Source of the DNA: Halobacteriaceae archaeon
Lineage (GTDB): Archaea > Halobacteriota > Halobacteria > Halobacteriales > Halobacteriaceae
NCBI GenBank assembly: GCA_042216675.1
Contig: JBDGTS010000005.1
Coordinates: 1 to 58,750, forward strand
DNA: 58,750 nucleotides
Reading direction: 5' to 3'
The translations under genes and the position numbers were made by a program. A model generated the notes under the pieces. It did no database searches. It was not told the DNA's origin and saw only the letters and a list, made by a program, of their open reading frames with translations. Of this stretch, positions 1 through 58,750 are shown in pieces (position 1 is the first letter of the stretch; each line of letters opens with the position of its first letter).

Positions 1-929
1 CGGAGGTAGATGCGGAACGTGGAGGTGTGCCCGAGGATGTTCCCGCCGATGGGCTGGGTCGGGTCACCGAAGTAGGAGTCGGGGTTCGACGCCACCTGAT
101 TCGTGACGAGGACGGCCGTGTTGTTCAGGTCGCCCACGCGCATCAGGTCGTGGAGGTGCTTGTTGAGTTTCTGCTGTCGCTCCGCGAGTTCGCCACGACC
201 CACGTACTCCGCGCGGAAGTGTGCGGTGAGCGAGTCGACACAGAGCAGGCGGACCGGGAACTCGTCGTCTTGGGACTCGGCGGCGATGTCCTGTGCCTTC
301 TCCGCGAGGAGAATCTGGTGGTTGGAGTTGAACGCCTTCGCGACGTGAATCTGGTCGAGGAAGGCGTTGACGAGGGCCTCCATCGTCTCCTCGTCGTCGA
401 TGCTCCCCTCGATGCCGCGTTGCTCAAGCGAGGCTTCGAGAATCTCGTCGTCGAGGCCGCGCACCATGTCGTCGATGCGCTCGGGGCGGAACGTGTCCTC
501 GCTGTCGATGAAGATGGCGCTCCCCTCGAGGCCACCGTACTCCGAGGGCAGTTGCACGGTCACCGAAAGCTGGTGTGTCACCTGCGACTTGCCGGCGCCG
601 AACTCGCCGTACACCTCGGTGATGGACTGGGTCTCGACGCCGCCGCCGAGCAGTTCGTCCACCTCCGAAACTCCCCACGTGAGTTTGCCGATCTGCTCGC
701 GGCGTTCGAGGACCGCGGCGCCCGACTCGAAGTCGCCGATGTCGGCGGCCTCGCGCGCGGCCTGAATGATGTCCGCGGCGCTGGACTCGCCCACGTCGGC
801 GGTGTTGGACAGTTCGCCGGGGCTGGCGACGGCGAGGCTCTGATAGTTGTCGAAGCCGTTGTCCCGGAGTTTCTCGGCCGTGGCGGGGCCGACGCCGGGG
901 AGGTCTTGGAGGTCTGCTTCCGTTGACAT
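1..929 (-). CDS. radA: DNA repair and recombination protein RadA (3' end outside the window)
   Basis: Manual translation from ATG 929: [21 protein letters not shown] (HhH), Walker [57 protein letters not shown]. Absent from the ORF track because the stop lies outside the window. Confidence 0.97.
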
Positions 930-1039
930 CGTACCCCCCCATTCTGCGTCCCCGCACATAAACCCTCGTCAACACCGGGGTAAAAGTGAAACTGCGCGGG
1001 TCCGGGGCGCTTTTAGGCGCGAACGCCCTTTGCTTCGGT

Positions 1040-2143
1040 ATGTCGGAGACGCGGGGCTTCTGTCCCAACTGCGGCGACCCGGTCGCGGCCGACCCCGACG
1101 ACCGGGAACTCGGCGGGCGGCGCGAGCGGTCGCTCTGTGACGCCTGTTACTTCGACCGCTTCGACCTCGTGGACGCGCCGGAGCGAGTCGAGGTCCGGGT
1201 CTGTGGCGTCTGTGGTGCCGTCCACCGGGGTAACCGCTGGGTGGACGTGGGCGCGCGGGACTACACGGACGTGGCCATCGACGCCGTCACCGAGGCTCTC
1301 GGGGTCCACGTCGGCGCCGAAGACGTGCGCTGGGAGGTCGACCCCGAGCAGGTCGACGCGACGACCATCCGGATGCACGCGCACTTCAGCGGCGTCGTGC
1401 GTGACACGCACCTCTCGGAGTCCGTGACGGTGCCGGTCAAGATTTCGACGGAGACCTGCTCGCGGTGTGGCCGCATCGCCGGCGACTACTACGCCAGCAC
1501 CGTTCAGGTCCGGGCGCTCGACCGCACGCCCACCGACGAGGAGACCCAGCGGGCGCGCGAAATCGCCGAGGACGTGGTGTCGGCGATGGAGGAGACGGGC
1601 GACCGGAACGCCTTCGTCACCGAGGTCACCGAGCGACCGGAGGGGCTGGACCTGAAGGTCTCGACCAATAAAATCGGGAAGAACGTCGCCAACAAGCTAG
1701 TCGAGGAGTTCGGCGGCACCGTCTCTGACTCGGAGACGCTCGTCACCGAGGACGAGGACGGCAACGGCGTCTACCGGGTCACCTTCGCCGTTCGCCTCCC
1801 GCCGTACCGCCCGGGCACGGTCATCGACCCCGAGGACGGGGACGGCCCGGTGCTGGTCCGGAGCGCGCAGGGCAACCTCAAGGGCGTCCGCCTCGCCACG
1901 GGCGACCCCTACGAGGCGGCCTTCGAGGACGGTGCCGCGCCCGAGGCCCGCCGCCTCGGCGCCCGCGAGGACGCCGCGGAGACGACGCTGGTGGCAGTCG
2001 AGGACGACCACGCCGTGCAGGTGCTGGACCCGGAGACGTACGAGTCGAAGACGGTGCCCCGTCCCTCGTATCTCGACGCCGACGCCGACACCGTCCCCGT
2101 CCTCCGGAGCCGCGCCGGCCTCCACGTCCTTCCGGATGAGTGA
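1040..2143 (+). CDS. nmd3: NMD3-family ribosome biogenesis protein
   Basis: Four CxxC pairs (CPNC, CDAC, CGVC, CSRC) and GDYYASTVQVR. ATG 1040 preferred over GTG 986. Confidence 0.9.
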   Translation: MSETRGFCPNCGDPVAADPDDRELGGRRERSLCDACYFDRFDLVDAPERVEVRVCGVCGAVHRGNRWVDVGARDYTDVAIDAVTEALGVHVGAEDVRWEVDPEQVDATTIRMHAHFSGVVRDTHLSESVTVPVKISTETCSRCGRIAGDYYASTVQVRALDRTPTDEETQRAREIAEDVVSAMEETGDRNAFVTEVTERPEGLDLKVSTNKIGKNVANKLVEEFGGTVSDSETLVTEDEDGNGVYRVTFAVRLPPYRPGTVIDPEDGDGPVLVRSAQGNLKGVRLATGDPYEAAFEDGAAPEARRLGAREDAAETTLVAVEDDHAVQVLDPETYESKTVPRPSYLDADADTVPVLRSRAGLHVLPDE

Positions 2144-3146
2144 CCGCCTCGCGCTCTGCCGGAAACCCGACGCCGAGCGAGTCATCGAACTCGCCCGCCG
2201 GCGTGGCGTCTACGACGACGGTCGTCGTGTGCGCGAACACGACGCGGAGACTGTCGCCGTCCCCGTCACCGCGTCACTCGACGGCGTGCCCGTCCTCGAC
2301 ACCGTGCCCGACGCCGACCCGGAGCGCCGCCGACGTGGCCTGTCGGACCTGCTCCGTGCGCGAGGCCTCTCCGCGGCCGAAATCGAGCGCGCGCCCGCCT
2401 CGTGGGCCGTCGTCGGCGCACTCGTTCTCGCCGACTTCGGGGACTGTGAGCGCCGCGCGACGGTCGGCGAGGCCCTTCTCGAACTGCACGGGGAGGCACA
2501 CACCGTCCTCGACAGGTGCGGTATCGCTGGCGAGCACCGCGAACCCGACGTGCGCGTCGTCGCGGGCCGCGGCGACACCGAGACGGTCCACGTCGAACAC
2601 GGCACGGCGTACGCACTGGACCTCGCGGACGTGATGTTCTCGCCCGGCAACGAAGCCGAGCGGGTTCGGACCGGCAGGGCCGTCGCGTCCGGCGAGACGG
2701 TCCTCGACATGTTCGCCGGCGTCGGCTACTTCACGCTCCCCGTCGCTCGGGCCGGCGCATCGGTGCTGGCGGTGGAGCGCAACCCCGCCGCCTTCCGTCA
2801 TCTCGTCGAGAACACCCGCCGGAACGGTGTCGCCGACCGGGTGCGTCCGGTTCTCGCGGACTGCCGGGACGTGGTGGCGCGCCGCGACGTGGCCGCCGAC
2901 CGAGTGCTGATGGGCCACTACGACGCCGAGTCGTACGTCGACGCGGCGCTCTCGGCCCTCGCGCCCGGCGGCACGGTCCACCTGCACGCGACGACGCCCG
3001 CCGCCGACCCCTTCGCGCGGCCGGTGGCCCGCCTCCGCGCCACTGCGGGGGACCGCGCCGTGACGGTGCGGGACCGGCGCGTCGTCAAAAGCTACAGCCC
3101 CGGCGTCGACCACGTCGTCGTCGAGGCGTCGGTTTCGGGCCGTTAA
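2136..3146 (+). CDS. Class I SAM-dependent tRNA-modifying enzyme, Met-10+/Trm5/Taw2 family (Taw2-like)
   Basis: VMFSPGNEAER, VLDMFAGVGYFTLP, RVLMGH and VKSYSPGVDHVV motifs; ATG 2136 overlaps the nmd3 end. Confidence 0.82.
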   Translation: MSDRLALCRKPDAERVIELARRRGVYDDGRRVREHDAETVAVPVTASLDGVPVLDTVPDADPERRRRGLSDLLRARGLSAAEIERAPASWAVVGALVLADFGDCERRATVGEALLELHGEAHTVLDRCGIAGEHREPDVRVVAGRGDTETVHVEHGTAYALDLADVMFSPGNEAERVRTGRAVASGETVLDMFAGVGYFTLPVARAGASVLAVERNPAAFRHLVENTRRNGVADRVRPVLADCRDVVARRDVAADRVLMGHYDAESYVDAALSALAPGGTVHLHATTPAADPFARPVARLRATAGDRAVTVRDRRVVKSYSPGVDHVVVEASVSGR

Positions 3147-3322
3147 CGGGCCGTTAAGCGGCTTCGGCCGCGCGGGAATCGCACCGTTCAGCGGTGCGCG
3201 CGGTGGATTCGCCCACCCCGGCTCGTGGCACCACGTCACACTGGGGCCGATATATTCGCGGCGCCTGATGTGTCATTAATCGCTACTTACTGATTGTCCA
3301 TCCCGTCGTGGCATCTATCACG

Positions 3323-3943
3323 ATGCAACGCCAGCAAGACGACTATCCGACCACCGAGGATTCGGATCTCGACTGGGTCGACGTCGGCGGGGACGACGCG
3401 TGGCTGCCGGGTCGGCGGACAGTCCTCGTCGCCGTCGTCGCCGTACTGCTCGTGACCACCGCCGCGCCGCTGTTCGCGGGGAGCGCCGCCGCGCTGACGT
3501 TCACCGCCTCGGACGTGTCCGTCGTCTCGAACAACGGCCATCTGGAGTCGCTGACCGTGGCCCCGGAGGGCACGGTGCAGTACGACGGCCTCGAGAGCGA
3601 ACCGGCCAGCGTCGACATCACCGTGCAGGTCAAGAAGGGGTCCTCGTGGGAGACGGTGGCCACGAAGTCGGTGTCCGCGAGCGGTCTCGAAGGCACCGTC
3701 GACTACGACATCGCGGAAATCGACCTGCTGACGGTCCTCGACAAGTCCACGTTCCACGCCGTGCCCGGCTCCACCACGGAGACGACGGTGGAGATGCGGA
3801 TGCGGGCGTCGCTCGTCGGGGCCGGCCCGAACGGGGACGACGTCCGCGTGACCGGGAGTGACAGCTTCACCGTGACCGTCGAGAACGAGAAGCACGGCGG
3901 GAGCATGGGCGGCGCGGCGAACACCAACGCGACCGGAAAATGA
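3323..3943 (+). CDS. Secreted beta-rich hypothetical protein with a possible Tat-type signal
   Basis: RRTVL followed by a hydrophobic helix and GSAAA cleavage-like site; mature part is S/T/V-rich; typical codon usage. Confidence 0.7.
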   Translation: MQRQQDDYPTTEDSDLDWVDVGGDDAWLPGRRTVLVAVVAVLLVTTAAPLFAGSAAALTFTASDVSVVSNNGHLESLTVAPEGTVQYDGLESEPASVDITVQVKKGSSWETVATKSVSASGLEGTVDYDIAEIDLLTVLDKSTFHAVPGSTTETTVEMRMRASLVGAGPNGDDVRVTGSDSFTVTVENEKHGGSMGGAANTNATGK

Positions 3944-4419
3944 CTGCACTCATCAGCGAGGGGCGACCCGCACCGGCGTTCTGTCTCCCGGGCGTGAACG
4001 GTGCCCGCGCGCGCCTCTACCGACTTCGGGACTGCGTCGCCGACGGGCCGGTCCTGCTCGCCTTCGTCCCCGGCGCGGGCGGCCCGTGTTCGCCGACGGC
4101 GGTCGCGGACGCGCTCTCGTGGTTCGCGCTCATCGACGGCGTGACGGCCCTCGTCGTCGCGGACGACCACTACACCGTCCATCGCCGCGAGGGAAGTCAC
4201 CGAACCGGCGCGGCCCCGATTCTCGGCGACGAGGACGCCAGCGTCGGCGCGGTGTACGGCGTCCGGTACGGGGAGGGCGGCGTCGCCGTCTACCTCGTCG
4301 ACGGGAGCCGAACCGTGCGGGGCCGCTGGCGTGCCCCGGACTTCGACGGACTGGACCTGACGGCGCTGAAGGACGCTGCGAAGCGAACCGCGACCCCGGC
4401 TACGGAGACCCATCCATGA
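3940..4419 (+). CDS. Redoxin/AhpC-TSA fold protein with a degenerate active site
   Basis: APAFCLPG, GPVLLAFVP, ILGDEDASVGAVYGV and AVYLVDGSRTVR match the peroxiredoxin-like scaffold; ATGA overlap with the upstream gene. Confidence 0.7.
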   Translation: MTALISEGRPAPAFCLPGVNGARARLYRLRDCVADGPVLLAFVPGAGGPCSPTAVADALSWFALIDGVTALVVADDHYTVHRREGSHRTGAAPILGDEDASVGAVYGVRYGEGGVAVYLVDGSRTVRGRWRAPDFDGLDLTALKDAAKRTATPATETHP

Positions 4420-5507
4420 GCATCGACAGCATCGACGACGTCGAACTCGAACAGGACGACCTCACGGTCGAGAAGACGGCGCGACCGGCGGGCGACGTGA
4501 CGCACGTCGTCTTCACGCTCACGTCGCACGGTGACGACCCGCTCTCGGTCCGCCTCGTCGACGACGTGCCGGACGCGGCGCCCGAGAGCGAGGTTGGGCT
4601 TCACCCCGACCACCGGACGTACTGGACCGCCTCGGACGCCTCGCTGGTGTTCGAGCGCACCCTCGACCCCGGCGCCGAGTTCACGACGCTGTACGGCGTC
4701 AACTCCACGGACCCCGAGGTGGTGGCCGACTTCTTCGCCGTGCCCGAGGTGACCGTCGACCCGGCCGCGCCGGCCAAGAGCGACGGTGGCGAGGTCCGTG
4801 ACGGCCGGCGGCCCGCGATGGCCGACATCGTGGCCGCCGTGGAGGACGCCGACGAGGACGAGCGTGCGGCCCTCCGTCGCGCACTCGGCGAGGGCGACGC
4901 CTCGGGAAGCGTCGACGCCCGCATTCGACACCTCCAGAACGAGGTGGCCGACCTCTCGGCGTACCGCGAGGCCCTCGCTGAGTTCCTCGACGAGAACGGC
5001 GGCGCGGCCGCGGCCATCGCGGAGTTCGAGGAGGACGTGGACGCCCTGCGCGACGACGTGGCGGAAATCGAGGGGACAGTCGCGGACCGGGCGACCCGCC
5101 TCGACGAACTGGAGGCGACGCTCGGCGAGGTGCGCGCGTCCCTCGACGCCCTCGAATCCGAAGTCGAGGCCGGCCGCGCGTGGCGCGAGGGCATCGTCAA
5201 CGCCGCGACGCTCTATCCGCGGTCCGCCGACGACGGGGACGAACCGACGCGGCCCGACCCGCCGACGGGCGCCGACCCGCCGGACGTGACGGGTGACGAG
5301 GCGGCTGCGGCAGACGGCGAGGCGGACGCAGAGGGCGACGAGACGGACGAGGACGAAGACCCGGCAGACGACGCCGACGACGCCTTCGCCCCCGCCGATC
5401 CGGAGGACGACCCGTTGGGCGGCGTCGGCACGTCGATGGACGAGGCAAAGCAAGAGGAGGCGCCCGAGGCCGATTCCGACGACCCGTTCGAGAACGTCGA
5501 GGAGTGA
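4416..5507 (+). CDS. Hypothetical acidic protein: N-terminal beta domain, coiled coil, disordered acidic tail
   Basis: ATG 4416 in an ATGA overlap; heptad region SVDARIRHLQNEVADL...LDALESEV; D/E-rich C-terminus. Confidence 0.8.
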   Translation: MSIDSIDDVELEQDDLTVEKTARPAGDVTHVVFTLTSHGDDPLSVRLVDDVPDAAPESEVGLHPDHRTYWTASDASLVFERTLDPGAEFTTLYGVNSTDPEVVADFFAVPEVTVDPAAPAKSDGGEVRDGRRPAMADIVAAVEDADEDERAALRRALGEGDASGSVDARIRHLQNEVADLSAYREALAEFLDENGGAAAAIAEFEEDVDALRDDVAEIEGTVADRATRLDELEATLGEVRASLDALESEVEAGRAWREGIVNAATLYPRSADDGDEPTRPDPPTGADPPDVTGDEAAAADGEADAEGDETDEDEDPADDADDAFAPADPEDDPLGGVGTSMDEAKQEEAPEADSDDPFENVEE

Positions 5508-7253
5508 CTACTCGGGGTCCCACACGTCCGCCAGCGGCGACTGCTCGTCGTCGCCGCCGTCGCGGTCCGCGGCCGTCGTCCGCGGTTCCGCCCGCGTCGC
5601 CACCGCTCTGCCGTCCATCCCCGCGACCGCTCGGTCCGGGTCCGCCGGTGGGAGGTCCGGGGCCGTCATCGCATCGACCTGTTCGGCGAACCACGGCGGC
5701 ATCGACGCCGCCGCGCGGTCGAACAGGTCCAACACGCTCTCGTCGGCGACGTAGGTGGCGCCGAAGTCGTCGGGGGCGCGCACCACGCGCCCGCAGGCTT
5801 GAATCACGGTCCTGAGCGCCTGCCGGTAGTACCACGCCCACTGGTCGTCTTCGAGGCGCCGCGCGACGCGGGTGTCGCTCGTGTTCGGGTACGGCGCCTT
5901 GCAGAGCAGCTGCCAGCGGGCCTTCTCGCCCTCCAAGTCCAGCGCCTCCTCCATCTTCACGGAGAGAAACACCTCCGGCCGGTCGGCGTCCAGAAACGAC
6001 GCCAACTGGGCGTCCCTGTCGTCGCTATCGTGGGTGCGCACCCTGTCCGCGACGCCGTGCCCCTCCAGTTCGGCGAGCAGGCGCGACTGGATGTCGTAGG
6101 AGTGAGCGTGGACGATGCCCTTCTCGTCGGGGTGTTTCGCCATCAGGCGCACCAGCGTCTCGCCCACCGCCGGCACCGTCCGGTCGCGCTCCTCGTAGGT
6201 CATCTTCCCCTGTGTCACGTCGTAGAGCGGGCGGTTTTCGAGGGGGAACGTGTGCTCGACGTCCACGAGGGCCACGTTCGACGGGTCGAGACCGACGGTG
6301 CGGCAGAACGCCGCCTTGTCGAGGATGGTGGCCGACAGGAGCGCGAACGTCCGGCCCCGGTCCCAGACGGTGTGATGCAGGTAGCGCCCGGGGTCCATCG
6401 GCTTCATCGTCAGGGTGCCGTCGTCGGCTTGGTCCACCACCCACGTCGTGTCGCTGTGGGGGTCCCGGTAGTCCTCGACGAACCAGTTCAGGTCGCTTTT
6501 GAGGTCCGTCAGCCGGTCCCGGCGCGCCGCCTCGTCGGGCGTGAGTTCCTCCCGTGCGGTCAGTTCGTCCGTCGCCCGTTCACAGGCGTCGACGACGTTC
6601 TCCGCGAAGCGCGCGGCGCGGTCCGGGCCGTCCACCTCGGGCACCCGCAGGTCGTCCCAGATCGGCGCCGTCCGCGGGCCGAGTTCGACGGTGGCGTACA
6701 TCTCCGCCCACTCCGCGAGGCCGTGGGCCTCGTCCACGACCACCACGTCGCGCATCCCGAACACCTCCGACCCGGCGGTGTTCATGAAGTAGGCGAGCGT
6801 CGTCGCCGCGAACTCGCGGGACGCCGCGACGGCCCGGTCGGAGAAGTACGGACAGCGGTGTTTCACCGAGCAGTCGAAGCCCCGTTCGCGCACGCAGGGC
6901 GCTTGGTCGACCGGCGTGTCCTCCTCGCCGGCGAGGATGCAGGTGTAGTTGTTCTTCCCGCGGATTATCTGCAGGTCGTCGAGCAACGGGTCCGCGGCCA
7001 CGTCCTCCAGTTGCGAGACCTGCGGCGTCGTGTAGTAGGCCCCCGTCGGTTGCTTGGGTTCGGCTTCGTCGATGCGGCGGGCACAGCCCATGACCGCTCG
7101 CGCCAGCAGGGACTTCCCGCTCCCGGTGGGCGCGCGCACCAACACCACGTCGTTGTCCGCGGCGAAGGCCGCTTGAATCCGGTCGAGCGCGTCACGCTGG
7201 GTCCCTCGATAGGACGGCGCCGGGAACTCCTCGTGGATGCGCTCGGGTATCAC
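5508..7253 (-). CDS. ATP-dependent DNA helicase, XPD/Rad3/DinG family
   Basis: Walker A APTGSGKS, DEAH box, SAT motif III, QACGRVVR motif VI and four Cys of a likely Fe-S cluster. Confidence 0.92.
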   Translation of the reverse strand: MIPERIHEEFPAPSYRGTQRDALDRIQAAFAADNDVVLVRAPTGSGKSLLARAVMGCARRIDEAEPKQPTGAYYTTPQVSQLEDVAADPLLDDLQIIRGKNNYTCILAGEEDTPVDQAPCVRERGFDCSVKHRCPYFSDRAVAASREFAATTLAYFMNTAGSEVFGMRDVVVVDEAHGLAEWAEMYATVELGPRTAPIWDDLRVPEVDGPDRAARFAENVVDACERATDELTAREELTPDEAARRDRLTDLKSDLNWFVEDYRDPHSDTTWVVDQADDGTLTMKPMDPGRYLHHTVWDRGRTFALLSATILDKAAFCRTVGLDPSNVALVDVEHTFPLENRPLYDVTQGKMTYEERDRTVPAVGETLVRLMAKHPDEKGIVHAHSYDIQSRLLAELEGHGVADRVRTHDSDDRDAQLASFLDADRPEVFLSVKMEEALDLEGEKARWQLLCKAPYPNTSDTRVARRLEDDQWAWYYRQALRTVIQACGRVVRAPDDFGATYVADESVLDLFDRAAASMPPWFAEQVDAMTAPDLPPADPDRAVAGMDGRAVATRAEPRTTAADRDGGDDEQSPLADVWDPE

Positions 7254-7290
7254 GTGGGTCGAAAGTCGCCCCCGGACCTAAAGCACGTCG

Positions 7291-7494
7291 CTAGAGGGCG
7301 CCGACGTCTTCGGCCGTCGGCTCCCTGTCGTCGGGGAGTTCCTCGATGCAGTCGAAACAGAGGAAGTGCTCGCTCCCGTCCGCAAGTTCGAGGATGAGGC
7401 CGTCGCTCGACCCGCTTCGGAAGGACCAGAGGTCGGCGATGCCGCCGCCGATGGCCACCTCCGCGCCACAGCCGTCACACACGTCGCCGCTCAT
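7291..7494 (-). CDS. Small zinc-finger-like protein
   Basis: CDGCG and CFDC pairs; acidic 67-aa protein. Confidence 0.8.
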   Translation of the reverse strand: MSGDVCDGCGAEVAIGGGIADLWSFRSGSSDGLILELADGSEHFLCFDCIEELPDDREPTAEDVGAL

Positions 7495-7563
7495 GTCGTC
7501 TCGTTAGGTGTCGGGGCCTAAGAGTCCCCCGCCCTTTTGGGTCGTGCCACCGTTGCGCACGGT

Positions 7564-8418
7564 ATGGAGGTGAACTGCGAGGGCTGTGCCGGCTGTTGTG
7601 CCGACTGGCGCTCACTCGCCGATGGCGACGTGGACGGCGCCCGGCGCGGCGACTACCGGCCGCTGGACGACGTGTACCGCCTCGTCGCGCTCTCCCGCGA
7701 CGACGTGCGGGCGCTCCTCGACGCGGACCTCGGCGACGCGATGCGGCCCCGTCTGTTCACTGCCGACGAGGGCGTCACCGTCGACGGACACACTCTCGCC
7801 GCCGTCAGCGGCCGCCCCGTCTTTCTCGTCGGCCTGCGAAAGCCACCGAAGCCGATTGCCCCGGTGGACGCCGACGAGGCGTCGTGGCTCCCGGCCTGCG
7901 TCTTTCTGGACCCCGAGACGCTCCAGTGTCGCGTCCACGAGGACGACGTGTACCCCAGCGAGTGCGGCGCGTTCCCGGGGCACAACCTCGCGCTGGACGT
8001 GGAGACGGAGTGCGAGCGCGTCGAACGCGAACGCGGCGGCGAGCGACTGCTGGACGACGACCCGCCCGACTCGCTCGACGCCCTGCGGTTGGGACCGGAC
8101 GCCGTCGGAAGCAAGGTGTTCTGCTATCCGGACCCCGACGCTCTCGCCGGCGTCGTCGACCGCCTCGTCGCCGGCGACCTCACCGACGACGACAGGGCGC
8201 GCTTCGTCGGCGCTGCGGCCGCCAGCGCCCCCGGCACGGCCGCGGTGAACCGCGAGCGAATGGCCGAGGCCCGCGACCGCGCCCGGGCGGCCGACTCGTG
8301 GGTCGGCCGCGCCGCCGCGGACTGGGGCGACCGCAGGGGCGCCGACCCGGACCCCTCGCTGGGCGCCGCCGTCGAGGACGCCCGGGGCGCACCCCCCACG
8401 CCCGGCTGGAACGACTAA
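7564..8418 (+). CDS. YkgJ-family cysteine-cluster protein
   Basis: MEVNCEGCAGCC, CVFLDPETLQCRVH and YPSECGAFP. Confidence 0.85.
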   Translation: MEVNCEGCAGCCADWRSLADGDVDGARRGDYRPLDDVYRLVALSRDDVRALLDADLGDAMRPRLFTADEGVTVDGHTLAAVSGRPVFLVGLRKPPKPIAPVDADEASWLPACVFLDPETLQCRVHEDDVYPSECGAFPGHNLALDVETECERVERERGGERLLDDDPPDSLDALRLGPDAVGSKVFCYPDPDALAGVVDRLVAGDLTDDDRARFVGAAAASAPGTAAVNRERMAEARDRARAADSWVGRAAADWGDRRGADPDPSLGAAVEDARGAPPTPGWND

Positions 8419-8442
8419 GGGGATGGCCGTCCTCGTCGGCGT

Positions 8443-9327
8443 GTGAACGTACTCGTCACCGGCGCGACTGGCTTCGTCGGGGGGCGCCTCGTGCCCGCAC
8501 TCCTCGACGCCGGCCACGAGGTCCGGGCGCTCGTCCGGGACCCCGACCGCTACGACGCGCCCGACGGCGTCGAGGTGGCCACGGGCGACTTGGCCGACCT
8601 CGACAGCGTCGCGGACGCCTTCGAGGACGTCGACGCGGCGTACTACCTCGTCCACTCGATGCAGGTCGGACGGGACTTCGCGGCGCGGGACCGCCTCCTC
8701 GCGCGCCACTTCGCCACCGCCGCCGAGCGGGCGGGCGTCGACCGCGTGGTCTACCTCGGTGGCCTCGGCGTCGAGGGGTCGGACCTCTCGCCGCACCTTC
8801 GCTCGCGCCGCGAGGTGGAGTTCGTCCTCGGCGACGGCGACTACGACCTGACGACGCTCCGGGCCGCCGTCGTCGTCGGCGCCGGGAGCGCGAGTTTCCG
8901 CCTCGTCCGGCAACTCGCGGACCGCCTCCCGGTGATGATCACGCCGAAGTGGGTCCAGACGCCGTGTCAGCCCATCTACGTCGCGGACGTGGTGGCCTAC
9001 CTCGTCGGCGTCCTCGACCACCCCGAGACGGCGGGCGAGACGTACGAAATCGGCGGGCCGGAGGTGCTGACCTACGGCGAGATGCTGGAGCGGACGGCCG
9101 AACAGATGGGGAACCGGGTGACGCTCCTGCCCGTGCCCGTCCTCACGCCGCGGCTCTCGGCCTACTGGGTCGATCTGGTGACGGACGTGGACCGCTCGCT
9201 GGCTCACGCGCTCATCGAGGGTCTGCGGAACCCCGTCGTCGCCGACGACGACCCGATTCGGGAGGTGCTTTCGGTGCCCCTGACGCCCTTCGACGAGGGC
9301 GTGCGGCGGGCGCTGGAGGAGGCCTGA
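8443..9327 (+). CDS. NAD(P)-binding atypical SDR / epimerase-family protein
   Basis: VLVTGATGFVG Rossmann motif, AAYYLVHSM, YEIGGPEVLTY. Confidence 0.9.
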   Translation: MNVLVTGATGFVGGRLVPALLDAGHEVRALVRDPDRYDAPDGVEVATGDLADLDSVADAFEDVDAAYYLVHSMQVGRDFAARDRLLARHFATAAERAGVDRVVYLGGLGVEGSDLSPHLRSRREVEFVLGDGDYDLTTLRAAVVVGAGSASFRLVRQLADRLPVMITPKWVQTPCQPIYVADVVAYLVGVLDHPETAGETYEIGGPEVLTYGEMLERTAEQMGNRVTLLPVPVLTPRLSAYWVDLVTDVDRSLAHALIEGLRNPVVADDDPIREVLSVPLTPFDEGVRRALEEA

Positions 9328-10016
9328 TGGCCCGGCCCGAGTACGGCGAGACGTGGGTGTACGAGAGCATCGTCGGCGCGCTTCCGGGCGTGGACCTGTC
9401 GCCGCGGGCGGCCGTCCTCGTCCAGTTCGTGCTGTTCGAGGGGGCGGTCCTCGCTCTCGCCGCCGCGTACGGCCGGTGGGACGCCGTCGTCCCGGGGACC
9501 GCCGCCGTCCTCGTCGCGACGGCCGGGAGCGCGTTCATGCTCACCGTCGCGGGCCGCCTCCGGACCGTCTCGCTCCCCGACCAGTACGTCCGCACGCTGT
9601 TCGGGTCGAGCGTCGAGGTGGTCCTCGGACTGCTGGCCTACGTGGCGCTCTTGACCTACCTGTTCGTCGTGGACCCGCGCGCCGCGCCCGTCTTGCTCCC
9701 CTCGCTTCTGGGCGACCCGCTCCCGGTGCCGGCGGTGTATCTGGCGCTGTTGGTGTGCTGGGACCTCTGCTACCGCATCGGAACGGCGTGGTGGGCGGCG
9801 GTGGTGGCGGCGTGGCGGAGTTTCAGTCTCGACTTCGACGCGGATGCGGCCGCGTCGCTCCGCGCGGCGGACCGCGACACGGCCCTGTTCGCGGCGCTCC
9901 AGTTGCTCCTCCTCCCGGCGGTGCTGGACCACCCGCTGTTGGCGGTGGCGCTCGTCGGCCACGTCTGTGCGACGTTCGGTGCCGTCGGCCTGTCGCTGTG
10001 GGGCCTCAGAAGTTAG
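9327..10016 (+). CDS. Conserved haloarchaeal membrane protein
   Basis: ATG 9327 overlaps the upstream TGA; YGETWVYESIVGALPG start and about six hydrophobic segments. Confidence 0.82.
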   Translation: MARPEYGETWVYESIVGALPGVDLSPRAAVLVQFVLFEGAVLALAAAYGRWDAVVPGTAAVLVATAGSAFMLTVAGRLRTVSLPDQYVRTLFGSSVEVVLGLLAYVALLTYLFVVDPRAAPVLLPSLLGDPLPVPAVYLALLVCWDLCYRIGTAWWAAVVAAWRSFSLDFDADAAASLRAADRDTALFAALQLLLLPAVLDHPLLAVALVGHVCATFGAVGLSLWGLRS

Positions 10017-10186
10017 TCGGACTGCAACTGTTTGAACTGGTCGAGCAGTTCGTCCGCGGACTCGCCCGCGTCGTACTCGACGGAGCCTTTGTAGGTCGTG
10101 CGCTCGTCGTCCTCGCTGATGTCGACGGTGTTGTTCTTCCGCTCACGCCGCTCGTGCTCGTCTTCGTCGTAGGCTCCCAGTGACAT
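10013..10186 (-). CDS. Small acidic protein (DUF5786-like)
   Basis: 57-aa MSLGAYDEDEHERRE...ELLDQFKQLQSD; C-terminal part of the 10013..11416 ORF. Confidence 0.78.
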   Translation of the reverse strand: MSLGAYDEDEHERRERKNNTVDISEDDERTTYKGSVEYDAGESADELLDQFKQLQSD

Positions 10187-10273
10187 TGGTAACCACACCC
10201 AATCTAACCTATCTCCCCTTATCAAAGTGTCGCCGAGCAAAATCGGTTTGCCGCCGCTCCCCGTGGGTGGCGT

Positions 10274-11053
10274 ATGGCGGCTTACGCCGACCTTCACGTC
10301 CACACGACGGTGTCCGACGGGTCGCTCGCGCCCGACGAGGTGCCCGCCGCCGCCCGCGAGGCGGGCGTCGAGGTGGTCGCTCTCACGGACCACGACCGAC
10401 TGAATCCGGCGCTCGACGCTCCCGTCGTCGACCGCGAGGGAGTCACACTCGTCCACGGCGTCGAACTCCGCGTGGCGACGACCGAGGGTCACCTCGACCT
10501 GTTGGGCTACGGCGTCCGCCGGACGGACGCGCTGACGGCCGAACTCGACCGCCTCCAGGCCGACCGGGTCGAGCGAGCGCGGGCGATGGTCGACTGCGTG
10601 GAGGACCGCCTCGACGTGGCCCTCGACGTCCCCTTCGAACCCGGCGTCGGCCGGCCACACGTCGCCCGCGCCGTCGCCGAGGCCCATCCCGACTACGACG
10701 TGCAGGCGGCCTTCGAGTCCCTCATCGGCGAGGACTGCCCCTGCTACGTCGCCCGCGACGTGCCGGACTTCGACCGGGGCGCGACGCTCCTCCGGGATGC
10801 CTGTGCGCTCGTCGGCCTCGCGCACCCCCTCCGCTACCCCGACCCGTCGGCCGCCCTCTCGCGGGCCGCGTCGCTCGACGCTGTGGAACTGCACTACCCC
10901 TACGCCGGTGAGCCATCGCTGGTGCCGGTCGAGCGCGCGATTCGGGTCCACGACCTCCTGCCGACGGGCGGGAGCGACGCCCACGGCGAGACGCTCGGCG
11001 GGACGGGGCTGGACCGCGCGGCCTACGACCAGGTGGCCGAACGGCTCCCCTGA
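10274..11053 (+). CDS. PHP-domain metal-dependent phosphoesterase
   Basis: DLHVHTTVSDG, ALTDHD, GVEL, LAHP and TGGSDAHG motifs. Confidence 0.93.
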   Translation: MAAYADLHVHTTVSDGSLAPDEVPAAAREAGVEVVALTDHDRLNPALDAPVVDREGVTLVHGVELRVATTEGHLDLLGYGVRRTDALTAELDRLQADRVERARAMVDCVEDRLDVALDVPFEPGVGRPHVARAVAEAHPDYDVQAAFESLIGEDCPCYVARDVPDFDRGATLLRDACALVGLAHPLRYPDPSAALSRAASLDAVELHYPYAGEPSLVPVERAIRVHDLLPTGGSDAHGETLGGTGLDRAAYDQVAERLP

Positions 11054-11110
11054 GTCGGTGTTCGCCGGTGTCGTAGGGTTCAGGTAGCCCGCTCTCCTAG
11101 GGGGGAGTAC

Positions 11111-11275
11111 ATGCAGTGTCACTACTGTGAGAACGCCGCCGACGTCACCGTCGAGAAAGACGGTGTGCAGGTGGGTCTCTGCGAGGACCACTTCCGCGAG
11201 CGACTGGAGGAACTCGCGGAGTCCGACGTCCTCGACGACGTGCGCGAGCATCTGGACATCGACCGCTCGGAGTGA
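11111..11275 (+). CDS. Small Cys/His zinc-binding protein (DUF6757-like)
   Basis: Manual translation MQCHYCENAADVTVEKDGVQVGLCEDHFRERLEELAESDVLDDVREHLDIDRSE (54 aa); below the ORF-track cutoff. Confidence 0.8.
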   Translation: MQCHYCENAADVTVEKDGVQVGLCEDHFRERLEELAESDVLDDVREHLDIDRSE

Positions 11276-11315
11276 CTCCGGAGAGCGTTTCCGCCCGCGG
11301 GTCCCAGCACCATCC

Positions 11316-11786
11316 ATGCGCGACGTGAGCCTCGACGACCTCGACTCCCGAATCGGCCCGGCGAGCGTCAGCCGTCCCCTCTCCGATGCGCTCGGCACGA
11401 CGAACCTCGCCATCAACTACTACGAACTCGGCCCCGGCGAGAGTTCGGCCTACGGCTTTCACGCTCACGAGGCACAGGAGGAAGTGTTCTACGTGCAGGC
11501 CGGCACCGTCACGTTCCGGACCGCTGACGGCGACGTGACCGCCGACGCCGGCGACCTCGTGCGCTTTGGCCCCGGCGAGTATCAGCGCTGTGTCAACGAG
11601 GGCGAGGACCGGGCGACGCTCCTCGTCGTCGGTGCGCCCCGCGAGGCCGGCGAGACGGAGGTGCTTCGCTACTGTGCGGAGTGCGCCACCGAGACGCCCC
11701 AGTCGCTCGAACTCGTCGACGAGAAAGACGCCATCGAAGCCGTCTGCGAGGAGTGTGGCGCCGTGACGGGTCGCTTCGAGGCCTAG
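11316..11786 (+). CDS. Cupin-domain protein with a C-terminal zinc ribbon
   Basis: HAHEAQEEVFYVQAG cupin motif; CAEC and CEECG at the C-terminus. Confidence 0.88.
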   Translation: MRDVSLDDLDSRIGPASVSRPLSDALGTTNLAINYYELGPGESSAYGFHAHEAQEEVFYVQAGTVTFRTADGDVTADAGDLVRFGPGEYQRCVNEGEDRATLLVVGAPREAGETEVLRYCAECATETPQSLELVDEKDAIEAVCEECGAVTGRFEA

Positions 11787-12481
11787 TCCGCGGCCGCCTC
11801 GGGCGCCGTCCGCTCCCGCGCGAAGTCACAGAAGTTCTCGAACACCGTCTTGGCCTCACAAGCCGCCCGGTAGTTCTCCTCGGTGATGCCGTCGAGTACC
11901 GACTCCATGCGCTCGTCGGCGAGTTCGCCCTTCCCGCGCGTGACCGATTCGGCCGTCTCGGGGTCGTACTCGGGATGGAACTGGACGCCGAAGACCGGTC
12001 CCTTCCGGAAGGCGTGAATCGAGCGGTCGTTCTCGGCCAACACCTCGGCTCCGGGCGGCGTCGTCGTCACCTCGTCGGAGTGCGTGGTGAAGGCCGTGAA
12101 CGTCTCGTCGATGCCCTCGAACAGCCGCCCGCCGTCGTGTTCCACCTCGCGGTAGCCGATTTCGTACTCGTCCATCGCCCCGACCTCGCCGCCCAACACG
12201 TCGGCGAGCAGTTGGTGGCCGTAACAGACCCCGAGCAGGGGCACCTCCCGTTCGACGGCGCCGTCCACCCACGACTTCAGGCCGGCGATCCAGTCCTCCG
12301 TCCAGTAGACGGAGGCCCGAGAGCCGGTGACGATGGCGGCGTCGTAGCGGTAGTCCGGCGGCAGTTCCTCGGCGGTGACGTCGAACTCCGAGAGGTCGGC
12401 GTCCACCTCGCGGCGGAAGTTCCGCGGCGTGTGCTCGCTCCCGTGGGAGGCGTCGAGCAGAGCGACGTGGAGACGACTCAT
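11783..12481 (-). CDS. Type 1 glutamine amidotransferase (GMP synthase-like)
   Basis: LGVCYGHQ nucleophile elbow and GVQFHPE His-Glu motif. Confidence 0.92.
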   Translation of the reverse strand: MSRLHVALLDASHGSEHTPRNFRREVDADLSEFDVTAEELPPDYRYDAAIVTGSRASVYWTEDWIAGLKSWVDGAVEREVPLLGVCYGHQLLADVLGGEVGAMDEYEIGYREVEHDGGRLFEGIDETFTAFTTHSDEVTTTPPGAEVLAENDRSIHAFRKGPVFGVQFHPEYDPETAESVTRGKGELADERMESVLDGITEENYRAACEAKTVFENFCDFARERTAPEAAAD

Positions 12482-12539
12482 CACACGACGAGTGGGCACT
12501 CACGCCGAAAGGCGTTACGGCGGCGTCCGAACCTGCCGC

Positions 12540-13307
12540 TCACTCCGTCGCCGAATCGAGGTGCGCCAGCAGGGCGTCGTTGAGGGGCCGCGACCGCTCG
12601 ACGGTGACGAGGTGGCCACCCCCGTCGAAGGCGACGGCCTCGCCCCGCGGGAGGCCCGACGCCAGCGCTTCGCCCGCCTCGACGGGCACGACGTCGTCCC
12701 CGGTGCCGTGGCAGACGAGCGACGGCACCGTCACCTCGTGAAGTCGGTCCCGAACGTCGAAGTCGTCGACGGCGGCGACCTGTGCGCGCCACACGTCCTC
12801 CGGGGCGTCCTCCGCGCCGCGCCACTCCCGAATCTGGTCTGCCACCTCGGGCCTGTCGGCGACGAACTGCGGCGAGAGGCCCCGTTCGAGAGCCCCGTCG
12901 AGAAAGTCCGTCAGCGCGGCGCGGTCCACGGCGCCGAATCGGGCCGCGGTGCCAAAGAGGGCCACCGACGCCGCGCGGCCCCGCGTGAGTGCGTGGTGGA
13001 GCGCCACCATCCCGCCGACGCCGAGGCCGACGAGGTGGGCGCGACGCACCCCCGCGTCCGCGAGGACGGCATCGAGGTCGGCCGCGAACGTCTCGGTGTC
13101 CCACTCGTCGCTCGGGTCGGCCGTCGAGCGACCGGTGCCGCGCGCGTCGAACACGACGGCGTCGTGCGGGCCGGCGACGGCCCGGTGTTGCCAGCCCCAC
13201 GACCACGCGCCGAGGCCGGCCTCCGCGACGAAGGCGACGACCTCCTCGGGGCCGTCGCTGGTCGCCTCGTAGTACAGCGACGCCCCGTCCCGGTCGACTC
13301 GGGGCAT
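12540..13307 (-). CDS. Alpha/beta hydrolase fold protein lacking the nucleophile Ser
   Basis: FDARGTGRS, HLVGLGVGG, HGTGDDVVP and GGHL; ATG 13307 overlaps the alaS stop. Confidence 0.85.
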   Translation of the reverse strand: MPRVDRDGASLYYEATSDGPEEVVAFVAEAGLGAWSWGWQHRAVAGPHDAVVFDARGTGRSTADPSDEWDTETFAADLDAVLADAGVRRAHLVGLGVGGMVALHHALTRGRAASVALFGTAARFGAVDRAALTDFLDGALERGLSPQFVADRPEVADQIREWRGAEDAPEDVWRAQVAAVDDFDVRDRLHEVTVPSLVCHGTGDDVVPVEAGEALASGLPRGEAVAFDGGGHLVTVERSRPLNDALLAHLDSATE

Positions 13308-16072
13308 CAGGCGTTCTGCATCACGCGCCGCAGGATGTCGGGCGCGTCGTCGAGGGCGTCGTCGAGGGCCTCGGCGTTCGGGCCGCCGCCCTGCGCGAAG
13401 TCCGGCGGGCCGCCCCCGCCGCCACCGACGCGGTCCGCGAGTTCGCCGACGACTTCGCCCGCGTCGACGCCGACGCCCTCGGGCACGGCGACGACGAACT
13501 GGGCGCCGTCGAGTCCCGACCCGATGACGGCGATGGTGCCCTCGTCGGCGAGGGCGTTCGCCGTCGCCCGGAGTTCGTCCATGTCGCCGTCGATGCGCTG
13601 AATGGACGCGGACACGCCGTCTACCTCGACTTCCTCCGCCTCGGCGCCCGCGGCGCGGGCCTCGGCGAGTTCCTCTTTGAGTTCCTCGATGCGCTTGCCG
13701 CGCTCCTTCCACTCCGTGAAGAAGCGCTCGGCCGTCTCGGGCACGTCCGCGGGGTCCACGTCGAAGGTGTCGGCCGCCGCGTGGAGCGACGCCTCGGTCT
13801 CTTGGACGTGTTCGATGGCGGCGTCTCCCGCCGCGAACGTGATGCGTTCGACGCCGTCCTGCACTCGCTCGGTGTTCAGAATCTTGATGGCGCCGATGTC
13901 GCCGGTGCGGCTGACGTGGGTGCCTCCACAGGCCTGCACGTCTTCGGCGACGTGGACGAGGCGGATGTTCGTCCCCTCGGGGATGCCGCCCTGATACAGG
14001 TCGAAGCCGAACTCCTCCTCGGCTTCGTGGCGGTGGGGCCACTCGCGGCGCACGGAGGTGTTCTCCATCACGATGTCGTTGGCCGTCCGCTCGATGTCGC
14101 GGACGGTGTCGGGGTCGAGTCGCTCGTAGTGGGTGACGTCGATTCGCGAGGAGTCGGTCCCCTTCTGCGCGCCGGCCTGCCGGACGTGGTCGCCAAGCAC
14201 CTGCCGCGCGGCGTGGATGACGACGTGCGTCGCGGTGTGGTGACGCATCAGGCGATTCCGTCGCTCCGCGTCGATTTGCCCGCGGACGAACTCGCCCTTG
14301 CCGGGACTCTCGTCCGTGCGGTGGAGGATGACGCCGTCCTCGCGTTGCACGTCCTCGACCTGCACGGTCACGTCGTCCGTCGAGAGGATGCCGTGGTCGG
14401 CGGGTTGGCCGCCGCCTTCGGGGTAGAACATCGTCTGGTCGAGGACCACGTCGTAGCCGTCCTCGCGTTCGAACACGTCGAGGACGATGGCCTCGAACTC
14501 CGTCCCCTGCTGGTCCTCGTAGTAGAGGCGCTCCGTCTCGGGCAGGTCGGCCAGTCGCTCGTCTTCGTCCTCGTCGCGTTCGGCCTCGCTCTCGGCGTCG
14601 TGGCGCGACGCGACGATGGAGTAGAAGTCGTCGGGAATCTCCACGTCGGCGCCCATCTCGTCGGCGATTTCCGCCACCATGTCCGGCTGGAGGCCGTGGG
14701 AGTCGTACAGTTCGACGAGCGTGGACGTGGGAATCTTCTCGCCGCGGTCGGCGTGGTCCCGCGCAATCTGGCGGACCCGGCGGCCCCCTCTGTCGAGCGT
14801 CTCGCGGTACTTCTCGACTTCCGTGCGCACCATGTCGCGGATGGTGTCGCGGTTCTCGTAGTCGAGGCGCTCGGCCTGCATGTCCACGAGTTCGTCGAGG
14901 GGCGCGTCGATGCCCACGGTGTCACAGAGGCGTTTCGTGCGCCGGAGGACCATCCGCGCGAGGTAGCCCGTCCCGGCGCTGGAGGGGACGATGTCGTCGC
15001 CGAACATGTAGGCGAGGGCGCGACAGTGGTCGGCGATGGCGTAGATGTCCTCCAGCGGTTCCATCAGGGCCGCGAGTTCGCCCGTCGGCACGTCGAGGTT
15101 GTCCGCGATGTTGTCGCGGGCGCTCTCCATGTCCTCGGCCTCGTCGATGTCCATGTGGCCCGCGAGTTTCGAGGCGCGGTGGACGAGGTCGGCCTCTCGC
15201 TCGGTGTAGTCGAGGCCGGCGTTCTCCCGCAGGAAGTCGATCATGTCGGGGTAGATGGCCTCGTAGACGGTGGGGGTGCCTTGGCTCATCCACGCCCACC
15301 GCTCGATGCCGTAGCCGGTGTCGATGACCCGGCGGTCCATCTCGGAGTACGTGTTGCCGTCCTTGAGTTCCATCTCGCCCTCGGGGTCCTGTTCGAACTG
15401 CATGAAGACGAGCGTCGCGAGTTCGAGGCCCTCGTAGATGACTTCGAAGGCGGGGCCGGCGTTGCCGCCCCCGACCCACATGTCCTCGATGAACGTCACG
15501 TCCTCGGGGTCGGCGCCCACCGCTTCGAGGAGTTCGTCGCAGTACCGGACCGCGTCTTCCTTCCAGTAGACTTCGCCCTCGTAGGCGTAGCCCGACCCCT
15601 CCTCGGCGTTGAAGGCGTGGTGGCCCCCCATCTCGAACGCCATCGTGTGGCGACCGGTCTTGCCCACGTTGTCGATGTCGTTCATCCGGATGCAGGGCTG
15701 GGAGACGACCAGCGGATTCGCCGGCGGCGGCGACGCGCCGGAGGTGACGTGGGGTTGGAAGTCGTAGATGGAGGCCTGCGTGAGATACACGTCGTCGCGC
15801 CAGCGGTTCGCGGCGACGGGGTACGGGTCGATGCGCTCGTGGTCCCGGTCCTCGAAGAAGGAGCAGAACGTCTCGCGCGTCTCTTCGAGGCTCATCGTCT
15901 CGTCGAAGCCCGGGTCGTCGATGAACCCGTACTCCGCACACGGCGGTTCGCCACACGTCTCCCGGTCCCCGTCGCGGGTCCAGAAGGGAGTGCCACACTC
16001 GCTACATTCGAGGCGGACGAACCCCTCGTCCGCGAAGTAGTCGAGGCGGTACTCCTCCGAGAGGTCGCTCAT
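13307..16072 (-). CDS. alaS: Alanine--tRNA ligase (archaeal type)
   Basis: [33 protein letters not shown], editing motifs HTATH and QACGGTH, C-terminal GGGG..FAQGGG. Confidence 0.98.
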
Positions 16073-16200
16073 TTGTCGGCTATCAGTCGGCCACCGGCCA
16101 AAAGGATTCCGCAGTTGCGGCGGTGACGCCCGTGTTACCCGTTCCGGCGCGCTCCGCCGGGGCCACCGCGTTTTATCCGCCGGCGCCCCTGTCCCCGTCC

Positions 16201-17178
16201 ATGGGCCGAATGATAGACGGCGAGTGGTTCACGGACGCGGAGATGCTCGAACACGACGAGAGCGGGGAGTTCCAGCGCACGACGACCACGTTTCGGGACC
16301 GGGTGGACCCCGCCGACGCCGAGGCAGGCCGCTACCACCTCTACGTCTCCTACGCCTGCCCGTGGGCGCACCGGACGCTTCTCGTCCGCGCGCTGAAGGG
16401 GCTGGGAGACGCCATCAGCGTGAGCGTCGTCGACCCCCACCGCGTCGACCAGGGCTGGGAGTTCGACGCCACGAAGGAGGGCTGTACCCCCGACACCGTC
16501 AACGACAGCGACTACCTCCGCGAGGTGTACGCGACGGCCGACCCCGACTACACCGGGCGCGTCACCGTCCCCGTCCTCTGGGACACACAGGAGGAGACCA
16601 TCGTCAACAACGAGTCCGAGGAGATAATCAAGATTCTCGACACCGCGTTCGACGACGTGGCCGAGAACGACGTGACCCTCTACCCCGAGGACCGGCAGGA
16701 CGACGTCGACGAAATCATCGACGACATCTATCCCGACATCAACAACGGCGTCTACCGCGCCGGCTTCGCCGGATCACAGTCAGCCTACGAGGACGCCGTG
16801 GACGACCTGTTCTCGGCGCTCGACCGCTACGACGACCTGTTGGCCGACCAGCGCTACCTGCTCGGCGAGGACCTCACGCTCGCGGACGTCTGCATGTTCA
16901 CGACGCTGTACCGCTTCGACGAGGTGTACCACACCCACTTCAAGTGCAACCACCGGCGCATCGTGGACTACGAGAACCTCTGGGGCTACGTCCGCGAACT
17001 GTACCAGCTCCCCGGCGTCGCGGAGACGTGCGTGATGGACCACGTCAAAGAACACTACTACAAGAGCCACACCGACCTGAATCCGGCGGGCCTCGTCCCC
17101 GTCGGCCCGGCCCCGGACTTCGAGGCTCCCCACGACAGGGACAGTCTGCCCGGCGGCCCGCCCGCGGCGCTCGAATAG
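16201..17178 (+). CDS. Glutathionyl-hydroquinone reductase-like GST (Xi/omega class)
   Basis: [11 protein letters not shown] active site, TVPVLWD, IVNNES, INNGVY. Confidence 0.93.
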
Positions 17179-17208
17179 CTTTTCTGGCAGGACGCCGATT
17201 GCCCGCTC

Positions 17209-17394
17209 GTGACCGACACCGCCCTTCCCCTCGAAAACGGTCGCTTCGGGCCGCTCGGTGCCGGCGTCGGCGGCGGACTGGGCGCGCTGGTCGGCTACTC
17301 CGTCACCGGCGGCGTCGACCCCGCCGTCCTCGCCGGCCTCGGCGGCGGCCTCGGCGCCCTGATCGGCATGTACGTCGACTACCGCTTCGCCTAG
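17209..17394 (+). CDS. Small glycine-rich two-helix membrane protein
   Basis: Two GGGLGAL glycine-zipper segments; fills the intergenic gap. Confidence 0.6.
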
Positions 17395-18365
17395 TCGTCC
17401 AGCGCCACCGCCGCCAGCAGCGCCTCCAACTGGATCCGCTCGTTCGCGCCCTCGGAGATGCGGTAGTCCGCCTCGCCGATGCGGTCCAGCAGGCGCACCG
17501 CCGCCGGGTCGGGAATGTCGAAGTCCCACACCGAGCGGTGGAGTTGGTCGATGACGTCGCCGCCGGCCAGCCCCTTCTCGGAGAGTAGGTCGTCGAGGAC
17601 GGAGCGCGAGACGGCGAAGTCGCCGTCCAGCGCGGCCGTCACCATCTCGTTGATTTCCTCGGGGCGCGCGGTGCTGGTGATGGTGAACACGGCCTCCTCG
17701 TCCACCACGTCGCCGGTGACGGCCGCGGCCTGCAGGCCGTTGATGGCCTTCCGCATGTCGCCGTCGGCGGCGTAGACGAGGGCCTCCACGCCGTCGTCGG
17801 TGAGTTCGATGCCCTCCGTCTCGGCGATTTCGCGCACGTAGTCGCCCATCGCCGCCTCGCCGACGGGCGAGAAGCGGAAGACGGCGCACCGCGACTGGAT
17901 GGGGTCGATGATGCGCGAGGAGTAGTTACACGAGAGAATGAAGCGGACGTTGTTCGAGTACTGCTCCATCGTGCGCCGGAGCGCCGACTGGGCGTCGTCG
18001 GTCAGCGAGTCCGCCTCGTCGAGGAAGATGAGCCCGGGCGTGTCCGTCTCGCGGCCGCGCCAGTCCGACTCCGCGAACGACTTCACCTCGTTTCTGATGA
18101 CGTCGATGCCCCTGTCGTCGGAGGCGTTCAGTTCGAGGAAGAACTCCCGCCAGTCGTCGCCGTACAGTTCGCGGGCGATGGCCTGCGCGGAGGTGGTCTT
18201 GCCGATGCCCGCCTCGCCGGCGAACAGCAGGTGCGGCAGGTCGTTGCGCTCGACGTAGCTCTCGAGTCGCTCGACGATGCGGTCCTGTCCCACCACGTCG
18301 TCGAGTGTCCGCGGGCGGTACTTCTCGGTCCAGACGGCCGTCCGCCCGGCGTCGGCCTCGCTCAT
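17391..18365 (-). CDS. rfcS: Replication factor C small subunit
   Basis: WTEKYRP, Walker [29 protein letters not shown]; no intein. Confidence 0.96.
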
Positions 18366-18412
18366 GCACACACAGAGGGGACTGCCCCCCTTAAACTCCG
18401 CGAGACGCGAGA

Positions 18413-18793
18413 CTACGAGAGGTCAGTCATCTCGTCGCCGGCGTCGGTGACGCCCCTCGCCGCCTCGTTGATGCCCGTCTGCACGACGAACCAGCCGGCG
18501 GGCGGGAACACCATGAACAGCAGGAAGACGAGGATGCCGTCCTTGCCCGTCACCGCCGACGCGTCGTGGCTGGTGCGCCACATCACGACGAAGTTGTACA
18601 GCGGGATGAACAGGCCGACGGTGCGCCACGCCGGACTGAAGTCGGCGCTCGTCCCGCGGGCCAGTTGGACGTGGACCTTGTGCCACCAGTAGACGGTGTA
18701 TAGGGTGAGCGTGACGACTGTGAGAAGCACCTGCAGCGCCAGCGAGTCCTCCTCGAACGCCGTGCGGTTCGTTATCTCGGGAGTCGTACCCAT
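18413..18793 (-). CDS. DUF4234-like small membrane protein
   Basis: [17 protein letters not shown] and VQTGIN pattern with three hydrophobic segments. Confidence 0.75.
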
Positions 18794-18890
18794 ACGTATC
18801 ACTCTCACTCTGCCGACATAAGTCTCGGGGCGCGTTGCCGAGTCGCTAACGCGGGCGTACAGTTAAGGTCACATCGAACACACGTTCGGT

Positions 18891-19952
18891 ATGGTCCGCA
18901 GTCGCCGCGCTCTCCTCGCCGCGTTCCTCGTCGTATCGCTCACTCTCGCGACCGTTCCCACCACCGCCGTCGCGGACTCCCGCGCCGGCGGCACCGTCGT
19001 CGTCGAGGAGGGCGAAACCGTGACCGGTCTCGAAGCAGTCGGCGGCACCGTCATCGTCAGGGGGACGGTGGACGGGGACCTCGAAGGCCTCGCGGGCACC
19101 ATCGTCGTCACCGGGACCGTCACCGGCGACGTGGAGGCGAGCGCCGGCAACGTCCAGATCGGGGGCCGCGTCGGCGGCGACGTGACGGCCGCGACTGGCT
19201 CCTTCGTCCTCGAACGGAACGCGAGCATCGGCGGCAATCTCCGCGTCGCGGCCGGGAGCGTCCACGTCGAGGGCTCGGTGGGCGGCTTCGTCGAGTCCGC
19301 CGCGGACACGACGGTGCTCGGGCCGACGGCGTCCGTTGGCGGGGACCTCCGGTACAGCGGCGACCTCGAACGCGCCGCGGGCGCCACCGTCGCCGGCACG
19401 GTCACGCGGGACGAGTCGCTGGGCGTCAACGTCAGCGTCTTCGGTCTCTCGGCCCCCACGATTCCCGGCTGGACGGTCGCGCTGTACGCCGCCCTCGTCA
19501 ACTTCGTCGTCGGGGCGATTCTCCTCTACGCCGTTCCCGAATTCGCCGGGGGCGTCGCGGAACGCGCCCGCGAGACGCCGCTCCGGTCGGCCGGCGTCGG
19601 CTTCCTGACGCTCGTCGCCGTCCCCGTCGCGTTGGTCCTCCTGCTCATCACGGTCATCGGCATCCCGCTGAGCATCGTGGGCGTCTTCGCGTTCGTGGTG
19701 CTGTTGTGGGCCGGCTACGTCTTCGGCGCGTACGCGCTGGGGTCGTGGCTCTGCTCGCTGGCCGACGTGGCGAACCGCTACGCGGCCCTCGCGCTGGGTC
19801 TCGTCGCCGTCACCGCCCTCTCGCTGGTGCCGTGGGTCGGCGGCCTCGCCGAGTTCGTCGTCTTCCTCCTCGGTCTCGGCGCCCTCACGTGGTCGCTGTA
19901 CCGCGCCGTCCGCGACTGGCGCCGCGAGGACGAGGAGCCAGCGACAGCCTGA
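18891..19952 (+). CDS. Bactofilin-like (polymer-forming beta-helix) membrane protein
   Basis: Signal-like N-terminus, repeated V.G.V.GD units, then about five TM helices. Confidence 0.82.
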   Translation: MVRSRRALLAAFLVVSLTLATVPTTAVADSRAGGTVVVEEGETVTGLEAVGGTVIVRGTVDGDLEGLAGTIVVTGTVTGDVEASAGNVQIGGRVGGDVTAATGSFVLERNASIGGNLRVAAGSVHVEGSVGGFVESAADTTVLGPTASVGGDLRYSGDLERAAGATVAGTVTRDESLGVNVSVFGLSAPTIPGWTVALYAALVNFVVGAILLYAVPEFAGGVAERARETPLRSAGVGFLTLVAVPVALVLLLITVIGIPLSIVGVFAFVVLLWAGYVFGAYALGSWLCSLADVANRYAALALGLVAVTALSLVPWVGGLAEFVVFLLGLGALTWSLYRAVRDWRREDEEPATA

Positions 19953-19978
19953 AGGCCGTGAGCGGCCACGAGCAGACT

Positions 19979-20176
19979 ATGCGCGTCACGCTCGACGTCG
20001 TCGGCGACGAGTCCCACGAGTTCGAGGTGACGGACGAGACGTACGCCGACTTGCTCGCCGACGTGGGTCTCAGCCCGCACGAAGTGTCCGTCCTCGTCGA
20101 CGGGCGGCCCGTGCCGGAGGACAAGCAGGTGGCCGCCCCCGAAGCGCGCGTCGTCCGCCTCGTCCGCGGGGGCTGA
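19979..20176 (+). CDS. samp2: Ubiquitin-like small archaeal modifier protein SAMP2
   Basis: 65-aa beta-grasp protein, TYADLL, SPHEVSVLVDGRPVPED, C-terminal GG. Confidence 0.9.
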   Translation: MRVTLDVVGDESHEFEVTDETYADLLADVGLSPHEVSVLVDGRPVPEDKQVAAPEARVVRLVRGG

Positions 20177-20547
20177 TGCGCGTCCGTACCGCCCGCGAGG
20201 GCGAGCGAACTGACGTGCTGGGCGTTCTCGACGCCGGTTTTCTCCACACCGACGCCGACAGGGTCGCCGACCGAATCGCCGCCGACGAGGTGCTCGTCGC
20301 CGCCGACGGGGGGACCGTCGTCGGTGCGCTGGTGGCCGAAGACGGCTTCGTCGTGGCCATCGCCGTGCGCCCGAACCGCCGCGGGCAGGGCGTCGGCCGG
20401 TCGCTCGTGGCGGCGGCGGCCGACCGCTGGGGCCGCCTCGTCGCCGAGTTCGACGAGAGCGTGCGCCCCTTCTACGAGGCGCTCGGCTTCGATATTTCGC
20501 CGGCGGGCGAGCGCTATCGGGGCGTCCTCGACCCGCCAGTACGCTGA
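20176..20547 (+). CDS. GNAT-family N-acetyltransferase
   Basis: AVRPNRRGQGVG acetyl-CoA motif and FYEALGF; start overlaps the samp2 stop. Confidence 0.9.
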   Translation: MRVRTAREGERTDVLGVLDAGFLHTDADRVADRIAADEVLVAADGGTVVGALVAEDGFVVAIAVRPNRRGQGVGRSLVAAAADRWGRLVAEFDESVRPFYEALGFDISPAGERYRGVLDPPVR

Positions 20548-20572
20548 CGGTGCCGGCGGGCGAGACGCCGCC

Positions 20573-21340
20573 ATGGACGTCGCCGTCGGCACCTGCGGCT
20601 ACCAGTACTACGACCCCGTCGAGGGTTGGAAAGACGAGTACGAGAGCAAACTGCAGGCATACACCGACGCGTTTCCGACGGGCGAACTCAACCGCACCTT
20701 CTACGAGTTGCCGATGATCGAGACGGCCGAGCGCTGGCGCGCGGAGGCCGTCTCCGGCTTCACGTTCACGCTGAAGGCGTGGCAGGCGATGACCCACCCC
20801 GCAAGCAGTCCGACGTGGAACAGCCACCGGGACGCCCTGCCCGAAGGCGACGTGGGGTACCTCCGACCGACCGCGGCCGTCCGCGACGCGTGGCGCGAGA
20901 CGCGGGCGCGCGCCGAGGCCCTCGACGCGTCCGTCGTCGTCCTCCAGACGCCCCCGAGTTTCGACTGCACGGACGCGCACGCGAGGAACATGCGGGATTT
21001 GTTGGGGTCAATCGAGCGCGGCGACCTGACGTTGGCGTGGGAGCCACGCGGCGACTGGAAGGCGACCCTCGACAGGGTGGCGGACCTGTGTGCGGACCTC
21101 GATCTGGTCCACGTCACGGACCTGTTGCGGCGCTACCCGGTCACCGACGGCCCGGCCTACGTCCGCCTCCACGGCCTGAACGAGGACCCGTACGACTACG
21201 CCTACGACTACGACGACGCCGAACTCGCGCGCCTCGCGGACCGCCTCGACGCGCTCGCGGACGGCGACCGGGCCTTCTGCATGTTCAACAACGACGCGAT
21301 GTACGAGAACGCCCAACGGCTACGGGAGACGATACCGTGA
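20573..21340 (+). CDS. DUF72 (YecE-like) TIM-barrel protein
   Basis: VGTCGY, ELNRTFY, FTLKA, QTPPSF, WEPR, YVRLHG, FNND. Confidence 0.92.
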   Translation: MDVAVGTCGYQYYDPVEGWKDEYESKLQAYTDAFPTGELNRTFYELPMIETAERWRAEAVSGFTFTLKAWQAMTHPASSPTWNSHRDALPEGDVGYLRPTAAVRDAWRETRARAEALDASVVVLQTPPSFDCTDAHARNMRDLLGSIERGDLTLAWEPRGDWKATLDRVADLCADLDLVHVTDLLRRYPVTDGPAYVRLHGLNEDPYDYAYDYDDAELARLADRLDALADGDRAFCMFNNDAMYENAQRLRETIP

Positions 21341-21546
21341 ACTGGCGGGGCGGTCACCGTTCGACCTGCACGAGCACCCGGCGCGTCCGAATCGACGGCG
21401 AAGAACTGGGCGACGCGGCCACCCGCTACGTCTCGACGGAGGTGGCCGGCGGCTTCACGGGCGCGTTCCTCGGACTGTACGCCACCGGGCCCGGCGCGCG
21501 AAGCGAGACGCCGGCGACTGTCGAGCGCTTCGTCTACGAGTCCTGA
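21337..21546 (+). pseudogene. Relic of a GH43 beta-xylosidase C-terminal domain
   Basis: YVSTEVAGGFTGAFLGLYATG...ERFVYE resembles the end of the GH43 beta-sandwich; no catalytic domain upstream. Confidence 0.6.
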
Positions 21547-21849
21547 CTACTCGGCCTCGACTTCGACGCTGTCGGTCGATTCGAGGTAGGTGTTCTCCCA
21601 CTCGCGGCGGTCCTCCAGTTCGCGTTGCCCGCGGTTGGTGAGTGTGTAGTAGTTCGTGCGCTGGTCGAGTTCCCCCTTCTCCACCAGCCCCTTGTCGACG
21701 AGTTGGTCGAGGTTCGGGTAGAGCCGGCCGTGGTGAATCTCGCCCGCGTAGTACTCCTCGAGTTCTTCCTTGATGGCGAGGCCGTGGGGTCGGTCGCCGC
21801 CGGCGATGACGTACAGGAGGTCGCGCTGGAAGCCTGTCAGGTCGTGCAT
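21547..21849 (-). CDS. PadR-family (RosR-like) transcription regulator
   Basis: MHDLTGFQRDLL, HGLAIKEELEEYY, HGRLYPNLD, RTNYY. Confidence 0.92.
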   Translation of the reverse strand: MHDLTGFQRDLLYVIAGGDRPHGLAIKEELEEYYAGEIHHGRLYPNLDQLVDKGLVEKGELDQRTNYYTLTNRGQRELEDRREWENTYLESTDSVEVEAE

Positions 21850-21896
21850 ATCTCCATACACGGACCTATCCCTCATACAGACCGAGCCAAACTACT

Positions 21897-23270
21897 TCAT
21901 TCGGACCCGACCAGCGGCGCAACGAGGTCCCGGCCCGCGTCGAGGAGCGCCCCCACCCGCTCTTCGCTCCCCGCTTCGGCGTAAATGCGCATCTTGGGCT
22001 CCGTCCCGCTTGGCCGCACGAGGAGCCACGACCCGTCGTCGAGGAGGAGTTTGAAGCCGTCGAGGGCGCTCACGTCCGCCACCGACTCGCCCGCGACGCT
22101 CTCGGGAATCGCGTCACCGAGTGCGCCGATGACGCGCTCTTTCTCGTCGTCGGGACAGTCGAGCGACACTTTGCCCTGCTGAATCTCGCCGTGTTCGTCG
22201 AGGAGCGCATCGACGCGAGCGTCGAGGCCCTCGCGCGCCATCGCCGCGGCGTACAGGGCCATCAGCACCCCGTCCTTCTCGCGGACGTGGCCCCAAACGG
22301 AGAAGCCGCCGCTCTCCTCGCCGCCGACGAGGGCGTCGTGGTCGGCCATCGCCTGCGCCACCCACTTGAAGCCGACTTTCGTCTCCACCACGTCCTCGCC
22401 GTGGGCCGCGGCCACCCGGTCGACGAGGAACGTCGTGGAGACGGTGCGCACCGCCGGGCCGCCCCGCGATTCGAGCAGGTGGTCGTACAGCGCCGCGAAA
22501 AAGAGGTTCTCGTCGAGATAGCCCCGCTCGGGGGTGACGACGGCGATTCGGTCGGCGTCGCCGTCGTTCGCCACGCCCACGTCGGCGTCGCCCTCGCGCA
22601 CCGCCGCGGCCAGTTCCGCGAGGTTCTCGGCGCTCGGTTCGGGCGGCGTGCCGCCGAACTCGGGGTCCCGGTCACAGCGCAGGCGCTCCACTTCGGCCCC
22701 GGCGCGTTCGAGGAGGGCGGGCGTCGCGTCCCGGCCGCTCCCGTGCATCCCGTCGTAGGCCACCGTCAGCCCCGAGAGGTCGGCGTCGGCGAGTTCGAGG
22801 GCGTGGTCGGCGTGCGGGCCGACGAAGTCCACCGTGGTCACTTCGCCGTCGCCCGCTCCCTCGGTGGGGTCCGCGAGGCGCGCCTCGATGGCTTCCGTCA
22901 CGTCGGGGAGCGCAGGCGCGCCGTCGTCGGGGATGAACTTCACGCCGTTGTACTCGGGCGGATTGTGCGAGGCCGTGACCATCAGCGCCCCCGCGAGGCC
23001 CCTGTCGGCGACGGCCCACGCCACCGTCGGCGTCGGGCAGTCCCGCTCGGCGAGGCGGACGTCCCGACCGTTCGCCGTCAGCACGGCCGCGAGGTCACGG
23101 GCGAACCCCGGCGAGGTGTCCCGGGCGTCGTAGCCCACGGCGACGGGGCCGGCCACGCCCGCGTCGTCGAGGTAGTCCGCGACGGCCTGTCCGACCATCC
23201 GCACCCGTTCGGACGTAAACTCGGAGAGTGGCGCCCGCCAGCCGTCCGTCCCGAAGGAGATGGCGTCCAT
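21897..23270 (-). CDS. Phosphoglucomutase/phosphomannomutase family protein
   Basis: FGTDG, TASHNP, DGDADR, GEESG, RPSGTEPK. Confidence 0.96.
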   Translation of the reverse strand: MDAISFGTDGWRAPLSEFTSERVRMVGQAVADYLDDAGVAGPVAVGYDARDTSPGFARDLAAVLTANGRDVRLAERDCPTPTVAWAVADRGLAGALMVTASHNPPEYNGVKFIPDDGAPALPDVTEAIEARLADPTEGAGDGEVTTVDFVGPHADHALELADADLSGLTVAYDGMHGSGRDATPALLERAGAEVERLRCDRDPEFGGTPPEPSAENLAELAAAVREGDADVGVANDGDADRIAVVTPERGYLDENLFFAALYDHLLESRGGPAVRTVSTTFLVDRVAAAHGEDVVETKVGFKWVAQAMADHDALVGGEESGGFSVWGHVREKDGVLMALYAAAMAREGLDARVDALLDEHGEIQQGKVSLDCPDDEKERVIGALGDAIPESVAGESVADVSALDGFKLLLDDGSWLLVRPSGTEPKMRIYAEAGSEERVGALLDAGRDLVAPLVGSE

Positions 23271-23355
23271 GCGTCATCGTGGCACCCGCCCGGTCAAAGC
23301 CGCTGTGGTTGCCGGGACCGGCCGGCTTTTGGTCGCCCCTCCCCGAGCGGAACGC

Positions 23356-23886
23356 ATGGACGGGTCCCCTCTCGTCGTCGGCGTCTGTGGCAGTCGCCGA
23401 CGGGACAGTCACACGCGCTCGGCCCTCCGTCACGCCCTCGACGCCGCGAGCGACGCCGGCGCCGACACCGAACTCCTCGATTTGGGCGCCGTGGACCTGC
23501 CGCTGTACCACCCGGACAAGGACCTCGCCGAACAGGGCGACGCCGAAGCCGTGGTTGCGCTCACCGACCGCGCGGACGCCCTCCTCATCGGCTCGCCGGT
23601 GTATCACGGCTCCTACTCCTCGACGCTCAAGAACTGGCACGACTACTGTGGGAGCGACGAGTTCGACGACACCGTGGCGGGCCTCGTGGCCGTCGCCGGC
23701 GGGTCGAACTACGAGGCGACCCTCGAACACATGCAGAGTACGTTCCGGCACGTCCACGCCCACGTCGTCTCCGAGCAAGTCGGGGTGCCCCACGGCGACG
23801 TGGCGGCGGTGGCGGACCGCCTCGACACTCTCGGCCGCACCGTCGTCGAGGCAGTGCGGATGCGGCGCGCCCGGTCAGTCGCCTAG
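23356..23886 (+). CDS. NADPH-dependent FMN reductase
   Basis: GSRRRDSHT and [14 protein letters not shown] motifs. Confidence 0.9.
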
Positions 23887-24114
23887 CGCCGCCTTCTCGT
23901 CGTGACGTAGCTGCTTGAGTTCGTACTCGCGGCTGAGCGCCGCGGACCGCGACTCGCACTCCTCCGTGTAGACGAGTTCGACGGGCGTCCGGCCGCGAGT
24001 GTACTTCGCGCCCTCGCCGGCGTCGTGTTCGGCCACGCGTCGCTCGACGTCCGTCGTGTACCCGGTGTAGAAGGTCCCGTCGGCACATTCGAGGACGTAC
24101 ACCCAGTGGCTCAT
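23875..24114 (-). CDS. Small GIY-YIG nuclease (UPF0213)
   Basis: [34 protein letters not shown]. Confidence 0.92.
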
Positions 24115-24151
24115 GCCGAATCGTGGGGACGCCCTCCTAACGGGCCTTGCG

Positions 24152-24301
24152 CTACGCGTCGGTACGCCGATGCCGCGCCGTCTCCGCGATGCCCGCGTTC
24201 GCCGCGCAGGCGGGGCAGGCGAACACCTGTCCGTACTCGTCGCCGAACACGCGCCGGAAGTCGTCGGACACGTGCGCGCCGCAGTTGTCACACGCTGGCA
24301 T
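24152..24301 (-). CDS. Small CPxCG-related zinc-finger protein
   Basis: Manual translation [49 protein letters not shown] (49 aa); not in the ORF track. Confidence 0.8.
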
Positions 24302-24330
24302 GTGCATCGGTGCCTATGCCCTCGATGCGT

Positions 24331-24382
24331 AAATATCGTTTGCCGAAAGCCCGGTAGAAGTTAATTTTCCATAACGATATTT
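24331..24382. promoter_or_regulatory. Perfect 10-bp inverted repeat in an AT-rich divergent promoter region
   Basis: AAATATCGTT (24331-24340) and AACGATATTT (24373-24382), 32-bp spacer. Confidence 0.5.
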
Positions 24383-24480
24383 TCTCCTACACCGAACACC
24401 CCGGACGAACCCCGGCGTTGACGCTTCAGGCGGGTGATTATGAGAAGCCTTTTAACGGAAAAGGGGAAACTACGCCTCGT

Positions 24481-24648
24481 ATGGCAGACCTTATCGTCAA
24501 AGCCGCAGTGAAGGAAGCGCTCGATGACAAGAACGTCGCCTCGGACTTCTACCAGGCACTCGACGAGGAAGTCGAGGAACTCCTCGAAGACGCCGCCGCC
24601 CGCGCCGAGTCCAACGGTCGCAAGACCGTTCAGCCGCGCGACCTGTAA
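24481..24648 (+). CDS. Small single histone-fold protein (DUF1931-like)
   Basis: MADLIVKAAVKE...AAARAESNGRKTVQPRDL with the histone RKTV motif; TTTTAA box about 30 bp upstream. Confidence 0.88.
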   Translation: MADLIVKAAVKEALDDKNVASDFYQALDEEVEELLEDAAARAESNGRKTVQPRDL

Positions 24649-24654
24649 GGTCAG

Positions 24655-25338
24655 TCAGCGGTTTTCCATTTTTCGGACGCTACCCCCGTCAGCCGTGCCC
24701 ACGTGCACCGCGTCCGCGAGGCCGACGAATAGCCCGTGGGCCACCGCGCCCGGGAGCGCCGAGAGGTCCCGGGCCAGCGTCGCCGGGTCGTCGATGACGC
24801 CGAAGTCACAGTCCAACACGAGGTTGCCGTTGTCGGTGACGACGGGACCGTCCTTTCGTTCGGCGCGGCGGAGCGCCGGGTCGCCGTCGAGCGCTCGCAC
24901 CTCGCTCGCCACCGTCGTCCGCGCGTCCGGCAACACCTCGATGGGGACCGGATGCGACAGCGTCTCCGCCTCCTTCGAGGGGTCCACAACGAGCAGTAGT
25001 CGGTCGGCCGCGGCGTCCACCACTTTCTCGCGGGCGTGGGCCGCGCCGCCGCCTTTCACCGCGTCGAAGCCGGCGACTTGATCCGCGCCGTCGATGGCGA
25101 CGTCCGCGCGCTCGATTTCGTCGAGACCGACGAGCGGGACCCCGCTCTCGCGCGCGAGTTCCCGCGACTGGAAGGAGGTGGGGACGCCGCGCACGTCGAG
25201 GCCCGCGTCGACGCGCCGACCCAGCGCTCGGATGGCGTGGGCCGCGGTGCTTCCGGTGCCGAGGCCGACGACGCTCCCGTCGTCGACGGTGTCAGCGGCG
25301 CTCTCGCCCGCCTCGCGCTTCGCGTCCTCGATGCTCAT
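24655..25338 (-). CDS. rpiA: Ribose-5-phosphate isomerase A
   Basis: GLGTGST, IDGAD, KGGG..REK, TDNGN. Confidence 0.96.
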   Translation of the reverse strand: MSIEDAKREAGESAADTVDDGSVVGLGTGSTAAHAIRALGRRVDAGLDVRGVPTSFQSRELARESGVPLVGLDEIERADVAIDGADQVAGFDAVKGGGAAHAREKVVDAAADRLLLVVDPSKEAETLSHPVPIEVLPDARTTVASEVRALDGDPALRRAERKDGPVVTDNGNLVLDCDFGVIDDPATLARDLSALPGAVAHGLFVGLADAVHVGTADGGSVRKMENR

Positions 25339-25377
25339 GGTCCCCCCGACGACCCGAGGACCCAAAACGTGTCGTGA

Positions 25378-26505
25378 TTAGCCCAGATGCTCCTGCACCG
25401 CCGTCGGGTCGTAGGCCAGCGACAGTTTCCGGGAGCGCCCGCGTCCGTCGAGGCTGACGTAGGTGGCGTCGATGATGCCGACCTGATCGAGTTTGTTGAC
25501 CAACTCCGAGTAGCGCGTGTAGCCCAACTCCGTGCGCTCGTGGAACGCCTCGTACACGTCGCCCGCCCGCTGGCCGTCGTTCTCGGCGACGACCTCGAGG
25601 AGGGCCTGCTCGGAGTCCGAGAGTCCTTCGAGGCGCCGCGAGAGGTGGACGTGCTTGGACTCGGTGTACGCCTCTTCCACGTCGTCGAGGCTCACCTCGC
25701 GCGAGGCGCGCATCTCGGCGTTGAGGCCGGCCCGCCGGAGCAAGTCGATGCCGACGCGGAGGTCACCCGTCTCGGCGGTGAGTTCGGCCACCCGGTCGAG
25801 TACCGTCGTATCCACGACGCCGTCACGAAACCCACGTTCCACCCGGTCCCCGAGGATGTCAGCGATTTCGCGCTCGTCGTACACCTGAAAGTACGCCTCC
25901 TCGGGGCGGAACACGCTCTGCACGCGGCCGTCGAGGGCCTCGATGACGTCCAAGTCGAGGTCCGAGGAGACGACGACGACGCCGACTTTCGCGCCGGGGT
26001 GGGCCTCGTGCGCCCGCAGGAGGGAGTACAGCGTGTCCGAGGCCTCGTTCTCGTAGACGAGGTAGTTCACGTCGTCCAGCGCCACCGTCAGCACCTCGTC
26101 CTCCTCCACCAGTCGCTCGGCCACCTGCGCGAACAGTTTCTTGAAGGAGATGCCGCTACTGGGCGGTTCGTACTCGAAAATCTCCTCGAACAGCCGCGAG
26201 AACACGGCGTAGCGCGTCGAATCCACCTGACAGTTGACGCGGACGGCCCGCACGCCAGACTGGGTGCCGAGTTCCCCGAACAGTTTCTGCACGGCCGTCG
26301 TCTTCCCGGTGCCGGGCGGCCCGCGCACCATCACGTTGAGCGGCCGCGACCCGCGCACCGCCGGCCGGAGCGCGTACTGCAGGGTCTTGACCTGCGACTC
26401 GCGGTGGCGAAACGTCTCCGGAACGTAGTCGATTTCGAAGACGTGTTCGTCGCGGAACACCGATTCGTCCCACGACAGCATCCCCTCTTCGGGGTCCTCT
26501 GCCAT
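25378..26505 (-). CDS. cdc6: Orc1/Cdc6-family replication initiation protein
   Basis: Walker A GPPGTGKT, VNC motif, GDLRVGIDLLRRA, C-terminal winged helix ending GRGRSR. Confidence 0.93.
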   Translation of the reverse strand: MAEDPEEGMLSWDESVFRDEHVFEIDYVPETFRHRESQVKTLQYALRPAVRGSRPLNVMVRGPPGTGKTTAVQKLFGELGTQSGVRAVRVNCQVDSTRYAVFSRLFEEIFEYEPPSSGISFKKLFAQVAERLVEEDEVLTVALDDVNYLVYENEASDTLYSLLRAHEAHPGAKVGVVVVSSDLDLDVIEALDGRVQSVFRPEEAYFQVYDEREIADILGDRVERGFRDGVVDTTVLDRVAELTAETGDLRVGIDLLRRAGLNAEMRASREVSLDDVEEAYTESKHVHLSRRLEGLSDSEQALLEVVAENDGQRAGDVYEAFHERTELGYTRYSELVNKLDQVGIIDATYVSLDGRGRSRKLSLAYDPTAVQEHLG

Positions 26506-26566
26506 CGATGTACCAAGGGGGTGGCGCGCACTTAATGGTTCGCCAGCCTCGGTGAAAGTGGAACGC

Positions 26567-26690
26567 GTGGTCCGGAACGAACGTAGTGAGTGAGGACCAC
26601 GGACTGACGAGCGGGGAGCGTTAGCGACCCGCGAGACGCGTGCGAGGCGCGAGCGGAGCGAGCGCCTCGATGGGCGAGCGAGAACCGCCC
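26567..26690. repeat. Array of four short GA-flanked hairpins
   Basis: Stems GTGGTCC/GGACCAC, GCGGG/CCCGC, CGAGGCGC/GCGCCTCG and GGGCG/CGCCC around purine-rich cores such as ACGTAGT, GCGTTAGC, GCGGAGC. Confidence 0.7.
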
Positions 26691-26691
26691 G

Positions 26692-28677
26692 CTAGAACTT
26701 CTCCAACAGCCGGTCGTAGAAGCCGCCCTCGGCGTCAGCGGCCAGTTTCTCGACGATGAGTTCCGGCGTCGAGCGGGCGAGGTGGTCTTTCACGGGCGAC
26801 CGCTCGACGACGAGGGTGCCGTCCTCCAGCCCCTTCGCCCGGATGCCGTCCACCGTCACGTCGAAGCCCGCGGCGTGGCGAATCTCGCCCGCGAGGTGCG
26901 AGACGATGACGGCGGTGTCGCCCGACTCGTGGAGGGCCTCCAAGATGCCGGCGACGATGCGGGCGCTGGCCCCGGGTTCGGTGATGCTCTCCAGTTCGTC
27001 CACGAGGACCAGTTTCGTCGCGTCGCCGCTGGCTACGTCCGCGAACTGCCGGAGCGTGCTCTCGAAAGCGCCCGCGTCGAGAGTGCCCTGCGTCTTCGCG
27101 TGGTAGTGCAGTTCCTCTACTTCCGGCACCCGCGCGTCGTCGGCGGGCACGGGGAGACCCATGTGCGCGAGGACGACGACGGCGGCCACCAAGTCGAGCG
27201 TGGACGTCTTGCCGCCGCTGTTGACGCCCGAGAGGAGTGCCGGCCCCTCGACGGCGTAGTCGACTGGCTCTACTTCCTCGGGTGGCACGTCTAGCAGGGG
27301 CGAGCGGCCGCCCTCGATGGCGAAGCCCTCGCCGCCGATGGCCGGCATCGTGCAGTCGAAGTCGCGGGCGAAGCGCGCGATTGCCAACTCCACGTCGCGT
27401 TCGAGTGCCCGGCGCACCAGTTCCGTGGCGCCCTCGCGCATCCCCGCGAGGTCCGTCGCCAACTCCCGCTTGCGGCGCGCGGCGCGCCGGTCCCGGGCGG
27501 CGGTCAGTTCCTCGCGGAGGCGGGACACGGCGTCCGCGTCGTGCTCCACGGGATACGTCGGCTCGTCGGTGAACGCTCGCTCCGCGAGGTCGGCCTCCCC
27601 CTCTTTCAGGTCGAGGGCGTCCACGACGTGGCTCCGGGCCGCCTGCACCGCGGCGGCGTACTCGTCGGCGAGTTCGCGCGAGAGCAGGGAGTCCACGCCC
27701 GCGCCGCGTTCGACCAAGGAGAGCAGGTCCGCGCCCTCGATGGTCACGTCCCGCTCCCGGATGGCGTCGGTGAGGCGGTCCTCGGCCACGGACTCGGCGG
27801 TGGCGACGACGGCGTCGAGGTCGTCGGCGGCGTCGGTGAGGCGGTCCAGTTCGTCGTCGCCCACCACCGTTCCGTCGTCGGCGAGGCTGTCGAGGGCCGA
27901 ATCGAGGCGGTCCACGTCCATCGGGGTCTCCATCCCCGCCGCGCGGTGGACGGCGACGGCGGCCCGGATGCGATCGCGGTTCGCCGCGAAGAAGGCGAGC
28001 GTTCGCTCGGGCACCACTTCTGCCGGCGCGTCGAGCGCGTCGGGGCGCACGCGGACGTCGCCCTCTACGTCGACGCCCGCGAACGCCTCGTCGAGTGCGA
28101 CGACGGTGCTGTAGCCGCGCGCCAACTCCGCGAGGTCGCGGGCATCTTCGACGATTTCGACGCTCACCTCCGGAATCTCGTTCTGGGCGCGAGCGTACCG
28201 CTCCGCGTCGGTCGTCGCGAGACAGCGGTCCCGCACCTGCACGTCGTCGGGCGCGTCGAGGGGCGCGACGCCATCTAGCGCCTCCAACACGGCCGGGTCG
28301 GGGTCGCGCGCCGCCGCTCGCTGGGCCATCTCGCGGACCTCCGACACCCGCGAGGCGACGCCGCTCGGGTACAGCGTCTCCAACCGGCGCGCGGCGTACT
28401 CCGTCACCGCGCGCTCTTGGACGAGTTCGAGGACGCGCTCGTGGATTTCGCGGGCGCGGGGCGTGGCGAGGAAGCCCCCGGGGTCGTCGTGGCGGGCGCG
28501 GATGGCGCCGCGCGCGATGCGGGCCGCGCGCCCCGGCGAGACGCCCGGCGCGCGGGAGAGTTCGGCCACGTCCCCGTGGCGGAGCGCCCTCTCGGGGTCC
28601 GAGAGTTCGCGGAGCGCCGTCGCCGTCTTGGCGCCGACGCCCGGCACCGCCTCCAGTTCGAGGTCCTCGCGCTCCAT
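26692..28677 (-). CDS. mutS5: MutS-related ATPase (MutS5 type, N-terminal HhH)
   Basis: VPGVG and APGVS HhH motifs, Walker A GVNSGGKT, AGAFES, VDELESITE, VSH. Confidence 0.9.
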   Translation of the reverse strand: MEREDLELEAVPGVGAKTATALRELSDPERALRHGDVAELSRAPGVSPGRAARIARGAIRARHDDPGGFLATPRAREIHERVLELVQERAVTEYAARRLETLYPSGVASRVSEVREMAQRAAARDPDPAVLEALDGVAPLDAPDDVQVRDRCLATTDAERYARAQNEIPEVSVEIVEDARDLAELARGYSTVVALDEAFAGVDVEGDVRVRPDALDAPAEVVPERTLAFFAANRDRIRAAVAVHRAAGMETPMDVDRLDSALDSLADDGTVVGDDELDRLTDAADDLDAVVATAESVAEDRLTDAIRERDVTIEGADLLSLVERGAGVDSLLSRELADEYAAAVQAARSHVVDALDLKEGEADLAERAFTDEPTYPVEHDADAVSRLREELTAARDRRAARRKRELATDLAGMREGATELVRRALERDVELAIARFARDFDCTMPAIGGEGFAIEGGRSPLLDVPPEEVEPVDYAVEGPALLSGVNSGGKTSTLDLVAAVVVLAHMGLPVPADDARVPEVEELHYHAKTQGTLDAGAFESTLRQFADVASGDATKLVLVDELESITEPGASARIVAGILEALHESGDTAVIVSHLAGEIRHAAGFDVTVDGIRAKGLEDGTLVVERSPVKDHLARSTPELIVEKLAADAEGGFYDRLLEKF

Positions 28678-28719
28678 CGCTCGGGTGGAGTCGTCGGGCG
28701 GACAAAAACGCACCGGGCC

Positions 28720-30312
28720 TCACTCCGCGACTCGGAACCGGTCGACGTCGCAGTGCCCCGCTGGTGCCGCCCCGTCGGCCCGGACCGCGAACAGCCCGAT
28801 TTTCGCGCCGATCCAGCGCCCCTGCTGGGCCCGAAACGGTGCGCCGACTGCCTCGAACTCGTCGCCCGTCGCGTACGCGAACCGGACGCGTCCACCGTCT
28901 TCGACCGTGGCCCGCAGTTGCGCCGCCGGTCGGTCGAGGGGCACCCGCTCGACGATTTCGTCGGCGTCGCCGTCCGCGGGCGCGGTGTTGCGGGCCCGCA
29001 CCAGTTCGGGGCCGTCGGCGGTTCGCCGGACGCTGAGATGGGCGTACGCCTCGCCCATCACGAGGAGGCCCCCGTGGCCCGCGTCCGCTCCGACGCGGCA
29101 GTCGATCTCCGTCGTCGCCGTGAACGACGGGGCCGGGAACTTCTGGAGGAGGAGATTCGGCACGTCCCAGAGGTTCGCGGCGTCGTCGGGGCGCCGGGGG
29201 AACAGGCGGAGCGCGTCGGGCCGGTCGGTGAGCGAGTGCCAGCCGTACTGTGGATTGCCGTGCCACTGCCACTGGGGGCCGAGGCGCGCGCCCTCGAAGT
29301 CGTCGCCGGTCTGGGGCACCATCTCCGGCAGGTCCTCGGCCGCCACGTCCGGCTTTTCGTGGGTCCGGACCGGCACGCCCGTCCCGTCGCCGTCCTCGTC
29401 GCGGCCGATGACGGGCCACCCGTCGCGCCACGCCATCGGCTGGAGGTGGACGATGCGGCCGTAGGGGTCGGTCTCTTGGAAGTGGACGAACCAGTCCTCG
29501 CCGCGCGGCGTGTCGACCCACGCGCCCTGATGGGGGCCGTTCACGTCGGTGTCGCCCTGTTCGAGGACGACCCGGTCCTCGTAGGGACCGTACACGTCGT
29601 CGGCGCGCAGGACCGTCTGCCACCCGGTGCTGACGCCGCCGGCCGGCGCGAAGATGTAGTAGTCCCCGTTCCGCTCGTACAGCTTCGGCCCCTCGATGGT
29701 CGGGTGGTCGCCGTGGCCGTCGAACACCTCGCGGCTCTCGCCGGTGAGGTGGGTCCCGTCGGCCGCCATCGGCGCGACGTGGAGGACGCTGTTGACCCCG
29801 GCTCGGCTCTTGGCGAAGGCGTGGACGAGGTAGGCGTTCCCGTCGTCGTCCCAGAACGGCGCCGTGTCGATCCAGCCCTCGGCCTCGTGGACGAGGATGG
29901 GGTCCGACCACCGGCCGCGCGGGTCGTCGGTCCTGACGACGTACACGCCCCGGTCCGGGTCGCCGTAGAAGATGAAGAACGTGCCGTCGTGGTAGTTGAA
30001 CGACGGCGCCCAGACGCCGTCGCCGTGTTGTGGCCGGTCGAAGGCGGGCGGCAGTTCGTCGACGGCGTGGTTGATGAGCCGCCAGTTCACGAGGTCCCGG
30101 GAGTGCAGGATGGGGAGCGCCGGGACGCAGTTGAAACTCGACGCCGTCATGAAGAAGTCGTCGCCGACGCGGACCACGTCGGGGTCGGAGTAGTCGGCGT
30201 GGATGACGGGGTTCCGGTACGTGTCGCCGTCGACGTTCGGGTTCCAGACCTGCGCCAGCGCCGGGAGGACCGCCAGCGCGAGCGCCCAGTCCGGAAGGCC
30301 GGGGAGTAGCAT
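28720..30312 (-). CDS. Glycoside hydrolase family 43 (beta-xylosidase/arabinofuranosidase-like)
   Basis: NPVIHADYSDPD (base), WAP, WID, IEGP (acid), PHQG and a C-terminal beta-sandwich ending WIGAKIGLF. Confidence 0.93.
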   Translation of the reverse strand: MLLPGLPDWALALAVLPALAQVWNPNVDGDTYRNPVIHADYSDPDVVRVGDDFFMTASSFNCVPALPILHSRDLVNWRLINHAVDELPPAFDRPQHGDGVWAPSFNYHDGTFFIFYGDPDRGVYVVRTDDPRGRWSDPILVHEAEGWIDTAPFWDDDGNAYLVHAFAKSRAGVNSVLHVAPMAADGTHLTGESREVFDGHGDHPTIEGPKLYERNGDYYIFAPAGGVSTGWQTVLRADDVYGPYEDRVVLEQGDTDVNGPHQGAWVDTPRGEDWFVHFQETDPYGRIVHLQPMAWRDGWPVIGRDEDGDGTGVPVRTHEKPDVAAEDLPEMVPQTGDDFEGARLGPQWQWHGNPQYGWHSLTDRPDALRLFPRRPDDAANLWDVPNLLLQKFPAPSFTATTEIDCRVGADAGHGGLLVMGEAYAHLSVRRTADGPELVRARNTAPADGDADEIVERVPLDRPAAQLRATVEDGGRVRFAYATGDEFEAVGAPFRAQQGRWIGAKIGLFAVRADGAAPAGHCDVDRFRVAE

Positions 30313-30350
30313 ACCCCCGACTCACTTGACGAGGGCAAAAGCGTTTGGCG

Positions 30351-30746
30351 TCAGTCCGTGCCGGAGTCCCCCTCGCTCAGCGCGTCGACTGGCGGGGGCT
30401 GGGTCGAGAGGTGCGTGTCGCGGAACCCGCCGGACGACTTCAGCCCGTAGCCCAGCGCCCGGTCCGCGCCGATGTGCCCGACCCAGACGAGGGCGACGAG
30501 AAGCGGGAGGCGTGCGTCGGTCCAGAGGCCGGCCGCGCCGAGCGCGAGCGGCCCGGTGTAGGTGTGGACGGCGTTGTAGCCGAGACTCCCGACGCGCGGG
30601 CCGGCGGCGTATGCCGCCATCGAGAGGTCCGGTGCGAGCGCGAGGACGGCGAGGAGCCACAGCGGACCGTCGAGGACGAGATAGGTCCCGAGCGCGAGTG
30701 CGAACGCAGTGACGCCTTCGATGCGGAGTAGGGATGTGGGGTTCAC
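30351..30746 (-). CDS. DUF4260-family membrane protein
   Basis: LLRIEG, LAPDLSM, YNAVHTY, HIGADRALGYGLK, FRDTHL; start estimated at GTG 30746. Confidence 0.88.
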   Translation of the reverse strand: MNPTSLLRIEGVTAFALALGTYLVLDGPLWLLAVLALAPDLSMAAYAAGPRVGSLGYNAVHTYTGPLALGAAGLWTDARLPLLVALVWVGHIGADRALGYGLKSSGGFRDTHLSTQPPPVDALSEGDSGTD

Positions 30747-30830
30747 GAGAGATGTACGTCTCACGGGTGCTTAAGCGTGCGTCCCGCCCCGAACAACGAA
30801 CTTTTGGCCGGCCCCCTCGAAGCCAAGGGC

Positions 30831-31706
30831 ATGACCAGCGCCGAGGCCGAGGCGAAGATGGCCGCCCTCCGCGACGACCTCGCCGACCGGGATGGGGTCC
30901 TCGTGGCGTTCTCGGGCGGCGTCGACTCCGCCGTCGTCGCCGCGGCGGCCCACGACGCCCTCGGGGACGACGCGGTGGCCTGTACGGCCAAGAGCGAGAC
31001 GCTCCCGGACGCCGAACTCGACGACGCCCGCGAGGTGGCCGCCGAAATCGGCATCCGCCACGAAGTCGTGGAGTTCAGCGAACTCGACGACCCGAACTTC
31101 GTCGCCAACGACGGCGACCGGTGTTACCACTGCCGCACGATGCGACTCGGGAAGATGTTCGACGCCGCCGAGCGACTGGACATTCCGGTCGTCTGCGACG
31201 GCACGAACGCCTCCGACGCCGGCGAGGGCCACCGCCCCGGCCTGCAGGCCGTGGACGAACTCGACGCCTACTCGCCGCTCCTCGAAAACGACGTGTCGAA
31301 GGCGGAGGTCCGCGCCATCGCCGACGCCTACGGCCTCTCCGTCGCGGACAAGCCCTCGATGGCCTGTCTCTCCTCGCGTATCCCGACCGGCCTCGAAGTG
31401 ACCGAGGAACGCCTGAACCGCGTGGAGAAGGCCGAACGCCTCCTCCGGACGTGGGGGTTCGACCAGTTCCGCGTCCGCGACCACGACGGCCTCGCGCGCA
31501 TCGAGGTGTCGCCCGACGAACTCGACGCCGCCCTCGACCCCGCCTTCGCCGAGGCCGCCCGGGACCACCTCTCTGATTTGGGCTTCGAGCACGTCACCCT
31601 CGACCTCCACGGCTACGAGACGGGGAGCGTCAGCCCCGAGGGCGAGGCGGAGGACGACGAACCGGTCGTCGCCAGCGTCTTCGACGCCGACTACCCCTCG
31701 GAGTGA
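30831..31706 (+). CDS. larE: LarE-like PP-loop sulfur transferase
   Basis: AFSGGVDS PP-loop, RCYHC, DGTN, RPG, ACLSSR, RVRDH. Confidence 0.9.
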   Translation: MTSAEAEAKMAALRDDLADRDGVLVAFSGGVDSAVVAAAAHDALGDDAVACTAKSETLPDAELDDAREVAAEIGIRHEVVEFSELDDPNFVANDGDRCYHCRTMRLGKMFDAAERLDIPVVCDGTNASDAGEGHRPGLQAVDELDAYSPLLENDVSKAEVRAIADAYGLSVADKPSMACLSSRIPTGLEVTEERLNRVEKAERLLRTWGFDQFRVRDHDGLARIEVSPDELDAALDPAFAEAARDHLSDLGFEHVTLDLHGYETGSVSPEGEAEDDEPVVASVFDADYPSE

Positions 31707-32128
31707 TGTTCTCGCCGGCCGAGCGCGCCTTCGTCGAGGGCGCGCGGGTCGCCCGCCTCGCCACCGCCGACGGCGAGGGGCGCCCCCACGCCGTGCCGGT
31801 CTGTTTCGCGTTCGTCGACGAGCGCATCGTCTCGCCCGTCGACGAGAAACCCAAAGCCGCCGCGCCGGACTCGCTCCGCCGCGTTCGCGACGTGCGCGAG
31901 AACCCGCGGGTGTCGCTCGTCGTCGACCGCTACGCCGAGGACTGGGCCGAACTCGGCTGGGTGCAGGTGCGGGGAACCGCCGCCGTCGTGAACCCGGACG
32001 AGTCGGCCCACGGCACGGCGGTGTCGGCGCTCCGCGAGAAGTACGACCAGTACGCAGACCACGCCCTCGACGCGCGGCCGCTCCTCCGCATCGACCCCGG
32101 CCACGTCGTCTCGTGGGGACGCCTCTAA
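31706..32128 (+). CDS. PPOX-class probable F420-dependent oxidoreductase
   Basis: ARLATAD, PHAVPVCF, VDEKPK, NPRVSLVVDRY.EDW, LREKY.QY. Confidence 0.88.
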   Translation: MFSPAERAFVEGARVARLATADGEGRPHAVPVCFAFVDERIVSPVDEKPKAAAPDSLRRVRDVRENPRVSLVVDRYAEDWAELGWVQVRGTAAVVNPDESAHGTAVSALREKYDQYADHALDARPLLRIDPGHVVSWGRL

Positions 32129-33363
32129 GCCCGCGCGAGGCGCTCGCGACCCCGCCTAGTCCACTTCGCCAACTGGAGTGTGCCCTCGAACAGCCCGATC
32201 ATCGTCGCGGTGAGGATGAACGGTGCCATCCCCGTCGGGTCCGGGCTGAACAGCATCGAGACGCCGAGGAAACTCCCCCAGAAGAGGAGGCGGCGCTGTG
32301 CCAACCACTCTCTGGTCACCAGTCCCATCATCAGCGCGAGCATGATGAACAGCGGAATCTGGAAGATGATGGCGAGCGCTCCCAACAGGACCAGAATCAA
32401 ATCGAAGGTGCGCCCGAGAGCGAACGCGATGGCGGCCACGTCCTTCGAGTAGGAGTAGAAGTACGTGAAAATCGTCGGCAGCATCACGAAGTAGCCGAAG
32501 ACGAGACCGACGAACGCGAGGACGAGGCTGGTCGGGACGGCCGCGAGGTAGTAGCGCCGCTCGTGGGGGTAGAGCCCGGGGCGCATGAACCGGTAGCTCT
32601 GGTACACCAGCACTGGCAGCGCCACGACGACGCCCGCGAGACTCGCCACCTTGATCTGGGTGATGACGAGTTCGAGTGGGCTGTAGAGGCGAGGGCGCGT
32701 CTCGACGCCGGGGAGTGAGGACTCCCAGAGCAGATTGATTATCTCCTCGCCGAAGGGGAACGCGGCGACGCTCACCACGGAGACGACGACCATCACGACG
32801 AGCGTTCGCTGGAGCAGCTCCTCGATGTGGGCGGTGAGCGGCAGTTCCTGGTCCTCGCGCGGCCCCCCACCCGAGTCGCCGTCGTCCGCCGGTTGCGCGA
32901 GGTCGTGGTCCGGGTCGCCGGTCACGGTGTCGGCGCTGTCGAAGTCTGCGTTTGCGCCGCCACTTGCCTCCCCGTCGTCGTTCTCGCCCCCGGCGCCGGC
33001 ACGCCCGTCACCGGCGTACTCCGCCTCGACGGCGTCGTCGAGGGGATGCTCCGGGAACAGGTTCGGCCCGTCGTCTTCGGACTCGGCGTCGTCGGCGTCG
33101 GAATCAGCGTCGTCGCTCTCTCCTTCGGGCGCGCCTTCTTCCGCGTCGTCGGTCGCGTCGTTCTCGCCGGGCGCGTCATCCTCGTCGCCGTCGTCGTCGG
33201 CCTTCGCTTCGGGCGCATCGGCGTCCTCAGCATCGTCGTCGGAAGCCGACGACGCGGTGCCGTCGGGCGTTTCGGGCTCGGGGACGTCGTCGCCGTCGCG
33301 CCCGGCGGCGTCGTCGCTGTCGCCGTTCGCTTCGGGCGTACCGGTCTCGTCCCCGTCGCCCAT
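32125..33363 (-). CDS. tatC: Twin-arginine translocase TatC (single unit, long acidic N-terminus)
   Basis: PLTAHIEEL, FMRPGLYPHERR, FQIP, SPDPTG; six TM helices. Confidence 0.93.
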   Translation of the reverse strand: MGDGDETGTPEANGDSDDAAGRDGDDVPEPETPDGTASSASDDDAEDADAPEAKADDDGDEDDAPGENDATDDAEEGAPEGESDDADSDADDAESEDDGPNLFPEHPLDDAVEAEYAGDGRAGAGGENDDGEASGGANADFDSADTVTGDPDHDLAQPADDGDSGGGPREDQELPLTAHIEELLQRTLVVMVVVSVVSVAAFPFGEEIINLLWESSLPGVETRPRLYSPLELVITQIKVASLAGVVVALPVLVYQSYRFMRPGLYPHERRYYLAAVPTSLVLAFVGLVFGYFVMLPTIFTYFYSYSKDVAAIAFALGRTFDLILVLLGALAIIFQIPLFIMLALMMGLVTREWLAQRRLLFWGSFLGVSMLFSPDPTGMAPFILTATMIGLFEGTLQLAKWTRRGRERLARA

Positions 33364-33458
33364 CTCGCTGTCGGATAACCGAGACGCGATTATAGGCCTT
33401 TTGACCCCGCGCCCCGGTGAGAAGATTGATAACCGCGAAACCGACTACATCCGTGAAG

Positions 33459-35543
33459 ATGGACGAGGACGCGGCCCGTGCGTTCCAGAGCGGGCGGGAA
33501 ACCGCCGGTGCCTTTCTCTCGACGCTCCAGTCACACCTTCAGCACGTGTTCATCGCGTTCGTCGTGGGGCTGTTGGGGGGCATCCTCGCGATGCGCCTCT
33601 TCGTCTGGCCCACGCTGGAGGCGGACCTCCGCATGGAGGGCGTCCGCATCATCACGCAGACTCCCTTCGACGTCATCCTCCTGCAGGTGAAAATCGGGCT
33701 GATAATCGGTGCGCTCGTCGCCGTGCCCGTGTTGCTGTTCTCCGCCCGCGAGGAACTGGGCAAGCGCGGCCTCATCAACAACATCCCCGTCGCCCGCTGG
33801 AAGGTGGTGGGGGTCGTCGTCGCCGCCATCGGCCTGTTCCTCCTCGGTGCGCTGTACGCCTACTACCTCTTCTTCCCGATAATGTTCGACTTCCTCGCCA
33901 ACAACGCCCAGCAGGCGGGGCTGGCGCCGCACTACTCTATCGTCTACTGGACCCAGTTCATCCTCGTGTTGGGCATCTCCTTCGGCCTCGCGGCTCAACT
34001 TCCGCTCGTGATGTCGGCGCTCGCGTACAGCGGCGTCGTCCCCTACGAGGTGTTCCGCGACAACTGGAAGTACGCCGTCGTCATCATTTTCGTCTTCGGC
34101 GGCGTCGCGTCCCCGCCCGACCCGTTCACGCAACTGCTCTGGGGCCTGCCGCTGGTGAGTCTCTACGGCATCAGCCTCTACATCACGAAAGTCATCGTGA
34201 CGATGAAGCGCGGCGGCGCCGACGTGAGCCCTCGCGGACTGGCGCGCCGCCACTGGAACCACGCCCTCGGCGCGGCCGTCCTCGGCAGTCTCGCCGGCTA
34301 CGCCTTCGCCGTCACGGGCGGCCTCACCGCCGTCGACGACGGCCTTCGGGCCATCGGCTCCGCCTATCGCTTCGGCGGCACAGAGCCGTGGGCCGTCGCC
34401 GCGTTCGTCGGCGTCCTCGCGTTCGTGTTCACGGTCCTCGTCGTCGTGTATCGGGCCGTCGCCGTCGCGTCGAAGGCCCAGCGCTCGGGCCGCCCCGGTG
34501 CTATCGACCTGCGCGAACTCGACGAGGCGGGCGTCCGCGCGGCGCCCGACGAGGCGTTCGCCGACCTCTCGGAGGACGAGGCGCTCGCCATCGCCAACGA
34601 CGCCCTCGAAGCGGGTGACGAGGAGAAGGCGGGCGCGGTCCTCGACCGGTTCGACGAGGTGGAAGCCAAGGCCGAGGCGGAAGCCGAGGGCGAGGGTGAG
34701 GGCGAGGCCGAGGAGGGCGGCGTCGTCTCGCAGACGGCCGCCGGCGTCGCCGACGCCTTCACCGACGAGGAGACGACGGAGGAGGACATCGGCGGCTACT
34801 ACTACGACCTGCGCTTCGTCCTCGACAGCGTCCGGTCGAGCCTGTTCCGCATCTTCGCCGTCTTCCTCTTCACGATGGGGGCCTCCTTCTACTGGCTCTA
34901 CTCCGGCGGCATCGGCACCATCCGGCGGGACTTCCTCGCCCGCCTGCCCGAGGGCGTCCGCACCCAGAGCCCCCTCGAAATCATCACGCTCCACCCCGTG
35001 GAGGCGCTGGTGTTCGAGGTGAAGGTGAGCGTCCTGTTCGGGGCCGTCGTCGCCCTGCCGATGGTCGTCTACGCCGCCTTCCCGGCGCTGAAGGACCGCG
35101 GCGTCGCCGGCGGCAGTCGCCGCACCGTCGCCGTCTGGGGCGTCGCCACGCTCCTCGGCCTGTTCGGGGGCCTCGCGCTCGGTTACGCCTACGTCGCGCC
35201 CTCCATCATCTCGTGGCTGGTGTGGGACGCCCACCTCGCGGACATGGTCATCACCTACCGCGTGAAGTCGTTCTTCTGGCTCGTCATCCTCACGACGGCG
35301 GGCATCGGCTTCCTCGCGGACGTCCCCATCTCGATGCTCCTGTTCCACCGCGGGGGAATCGTGCGCTATCCGGCGATGCGCCGACGCTGGCGGGAGTTCG
35401 CCATCGGCACGTTCGCGTTCGCCGCCGTGTTCACGCCGGACAGCCTCTACACGATGTTCGTCATCGCCGTCCCCGTCGTGGCCGCGTACTTCATCGGCCT
35501 CGGCGTCCTGTGGCTGGTGACCCTCGGCGGGCGTCGGGCGTGA
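33459..35543 (+). CDS. tatC: Twin-arginine translocase TatC, tandem-duplicated form
   Basis: Two TatC units (TPFDVILLQVK...SPPDPFTQ and LHPVEALVFEVK...FTPD) joined by an acidic linker. Confidence 0.92.
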   Translation: MDEDAARAFQSGRETAGAFLSTLQSHLQHVFIAFVVGLLGGILAMRLFVWPTLEADLRMEGVRIITQTPFDVILLQVKIGLIIGALVAVPVLLFSAREELGKRGLINNIPVARWKVVGVVVAAIGLFLLGALYAYYLFFPIMFDFLANNAQQAGLAPHYSIVYWTQFILVLGISFGLAAQLPLVMSALAYSGVVPYEVFRDNWKYAVVIIFVFGGVASPPDPFTQLLWGLPLVSLYGISLYITKVIVTMKRGGADVSPRGLARRHWNHALGAAVLGSLAGYAFAVTGGLTAVDDGLRAIGSAYRFGGTEPWAVAAFVGVLAFVFTVLVVVYRAVAVASKAQRSGRPGAIDLRELDEAGVRAAPDEAFADLSEDEALAIANDALEAGDEEKAGAVLDRFDEVEAKAEAEAEGEGEGEAEEGGVVSQTAAGVADAFTDEETTEEDIGGYYYDLRFVLDSVRSSLFRIFAVFLFTMGASFYWLYSGGIGTIRRDFLARLPEGVRTQSPLEIITLHPVEALVFEVKVSVLFGAVVALPMVVYAAFPALKDRGVAGGSRRTVAVWGVATLLGLFGGLALGYAYVAPSIISWLVWDAHLADMVITYRVKSFFWLVILTTAGIGFLADVPISMLLFHRGGIVRYPAMRRRWREFAIGTFAFAAVFTPDSLYTMFVIAVPVVAAYFIGLGVLWLVTLGGRRA

Positions 35544-35580
35544 CCGCCACGGCTTAGTATTCGCTCGGGAATATCCCAGT

Positions 35581-35757
35581 ATGAGCAAGATAAGCGTGGA
35601 GGTGCCCGACGAGCTGTTGGCGGACCTCGACGCACACGTCGGGCAGGACGGAAAGTTCGTGAACCGGAGCGAGGCGATTCGCGCCTGCATCCGCAAGACG
35701 CTGGACCAACTCGACGACATCGACGCTCGCCACGGGCGCATCGACGATGAGAGCTGA
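35581..35757 (+). CDS. Ribbon-helix-helix (CopG/NikR-like) protein
   Basis: Manual translation MSKISVEVPDELLADLDAHVGQDGKFVNRSEAIRACIRKTLDQLDDIDARHGRIDDES (58 aa); not in the ORF track. Confidence 0.85.
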   Translation: MSKISVEVPDELLADLDAHVGQDGKFVNRSEAIRACIRKTLDQLDDIDARHGRIDDES

Positions 35758-36442
35758 GTCGCCCCTGCCCGTGGGGTCGGTGGCGCTCGTCGCCCTGTTC
35801 GTCACCGCGCTCGTGACGGCGCAACTCACCGCGTCGAAACTGCTGCTCTTCGAGTTGCCAGTCTCGCTCCCCGTGACCGGGGCGTCGCTCGTCATGCCGG
35901 GTGCGGCACTGGCGTACGCGCTCACCTTCTTCGCGTCGGACTGCTACTCGGAACTGTACGGTCGGCGGGCCGCCCAGACGCTCGTGAACGTCGGCTTCGT
36001 GATGACGCTCGTGATGCTGGCGCTGGTCTACACCACCATCGAAGCGCCCATCGCCCCGTTCTCGGAGATCGGGCAGGCTGAGTTCAGCCGCGTCCTCTGG
36101 TCGAGTGCCAACATCGTCGCCGGCAGTCTGCTCGCGTACCTCGTCAGTCAGAACTGGGACGTGGTGGCGTTCCACGCCATCCGGCGGCGCACCGGCGAGG
36201 CGCACCTCTGGCTCCGCAACATCGCGTCGACGGCGACCAGTCAGGCCATCGACACCGTCATCTTCGTCACCGTCGCGTTCTCGGTCGCCCCGGCGCTGTT
36301 CGGCGTCGGGACTGCCTACGGCGTCGATCAGATACTGTCGCTCATCGTCGGCCAGTACGTCCTCAAACTCGGCATCGCGGTCCTCGACACGCCGTTCGTG
36401 TACGGCCTGACGCGGCTGTTCGGGACCTCCGAGGCCCGCTAA
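35747..36442 (+). CDS. Queuosine-precursor transporter family protein (YhhQ/Vut_1)
   Basis: TASK, SDCYSELYG, GSLLAYLVSQNWDV, WLRNIAST..SQAIDT, DTPFVY. Confidence 0.9.
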   Translation: MRAESPLPVGSVALVALFVTALVTAQLTASKLLLFELPVSLPVTGASLVMPGAALAYALTFFASDCYSELYGRRAAQTLVNVGFVMTLVMLALVYTTIEAPIAPFSEIGQAEFSRVLWSSANIVAGSLLAYLVSQNWDVVAFHAIRRRTGEAHLWLRNIASTATSQAIDTVIFVTVAFSVAPALFGVGTAYGVDQILSLIVGQYVLKLGIAVLDTPFVYGLTRLFGTSEAR

Positions 36443-37197
36443 TCGCGGCGCTCGGTGAAGCCAAAGCGCGGCTTCACGTCCTCGACGCGCACGTCCACTT
36501 CGTCGCCGGGGTCGGCGTCGGGCACGAACAGCGTGTAGCCCTCGACGTAGGCGATGCCGTCGCCCTCCTCGCCCTCGCGTTCGACGTCGACGGTGAGTTC
36601 GTCGCCGGCGCGGACCGGCGCCGTGAGATACCCCTTGGCGACGAGGTACAGTTCGGAGGACGCGTCGCGGGACGCCTCGGGGCGCACCTCGCGGACGTAC
36701 TCGAACGTCTCCTCTAAGTCCTCCCGAAGGGCGGCGACGTCCTGTCCGTCGAACACCTTCGCGGCGAAGTCGCCGCCGGCCTCCAGTAGTTCCTCGGCCG
36801 TCTCGAAGGCCTGCCGCGCGAGGTGGACCGAGCGCGCGTGGTCCACGTTGTACTCGCCGGTCATGTTCGGTGCCATGTCCGAGAGCACCGTGTCCGCCGC
36901 GCCGACGGCGTCGCGGATGCGCTCGCGGGTCGCCTCGTCGGTGATGTCGCCGCGAATCGTCTCGACGCCGTCGATGGCCTCGATGCGCTGGCGGTCCACG
37001 CCGACGACGCGCCCGCCCTCGCCGACTCGCTCGGCGGCGACCTGAAGCCACCCGCCGGGGGCGGCCCCGAGGTCCACCACCGTCGCGCCGTCGCTCAACA
37101 GGTCGGCCGTCTCGTCCAGTTGCTGAAGCTTGTAGGCCGAGCGGGCGCGGTACCCTTCCTGCTTCGCTCGGTTGTAGAAGTCGTCTTTCCCACTCAT
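36439..37197 (-). CDS. rlmE: 23S rRNA 2'-O-methyltransferase RlmE with a C-terminal TRAM domain
   Basis: YRARSAYKL, DLGAAPGGW, SDMAP, SSELY, then GEEGDGIAYVEG. Confidence 0.95.
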   Translation of the reverse strand: MSGKDDFYNRAKQEGYRARSAYKLQQLDETADLLSDGATVVDLGAAPGGWLQVAAERVGEGGRVVGVDRQRIEAIDGVETIRGDITDEATRERIRDAVGAADTVLSDMAPNMTGEYNVDHARSVHLARQAFETAEELLEAGGDFAAKVFDGQDVAALREDLEETFEYVREVRPEASRDASSELYLVAKGYLTAPVRAGDELTVDVEREGEEGDGIAYVEGYTLFVPDADPGDEVDVRVEDVKPRFGFTERRD

Positions 37198-37313
37198 GGC
37201 GGTCAGAAGGGGACCCACGCGAAAACGGCTTTCGCTGTCGCCCTCGCGCGCGTCGCGCGCGCGAACCCGATTCACCGACGTTTTTATAGGGTGGGGGAGT
37301 AAGTCGGAGCAAG

Positions 37314-38057
37314 ATGTTCAAGGCGATTGTGAGCGCGGACACGCTCCAGGACGCCCTCGACTCCGTCAGCGTTCTCGTTGACGAATGCAAGATCAATCTC
37401 GACGAGGAGGGCCTCGCCATCCGGGCGGTCGACCCCGCCAACGTCGGGATGGTGGATCTGGAACTGTCCGCGGACGCGTTCGAGTCCTACGAGTCCGACG
37501 GCGGCCTCATCGGCGTCAACCTCTCCCGACTGGAGAGCATCGCCGGCATGGCCGACGCCGGACAACTCGTGGACCTCGAACTCGACGAGGAGACGCGCAA
37601 GCTCCACATCCGCATCGACGGGCTGGAGTACACGCTGGCGCTCATCGACCCCGACTCCATCCGCGACGAGGCCGACCTGCCGGACCTCGACCTCCCGGCG
37701 GAGTTCGTCATCGAGGGCGCCGACATCGACCGCTCGGTCACCGCCGCCGACATGGTGTCCGACCACATCGCACTCGGCGTCGACGCCGACGCCGAGCAGT
37801 TCTACGTCGAGGCCGAGGGCGACACCGACGACGTCCACCTCACGCTGGGCCGCGACGACCTCATCTCCCTCTCCGCGGGCGACGCACACTCCCTGTTCTC
37901 GCTCGACTACCTCAAGGACATGAACAAGGCCATCCCGAAGGACGCCGAGGTGACTGTCGAACTCGGCGAGGAGTTCCCGGTCAAGATGCACTTCGAGTTC
38001 GCCGAGGGGCACGGCCACGTCACCTACATGCTCGCGCCGCGCATCCAGAGCGACTGA
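37314..38057 (+). CDS. pcn: DNA polymerase sliding clamp PCNA
   Basis: [31 protein letters not shown]; TTTTTATA box at about 37280. Confidence 0.98.
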
Positions 38058-38098
38058 ACGCGGAAAACCCTTTGAGGCCCCGCGGAGACTGACCGCTA

Positions 38099-40165
38099 AT
38101 GAGCGACGAGGCCGACGGCGCTGACCGGCGAATCGTCGTCGGGACGGGGCGGGACCTCGACAAACAGGACCGCTACGAGGTCACGAAACACGTCGCCCGC
38201 GACTGGGACGTGTGGAAACTCTCGCTTCTGGGCCCGGTGCTCTGGAGCGCGGTCCGCCTGCTCGTCCTCGGCGGGACCCTCCTCTACGTCGCCTACTCCC
38301 TGCAGGGCTACGGCTCGGACCTCGCGCTCCTCATCGACTCGGTGGCCGCCGTCTCCGCCGCCGACGTGGGGCGCGGCGTGCGCGCGCACTCCGTCGCGGT
38401 GCTCCTCGGGGCCACGCTCGGGAGTTGGATTCTCTACCGCGTGATGCTCGCTCTGCAGGGGCTCCTCGGCGACATCGGTTCCCAGCTGCGGACCGCGGGC
38501 CACCAACTCCGGCATCTCGCGGTGCTCTTCGACCTCGACACGTGGCTCCCGCAGAACTACTGGTACCCGTTCACGTCCCACCTGTCCGACCGCGACCCGC
38601 TCGTCGTCCTCTCGAACGCGGACCTCGACGCCGCCGTGAGCGGCGCGTACGTCGATATCCCCTACTACAAGAACGTCTTCGTCGACGCCGTCTACGTCCG
38701 GTTCGAGGGGCTGTCGCCGGGCCGGCGGTTCGAACTCTGGTGGTTCGGGTACCGCGTCACGCTCGGCCGTCGCCTCGTCGCCGTGGCCCTCCTCGGGGTG
38801 GTGCTGGTGGGCCGACTCGACGGCGTCGCGCTGACGGCCGCCCTCGCGTGTCTGCTCGGCGTCGCCGCCGTCATCTGGTTCTCCGTCTCCGCGCTCCCGG
38901 CCGCGGCGGCTGTCGTCACGGCTGTCGTCGCGGCCACAGCGTGGCCCGTCCCGCTCTCCGTCGCCGCCGGTCCGACGTGGACGGCGCTCGAAACGGCGAG
39001 CGTCGCGGGCCTCGCCCTCTACGTCGTCGCCGCGACGGCGTTCCGATACGTGCGCTTCCACCGCCGCTTCTACGGCAACTCCGCCGGCTTCTCCCGGTTC
39101 GGGACGCTCACTGGCGACGAGGAGACGGCGCTGTTCGGCGACGACGCCGCCGAGCGACTGGGGAACTCGCTTGTCGGCTACGGCATCTTCTACGTCAGCG
39201 AGTTCCTGTGGAGCGTCGTCGGCGACCGCTCCTACCACGTCGAGACGGCGGCGAGCGCCGACGACCCGTTCCGCGCCGCGGCTGCCGACGCCGGCACGGA
39301 CCTCCTCCGGTCCGCCGCGCCGCGCCCCCACCGCACCGAGGAGGAGTCCGACGTGACCGCGACTGTCGCTGGCGTGGACTTCGTCCGACACGACTGGAGC
39401 CCACACTGGCGCGACTCCCTCTCCCCCGGGCGGCCCCGCACCGCCAGCCTCGGCGACGGCGACGACAGGGTCGTGGACCGCGTCGGCGACGCGCGCGGCG
39501 TCCGCCTCCCCGTCAAGCGCTTCGTCAGCGTGCCGTGGTGGGCCGCCGGCGACGCGACCCTCGACGAGGGCCCCGACTTCTACTTCGACGCGGCGTGGCG
39601 CGACGAGGAGGTCCACTACCTCCTCCTCGGCGGCGCCGAACATCAGGAGGGGCTGGTCGCGTTCATCCGCTATCTCAAGTCACAGGGGTACGAGAACGTC
39701 GACCTGTTGGAGAACGCGTTCGCCGACGAGGGCGACCTGAAGTTCGTCTCGGAGTACTTCGTCTCCTCGGTCATCCGCGGCGACGAGGACTTCCGGGGGG
39801 ACGCCGACGAGAACGTGTTCCTGTTCCTCAGACACCGCATCGCCGATGACCCCGAGCGCTGGGTCCACGTGCTCTACGGGATGGGGGCGCTGGAGAGCAA
39901 GATGGGCTTTCTGTACTGGTACGACGCCTTCGCGGACTCGGGGTTCGACGGCGAGGCGGACGTGCTCTACCGCGTCTCCTACACGCAAGCGGGCATCGAC
40001 GACGTGGGGGACCTGTACACGGACCCGGACTGGTGCCGGGACGGCCCCCACGAAGTCGACTTCGACTGGACGGCGCCGACCGAATGGCTGGTCGACCCGG
40101 CCGACGACGCCATCGGCTGTGCCGCCGCGGACCTGCACGTCACGGGTGAGTTCGACGATGCGTGA
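38099..40165 (+). CDS. Uncharacterised 688-aa multi-pass membrane protein with a soluble C-terminal region
   Basis: Long ORF with host-like codon usage; about six hydrophobic segments in the first 320 aa; acidic, aromatic-rich C-terminal half; GAAAACCCTTTGA BRE/TATA-like element upstream. Confidence 0.85.
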   Translation: MSDEADGADRRIVVGTGRDLDKQDRYEVTKHVARDWDVWKLSLLGPVLWSAVRLLVLGGTLLYVAYSLQGYGSDLALLIDSVAAVSAADVGRGVRAHSVAVLLGATLGSWILYRVMLALQGLLGDIGSQLRTAGHQLRHLAVLFDLDTWLPQNYWYPFTSHLSDRDPLVVLSNADLDAAVSGAYVDIPYYKNVFVDAVYVRFEGLSPGRRFELWWFGYRVTLGRRLVAVALLGVVLVGRLDGVALTAALACLLGVAAVIWFSVSALPAAAAVVTAVVAATAWPVPLSVAAGPTWTALETASVAGLALYVVAATAFRYVRFHRRFYGNSAGFSRFGTLTGDEETALFGDDAAERLGNSLVGYGIFYVSEFLWSVVGDRSYHVETAASADDPFRAAAADAGTDLLRSAAPRPHRTEEESDVTATVAGVDFVRHDWSPHWRDSLSPGRPRTASLGDGDDRVVDRVGDARGVRLPVKRFVSVPWWAAGDATLDEGPDFYFDAAWRDEEVHYLLLGGAEHQEGLVAFIRYLKSQGYENVDLLENAFADEGDLKFVSEYFVSSVIRGDEDFRGDADENVFLFLRHRIADDPERWVHVLYGMGALESKMGFLYWYDAFADSGFDGEADVLYRVSYTQAGIDDVGDLYTDPDWCRDGPHEVDFDWTAPTEWLVDPADDAIGCAAADLHVTGEFDDA

Positions 40166-40946
40166 CTGTGTGCCGCCAGACGAGGGCGACAGTCTGTTTC
40201 TGTCGGCCACCAGCGTCGTCCACGACCCCGCGGCGGGACGCTGGGACGTGTACGTGGACCCGGAGGACTGTCTGGTCGCCCTCGACGGGGACCGGCGGCA
40301 CCCGTCGATTGACTCGCTGGGTCCCGACGATGTGACCGTCGCCGAGACCGAGGGCCGGCGGCGCTACGAGGGCCGCATTCTGCTCGGTGCGGGCGTCGTG
40401 CCCGTGGTCGGCGACGCCGTGCCGCTCATCTTCCGCGACGCCGGCGCGCCGACGAACCCGTTTTGCTGGACCGCGCCCGCTGGGCGCGTGGACGACGACC
40501 CCGGGACGACGGCGTTCCGGGAGTTCTACGAAGAACTGCTCGTGTTCCGCGACGGGACGCCGGCCTACGTGGACGTGGATGGGGTCGAGATGCGCGACGT
40601 GTACCGGTCGGCCCTCGCCGAGAACGACGTCGACCCCGACGCGCTGACGACGGTGCGCGGGACGGTGCCCGACCGATTCCGGTGTGCCTTCGACACCGTC
40701 GTGACTCATTTTGGCGACCAGCGCATCGAGAGCGAACTCTGGACCGAGTGGATACCCGACGAGCCGTCGCTGGAGTTCCGGACTGCCGTGGAAATCGACG
40801 CAGATCCGAGTCGGCTCACGTTTCGCGACGGCGAACTCGACCGTTGTGTCGAGTTGTTTCCGACCGCCGAACTGGCGTCTCTTCCGGCGGCGCTGTTCGT
40901 CCCCGGCTTGGCGGCGTTCCGCGACGACTTCTTCGCGACGGAGTGA
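40158..40946 (+). CDS. Divergent Nudix-like hydrolase
   Basis: LIFRD...WTAPAGRVDDDPGTTAFREFYEELL resembles a shortened Nudix box; ATG 40158 overlaps the upstream gene by 8 bp. Confidence 0.65.
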   Translation: MRDCVPPDEGDSLFLSATSVVHDPAAGRWDVYVDPEDCLVALDGDRRHPSIDSLGPDDVTVAETEGRRRYEGRILLGAGVVPVVGDAVPLIFRDAGAPTNPFCWTAPAGRVDDDPGTTAFREFYEELLVFRDGTPAYVDVDGVEMRDVYRSALAENDVDPDALTTVRGTVPDRFRCAFDTVVTHFGDQRIESELWTEWIPDEPSLEFRTAVEIDADPSRLTFRDGELDRCVELFPTAELASLPAALFVPGLAAFRDDFFATE

Positions 40947-40984
40947 CCGGGCGATTTATCGGCCGCGACCGATAACCCAGCCCC

Positions 40985-42055
40985 ATGCGTCCGCTCCACG
41001 CCCGCTACCCCTTCCTGTCGAGCGCTCGCGACGCCGTCGCGGAGGCGGGCGTGGATCTGTCGGCTGTCGTGGAGTCCGACGACCCGGCCGTGGACCGCGC
41101 CGTCGAACGCGTCACGAACGCCGTCGCGGACGGCACCGTCGGCGACTCTCACCGCGACACCCGCACCGAACTCGTCTCCTACCCCGTCGCGCGCGTCCTC
41201 GTCTCCCTCGTCGACCAACCGGCGCTGACGCGGCGCTACGCCCACGCCGAGGCCGAGACAGCCTATCACCGCTTTTCAGAGGAACTGAGCGCCGACGAGC
41301 CGGAACTCAGGAGCGTCGAGACGGAGCGGCTGACCCTCGACGCCCTGCTGTCGGAGTTCGACTTGAGCGACGACGTGACCGACGTCGCCGACGGCTTCGA
41401 GGTGGACGTGGTGGCCTACCTCCAACACGCCGCGGGCCTGCGCGGTGACGAGTGGCGCCTCGTCAACCGCGACCTGACGGCGGGCCGCGTCCCCGTCGAC
41501 CGCGCGGAGCTGTACCGCCTGCTCCAGCAAGCCGTCCATCAGCGAATCGAGGACGGCCTCCCGCTCTCCGTGCCCGAGGCCATCGCGGCGCACCTCGACG
41601 ACGAGGTGGCCGAAATCGAAGCCGTCCTCGACGAACTCGACCTGACCCGCGAGATAGACACCGTGGTGCCCGAGTTGTTCCCGCCCTGTATGCAGGCGCT
41701 CCTCGATCAGATTCAGAAGGGCGAACACCTCGAACACCACTCCCGCTTCGCCATCACCTCCTTCCTGACGAGCATCGGGCTGACGACGGACGAAATCGTG
41801 GACCTGTACGCCATCAACCCCGGGTTCGGCGAGGAGATGACCCGCTATCAGACCGACCACATCCGCGGGGATTCCGGGCCGACGGACTACACGCCGCCCT
41901 CCTGTGCGACGATGAAGTCCTACGGCGACTGCGTGAACATGGACGACCTCTGCGACGCCATCTCGCACCCGCTCTCGTACTACGAGGTCAAACTCGACGA
42001 CGCCGACGAGGACGAACTCGAAGACTGGCGAGAGCGAGAGGAGAGCGAGGCGTGA
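40985..42055 (+). CDS. priL: DNA primase large subunit
   Basis: ARYPF, SYPVAR, WRLVNR, FPPCM, RYQ..HI, YTPPSCATM, HPLSYY. Confidence 0.96.
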   Translation: MRPLHARYPFLSSARDAVAEAGVDLSAVVESDDPAVDRAVERVTNAVADGTVGDSHRDTRTELVSYPVARVLVSLVDQPALTRRYAHAEAETAYHRFSEELSADEPELRSVETERLTLDALLSEFDLSDDVTDVADGFEVDVVAYLQHAAGLRGDEWRLVNRDLTAGRVPVDRAELYRLLQQAVHQRIEDGLPLSVPEAIAAHLDDEVAEIEAVLDELDLTREIDTVVPELFPPCMQALLDQIQKGEHLEHHSRFAITSFLTSIGLTTDEIVDLYAINPGFGEEMTRYQTDHIRGDSGPTDYTPPSCATMKSYGDCVNMDDLCDAISHPLSYYEVKLDDADEDELEDWREREESEA

Positions 42056-42090
42056 CTGGAAGAAACGCCTCGCTCCCCAAAATCGGTCGC

Positions 42091-42303
42091 TCAGTCCCGC
42101 GAGAGCCACACGCCCAGCAGCGACATCAGCAGGACGAACCCGGCGATGGCCGCGACCAGTCCGTAGGCGCCCGTCGCCTGTAGCAGTTGGCCGCCGTCCG
42201 TGGGCGTCTCGGTGTACTGGACCCCGATGACGAACGCGGCGGCGACGAAGAGGAGGACGCCCCCGATTCCGACAGCAGTTTCTTCTAACGCGTCACGCTC
42301 CAT
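42091..42303 (-). CDS. Small two-TM membrane protein
   Basis: 70-aa C-terminal part of ORF 42091..42846 from ATG 42303; two hydrophobic helices. Confidence 0.75.
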   Translation of the reverse strand: MERDALEETAVGIGGVLLFVAAAFVIGVQYTETPTDGGQLLQATGAYGLVAAIAGFVLLMSLLGVWLSRD

Positions 42304-42384
42304 AGCCCCGGATTTCCGTCGCCGCCGCAAAAGCGTGTCGGAGGCCGGCGACGGACTGAAATGTGTCGTTCCCCTACCGACAGT

Positions 42385-43020
42385 ATGAGCGAAATCGCAC
42401 CCGAGCGCCGGGCGCTCCGACCTGACGACGGCGGGGACAGCCGCGCCGCCCGCGCCCGCTCGGAACCGATGGCCGTCGTCCCGCTCGGGGGTGGCCGCTA
42501 CGACGTCGTCACCGGCGACGACACCGCCTACACCGTCGACGTGCGGGCCGGCCGGTGCACCTGTCCCGACCACCGCCACCGCGATGCGCGCTGTAAGCAT
42601 CTCCGTCGGGTCGCCCTCGACGTGACCGAGAACCGCGTGCCCGCGCCGGACGAACGGGCCGCGGCGTGTGCGGCCTGCGGCGACACGACGTTCGTCGCCC
42701 GCGAAACGGCGGCCCCCGTCTACTGTGCGGACTGCACGCTCGCACCCGGCGACTTCGCCGTGGACGAGGCGACGGACGACCTGTTGGCCGTCGTGCGGAC
42801 GACGGACCGCCGCGCCGACGAGACGCCGATTCCGGGCACGGGCCACACCGTCGCCTCCTACCCGGGCAACAGCGACTACGAGGACGCTGACGCCGTCGTC
42901 GAGGCCGTGTATCCGGTGCCGGCCGACCCCGAGAGAGTCAGCGCGCGGCCCCCGACGGTGTACTCGTTCCCGCGGGGGCGCCTGCGCCGCGCCGGCGTCA
43001 CTCCACGTCGTCGAGCGTGA
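42385..43020 (+). CDS. SWIM zinc-finger protein
   Basis: CTCPD...CKH SWIM motif, CAAC and CADC pairs, YSFPRGRL terminus. Confidence 0.85.
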
Positions 43021-43423
43021 CCCGTTCCGAGTCGCCGACGAGTTCCGCGAAGTCCGTGCCGTCCGCCAGCGCCGTCTCCTTCTTGACGCGGTAGTTGCCG
43101 CCGTCGGTCGTGTACAGGTCGCCGGGGTGGAAGAAGTACCAGTCCTCCCGGTCGAAGCGCACGGCGATGCGCGCCTTCGCCCCGAAGTTCCGGGCGAAGT
43201 AGACCAGCGCCTCCACCTCCTCGCCGGTGAGGTAGATGGGGTCGCCCGACGAGGACTTGGCCTCGATGGCGTAGAACGTCCCGCCGTCGCCCGCCAGCAC
43301 GTCCGGCAGTTCGCGGTCCGTCGCGGCCCCGGAGGCCGGCGCGCGCATCACGGCGAAGCCGGCCTCGTCGAGTGCGTTGACGAGTTCGCGCTCCCGCCGG
43401 TCGCCCTTGCGGTTGCTCGACAT
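42998..43423 (-). CDS. hjc: Holliday junction resolvase Hjc
   Basis: [26 protein letters not shown] (PD-ExK). Confidence 0.96.
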
Positions 43424-43424
43424 C

Positions 43425-44705
43425 TCAGGTCCCGTGGTCCCACGAGTCCATGTACTCGCGCTGGTCGCCGCTCAGGCCGTCGATGTCGACGCCCTCGGCG
43501 TCGAGTTTGATCTCGGCCACCTCGCGGTCCAAGTCGTCGGGCACCTCGTGGACGCTCGCGTCGTAGGCGTCGGGGTTCTCCGCGAGTTCGCGGACGCAGG
43601 CCGCCTGCACGCCGAAGGACTGGTCCATGACCTCCACCGGGTGCCCCATCGCGACGGGGCTCGCGAGGTTGACCAGACGCCCCTCCGCGAGGACGTTGAT
43701 GCGGCGGCCGTCGGGGAGTTCGTACTCCTCGATGCCGTCCCGGACCTCGGTCACGGACTCGGCCATGGCTTCGAGTTGGTCGAGGTTGATCTCCACGTCG
43801 AAGTGGCCGGCGTTGGCGAGGACGGTACCGTCGGCCATGTCTTCGAAGTGCTCTCGGGTGATGACGTCGCGGTTGCCCGTCGTCGTGAGGAACACGTCGC
43901 CCTCGCTGGCGGCGTCGGCCATCGGCATGACCTCGTAGCCCTCCATGTGCGCTTCGAGGGCGCGGCGGGGGTCCACCTCGGTGACGATGACGTCGGCGTT
44001 CTGGCCGGCGGCCTTCTTGGCGACGCCGCGGCCGCAGTAGCCGTAGCCGGCGACGACGACGGTTTTGCCGGCCCACGAGAGGTTCGTCGTCATCGCGATG
44101 TTGGCGAGCGAGGACTCGCCGGTGCCGTGGACGTTGTCGAAGAGACGCTTCATCGGCGTGTCGTTCACGGCGAACATCGGATAGTCGAGCGCGCCGTCGC
44201 GGTCCATCGCCCGCAGGCGGTGGACGCCGGTGGTCGTCTCCTCACAGCCACCCTTGATCGAGTCCAGCAGGTCCCGATGCTCCTGATGGATGCGGAACAC
44301 CATGTCGCCGCCGTCGTCGACGGTGATGGTCGGTTCGTGGTCGATGACGGCCTCGATGGCCTCGTAGTACGCCTCGTCGTCGACGCCGTGGCGGGCGTAG
44401 GAGGTGATGTTCTCCTGTGCGTCGAGCGCCGCGCTCACGTCGTCGTGCGTCGAGAGCGGGTTACAGCCGGTGACGGCCACCTCGGCCCCGGCGGCGGCCA
44501 GCGTCTCCACCAGCACCGCCGTCTTCGCCTCGACGTGCATCGCCATGCCGACGACTTCGCCGGCCAGCGGTTGCTCCTCGCGGAAGGTGTCGGCCATCTC
44601 CGGCAGAATCGACATGTGCTCGCGGGCCCACGCGATTTTCTTCTCGCCGTCGGCCACCAGTTCGTCGCCGTCAGAAAGCGCGTCGCGCGCCGTCGCCGCG
44701 GTCAT
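43425..44705 (-). CDS. ahcY: Adenosylhomocysteinase family (SAH/SIH hydrolase)
   Basis: [62 protein letters not shown]. Confidence 0.96.
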
Positions 44706-44837
44706 GCGTGACCAGTGGGCAACGGCACGCAAAACCCTACCGGAGCAGTCCGCTCCGGGCCGGGTCGGGGGTGCGCGACCGGATGTGCGAGTCCGGCCCG
44801 CGGCGCACCGCGTGTCGCAGGCGTGCCTCCGAGTCAG

Positions 44838-45884
44838 TCAGTTGCCGGCGTTGGCGGGCGGGCCGCCGCCGTTCCCGTTGCCGCTGGACTTGTTCTCAGG
44901 GGGACCCCGCTCGCCGTTCCCGGCGTTCTCGGGCGGACCCTGCTCACCGGACTGGCCGTTGCCGCCCGCGTGTTCGGGCGGGCCCTGACCGTCCGTCTCG
45001 TTCTCGTCGCCGCCCGCGTGTTCGGGCGGGCCCTGACCGCCGGTCTTGTTCTCGACGAACTGCGGCGGGCCGCGGTCAGTCTCGTTGCCGCCGGGACCGG
45101 CCATCACGGGCGGCCCCTGCCCGTTGCCGGGGTTCTGCGTGGCCGCGAACTGGGCCACCATCAGGCCGAACGGCCCGGAGACGTTCGAGTCGTTCTGGAG
45201 GCCGTGGACGAGAGCCGCGACCCGTTCGCCGAACGTCATGTTGGCGAGCGACTCGTCCGTTTCGTTCGCGGCGACCAGTTCGACGGTGGTCGAGGCCGTC
45301 TCGTTCTCGTAGGCCGCGGCGACGGTGACGGTCACCGTCTGATTCGGCGAGGGGAGGTCCACCGTGCCGTTCGCGTCGGCGGTGTAGTCGCCCGTGCCGG
45401 CGTAGGTGGCGTTCTCGTCGGCCGTCGTGACGTTCACCGAGGCGTTCGGGGCCGCGGTGCCGTTGTCGGTCACCGTCGCCGTCGCGCTCGCGTCGTCGTG
45501 CTGTTCGACGCTCACGGCGAGGCCGGTGTTCGTCGTGTTCTCGGCGACGAGTTCCGCCGTGGTGTTCGCCGTCGCGTTGTCGTAGGTGGTCGAGATGGAG
45601 ACGTTTACCGTCTGATTCGGCGCGGGGAGGTCCACCGTGCCGTTCTCGTCGGTGGTGTAGTCGCCCGTGCCGGCGTACGTGGCGTTCTCGTCGACCGTGC
45701 TTACGGTCACCGAGGCGTTCGCGGCCGCGGTGCCGTTGTCGGTCACCGTCACCGTCGCGCTCGCGTCGTCGTGCTGTTCGACGCTCACGTCGAGGCTCTC
45801 GGACGTGGCGGCCAGCGCACCGGGAGCAAACGCCACGGCGATGAGCGCTGTCGCCACGAGAACTGCGAGTGCTTTTCGGGTCAT
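44838..45884 (-). CDS. Secreted surface glycoprotein-like protein with two Ig-like repeats and a GPP-repeat tail
   Basis: Sec-type signal (PGALA), two ~91-aa repeats rich in N-x-T/S sequons, FGERVA and FGLMVA helices, repeated GPP units. Confidence 0.82.
   Translation of the reverse strand: MTRKALAVLVATALIAVAFAPGALAATSESLDVSVEQHDDASATVTVTDNGTAAANASVTVSTVDENATYAGTGDYTTDENGTVDLPAPNQTVNVSISTTYDNATANTTAELVAENTTNTGLAVSVEQHDDASATATVTDNGTAAPNASVNVTTADENATYAGTGDYTADANGTVDLPSPNQTVTVTVAAAYENETASTTVELVAANETDESLANMTFGERVAALVHGLQNDSNVSGPFGLMVAQFAATQNPGNGQGPPVMAGPGGNETDRGPPQFVENKTGGQGPPEHAGGDENETDGQGPPEHAGGNGQSGEQGPPENAGNGERGPPENKSSGNGNGGGPPANAGN
45265..45795 (-). repeat. Intragenic tandem duplication with a 273-bp period
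   Basis: GTTCGACG anchor at 45503 and 45776; VSVEQHDDASAT.TVTDNGTAA and ENATYAGTGDYT occur twice. Confidence 0.85.
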
Positions 45885-46025
45885 CGTGCGTCTCAGACGT
45901 GGGACCACGGCCCCTAATAACCGACCAGCCGTTACCCCCGATTTGGCCCGATTAAGCCGGATTTAATCGCCAGACTGAGACGGGTCAAACGGTCGGCAGT
46001 GATGAACCGGCGAAACAGTTATGTA

Positions 46026-47315
46026 TCAGTTTGCCCGCTCGACGAGCGCCGTCGCACGCTCGGCCGCCCGTTCTCGCACCGCCTGTTCGTCGAGGGGGAG
46101 GACCTCGCGGTCGCGCATCAGCACCGCGCCGTCGCAGACCGTGTGGCGCACGTCGCTCCCGCGGGCCGCGTACGCGAGGTGCGAGACGTGGTCGTGGACC
46201 GGCGTGAGGTGCGCCGACCGGAGGTCCACGACGGCGAGGTCCGCCGCCGCGCCGGCCTCGATGCGTCCCGCGTCGAGGCCAAGCGCTTCGGCGTTCCCCC
46301 GCGTCGCCATCTCCACGACGGCTTCTGCGGGCACCGCCGAGGCGTCGTCGGCGGCGAGTTTGCCGACCATCGCCGCGTCGCGCATCTCGTCGAACACGTC
46401 GAGGTCGTTGTTCGACGCGGCGCCGTCGGTGCCGAGGCCGACCGTGACGCCCCGCTCGCGGAGGCGCTGGACCGGCGCCATCCCGCTGGCGAGTTTCATG
46501 TTCGAGGCCGGGCAGTGGATGACCGCCGTCCCCCGGTCCGCGAGGCGGTCCATCTCGGACTCGTCGACGTGGACGCCGTGCGCCACGAAGTCCTCGTCGC
46601 CGAGGAGCCCCGCGTCGTCGGCGAATTCGAGTGGCCGCTCTCCGTGCTCTTCGACGATGGGCGTCACCTCGTCCGTCGTCTCGTTCGCGTGGTAGTGCAG
46701 CGGGAGGTCAGCCTCCCGGGCCGCGTCGGCCATCTCGCGGAGGTGGGCCTCGCTCACGGTGGTCAGACTGTGGGGCTGGACCGTCGTGGAGATGCGCCCG
46801 TCCGCCGCGCCGTCGAGTTCGCGGGCGACGCGGACGCTCCGCTCGACGTCCTCGGCGGCGCCCTCGGTGTCCTTGCCGGCGGTGACCGCCGTGTGCCCGA
46901 GGACGGCCCGCAGGCCGCCCGCCTCGACGGCCGCCGCGATTTCGGGGACGTGGAAGTACATGTCCGCGAACGCCGTCGTGCCGGACTTGATCATCTCCAG
47001 AACACCGAGTTCGGCGCCGGCGGCCACGTCGGCCGGTTCGAGTTCGGCCTCGACGGGCCAGATGTCCTCCCGAAGCCACGCGTCGAGGGGCTTGTCGTCG
47101 GCGTAGCCCCGGAGGAGCGTCATCGCGACGTGCGTGTGGCCGTTGATGAGACCGGGAATCACGAGGCCATTCGTCGCGTCGAGTCGCTCGTCGCCCGCGG
47201 CCGTCTCCCCCACGTCGAGAATCTCGCCCGCGTCGCGGTCCACGAGGACGCTCCCGCGTTCGACGGTCCCGTTCGGGCGGAGCACGCGGCCGCCAGCGAC
47301 TTCCAACGTCGTCAT
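46026..47315 (-). CDS. Amidohydrolase, MtaD/DadD-like SAH/MTA/5'-deoxyadenosine deaminase
   Basis: PGLINGHTH, FADMYF, HANE, HCPASNMKLASG, GTDGAASNN. Confidence 0.9.
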   Translation of the reverse strand: MTTLEVAGGRVLRPNGTVERGSVLVDRDAGEILDVGETAAGDERLDATNGLVIPGLINGHTHVAMTLLRGYADDKPLDAWLREDIWPVEAELEPADVAAGAELGVLEMIKSGTTAFADMYFHVPEIAAAVEAGGLRAVLGHTAVTAGKDTEGAAEDVERSVRVARELDGAADGRISTTVQPHSLTTVSEAHLREMADAAREADLPLHYHANETTDEVTPIVEEHGERPLEFADDAGLLGDEDFVAHGVHVDESEMDRLADRGTAVIHCPASNMKLASGMAPVQRLRERGVTVGLGTDGAASNNDLDVFDEMRDAAMVGKLAADDASAVPAEAVVEMATRGNAEALGLDAGRIEAGAAADLAVVDLRSAHLTPVHDHVSHLAYAARGSDVRHTVCDGAVLMRDREVLPLDEQAVRERAAERATALVERAN

Positions 47316-47350
47316 GGCGCCGTCTCCGCCCGCGGGGCCCCTAAGGGTTG

Positions 47351-47725
47351 CTACCCGGGCGCCGTCGTGAACAACTCGAAGAGGTTCGCGAGCGGCACCG
47401 CCAGCGCCACCGAGGCAACGATGTGTCCGAGGGTGACGAGCGCCGCCGTCCGGTAGCGAAGGCGGTAGATGCCGTGAACTGCGGCGAAGTCGGCGGCGAG
47501 CGCGATGCCCAGAATCAGCGCGGGCGGATACCGGATGAGCGCCATCGTGACGACGGCGGGCACCACGCCGACGACGGCGGCGCGGCGCCACGGCACGTCT
47601 CCGAGGAAGTACGTGGTCGCTATCTGGGCGGTGAAGGTGAAGAAGGCCCACGCCAGCAGCAAGGTGCCGACGTAGGCGGTGACGTCGCCCGCGGCGGGGG
47701 CGACGCTCTGGGCCACCGGAACCAT
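47351..47725 (-). CDS. Conserved four-TM membrane protein
   Basis: ATG 47725; TAQIATTYFLGDVPWRRA and IYRL motifs. Confidence 0.78.
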   Translation of the reverse strand: MVPVAQSVAPAAGDVTAYVGTLLLAWAFFTFTAQIATTYFLGDVPWRRAAVVGVVPAVVTMALIRYPPALILGIALAADFAAVHGIYRLRYRTAALVTLGHIVASVALAVPLANLFELFTTAPG

Positions 47726-47759
47726 ACGCACAGTCCGGTCGGGGGCCGCAAGTCGCTTT

Positions 47760-48320
47760 CTACTCGAGGAGGCCGAGGTCCTCGAGGCGCGAGACGATTT
47801 TGTCGACGGCCTTCTCGGCGTCCTCGGGCTCCTTGCCGCCCGTGATGACGAGCTTGCCGGAACCGAACAGGAGCGCGACGACCTCCGGCTCGTCGAGGCG
47901 GTAGACGAGGCCGGGGAACTGCTCGGGCTCGTACTCGATGTTCTCCAGCCCGAGGCCGATGGCGATGGCGTTGAGGTTGAGCTGGCGCCCGAGATCCGCC
48001 GACGTGACGATGTTCTGGACGACGATTTCCGGTTCCTCCTCGACTTCGATGTTGAGGTCCCGCAGTTTGTCGAAGACGATGCGCAGGCTCTCGTGGACGT
48101 CCTCGGTGCTCTTCGCACCGGTGCAGACGATTTTGCCCGAGCGGAAGATGAGCGCGGCCGACTTCGGGTCCTGCGTGCGGTAGACGAGGCCGGGGAACTG
48201 CTCGGGGTCGTAGTCGGCCCCTTCGAGGTCCATCGCGACGCTCTGCAGGTCGAGTTCCTGTCCGATGCCCGTCGAGGCGACCACGTTTTCAATATTGATG
48301 GTTTCCTTGGGGTCGGTCAT
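47760..48320 (-). CDS. tbp: TATA-box-binding protein
   Basis: Two repeats ENVVAS/QNIVTS, Y.PEQFPGLVYR, F.SGK.V.TG. Confidence 0.98.
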   Translation of the reverse strand: MTDPKETINIENVVASTGIGQELDLQSVAMDLEGADYDPEQFPGLVYRTQDPKSAALIFRSGKIVCTGAKSTEDVHESLRIVFDKLRDLNIEVEEEPEIVVQNIVTSADLGRQLNLNAIAIGLGLENIEYEPEQFPGLVYRLDEPEVVALLFGSGKLVITGGKEPEDAEKAVDKIVSRLEDLGLLE

Positions 48321-48324
48321 GTAC

Positions 48325-48358
48325 GGCTTAAACCTCGTATTTAAGGCTTATAAAGGTT
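48325..48358 (-). promoter_or_regulatory. tbp promoter with stacked TATA-like boxes
   Basis: Minus strand reads CCTTTATAAGCCTTAAATACGAGGTTTAAGCC directly upstream of the start codon. Confidence 0.65.
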
Positions 48359-48427
48359 GGCGGTCCCCACACGTCTCGCTTATGTAGGACCGACACGCTG
48401 AGGTGGGGCGCGCCGCGAGAGGCGGGC

Positions 48428-49417
48428 GTGTACTGCCTCGAACTCGCCGGCGACGACGACCCGTTCGCGGCCGCGGAAGCGCGGGCCGCCGCGGGGAACG
48501 TGGACGTGGTCGCACCCGGGGTCGCCACGGCCCGGTCCCTCGACGCCGACCGGGCGCGGACGCTCGCGTTCACCCGTCGCGGGTCGGCACTCCTCGCTCG
48601 CACTGACGCCGACGTCGAGGCGGCCGAACTCGCTCTGGACGCCGCCCCCATCGACCGCTCGGGGTCCGTCGCGGTGCGCGCGCGGGACGTGCGCGGGACG
48701 GCTGGCGTCGACACGCAACGCGCCGAGCGAACACTCGGGGCGGCCCTCGTGGACCGGGGCTTCGACGTCGACCTGGAGACGCCGGACCACGAACTCCGGG
48801 CCGTCTTCGCCGGCGACACCTGCTTTCTCGGGTGGCTCGCCGTCGAGAGCGAGCGAGGGTACGGCGACAGGGCGCCCACCGACCGCCCGTTCTTCCAGCC
48901 CGGAAGCATGGACCCGCTCCTCGCCCGCGCTCTCGTCAACATCGCCGGCGCGCGGCCCGGCGCCCGCGTCGTGGACCCGATGTGTGGCACCGGCGGTCTC
49001 CTCATCGAAGCGGCCCTCGTCGGCGCCGACCCGGTGGGCCTCGACGCCCAGCGGAAGATGGTCCGCGGCGCGCGCGAGAACCTCGTCGAATACGGTTCCG
49101 GCACCGTTCTCCGGGGCGACGCGACACAGCTGCCCCTCCGCGACGGTGCCGCCGACGCCGTCGTGTTCGACGCGCCCTACGGCCGCCAGTCCAAAATCGA
49201 GCGCCACACGCTCGCTGACCTCGTGGGCGGGGCGCTGCGCGAGGCGCACCGCGTCGCGCCCCGGGCCGTCGTCGTCGGTGACCGCTCGTGGGCGGACGCC
49301 GCGCGCGACGCGGGATGGTCAGTCGAGGCCACATTCGAGCGCCGGGTGCACCGCTCGCTCGTGCGGTACATCACTGTCGTCGACGCTGACGGGTCGCCGC
49401 GGGCGATTCCCGACTAG
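48428..49417 (+). CDS. trm11: tRNA (guanine-10-N2) methyltransferase, Trm11/Trm-G10
   Basis: THUMP-like region, RPFFQPGSMDP, DPMCGTGG, DAPYGR. Confidence 0.9.
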   Translation: MYCLELAGDDDPFAAAEARAAAGNVDVVAPGVATARSLDADRARTLAFTRRGSALLARTDADVEAAELALDAAPIDRSGSVAVRARDVRGTAGVDTQRAERTLGAALVDRGFDVDLETPDHELRAVFAGDTCFLGWLAVESERGYGDRAPTDRPFFQPGSMDPLLARALVNIAGARPGARVVDPMCGTGGLLIEAALVGADPVGLDAQRKMVRGARENLVEYGSGTVLRGDATQLPLRDGAADAVVFDAPYGRQSKIERHTLADLVGGALREAHRVAPRAVVVGDRSWADAARDAGWSVEATFERRVHRSLVRYITVVDADGSPRAIPD

Positions 49418-50412
49418 TCGGCGAGGTCCGCCAGCAGGTGCGCGAGGTGGAGTCGGTCGCTCGTCCCAGACGCCAAATCGAGGTCGGCCTCGCCGGCGCG
49501 GCGGTGGAGACGCGCCAGTCGCTCGCCGTCGTAGCGCGAGCGCCCGGCGTCGAGAATCGCGTCGAGCACTTCGTCGCCGGAGTAGCCGTCGTCGTTCAGC
49601 AGGTCGTCGAGCGTCGAGCGTGCGTCCGTGAACTCGCCGGCCTCGGCGGCGTCGAGCATCGCCGTCACGTCCGAGCGCGGGCCCACGTCGCTCAGCGCCT
49701 CGTAGGCCGCGTCCATCGTGATTTCGCCGGCCTCGGCGTGCGTCGTCTGCGCCCCGAGGATGGCCTTCCGGAGGTCGCCGTCGGCCCAACTCGCGACGTA
49801 CCGGAGGCCGTCCTCGTCGTAGTCGGCGTCCGCGCGGTCCGCCACGTCTTCGAGGACGCTCGCCGTCTCGGACTCGCTCGGGGAGCGAATCGGCACCGGG
49901 AAACAGCGCGAGCGAATCGGCGGAATCAGCTTCGTCGGCTGGCGCGTGACGATGACGAACTGGGTGGCCTCGTGGTGGCGCTCCATGAGGCGGCGCAGGG
50001 CCTGCTGGAAGTCCTCCCGGATGGCCTCGGCGTTGTCCAGCACCAGCGTCTTGTACGACCCGGAGGCGGGCGCGTACCCCGCCATCTCGCGGAAGACGAG
50101 TTTCAGCATCTCCCGCTTCGAGAGGTCGCTGTGTCCATCGAGGAATGACGCGAACCGGGGGTCGTTCTTGATGTCCGTCTTCCGGCGGTTGAACACGTCG
50201 GCGACGTTGATTTCCACGAGGTCGTTGTCCGGGTCCGCGTGGCTCTCGCGGGCCAGCGCCCGCACCGCGGCCGTCTTGCCGACCCCCCGTGGTCCGTGGA
50301 CCACGAGGTTCAGCGGTTCGCCGACCGCGTTCCCCAGGTAGTCGCGGGCGTCCTCCTGTGGGAGGTCCGCGAGGGCGGGCGCGAAGCGGTCGGTCCACAG
50401 CGGCTCGTCCAT
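49414..50412 (-). CDS. Second replication factor C small-subunit paralogue
   Basis: LWTDRFAP, GPRGVGKT, LDNAE (variant Walker B), QQALRR.ME, IRSRC, GDLRKA. Confidence 0.88.
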   Translation of the reverse strand: MDEPLWTDRFAPALADLPQEDARDYLGNAVGEPLNLVVHGPRGVGKTAAVRALARESHADPDNDLVEINVADVFNRRKTDIKNDPRFASFLDGHSDLSKREMLKLVFREMAGYAPASGSYKTLVLDNAEAIREDFQQALRRLMERHHEATQFVIVTRQPTKLIPPIRSRCFPVPIRSPSESETASVLEDVADRADADYDEDGLRYVASWADGDLRKAILGAQTTHAEAGEITMDAAYEALSDVGPRSDVTAMLDAAEAGEFTDARSTLDDLLNDDGYSGDEVLDAILDAGRSRYDGERLARLHRRAGEADLDLASGTSDRLHLAHLLADLAD

Positions 50413-50497
50413 CGGCTCCCCGTAGCCGACCCACGGGTATGAATCGGTCGGTCGCCCTGTCGAACCCGTTTTATATACGCCGGCCGCAGACACGGAC

Positions 50498-51421
50498 ATG
50501 ACTCTCCGCGTGACGTTCCTCGGGACCGGCGGCGCCGTCCCGACGACGGAGCGGAACACCAGCGCCGTCTTCGTCAACCGCGAGGGCGACCAACTCCTCT
50601 TCGACGTCGGTGAGGGCACGCAGCGACAGATGATGCGCTTTGGCACGGGCTTCGCCGTCTCGGACGTGTTCATCACGCATCTCCACGGCGACCACGTGTT
50701 GGGCCTGCCGGGTCTCCTCCAGACGTGGGGCTTCAACGACCGCGAGAAACCCCTCACGGTCCACGTCCCGCAGGGCACCCAGCGCGAAGTCCACGACTTG
50801 CTCCACGCCGCCGACACCGATCCGAACTTTCCCGTCACCGTGAACGAAGTCGGGGCGGGTGAGGTGGCCCTCGACGGCGACGACTACGAGGTCCGCGGCG
50901 TCGCCACCGCCCACCGGACGACGGCCGTCGGCTACGCACTCGTCGAGGACGAGCGGAAGGGACGCTTCGACCGCGAGAAAGCCGAGGAACTGGGCGTCCC
51001 CGTCGGCCCGAAGTTCTCGAAACTCCACGAGGGCGAGGCGGTCGAACTCGAAGACGGCACCGTCGTCGACCCCGAACAGGTGGTCGGCCTGCCCCGGCCC
51101 GGCCGACGCCTCGTCTACACCGGCGACACCCGGCCCACGGAGGCCGTCGTCGACGCGGCGACGGACGCGGACCTGCTGATTCACGACGCCACGTTCGCGG
51201 CGGACCGCCTCGAACGGGCCCGCGACACGGGCCACGCCACGGCCCGCGAGGCCGGGGAAGTCGCCGCCGACGCCGGCGCGGCGCGACTCGCGCTCACCCA
51301 CCTCTCCTCGCGGTACGCGGGCGAGGCGGGGCGCCTCCGCGCGGAGGCCGTCGAGACTTTCGACGGCGACGTGTTGCTCCCCGACGACGGCGATGAAGTC
51401 GACGTGCCGTTCCCCCGGTAG
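50498..51421 (+). CDS. rnz: Ribonuclease Z
   Basis: FLGTGGAVP, GEGTQ, THLHGDH, exosite GP, YTGDT, THLSSRY. Confidence 0.96.
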   Translation: MTLRVTFLGTGGAVPTTERNTSAVFVNREGDQLLFDVGEGTQRQMMRFGTGFAVSDVFITHLHGDHVLGLPGLLQTWGFNDREKPLTVHVPQGTQREVHDLLHAADTDPNFPVTVNEVGAGEVALDGDDYEVRGVATAHRTTAVGYALVEDERKGRFDREKAEELGVPVGPKFSKLHEGEAVELEDGTVVDPEQVVGLPRPGRRLVYTGDTRPTEAVVDAATDADLLIHDATFAADRLERARDTGHATAREAGEVAADAGAARLALTHLSSRYAGEAGRLRAEAVETFDGDVLLPDDGDEVDVPFPR

Positions 51422-51460
51422 CGCCGTGGGTTTATATCCGGCAATCCCCTACGCCGGGTC

Positions 51461-53455
51461 GTGAACGGTCGCACGGGAGCGTTGGACGCCGCCGTCTTCG
51501 GCGTCGACGTGCAGAGCGGGGACGTGCGCGGCGACGCGCCGTCGTACGCCCTCGTCGTGTTGGACGAGGACGGCATCTCCCGAGACGTGGTCTCGCGCCG
51601 GAAACTCCTCCGCCTCGTCGCCGACGAGGAACCGGCGTTTCTCGCGACGGACAACATGTACGAACTCGCGGCGGACAAGGACCAACTCGTCCACCTCCTC
51701 CGCCGCCTGCCCGACGAGACGCGACTGGTGCAGGTGACCGGCGACGAGCAACCCGAACCGCTCTCGCGGGTGGCCTCCCGCCACGGCGTCCCCTACGGCA
51801 AGGACCCGATGGAGGAAGCCGAGGCCGCGGCCCGCCTCGCCGCCGCGAACGTCGGCTACGAGGTGTCCGCCTTCACGGACACGACCCGCGTGAAAGTCGC
51901 CCGCGGGCGCTCGACGGGCGGCGGTGGCTGGTCCGAGGACCGCCTCACCCGCCGCATCCACGGCAACGTGAAGACGGCGGCCCGCGACGTGGCCGACGAA
52001 CTCGACGCCGCCGGCCTCGACTACGACCGGGACGTGACCGAGAAGTACGGCGGCTTCGCCAACGCCGTCTTCGAAGTCGAGGGTGCGCCGGCCGACATCC
52101 CCCTCTCGGAGCGCCGGTCGGGCGACGTGCGCGTCGAAATCGAGCGGGAGCGACGCGACGGCATCGAGTTCGACCCGCTGGTGAAGCGCCGCGACCACAT
52201 CGTCGTCGGCGTCGACCCGGGGACGACGACGGCAGTGGCGCTCGTCTCCCTCGACGGCGAGGTGCTGGACGTCTGGAGTTCCCGCACCGCCGACACCGCC
52301 GACGTGACCGAGTGGATAATCGAGGGCGGGCGCCCCATCGTCGTCGCCGCCGACGTGACGCCGATGCCGGAGACGGTGGAGAAGATTCGGCGCTCTTTCG
52401 ACGCGGCGGCGTGGGCGCCCGAGGCGGACCTCCCGGTGGACGAGAAGAAACACCGGACCCGCGAGGCCGCCTACGACGACGACCATCAGCGCGACGCCCT
52501 CGCGGCCGCCCTGTTCGCCCACGACGACCACGCCGACCAGTTCCAGCGCATCACGGAGAAGGTGCCCCGCGACGTGGACCGCGGGGACGTAATCGCCCGC
52601 GTCGTCGCCGGCGAGGAATCCGTCGAGGCGGTCCTTCGGGACCTCCGCGACGACGGTGACGACGGCGAGGGGGAGGCGGAACACACCACGCGCAAACTCA
52701 CCGACGAGGAACAGCGGATTCGGGACCTCGAACGGCAGGTCGAGCGCCTCGAATCGCACGTCGAGTCGCTGGAGGCGGACCTCGACGAGAAGGAGGCGGA
52801 GATCGAGGAGTACGAGGCCGAACTGTCACAGGCCCGTCGCGACGAGCGACGCGAAGCCAGACAGACCCGCGAGGTCACCCGCCTCCAGCGGAAAAACGAG
52901 ACGCTCGAACGACAGCGAGACGAGGCCCGCGAGCGGGTGGATGAACTGGAGGACAAACTCGATCGCCTGAAGGCCCTCTGGCGCCTCGACCACTCGAACT
53001 TCACCGACGTGGACGGGAAGGCCGCGGACCTCGTGCCCGTGAAGCCGGTCGAACAGTTCACCACCGCCGCCATCGAGGCGGCCGACGAGTCCTACGGGCT
53101 GGCGCCCGACGACGTGGTGTATCTGCGGGACGCCAGCGGGGCCGGGCGGTCCACGGCCCAGCGACTCGCCGAGGCGGAGCCCCGAATCGTCCTGCTGGGC
53201 GATGGCGGTCTCTCGGACGCCGCGGACGAGGTGCTGTTCGAGGCCGACGTGCCGGTGGGCGACGCCGACGAGGTGACCATCCGCGAGGTGGACGACCTCG
53301 CGGTGGCCCGCGAGGACGACGTGGCGGCCGAAGTCGAGGCGTGGCGCGACAGGGCCGAGGACCGCCGCCTCGACCGGACGGCGGAGATGGTCGACCGAAT
53401 CGTGAGCGAACATCGGGCGGGCGATGCGCGAAGCGCATCGGATGGCGAGCGGTGA
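51461..53455 (+). CDS. DUF460-domain protein with a coiled-coil C-terminus
   Basis: RSTGGGGWSEDR, VVGVDPGTT, HQRDALAAA and a long heptad region. Confidence 0.9.
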   Translation: MNGRTGALDAAVFGVDVQSGDVRGDAPSYALVVLDEDGISRDVVSRRKLLRLVADEEPAFLATDNMYELAADKDQLVHLLRRLPDETRLVQVTGDEQPEPLSRVASRHGVPYGKDPMEEAEAAARLAAANVGYEVSAFTDTTRVKVARGRSTGGGGWSEDRLTRRIHGNVKTAARDVADELDAAGLDYDRDVTEKYGGFANAVFEVEGAPADIPLSERRSGDVRVEIERERRDGIEFDPLVKRRDHIVVGVDPGTTTAVALVSLDGEVLDVWSSRTADTADVTEWIIEGGRPIVVAADVTPMPETVEKIRRSFDAAAWAPEADLPVDEKKHRTREAAYDDDHQRDALAAALFAHDDHADQFQRITEKVPRDVDRGDVIARVVAGEESVEAVLRDLRDDGDDGEGEAEHTTRKLTDEEQRIRDLERQVERLESHVESLEADLDEKEAEIEEYEAELSQARRDERREARQTREVTRLQRKNETLERQRDEARERVDELEDKLDRLKALWRLDHSNFTDVDGKAADLVPVKPVEQFTTAAIEAADESYGLAPDDVVYLRDASGAGRSTAQRLAEAEPRIVLLGDGGLSDAADEVLFEADVPVGDADEVTIREVDDLAVAREDDVAAEVEAWRDRAEDRRLDRTAEMVDRIVSEHRAGDARSASDGER

Positions 53456-53529
53456 AACCGCGAGCAGGTGGCTCGGAACGAGCCGGCGGTGGCGAGTGAG
53501 AGCCACGATTGCGTGGGCGGTGAAACCGC
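53422..53529. repeat. Array of five short hairpins
   Basis: CGATGCGC-GAA-GCGCATCG (53422-53440), GCGGTGAAACCGC twice (53449 and 53517), GGCTCG-GAA-CGAGCC (53470-53484), GTGGC/GCCAC (53489-53506). Confidence 0.75.
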
Positions 53530-53640
53530 GGACCGCGACCGACCACACGAACGTCCAGCCGAGAAGTATAAGGGGATAGAAGGAGACTTATATTCTCATT
53601 ATGCCTAATACTTTTCACGCTCCGGCGCCTCCAGATGCGT

Positions 53641-53796
53641 ATGCCCCACAATCAGGATGTGGAGGGCGACACGTCGGAGATCAGTTCCGAGTACGAGTGC
53701 CTCGGATGCGGGAAAATCGTGGAGGCCCGGACGCACCCCGGCGAGTGTCCGGACTGCGGGAGCGAGGTCCAGAACCGCGCGAAGTCCCTCGAATGA
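53641..53796 (+). CDS. Small CPxCG zinc-ribbon protein (rubredoxin-like)
   Basis: Manual translation MPHNQDVEGDTSEISSEYECLGCGKIVEARTHPGECPDCGSEVQNRAKSLE (51 aa); not in the ORF track. Confidence 0.82.
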   Translation: MPHNQDVEGDTSEISSEYECLGCGKIVEARTHPGECPDCGSEVQNRAKSLE

Positions 53797-53847
53797 GCGC
53801 GTCGAGGACTAAAAAGACGTAAATCGCCGGCCCTCACACGGGGTCGT

Positions 53848-54846
53848 ATGGACGCCTTCGAGCGCATCACCCGCAACGCCACGGAGGTCGTCACCGAGGA
53901 CGAGGTGGCGACGCTCGCCGAAGACCCCGAGGGCAAGCGTGCCTACGTGGGCTACGAGCCGAGCGGCGAACTCCACCTCGGCCACCTCCTGACCGCGAAC
54001 AAGCTCATCGACCTACAGGACGCCGGCTTCGAGGTGACGGTCCTCCTCGCCGACGTGCACGCGTACCTCAACGGGAAGGGCACCTTCGAGGAGATTCGGG
54101 AGACGGCCGAGCGGATGCAGGCGCAGTTCCTCGCCTACGGCCTCGACGAGGACCGGACGGAGTTCGTCTACGGCTCTACGTTCCAACTCGACGAGGACTA
54201 CGTGCTCGACGTGGACGCCCTCGCCGTCGAGACGACGCTCAACCGCGCCCAGCGCGCGATGGCCGAGATTCAGAGCGGCGGGACGGCCTCCGTCGCACAC
54301 GTGATGTACCCGCTGATGCAGGCCCTCGACATCGTTTACCTCGACGTGGACCTCGCGGTGGGTGGCCTCGACCAGCGGAAGGTGCACATGCTCGCCCGCG
54401 ACAACCTCCCCGAGGTGGGCTACGAGGCGCCGACCAGCCTCCACACGCCCATCATCGCCGACCTCGAAACGGGCGTCGGCAAGATGTCCTCCAGCGCGGG
54501 CGTCGACATCACGATGGGCGACTCCCGGGACGACATCGAGGAGAAAGTCAACGCCGCCTTCTGCCCGCCGACGCGGGACCCCGACCCCGACGAGGAGGGC
54601 AACGAGCGCGAGAACCCGGTGCTGGAACTGTTCGAGTACCACGTCTTCCCGCGCGTCGAGTCGGTGACCGTCGAGCGACCCGACGAGTACGGCGGCGACG
54701 TGACCTTCGATTCCTACGCGGAACTGGCGGACGCCCTCGAATCCGGGGACCTCCACCCCGCCGACGCGAAGTCGACGCTGGCGGCGGAACTGGACGCCCT
54801 CATCGCGCCGGGACGGGAGCGCCTCGAAGAACTGCGCGACGACTGA
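53848..54846 (+). CDS. tyrS: Tyrosine--tRNA ligase
   Basis: YVGYEPSG, HLGH, YPLMQALD, GGLDQRK, KMSSS. Confidence 0.97.
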   Translation: MDAFERITRNATEVVTEDEVATLAEDPEGKRAYVGYEPSGELHLGHLLTANKLIDLQDAGFEVTVLLADVHAYLNGKGTFEEIRETAERMQAQFLAYGLDEDRTEFVYGSTFQLDEDYVLDVDALAVETTLNRAQRAMAEIQSGGTASVAHVMYPLMQALDIVYLDVDLAVGGLDQRKVHMLARDNLPEVGYEAPTSLHTPIIADLETGVGKMSSSAGVDITMGDSRDDIEEKVNAAFCPPTRDPDPDEEGNERENPVLELFEYHVFPRVESVTVERPDEYGGDVTFDSYAELADALESGDLHPADAKSTLAAELDALIAPGRERLEELRDD

Positions 54847-54849
54847 CCG

Positions 54850-55032
54850 CTAGATTCCCATCCCGAACGCGCCGAGCATCCGCTTCACGAGGCCGGCCGC
54901 CACGAGTCCGAGGCCGGCGACGACGAGTGCGACGCCCGCAGCGATGAGCGGGTCGACGACGGCGAGCAGTCCGAGGCCGCCGAGCAGTACGACGACGCCG
55001 GCGACGCCGACGAGACCGAGTTTGTCGAGCAT
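54850..55032 (-). CDS. Small two-TM membrane protein
   Basis: MLDKLG...MLGAFGM with two hydrophobic helices. Confidence 0.75.
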
Positions 55033-55123
55033 ACGGGCCGCTGTGGGCGCTGGCACGTCAGCCCGTCGATTCGGGTCGCCGTATGGCGGCGGTTTTAAAT
55101 CGCTCCCTCACCAACGCCCGCGT

Positions 55124-55405
55124 ATGAGCGAAAAGGAGGGGCAGTCGGACCTCCGCATGCCCGACGACGACGAGCTGTTCGCCGTCGTTCAGGAGATGCT
55201 GGGGGCCAACCGCGTCCGTGTTCGCTGCGAGGACGGGGAGGAGCGCACAGCGCGCATCCCCGGCCGCATGCAGAAGCGCATCTGGATCCGCGAGGACGAC
55301 GTGGTGCTCATCGAACCGTGGGACTGGCAAGACGAGAAGGCCGACATCACGTGGCGTTACGAGAAGTCGGAGGCCGATCAACTCCGCGAGGAGGGCTACG
55401 TCTGA
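55124..55405 (+). CDS. eif1a: Translation initiation factor aIF-1A
   Basis: [30 protein letters not shown]; TTTTAAAT box upstream. Confidence 0.96.
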
Positions 55406-55448
55406 GGCGGTGAGGGGTTTTTCAGCCTCGGGTACCTACGGCGTGTGA

Positions 55449-56306
55449 ATGCCGGAGGACTACGGACTGGCCGAGGACAGGGAGGGCGCGCCCGGGGACG
55501 AGTGGGCGGACCTCGACGTCAGCGACGACGAGGCCGACCGCATCGCGCGCCAGCAAGACCGCGACTTCACGCACTTTCTCGAACGCCTGAAAGACGCGGA
55601 CCAGTTCAAGGCGACGGGTGCCGTCTTCGACGACGCCACCTACGCCGCCATCTACAAACTCGTGCAGGACGACCACCTGACGGCGATGGGCGGCCCCATC
55701 TCCTCGGGCAAAGAGGCCGTCGTCTTCGAGGGACTCGCCCCCGAAGACGAGGACGTGGCGGTGAAAATCTACCGCGTCAGCACTTCGGACTTCAAGCAGA
55801 TGGCCGACTATCTGGAGGGCGACCCCCGCTTCGAGGGCGTCCGCGACGACAAGAAGGCCGTCGTCGTCGCGTGGACCCAAAAGGAGTTCTCGAACCTCGA
55901 ACGGGCGCGGGAGGCCGGCGTCCGAGTGCCCGAGCCACTGGGCGTCCAGCGGAACGCCCTCGTGATGGAACTCATCGGCGAGGAGGGCGACCCCGCGCCG
56001 ACGCTCCACGACGTGGAAATCGAGAATCCCCGCACCGCCTACGAGGTGGTCCGCGAGTACATGTGGCGCCTCCACGCGGCGGGCCTCGTCCACGGCGACC
56101 TCTCGGAGTACAACATCGTCGTCTACGACGGCGAACTCGTCATCATCGACGTGGGGCAGGCGGTGACGATTCACCATCCCAACTCCGACGACTTCCTGCG
56201 CCGGGACTGCAAGAACGTGGCCGCATTCTTCGGGCGACAGGGGGTCGACGTGACCGCCGACGAACTGTACGACCACGTCTCCGCGGCGCGCGACGACGAG
56301 GAGTGA
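55449..56306 (+). CDS. rio1: Serine/threonine kinase Rio1
   Basis: SSGKEA, AVKIY, KEFSNL, VHGDLSEYN, IDVGQ. Confidence 0.95.
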   Translation: MPEDYGLAEDREGAPGDEWADLDVSDDEADRIARQQDRDFTHFLERLKDADQFKATGAVFDDATYAAIYKLVQDDHLTAMGGPISSGKEAVVFEGLAPEDEDVAVKIYRVSTSDFKQMADYLEGDPRFEGVRDDKKAVVVAWTQKEFSNLERAREAGVRVPEPLGVQRNALVMELIGEEGDPAPTLHDVEIENPRTAYEVVREYMWRLHAAGLVHGDLSEYNIVVYDGELVIIDVGQAVTIHHPNSDDFLRRDCKNVAAFFGRQGVDVTADELYDHVSAARDDEE

Positions 56307-56354
56307 GAGATGCCCCCGAGCAACTCTTAAACGGCCCCGGACTCTACGTACCGT

Positions 56355-56924
56355 ATGCCCAAACACGTGAAGATTCCGCAGGACCGGATCGGCGTCCTCA
56401 TCGGTGACGGTGGTGAGACCATGCGCCGCATCGAGAGTGCGGCCGAGGTCCGCCTCGACATCGACTCCGAGAACGGCGCCGTCGCGGTCGAACAGGTCGG
56501 CGACCCCGTCCTCGGCCTGCAGGCGCCCGACGTCGTTCAGGCCATCGGCCGCGGGTTCACCCCCGACGTGGCGCTCTCCCTCCTCGACGACGACATGCGG
56601 ATGTTCGAGGTCATCGACATCTCCCGCGCCGCCCGCAACGACAACGACCTCCGCCGCAAGAAGGGGCGTCTCATCGGCGAGAACGGCCGAACCCGCGAAC
56701 TGATGGAGGACCTCACCGGCGCGGACGTCGTCATCTACGGCTCCACGATGGGTATCATCGGCGACCCCAAGGAGGTCGATGTGGTGCGAAGCGCCGCCGA
56801 GATGCTCCTCGACGGCGCGCCCCACGGCGCCGTCTACTCGTTCCTCGAACGCAAGCGCACGGAGGAACTCAAGCATCGGGGGATGGAGTACCACGAGCGA
56901 CCGGGCGGCGAGAGCAGCACTTAA
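56355..56924 (+). CDS. KH-domain rRNA-processing protein (Dim2/Pno1)
   Basis: [29 protein letters not shown]. Confidence 0.92.
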
Positions 56925-56994
56925 ACGGAATCGTGCGAACTCTTCGCACGGTCTGAGGGCCGCGCGCGAGTGTCAACTCCTCCCCGTTCCACCA

Positions 56995-57006
56995 CTTTTA
57001 TATAGA
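56995..57006 (+). promoter_or_regulatory. TATA box of the thermosome gene
   Basis: CTTTTATATAGA about 30 bp upstream of ATG 57031. Confidence 0.7.
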
Positions 57007-57030
57007 ATCACATTCAATCAACACTCACTC

Positions 57031-58743
57031 ATGGCACAGCAGCAGATGGGCGGTCAGCCCCTTATTGTTCTCTCGGAGGACAGCCAGCGCACCTCCGGGG
57101 AGGACGCGCAGTCGATGAACATCACCGCCGGGAAGGCGGTGGCCGAGTCCGTGCGGACGACACTCGGCCCGAAAGGGATGGACAAGATGCTCGTGGACTC
57201 CACGGGCGAAGTCGTCGTGACCAACGACGGCGTCACCATCCTCAAGGAGATGGACATCGAGCACCCGGCGGCAAACATGATCGTCGAGGTCTCGGAGACG
57301 CAGGAGAACGAGGTCGGTGACGGCACCACCTCCGCCGTCGTCGTCGCCGGCGAACTCCTCGCGGAAGCCGAGGACCTCCTCGACCAGGACATCCACCCGA
57401 CCACGCTCGCACAGGGGTACCGGGAGGCCGCCGAGAAGGCGACCGAGTTCCTCCAGGACCTCGCCATCGACGTGGACGCCAGCGACACGGAGTACCTTCG
57501 GCGCATCGCCGCGACGGCGATGACCGGCAAGGGCGCGGAGAGCGCCAAGGGCCACCTCTCGGACCTCGTGGTCCGCGCGGTCCAGTCCGTCGCGGACGAC
57601 GGCGAAATCGACACCGACAACGTCAGCCTGAAGAAGGTCGTCGGCGGCTCCATCGACCAGTCCGAACTCATCGACGGCGTGGTCATCGACAAGGACCGCG
57701 CCAACGACAACATGCCCGCCGTCGTCGAGGACGCCAACGTGGCCCTCGTCGGCACCGGCATTGAGGTCAAGGAGACGGAAATCGACGCCGAGGTCAACGT
57801 CACCGACCCCGACCAGCTCGAGGAGTTCCTCGCACAGGAGGAGCGCCAGCTCGAAGAGCTGGTCGACCACCTCGACTCCATCGGTGCCGACGCCGTCTTC
57901 GTGGACGGCGGCATCGACGACATGGCCCAGCACTTCCTCGCGCAGCGCGGCATCATCGCCGTGCGCCGCGTGGGCGACTCCGACATGACGGCTCTCGCCC
58001 GCTCGACGGGCGCCTCTCTCGTCAACAACGTCGAGGACATCACCGAGGACGACCTCGGCTTCGCCGGCAACGTCGGCAAGCGCGACATCGGCGGTGACGA
58101 CAAGAACATCGTCGTCAACGACGTCGAGGACGCCAAGAGCGTCACCCTCCTCCTCCGCGGCGGCACCGACCACGTCCTCGACGAGGTCGAGCGCGCAATC
58201 ACCGACTCGCTCGGCGTCGTGCGCGTCACCCTCGAGGACGGCCAGATCGTCCCCGGCGGCGGCGCGCCCGAGACGGACCTCTCGCTGAAGCTCCGCGACT
58301 ACGCCGACTCCGTCGGCGGCCGCGAACAGCTGGCAGTCGAGGCGTTCGCCGACACGCTGGAGGCCATCCCGCGCACCCTCGCCGAGAACGCGGGCCACGA
58401 CCCCATCGACTCGCTCGTGGACCTGCGCTCCCGCCACGACGCCGGCGAGACCGGCGCCGGGCTGGACGCCTACACCGGCGAGATCGTCGACATGGAGGAG
58501 GACGGCGTCGTCGAGCCGCTCCGCGTGAAGACCCAGGCCATCGAGTCCGCCACCGAGGCGGCCGTCATGATCCTCCGCATCGACGACGTCATCGCCGCGG
58601 GCGACCTCGCCGGCGGCGAGGTCGGCGGCGACGACGACGAGGACGCCGGTGGCCCGCCCGGCGGCATGGGCGGCGGCATGGGCGGCATGGGCGGCGGCAT
58701 GGGCGGCATGGGCGGCATGGGTGGCATGGGCGGCGCGATGTAA
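57031..58743 (+). CDS. thsA: Thermosome (group II chaperonin) subunit, alpha type
   Basis: [32 protein letters not shown] and a GGM tail. Confidence 0.96.
58660..58734 (+). repeat. GGCGGCATG coding tandem repeat (GGM tail)
   Basis: Repeated (GGC)2-3-ATG units at the chaperonin C-terminus. Confidence 0.9.
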
Positions 58744-58750
58744 ATCGCGG

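Follow-up and report, generated by a model that had tools for sequence, protein, structure and literature searches.

Type III CRISPR systems pair membrane effectors with signal-degrading enzymes, as exemplified by CorA with NrN or a SAM-AMP lyase and by Cam1. For Cam1 and Csx23, a passage in PMC13276650 describes membrane depolarisation. Membrane-plus-Nudix combinations in CBASS, which a first-pass annotation of the DNA studied here had invoked as precedent, are in print: passages in PMC10419184 and PMC9226505 describe Cap16 as a CBASS membrane effector and "SMODS-associated 2TM-NUDIX" proteins with UG23 reverse transcriptases.

Here, we analyse a haloarchaeal gene pair, A and B, located in a window of 58,750 nucleotides (the whole stretch of DNA that was analysed) and encoding a predicted membrane protein and a divergent Nudix-like protein. 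The pair resembles Cap16 and the 2TM-NUDIX proteins in combining a Nudix domain with transmembrane helices and in swapping the Nudix between partners, and three distant relatives (P0076, P0079 and P0080) likewise hold helices and Nudix in one chain. In contrast to these systems, the helices and the Nudix of the window are on separate proteins, A-B has neither a nearby CD-NTase/SMODS cyclase nor a PADLOC or SLATT/S-2TM match, and in P0076 and P0079 the Nudix precedes the helices. A also has ~450 extra conserved, putatively cytoplasmic residues, which simple 2TM-NUDIX proteins lack. The likeness to type III CRISPR is one of analogy only, namely a membrane protein whose cytoplasmic domain would bind a ligand, beside an enzyme potentially able to destroy this nucleotide ligand, whereas A-B has no CRISPR, CARF or cyclase context and no sequence similarity was detected. 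A keyword search of the literature returned no description of the A-B pair, a weak result given that sequence families are not findable by words.

The A-B locus between pcn and priL

Gene A occupies positions 38099-40165 of the plus strand, on which all features given below also lie, and its ORF translates into 688 aa. Gene B (40158-40946) encodes, from the ATG at 40158, a 262-aa protein with a predicted divergent Nudix fold and an N-terminal beta extension. The two genes span 2.85 kb and share an 8-nt start/stop overlap (40158-40165, ATGCGTGA), an arrangement implying translational coupling. Upstream, the stop codon of pcn (PCNA; 37314-38057) lies 41 nt ahead of A across the spacer at 38058-38098, and downstream, priL (PriL; 40985-42055) starts 38 nt past B; both flanking genes are Pfam-confirmed. 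Coordinates and layout agree with the first-pass annotation, which had described two genes overlapping by 8 bp between pcn and priL. The first-pass annotation took A-B for a likely insertion between genes that are close neighbours in other haloarchaea; the H. volcanii tags of these flanking genes are HVO_0175 and HVO_0173, as given in a passage of PMC7776575.

A BRE/TATA-like element (GGAAAAC..CTTTGAG, 38061-38076), located by eye ~28 nt upstream of the A ATG, is a putative promoter of the pair's own, and the A/B transcript is probably leaderless. In Natronomonas sp. CBA1123, where a spacer of ~260 nt precedes A, a comparable CGAAACGTTTTTTC stands ~30 nt ahead of the A start codon. The start of priL is preceded by a TATA-like ATTTAT at 26-31 nt, again read by eye, and both elements that had been reported earlier, one for A and a separate one for priL, were thus recovered. 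The Pfam-scanned neighbours in the window are housekeeping and replication genes. A-B shows none of the features of mobile cargo, and neither a deviant composition nor a tRNA that could have served as target marks the site: no meaningful repeats flank the pair, the Pfam scan of 40 of the 50 called window ORFs contained no integrase or transposase, the sole tRNA of the window is 10 kb from A-B, and Rfam gave 0 matches over 36000-43500. The earlier remark on the lack of transposases and terminal repeats is in line with both the repeat check and the Pfam scan.

GC3 is 0.94 in A and 0.86 in B, with neighbouring genes at 0.87-0.96, and the codon usage of both is native, with no sign of recent arrival. 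The reading frames are intact in all copies of A and B, and the relatives are conserved. Between the copies of two Natronomonas genomes that carry the pair, A has a dN/dS of 0.145 and B one of 0.234, only slightly above the values of neighbouring genes. By these sequence measures, A and B are real genes under purifying selection. Long spurious ORFs are plentiful in this window, for example a 515-aa ORF (38096-39643) antisense to A, and could speak for A and B being frames left open by chance at high GC or pseudogenes in decay. This reading, to which we assign next to no probability, is already refuted by the GC at codon positions, by the conservation of relatives, by dN/dS values far under 1 and by the absence of frame disruptions. 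A further antisense ORF (40140-40709) lies opposite the B region, and the long unstarted frame of B runs into A.

Predicted architecture of A and B

Kyte-Doolittle hydropathy, the sole method behind this count, predicts 4-6 membrane helices in A, with peaks at aa ~41-66 and 96-120 plus a block at aa 220-318, consistent with the multi-pass membrane protein proposed in the first-pass annotation. An N-terminal block (aa 9-45, 38123-38233; RIVVG.G.DLDK...D.D..KLSLLGP; alignments A2 and A3), which hhalign also aligns to a distant group of A-like proteins, leads into the first hydrophobic helix pair (aa 41-120, 38219-38458), and 8 K/R fall within aa 1-43. By hydropathy, this first hairpin is also present in most of the distant group. 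It is followed by block 2 (aa 145-215, 38531-38743; NYW.PFTSHLSDRDP ... PYY.NVFVD), taken from invariant columns of alignments A2 and A3 and aligned by hhalign to the distant group, then by the second hydrophobic cluster (aa 220-318, 38756-39052), in which hydropathy predicts 2-4 helices, and by block 3 (aa 321-375, 39059-39223; NSAGFS ... NSL.GYG.FYVSEF), supported by the alignments and hhalign. The C-terminal domain (aa 455-688, 39461-40162), whose alpha/beta assignment comes from a low-confidence model (AlphaFold2, 7 sequences, pLDDT 40), carries the conserved motifs G.RLPVKRF.SVP, LLGG.EHQ, LENAF, EYFVS and YGM.A..SK, with K473, G511, G512, E514, H515, E538 and N539 invariant. These motifs recur in the distant group, and the domain would likely be the ligand-binding or catalytic part of A. 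K/R-rich loops lie beside the conserved blocks.

No Pfam family matches A at E <= 1, and no NCBIfam, PADLOC, PHROGs or PDB match was obtained. NCBIfam likewise returned 0 families for 33 distant A-like members, and ESM Atlas gave no usable match for A or for the distant relative P0041. PDB sequence-profile searches with alignments A3 and A4 (A-type) and A1 (B family) produced chance-level rows only, namely a coiled-coil protein (E 0.01), antibody chains (E at least 0.19) and an alginate lyase (E at least 0.78). We class A as a predicted membrane-associated protein of an undescribed superfamily. Three motif-based readings of A were tried and rejected: a P-loop at the N-terminal G.G..DK has no GK[ST] (by eye), a GGDEF at GG.EH has the wrong third residue and no Pfam match, and the R..H of a HEPN domain is not retained among the distant members (by eye).

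The halophile and distant A groups are aligned by hhalign with a probability of 99.94% over aa 9-614, skipping the second helix cluster, which the distant group lacks and whose length differs among members of the halophile family (alignment A2). At the hydropathy threshold used, no helix is predicted for six of the 33 long distant members in alignment A4, and for a seventh only one at the C-terminus. Helix number across A-like proteins is 0, 2 or 4-6 with the conserved, putatively cytoplasmic blocks retained, a pattern that favours a membrane anchor over a pore. The same pattern weakens a reading of A as sensor or pore-type effector, along the lines of the membrane sensor or effector first proposed.

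The canonical Nudix box reads GX5EX7REUXEEXGU. B scores 17.1 bits (E 0.0059) against Pfam NUDIX (PF00293), under the gathering cut-off of 21.1, and the Natronomonas B copy has no Pfam match at E <= 0.001; the distant B-type domains lie just over this cut-off, with 21.3 bits for P0076, 21.8 for P0079 and 21.5 for P0080. The AlphaFold model of B (pLDDT 78.7, pTM 0.76) retrieves exclusively Nudix hydrolases among the Foldseek PDB matches listed at ranks 1-50, with probabilities reaching 1.00 and a maximum target-normalised TM of 0.61, although none at E <= 0.001, and most of the named matches in a viral structure library are Nudix proteins. The description of B as divergent and Nudix-like is therefore upheld, as Pfam falls below its cut-off, yet the listed structural matches are all Nudix. 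The Foldseek matches, which include MutT and NUDT15, do not single out any one Nudix subfamily.

The variant Nudix box of B (aa 104-130, 40467-40547; WTAPAGRVD...AFREFYEELLVF) has G109, D112, E122, E125 and E126 invariant in the 17 sequences of alignment A1, and its W[ST]..AGR.D signature is also found in P0076, P0079 and P0080. Compared with the canonical box, its loop lacks 2 residues (G-to-E spacing of 13 versus 15), and Leu stands in place of the final glycine. Of the REFYEE motif singled out in the first-pass annotation, the three glutamates are invariant, whereas the arginine occurs in only 1/17 members. For B, a Nudix fold is predicted and three glutamates of the box are conserved; because the box is atypical (short loop, rare arginine, no final glycine), B might serve for binding instead of catalysis. 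ADP-ribose pyrophosphatases such as NUDT5/ADPRase, which are Nudix hydrolases with a beta domain at the N-terminus, and MutT/NUDT15 share with B the predicted fold and the three conserved acidic residues of the box helix, and the Foldseek alignment to NUDT5 extends over 230-239 columns, covering most of B's 262 residues. In contrast, identity to these enzymes is 9-17%, Foldseek E values are 3e-3 or worse, the Pfam score is below cut-off, and B departs from them in the same three box features.

Pairing, fusion and relocation

In two Natronomonas genomes, as in the window, A immediately precedes B and the two overlap through an ATGnnTGA junction; adjacency and overlap are found in 3/3 DNA contexts, 2 of them independent. 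Both Natronomonas loci have ATGAATGA at the A/B junction, where an in-frame ATG 6 nt upstream of the B start offers an alternative 14-nt overlap. Of 10 window proteins tested, only A and B are present in the Natronomonas loci, whose neighbours (15 ORFs, Pfam) comprise regulators, Usp, transporters, CDC48 and Lhr, with pcn and priL not near. A-B is thus inherited and relocated as a unit. For two further A/B pairs, both members come from contigs of equal size (3975 and 3719), and the pairwise identities of A and of B are correlated with r = 0.93 (10 comparisons of 5 pairings).

Fusions bring the two families into one chain. In P0076, a protein of 895 aa, aa 12-132 match the B-family profile (40.9 bits, E 4e-13) and aa 264-858 the A-like profile (203.9 bits); of 60 A-like proteins, no other has a B-family match. 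P0079, like P0076 a distant AT-rich relative, is 51% identical to it and has the same architecture, which gives Nudix-A fusions in 2/62 A-like proteins examined. P0080 has a B-type Nudix behind an unrelated 2-helix N-terminal module, and judged from this arrangement the B-type Nudix is a swappable module. Because A and B are adjacent with the same overlap, co-diverge and are fused in two distant relatives, the data support an undescribed, functionally linked pair. In line with what the first-pass annotation had anticipated, homologues of A and B co-occur in all 3 DNA contexts, as fusions and in correlated identities, and neither gene falls into a characterised housekeeping family (Pfam, NCBIfam, PDB-profile, PHROGs).

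The pair is rare. Among 185,579 species genomes, 71 pattern matches yielded 2 confirmed loci, and among 1.84 billion representatives the A-like clusters number 56 at a threshold of E <= 1e-3 and 18 at one of E <= 1e-30. The relatives divide into "halophile-like" (acidic) and "AT-rich" (K-rich) groups, as assigned from amino-acid composition. In plasmids and/or phages, tblastn returned no match to A, B, P0076, P0041 or P0080. Because of this rarity and the different neighbourhood in Natronomonas, we consider A-B accessory and not core to the pcn-priL locus, as had been surmised at first. The same context bears on a replication-linked role, in which B would be a MutT-like nucleotide-sanitising enzyme recruited to pcn-priL: its place between the PCNA and PriL genes, on their strand and with short spacers, and the presence of MutT and NUDT15 among the Foldseek matches would fit, but the Natronomonas pair is away from both pcn and priL, an obligatory membrane partner and fusions suit a soluble enzyme poorly, and Foldseek does not tell Nudix subfamilies apart. 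Largely refuted by the Natronomonas context, this role is very improbable.

Proposed mechanism and competing readings

As the best explanation of the whole, to which we give a probability of about 0.5, A-B would be a self-contained, translationally coupled two-gene operon, accessory and external to the replication locus, that acts at the membrane on a nucleoside-diphosphate-linked molecule. The conserved blocks of A (N-terminal, 2, 3 and C-terminal alpha/beta) would all face the cytoplasm, with the helices serving only as a membrane anchor. The cytoplasmic domain would bind, make or use a nucleoside-diphosphate-linked small molecule, possibly in a pocket formed by the invariant Lys, Glu, His and Asn residues; as A has neither a structure nor a family assignment, ligand binding or catalysis is here purely what we infer. 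B, bound or close to A, would act as a Mg-dependent pyrophosphatase hydrolysing A's molecule or a by-product. The most likely purpose, which we favour only weakly, would lie in stress or conflict (abortive-infection-like), with the Nudix restraining whatever A makes or binds. The known contexts, PADLOC, plasmids and phages contain nothing specific to conflict, which counts against this explanation, as do the atypical box of B, the native codon usage, the dN/dS only slightly higher than in neighbouring genes and the low share of fusions (2/62 A-like proteins).

The defence reading of the first-pass annotation, for which there is no direct support, would take A-B as an antiviral signalling or abortive-infection system. 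In it, A would act from the membrane as effector or sensor to bring about death or arrest of the cell, with the Nudix as regulator or second effector. Its rare, patchy distribution and relocation as a unit are what such a system would show, membrane-plus-Nudix proteins are known CBASS effectors (Cap16 and the UG23 RT-associated 2TM-NUDIX), and the B-type Nudix is swappable, as in P0080. However, no cyclase, CARF, SAVED, SLATT or PADLOC model is found in A-B or its neighbours. CD-NTase/SMODS cyclases are absent from 40 of the 50 called window ORFs and from the 15 Natronomonas ORFs (Pfam), in agreement with the earlier judgement that this is not canonical CBASS; PADLOC at E <= 1, including CBASS effector models of the Cap16 type, matches 0/2 window proteins and 0/8 relatives; and the SLATT, S-2TM and S-4TM Pfam models are found neither in A (E <= 1) nor in 53 relatives (E <= 0.01). 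No known defence genes lie next to A-B in the window or in Natronomonas, so that neither of the 2 independent contexts is a defence island, plasmid and phage copies are lacking, and the unconserved helix number fits an anchor better than a pore. We regard the antiviral system as possible but doubtful.

Alternatively, A could have a lineage-specific metabolic or envelope role as a membrane enzyme whose substrate is an NDP-sugar, a cofactor precursor or a lipid activated by a nucleotide, with the Nudix clearing the nucleotide by-product. NDP-sugars and many other NDP-X compounds are among the Nudix substrates named in a passage of PMC9503650, the conserved polar residues of A's cytoplasmic domain suggest an enzyme, the Natronomonas context consists of transporters and stress regulators, and purifying selection and native codon usage are as expected. 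Yet extreme rarity and scatter over the acidic halophile-like and K-rich groups would be odd for a metabolic step, biosynthetic genes are not linked in either context, and A and B resemble no known transferase or hydrolase family, which leaves this role unlikely. Equally unlikely is the bolder proposal that A-B is an unrecognised, self-sufficient nucleotide-based immune or abortive-infection module of haloarchaea and unrelated AT-rich prokaryotes, in which A would be a membrane-tethered sensor or enzyme of new fold and the B-type Nudix a dedicated clade gating A by destroying its nucleotide ligand.

The small size of A-B together with haloarchaeal genetics makes these readings, including the preferred membrane-anchored operon, easily testable. 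If the pair performs a niche metabolic step, its value would lie in the annotation of ~50 orphan families; if the immune reading is true, it would be a signalling system without any known cyclase. If the pairing is mechanistic, a new protein superfamily and a dedicated Nudix clade would cooperate at the membrane, and A-B would provide an archaeal case of a membrane protein combined with a nucleotide-processing enzyme, an association documented until now mainly in bacterial CBASS and CRISPR accessory genes.

Genomic setting of the A-B pair

Gene A (38099-40165, + strand; 688 aa) and gene B (ATG at 40158, to 40946, + strand; 262 aa) overlap by 8 nt on the same strand (ATGCGTGA). The PCNA gene (37314-38057; Pfam PCNA_N and PCNA_C) ends 41 nt upstream of A, and the primase large subunit gene, priL (40985-42055; Pfam DNA_primase_lrg), starts 38 nt downstream of B, confirming the first-pass observation of two overlapping genes between pcn and priL. 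Read by eye, a BRE/TATA-like element (GGAAAAC..CTTTGAG) lies ~28 nt upstream of the A start, and a TATA-like ATTTAT precedes the priL start by 26-31 nt. The latter is overlapped by a 7-bp inverted repeat (TTATCGG-N6-CCGATAA, 40954-40975), possibly a regulator site or a hairpin terminating the A-B transcript; no Rfam family matched within 36000-43500. The closeness of pcn and priL in other haloarchaea, stated in the first reading, was compared via H. volcanii locus tags only, HVO_0175 for PCNA and HVO_0173 for PriL (PMC7776575).

A and B are genuine genes, because their GC3 (0.94 and 0.86) resembles that of their neighbours, relatives were found, and their dN/dS in a Natronomonas genome pair is low (A 0.145, B 0.234; three neighbouring genes 0.06-0.12). 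A word-indexed search of 5.8 billion proteins returned relatives beyond their own cluster, 16 for B and at least 6 for A, the latter a lower bound since only the 8000 best candidates were scored and the N. gomsonensis copy of A was missed. An antisense ORF of 515 aa (38096-39643, - strand) spans most of A; such ORFs are typical in GC-rich DNA, and this one was judged spurious from codon-position GC.

GC3-based calling yielded 50 ORFs in the window, of which 40 were scanned with Pfam. Those with a match all have housekeeping or replication functions: RFC small and large subunits, Orc1/Cdc6, a MutS-like gene, two tatC, Vut_1, FtsJ-TRAM, Hjc, AdoHcy hydrolase, TBP, eIF1A, RIO1, two tRNA synthetases and a thermosome subunit. 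No integrase, transposase or defence gene was recognised among the 40, and no meaningful repeats flank A-B, in agreement with the earlier report of no transposase or terminal repeats. The base composition of the region shows no deviation (GC 0.66-0.74), and the sole tRNA in the window is at 51195. Replication genes are unusually dense in the window (RFC small and large subunits, PCNA, PriL, Hjc, Orc1); at 25378-28713 (- strand), a possible replication-origin neighbourhood, orc1/cdc6 adjoins a gene for an HHH and MutS_V protein. Two divergent tatC genes occupy 32125-35543, the second (33417-35543) encoding a 708-aa double-TatC fusion. A 219-aa ORF (42361-43020, + strand), whose 3' end overlaps the convergent hjc by 23 nt, has a weak, sub-threshold match to a SWIM zinc finger (16.7 bits; cut-off 19.6) and a Zn-ribbon-like stretch.

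Linkage of A and B

That A and B belong together is well supported and is the best-supported point of our analysis. With the B alignment as query, 71 stretches matched in 185,579 species genomes and two loci were confirmed, in Natronomonas sp. CBA1123 and N. gomsonensis; divergent B copies were possibly missed, because the scan patterns were strict and the window B itself fits one of the two. In both loci, an A homologue ~48% identical to the window A lies directly upstream of B, with the junction ATGAATGA; in CBA1123 it follows a spacer of about 260 nt that contains a BRE/TATA-like element. Because the two loci nearly duplicate each other (97% identity for A, identical neighbours), the window and Natronomonas constitute two independent contexts. 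When 10 window proteins were sought in the Natronomonas loci, A and B alone were found; PCNA, PriL, FtsJ, Vut_1 and Hjc are absent from both. Genes around the Natronomonas pairs encode HTH regulators, HalOD1, Usp, an AI-2E transporter, a Na/Ca exchanger, CDC48 and Lhr. Upstream of A-B in Natronomonas (2505-5248, - strand, of one locus, and the same place in the other), a gene for RdfA (rod-determining factor) adjoins one for a 650-aa AAA_23/SMC-like coiled-coil ATPase.

Two further pairings were inferred from A and B lying on contigs of equal size (3975 and 3719). In 10 comparisons among five pairings, A and B identities rise and fall together (r = 0.93); two of these pairings were paired from equal contig size only, and two are near-duplicates. 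Fusions also join the two. Among 60 A-like proteins, the B profile matched only P0076 (895 aa), which carries a B-type domain, including the B-specific N-terminal extension, at aa 12-132 (40.9 bits), with the whole of an A-type part following at aa 264-858 (203.9 bits); P0079, 51% identical to it, has the same layout in a sequence that ends at a contig edge. In P0080 (582 aa), a B-type Nudix domain with its characteristic extension follows a different, unrelated N-terminal module of two helices and ~250 residues of no assigned family, and the B-type Nudix unit therefore has more than one membrane partner. The same junction type, joint relocation and fusions thus give good support, as a linked pair, to the undescribed two-gene system proposed in the first-pass annotation, and the co-occurrence of homologues was borne out in both Natronomonas loci.

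NCBI holds 10 named Natronomonas species, and the locus occurs in one of these and one unnamed strain, which suggests a patchy distribution within the genus, provided that the other species are in the scanned collection; the genome of the window was not found in it. Searches made with A, B and three relatives against 72,556 plasmid and/or 50,697 phage records gave no match.

Sequence and predicted structure of the two proteins

A matched no Pfam family at E <= 1 and nothing in NCBIfam, PADLOC, PHROGs, the Atlas or PDB sequence searches, and its AlphaFold-type model is unusable (pLDDT 40). Hydropathy indicates helices at ~aa 41-66 and 96-120, followed by a hydrophobic stretch of 100 residues (220-318). 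When 1.84 billion representatives were searched exhaustively with the A profile, 56 proteins matched at E <= 1e-3, of which 18 did so at E <= 1e-30, each of the 18 across most of its length; Pfam applied to 53 relatives gave a single protein above the curated cut-off, as NUDIX. Among full-length relatives, the 20 closest have an acidic, arginine-rich composition that we read as halophile-like, and the remaining long ones are lysine-rich, 470-895 aa, mostly with one N-terminal helix pair. In the alignment of the distant group, 6 of 33 proteins have no helix and a seventh only a C-terminal one at the hydropathy threshold used.

Aligned by hhalign, the halophile-like and distant groups match with 99.94% probability (E 5e-37; 452 columns, aa 9-614), omitting the second helix cluster, and are homologous along the whole predicted cytoplasmic part. 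Both share an N-terminal G...DK...D.D..L and the motifs SD, PYY....(I/V)D, (V/L)P.KR..S.P, GG.EH(N/Q), EN.F and YG..A..(T/S)K. The conserved blocks adjoin K/R-rich loops, and we therefore infer, from crude hydropathy, that all of them are probably cytoplasmic and the helices an anchor. A quick ML tree of 55 rows (leaving out four fragments <400 aa, P0003, which is identical to A, P0009, the truncated P0079, and P0080) unites the halophile-like proteins (SH-aLRT 99) and groups the window A with Natronomonas-type sequences (support 100); deeper placements are unsafe because of long branches. The A relative P0037 has an insertion at aa 692-740, inside its C-terminal domain, with an HNH_repeat, a homing-endonuclease-associated repeat, just under the cut-off (24.9 bits; cut-off 26).

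B has a sub-threshold Pfam NUDIX match at aa 78-129 (17.1 bits; cut-off 21.1) and none in NCBIfam, PADLOC or PHROGs. Its AlphaFold2 model from a 17-sequence alignment (mean pLDDT 78.7, pTM 0.76; aa 94-115 loop of low confidence) gave no Foldseek match in the PDB at E <= 0.001 (best 3e-3), and listed ranks 1-50 are all Nudix hydrolases, including DDP1, NUDT15, NUDT5, MutT, Ap4A hydrolase and NudC (probability up to 1.00, target-normalised TM up to 0.61); matches in a viral structure library are mostly Nudix proteins. G109, R110, D112, E122, E125 and E126 are invariant in the 17 sequences. From these matches and invariant acidic residues, B is a divergent Nudix-fold member, as the first reading had it, and retains the acidic triad. 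In the 'REFYEE' motif named in that reading the glutamates are invariant, and the arginine occurs in 1 of 17 sequences, the window protein. The box loop ahead of the helix is 2 residues shorter than in the canonical Nudix box.

Candidate roles of the A-B pair

A and B form an autonomous, coupled pair, in which A is predicted to be membrane-associated with a large conserved cytoplasmic part. As an undescribed linked pair A-B is well supported; as a defence system, the earlier proposal, it is a hypothesis. CBASS effectors include membrane-plus-Nudix proteins, among them Cap16, whose toxicity persists with a mutated NUDIX domain (PMC10419184), SLATT and the 2TM-NUDIX protein associated with UG23 reverse transcriptases can replace one another (PMC9226505), and a review describes Nudix domains processing NAD and ADP-ribose derivatives in conflicts (PMC9503650); the likeness of all three to A-B is in theme only. 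Every test run for membership in CBASS or SLATT, or for a defence-island location, was negative, and an abstract-level literature word search found no published description of A-B. Against a defence or conflict reading stand the blank PADLOC results and the absence, in both the window and the Natronomonas context, of defence genes near A-B (by Pfam of the neighbours) and of a cyclase, the last as previously noted; a niche metabolic or envelope function is a serious rival.

We nevertheless favour, as a hypothesis, an accessory stress or conflict role. A and B would act on one shared nucleoside-diphosphate-linked molecule at the membrane, the invariant K473, E514/H515, E538/N539 and K601 of A may form a binding or catalytic pocket, and B would hydrolyse that molecule, with the Nudix enzyme serving as the off-switch.
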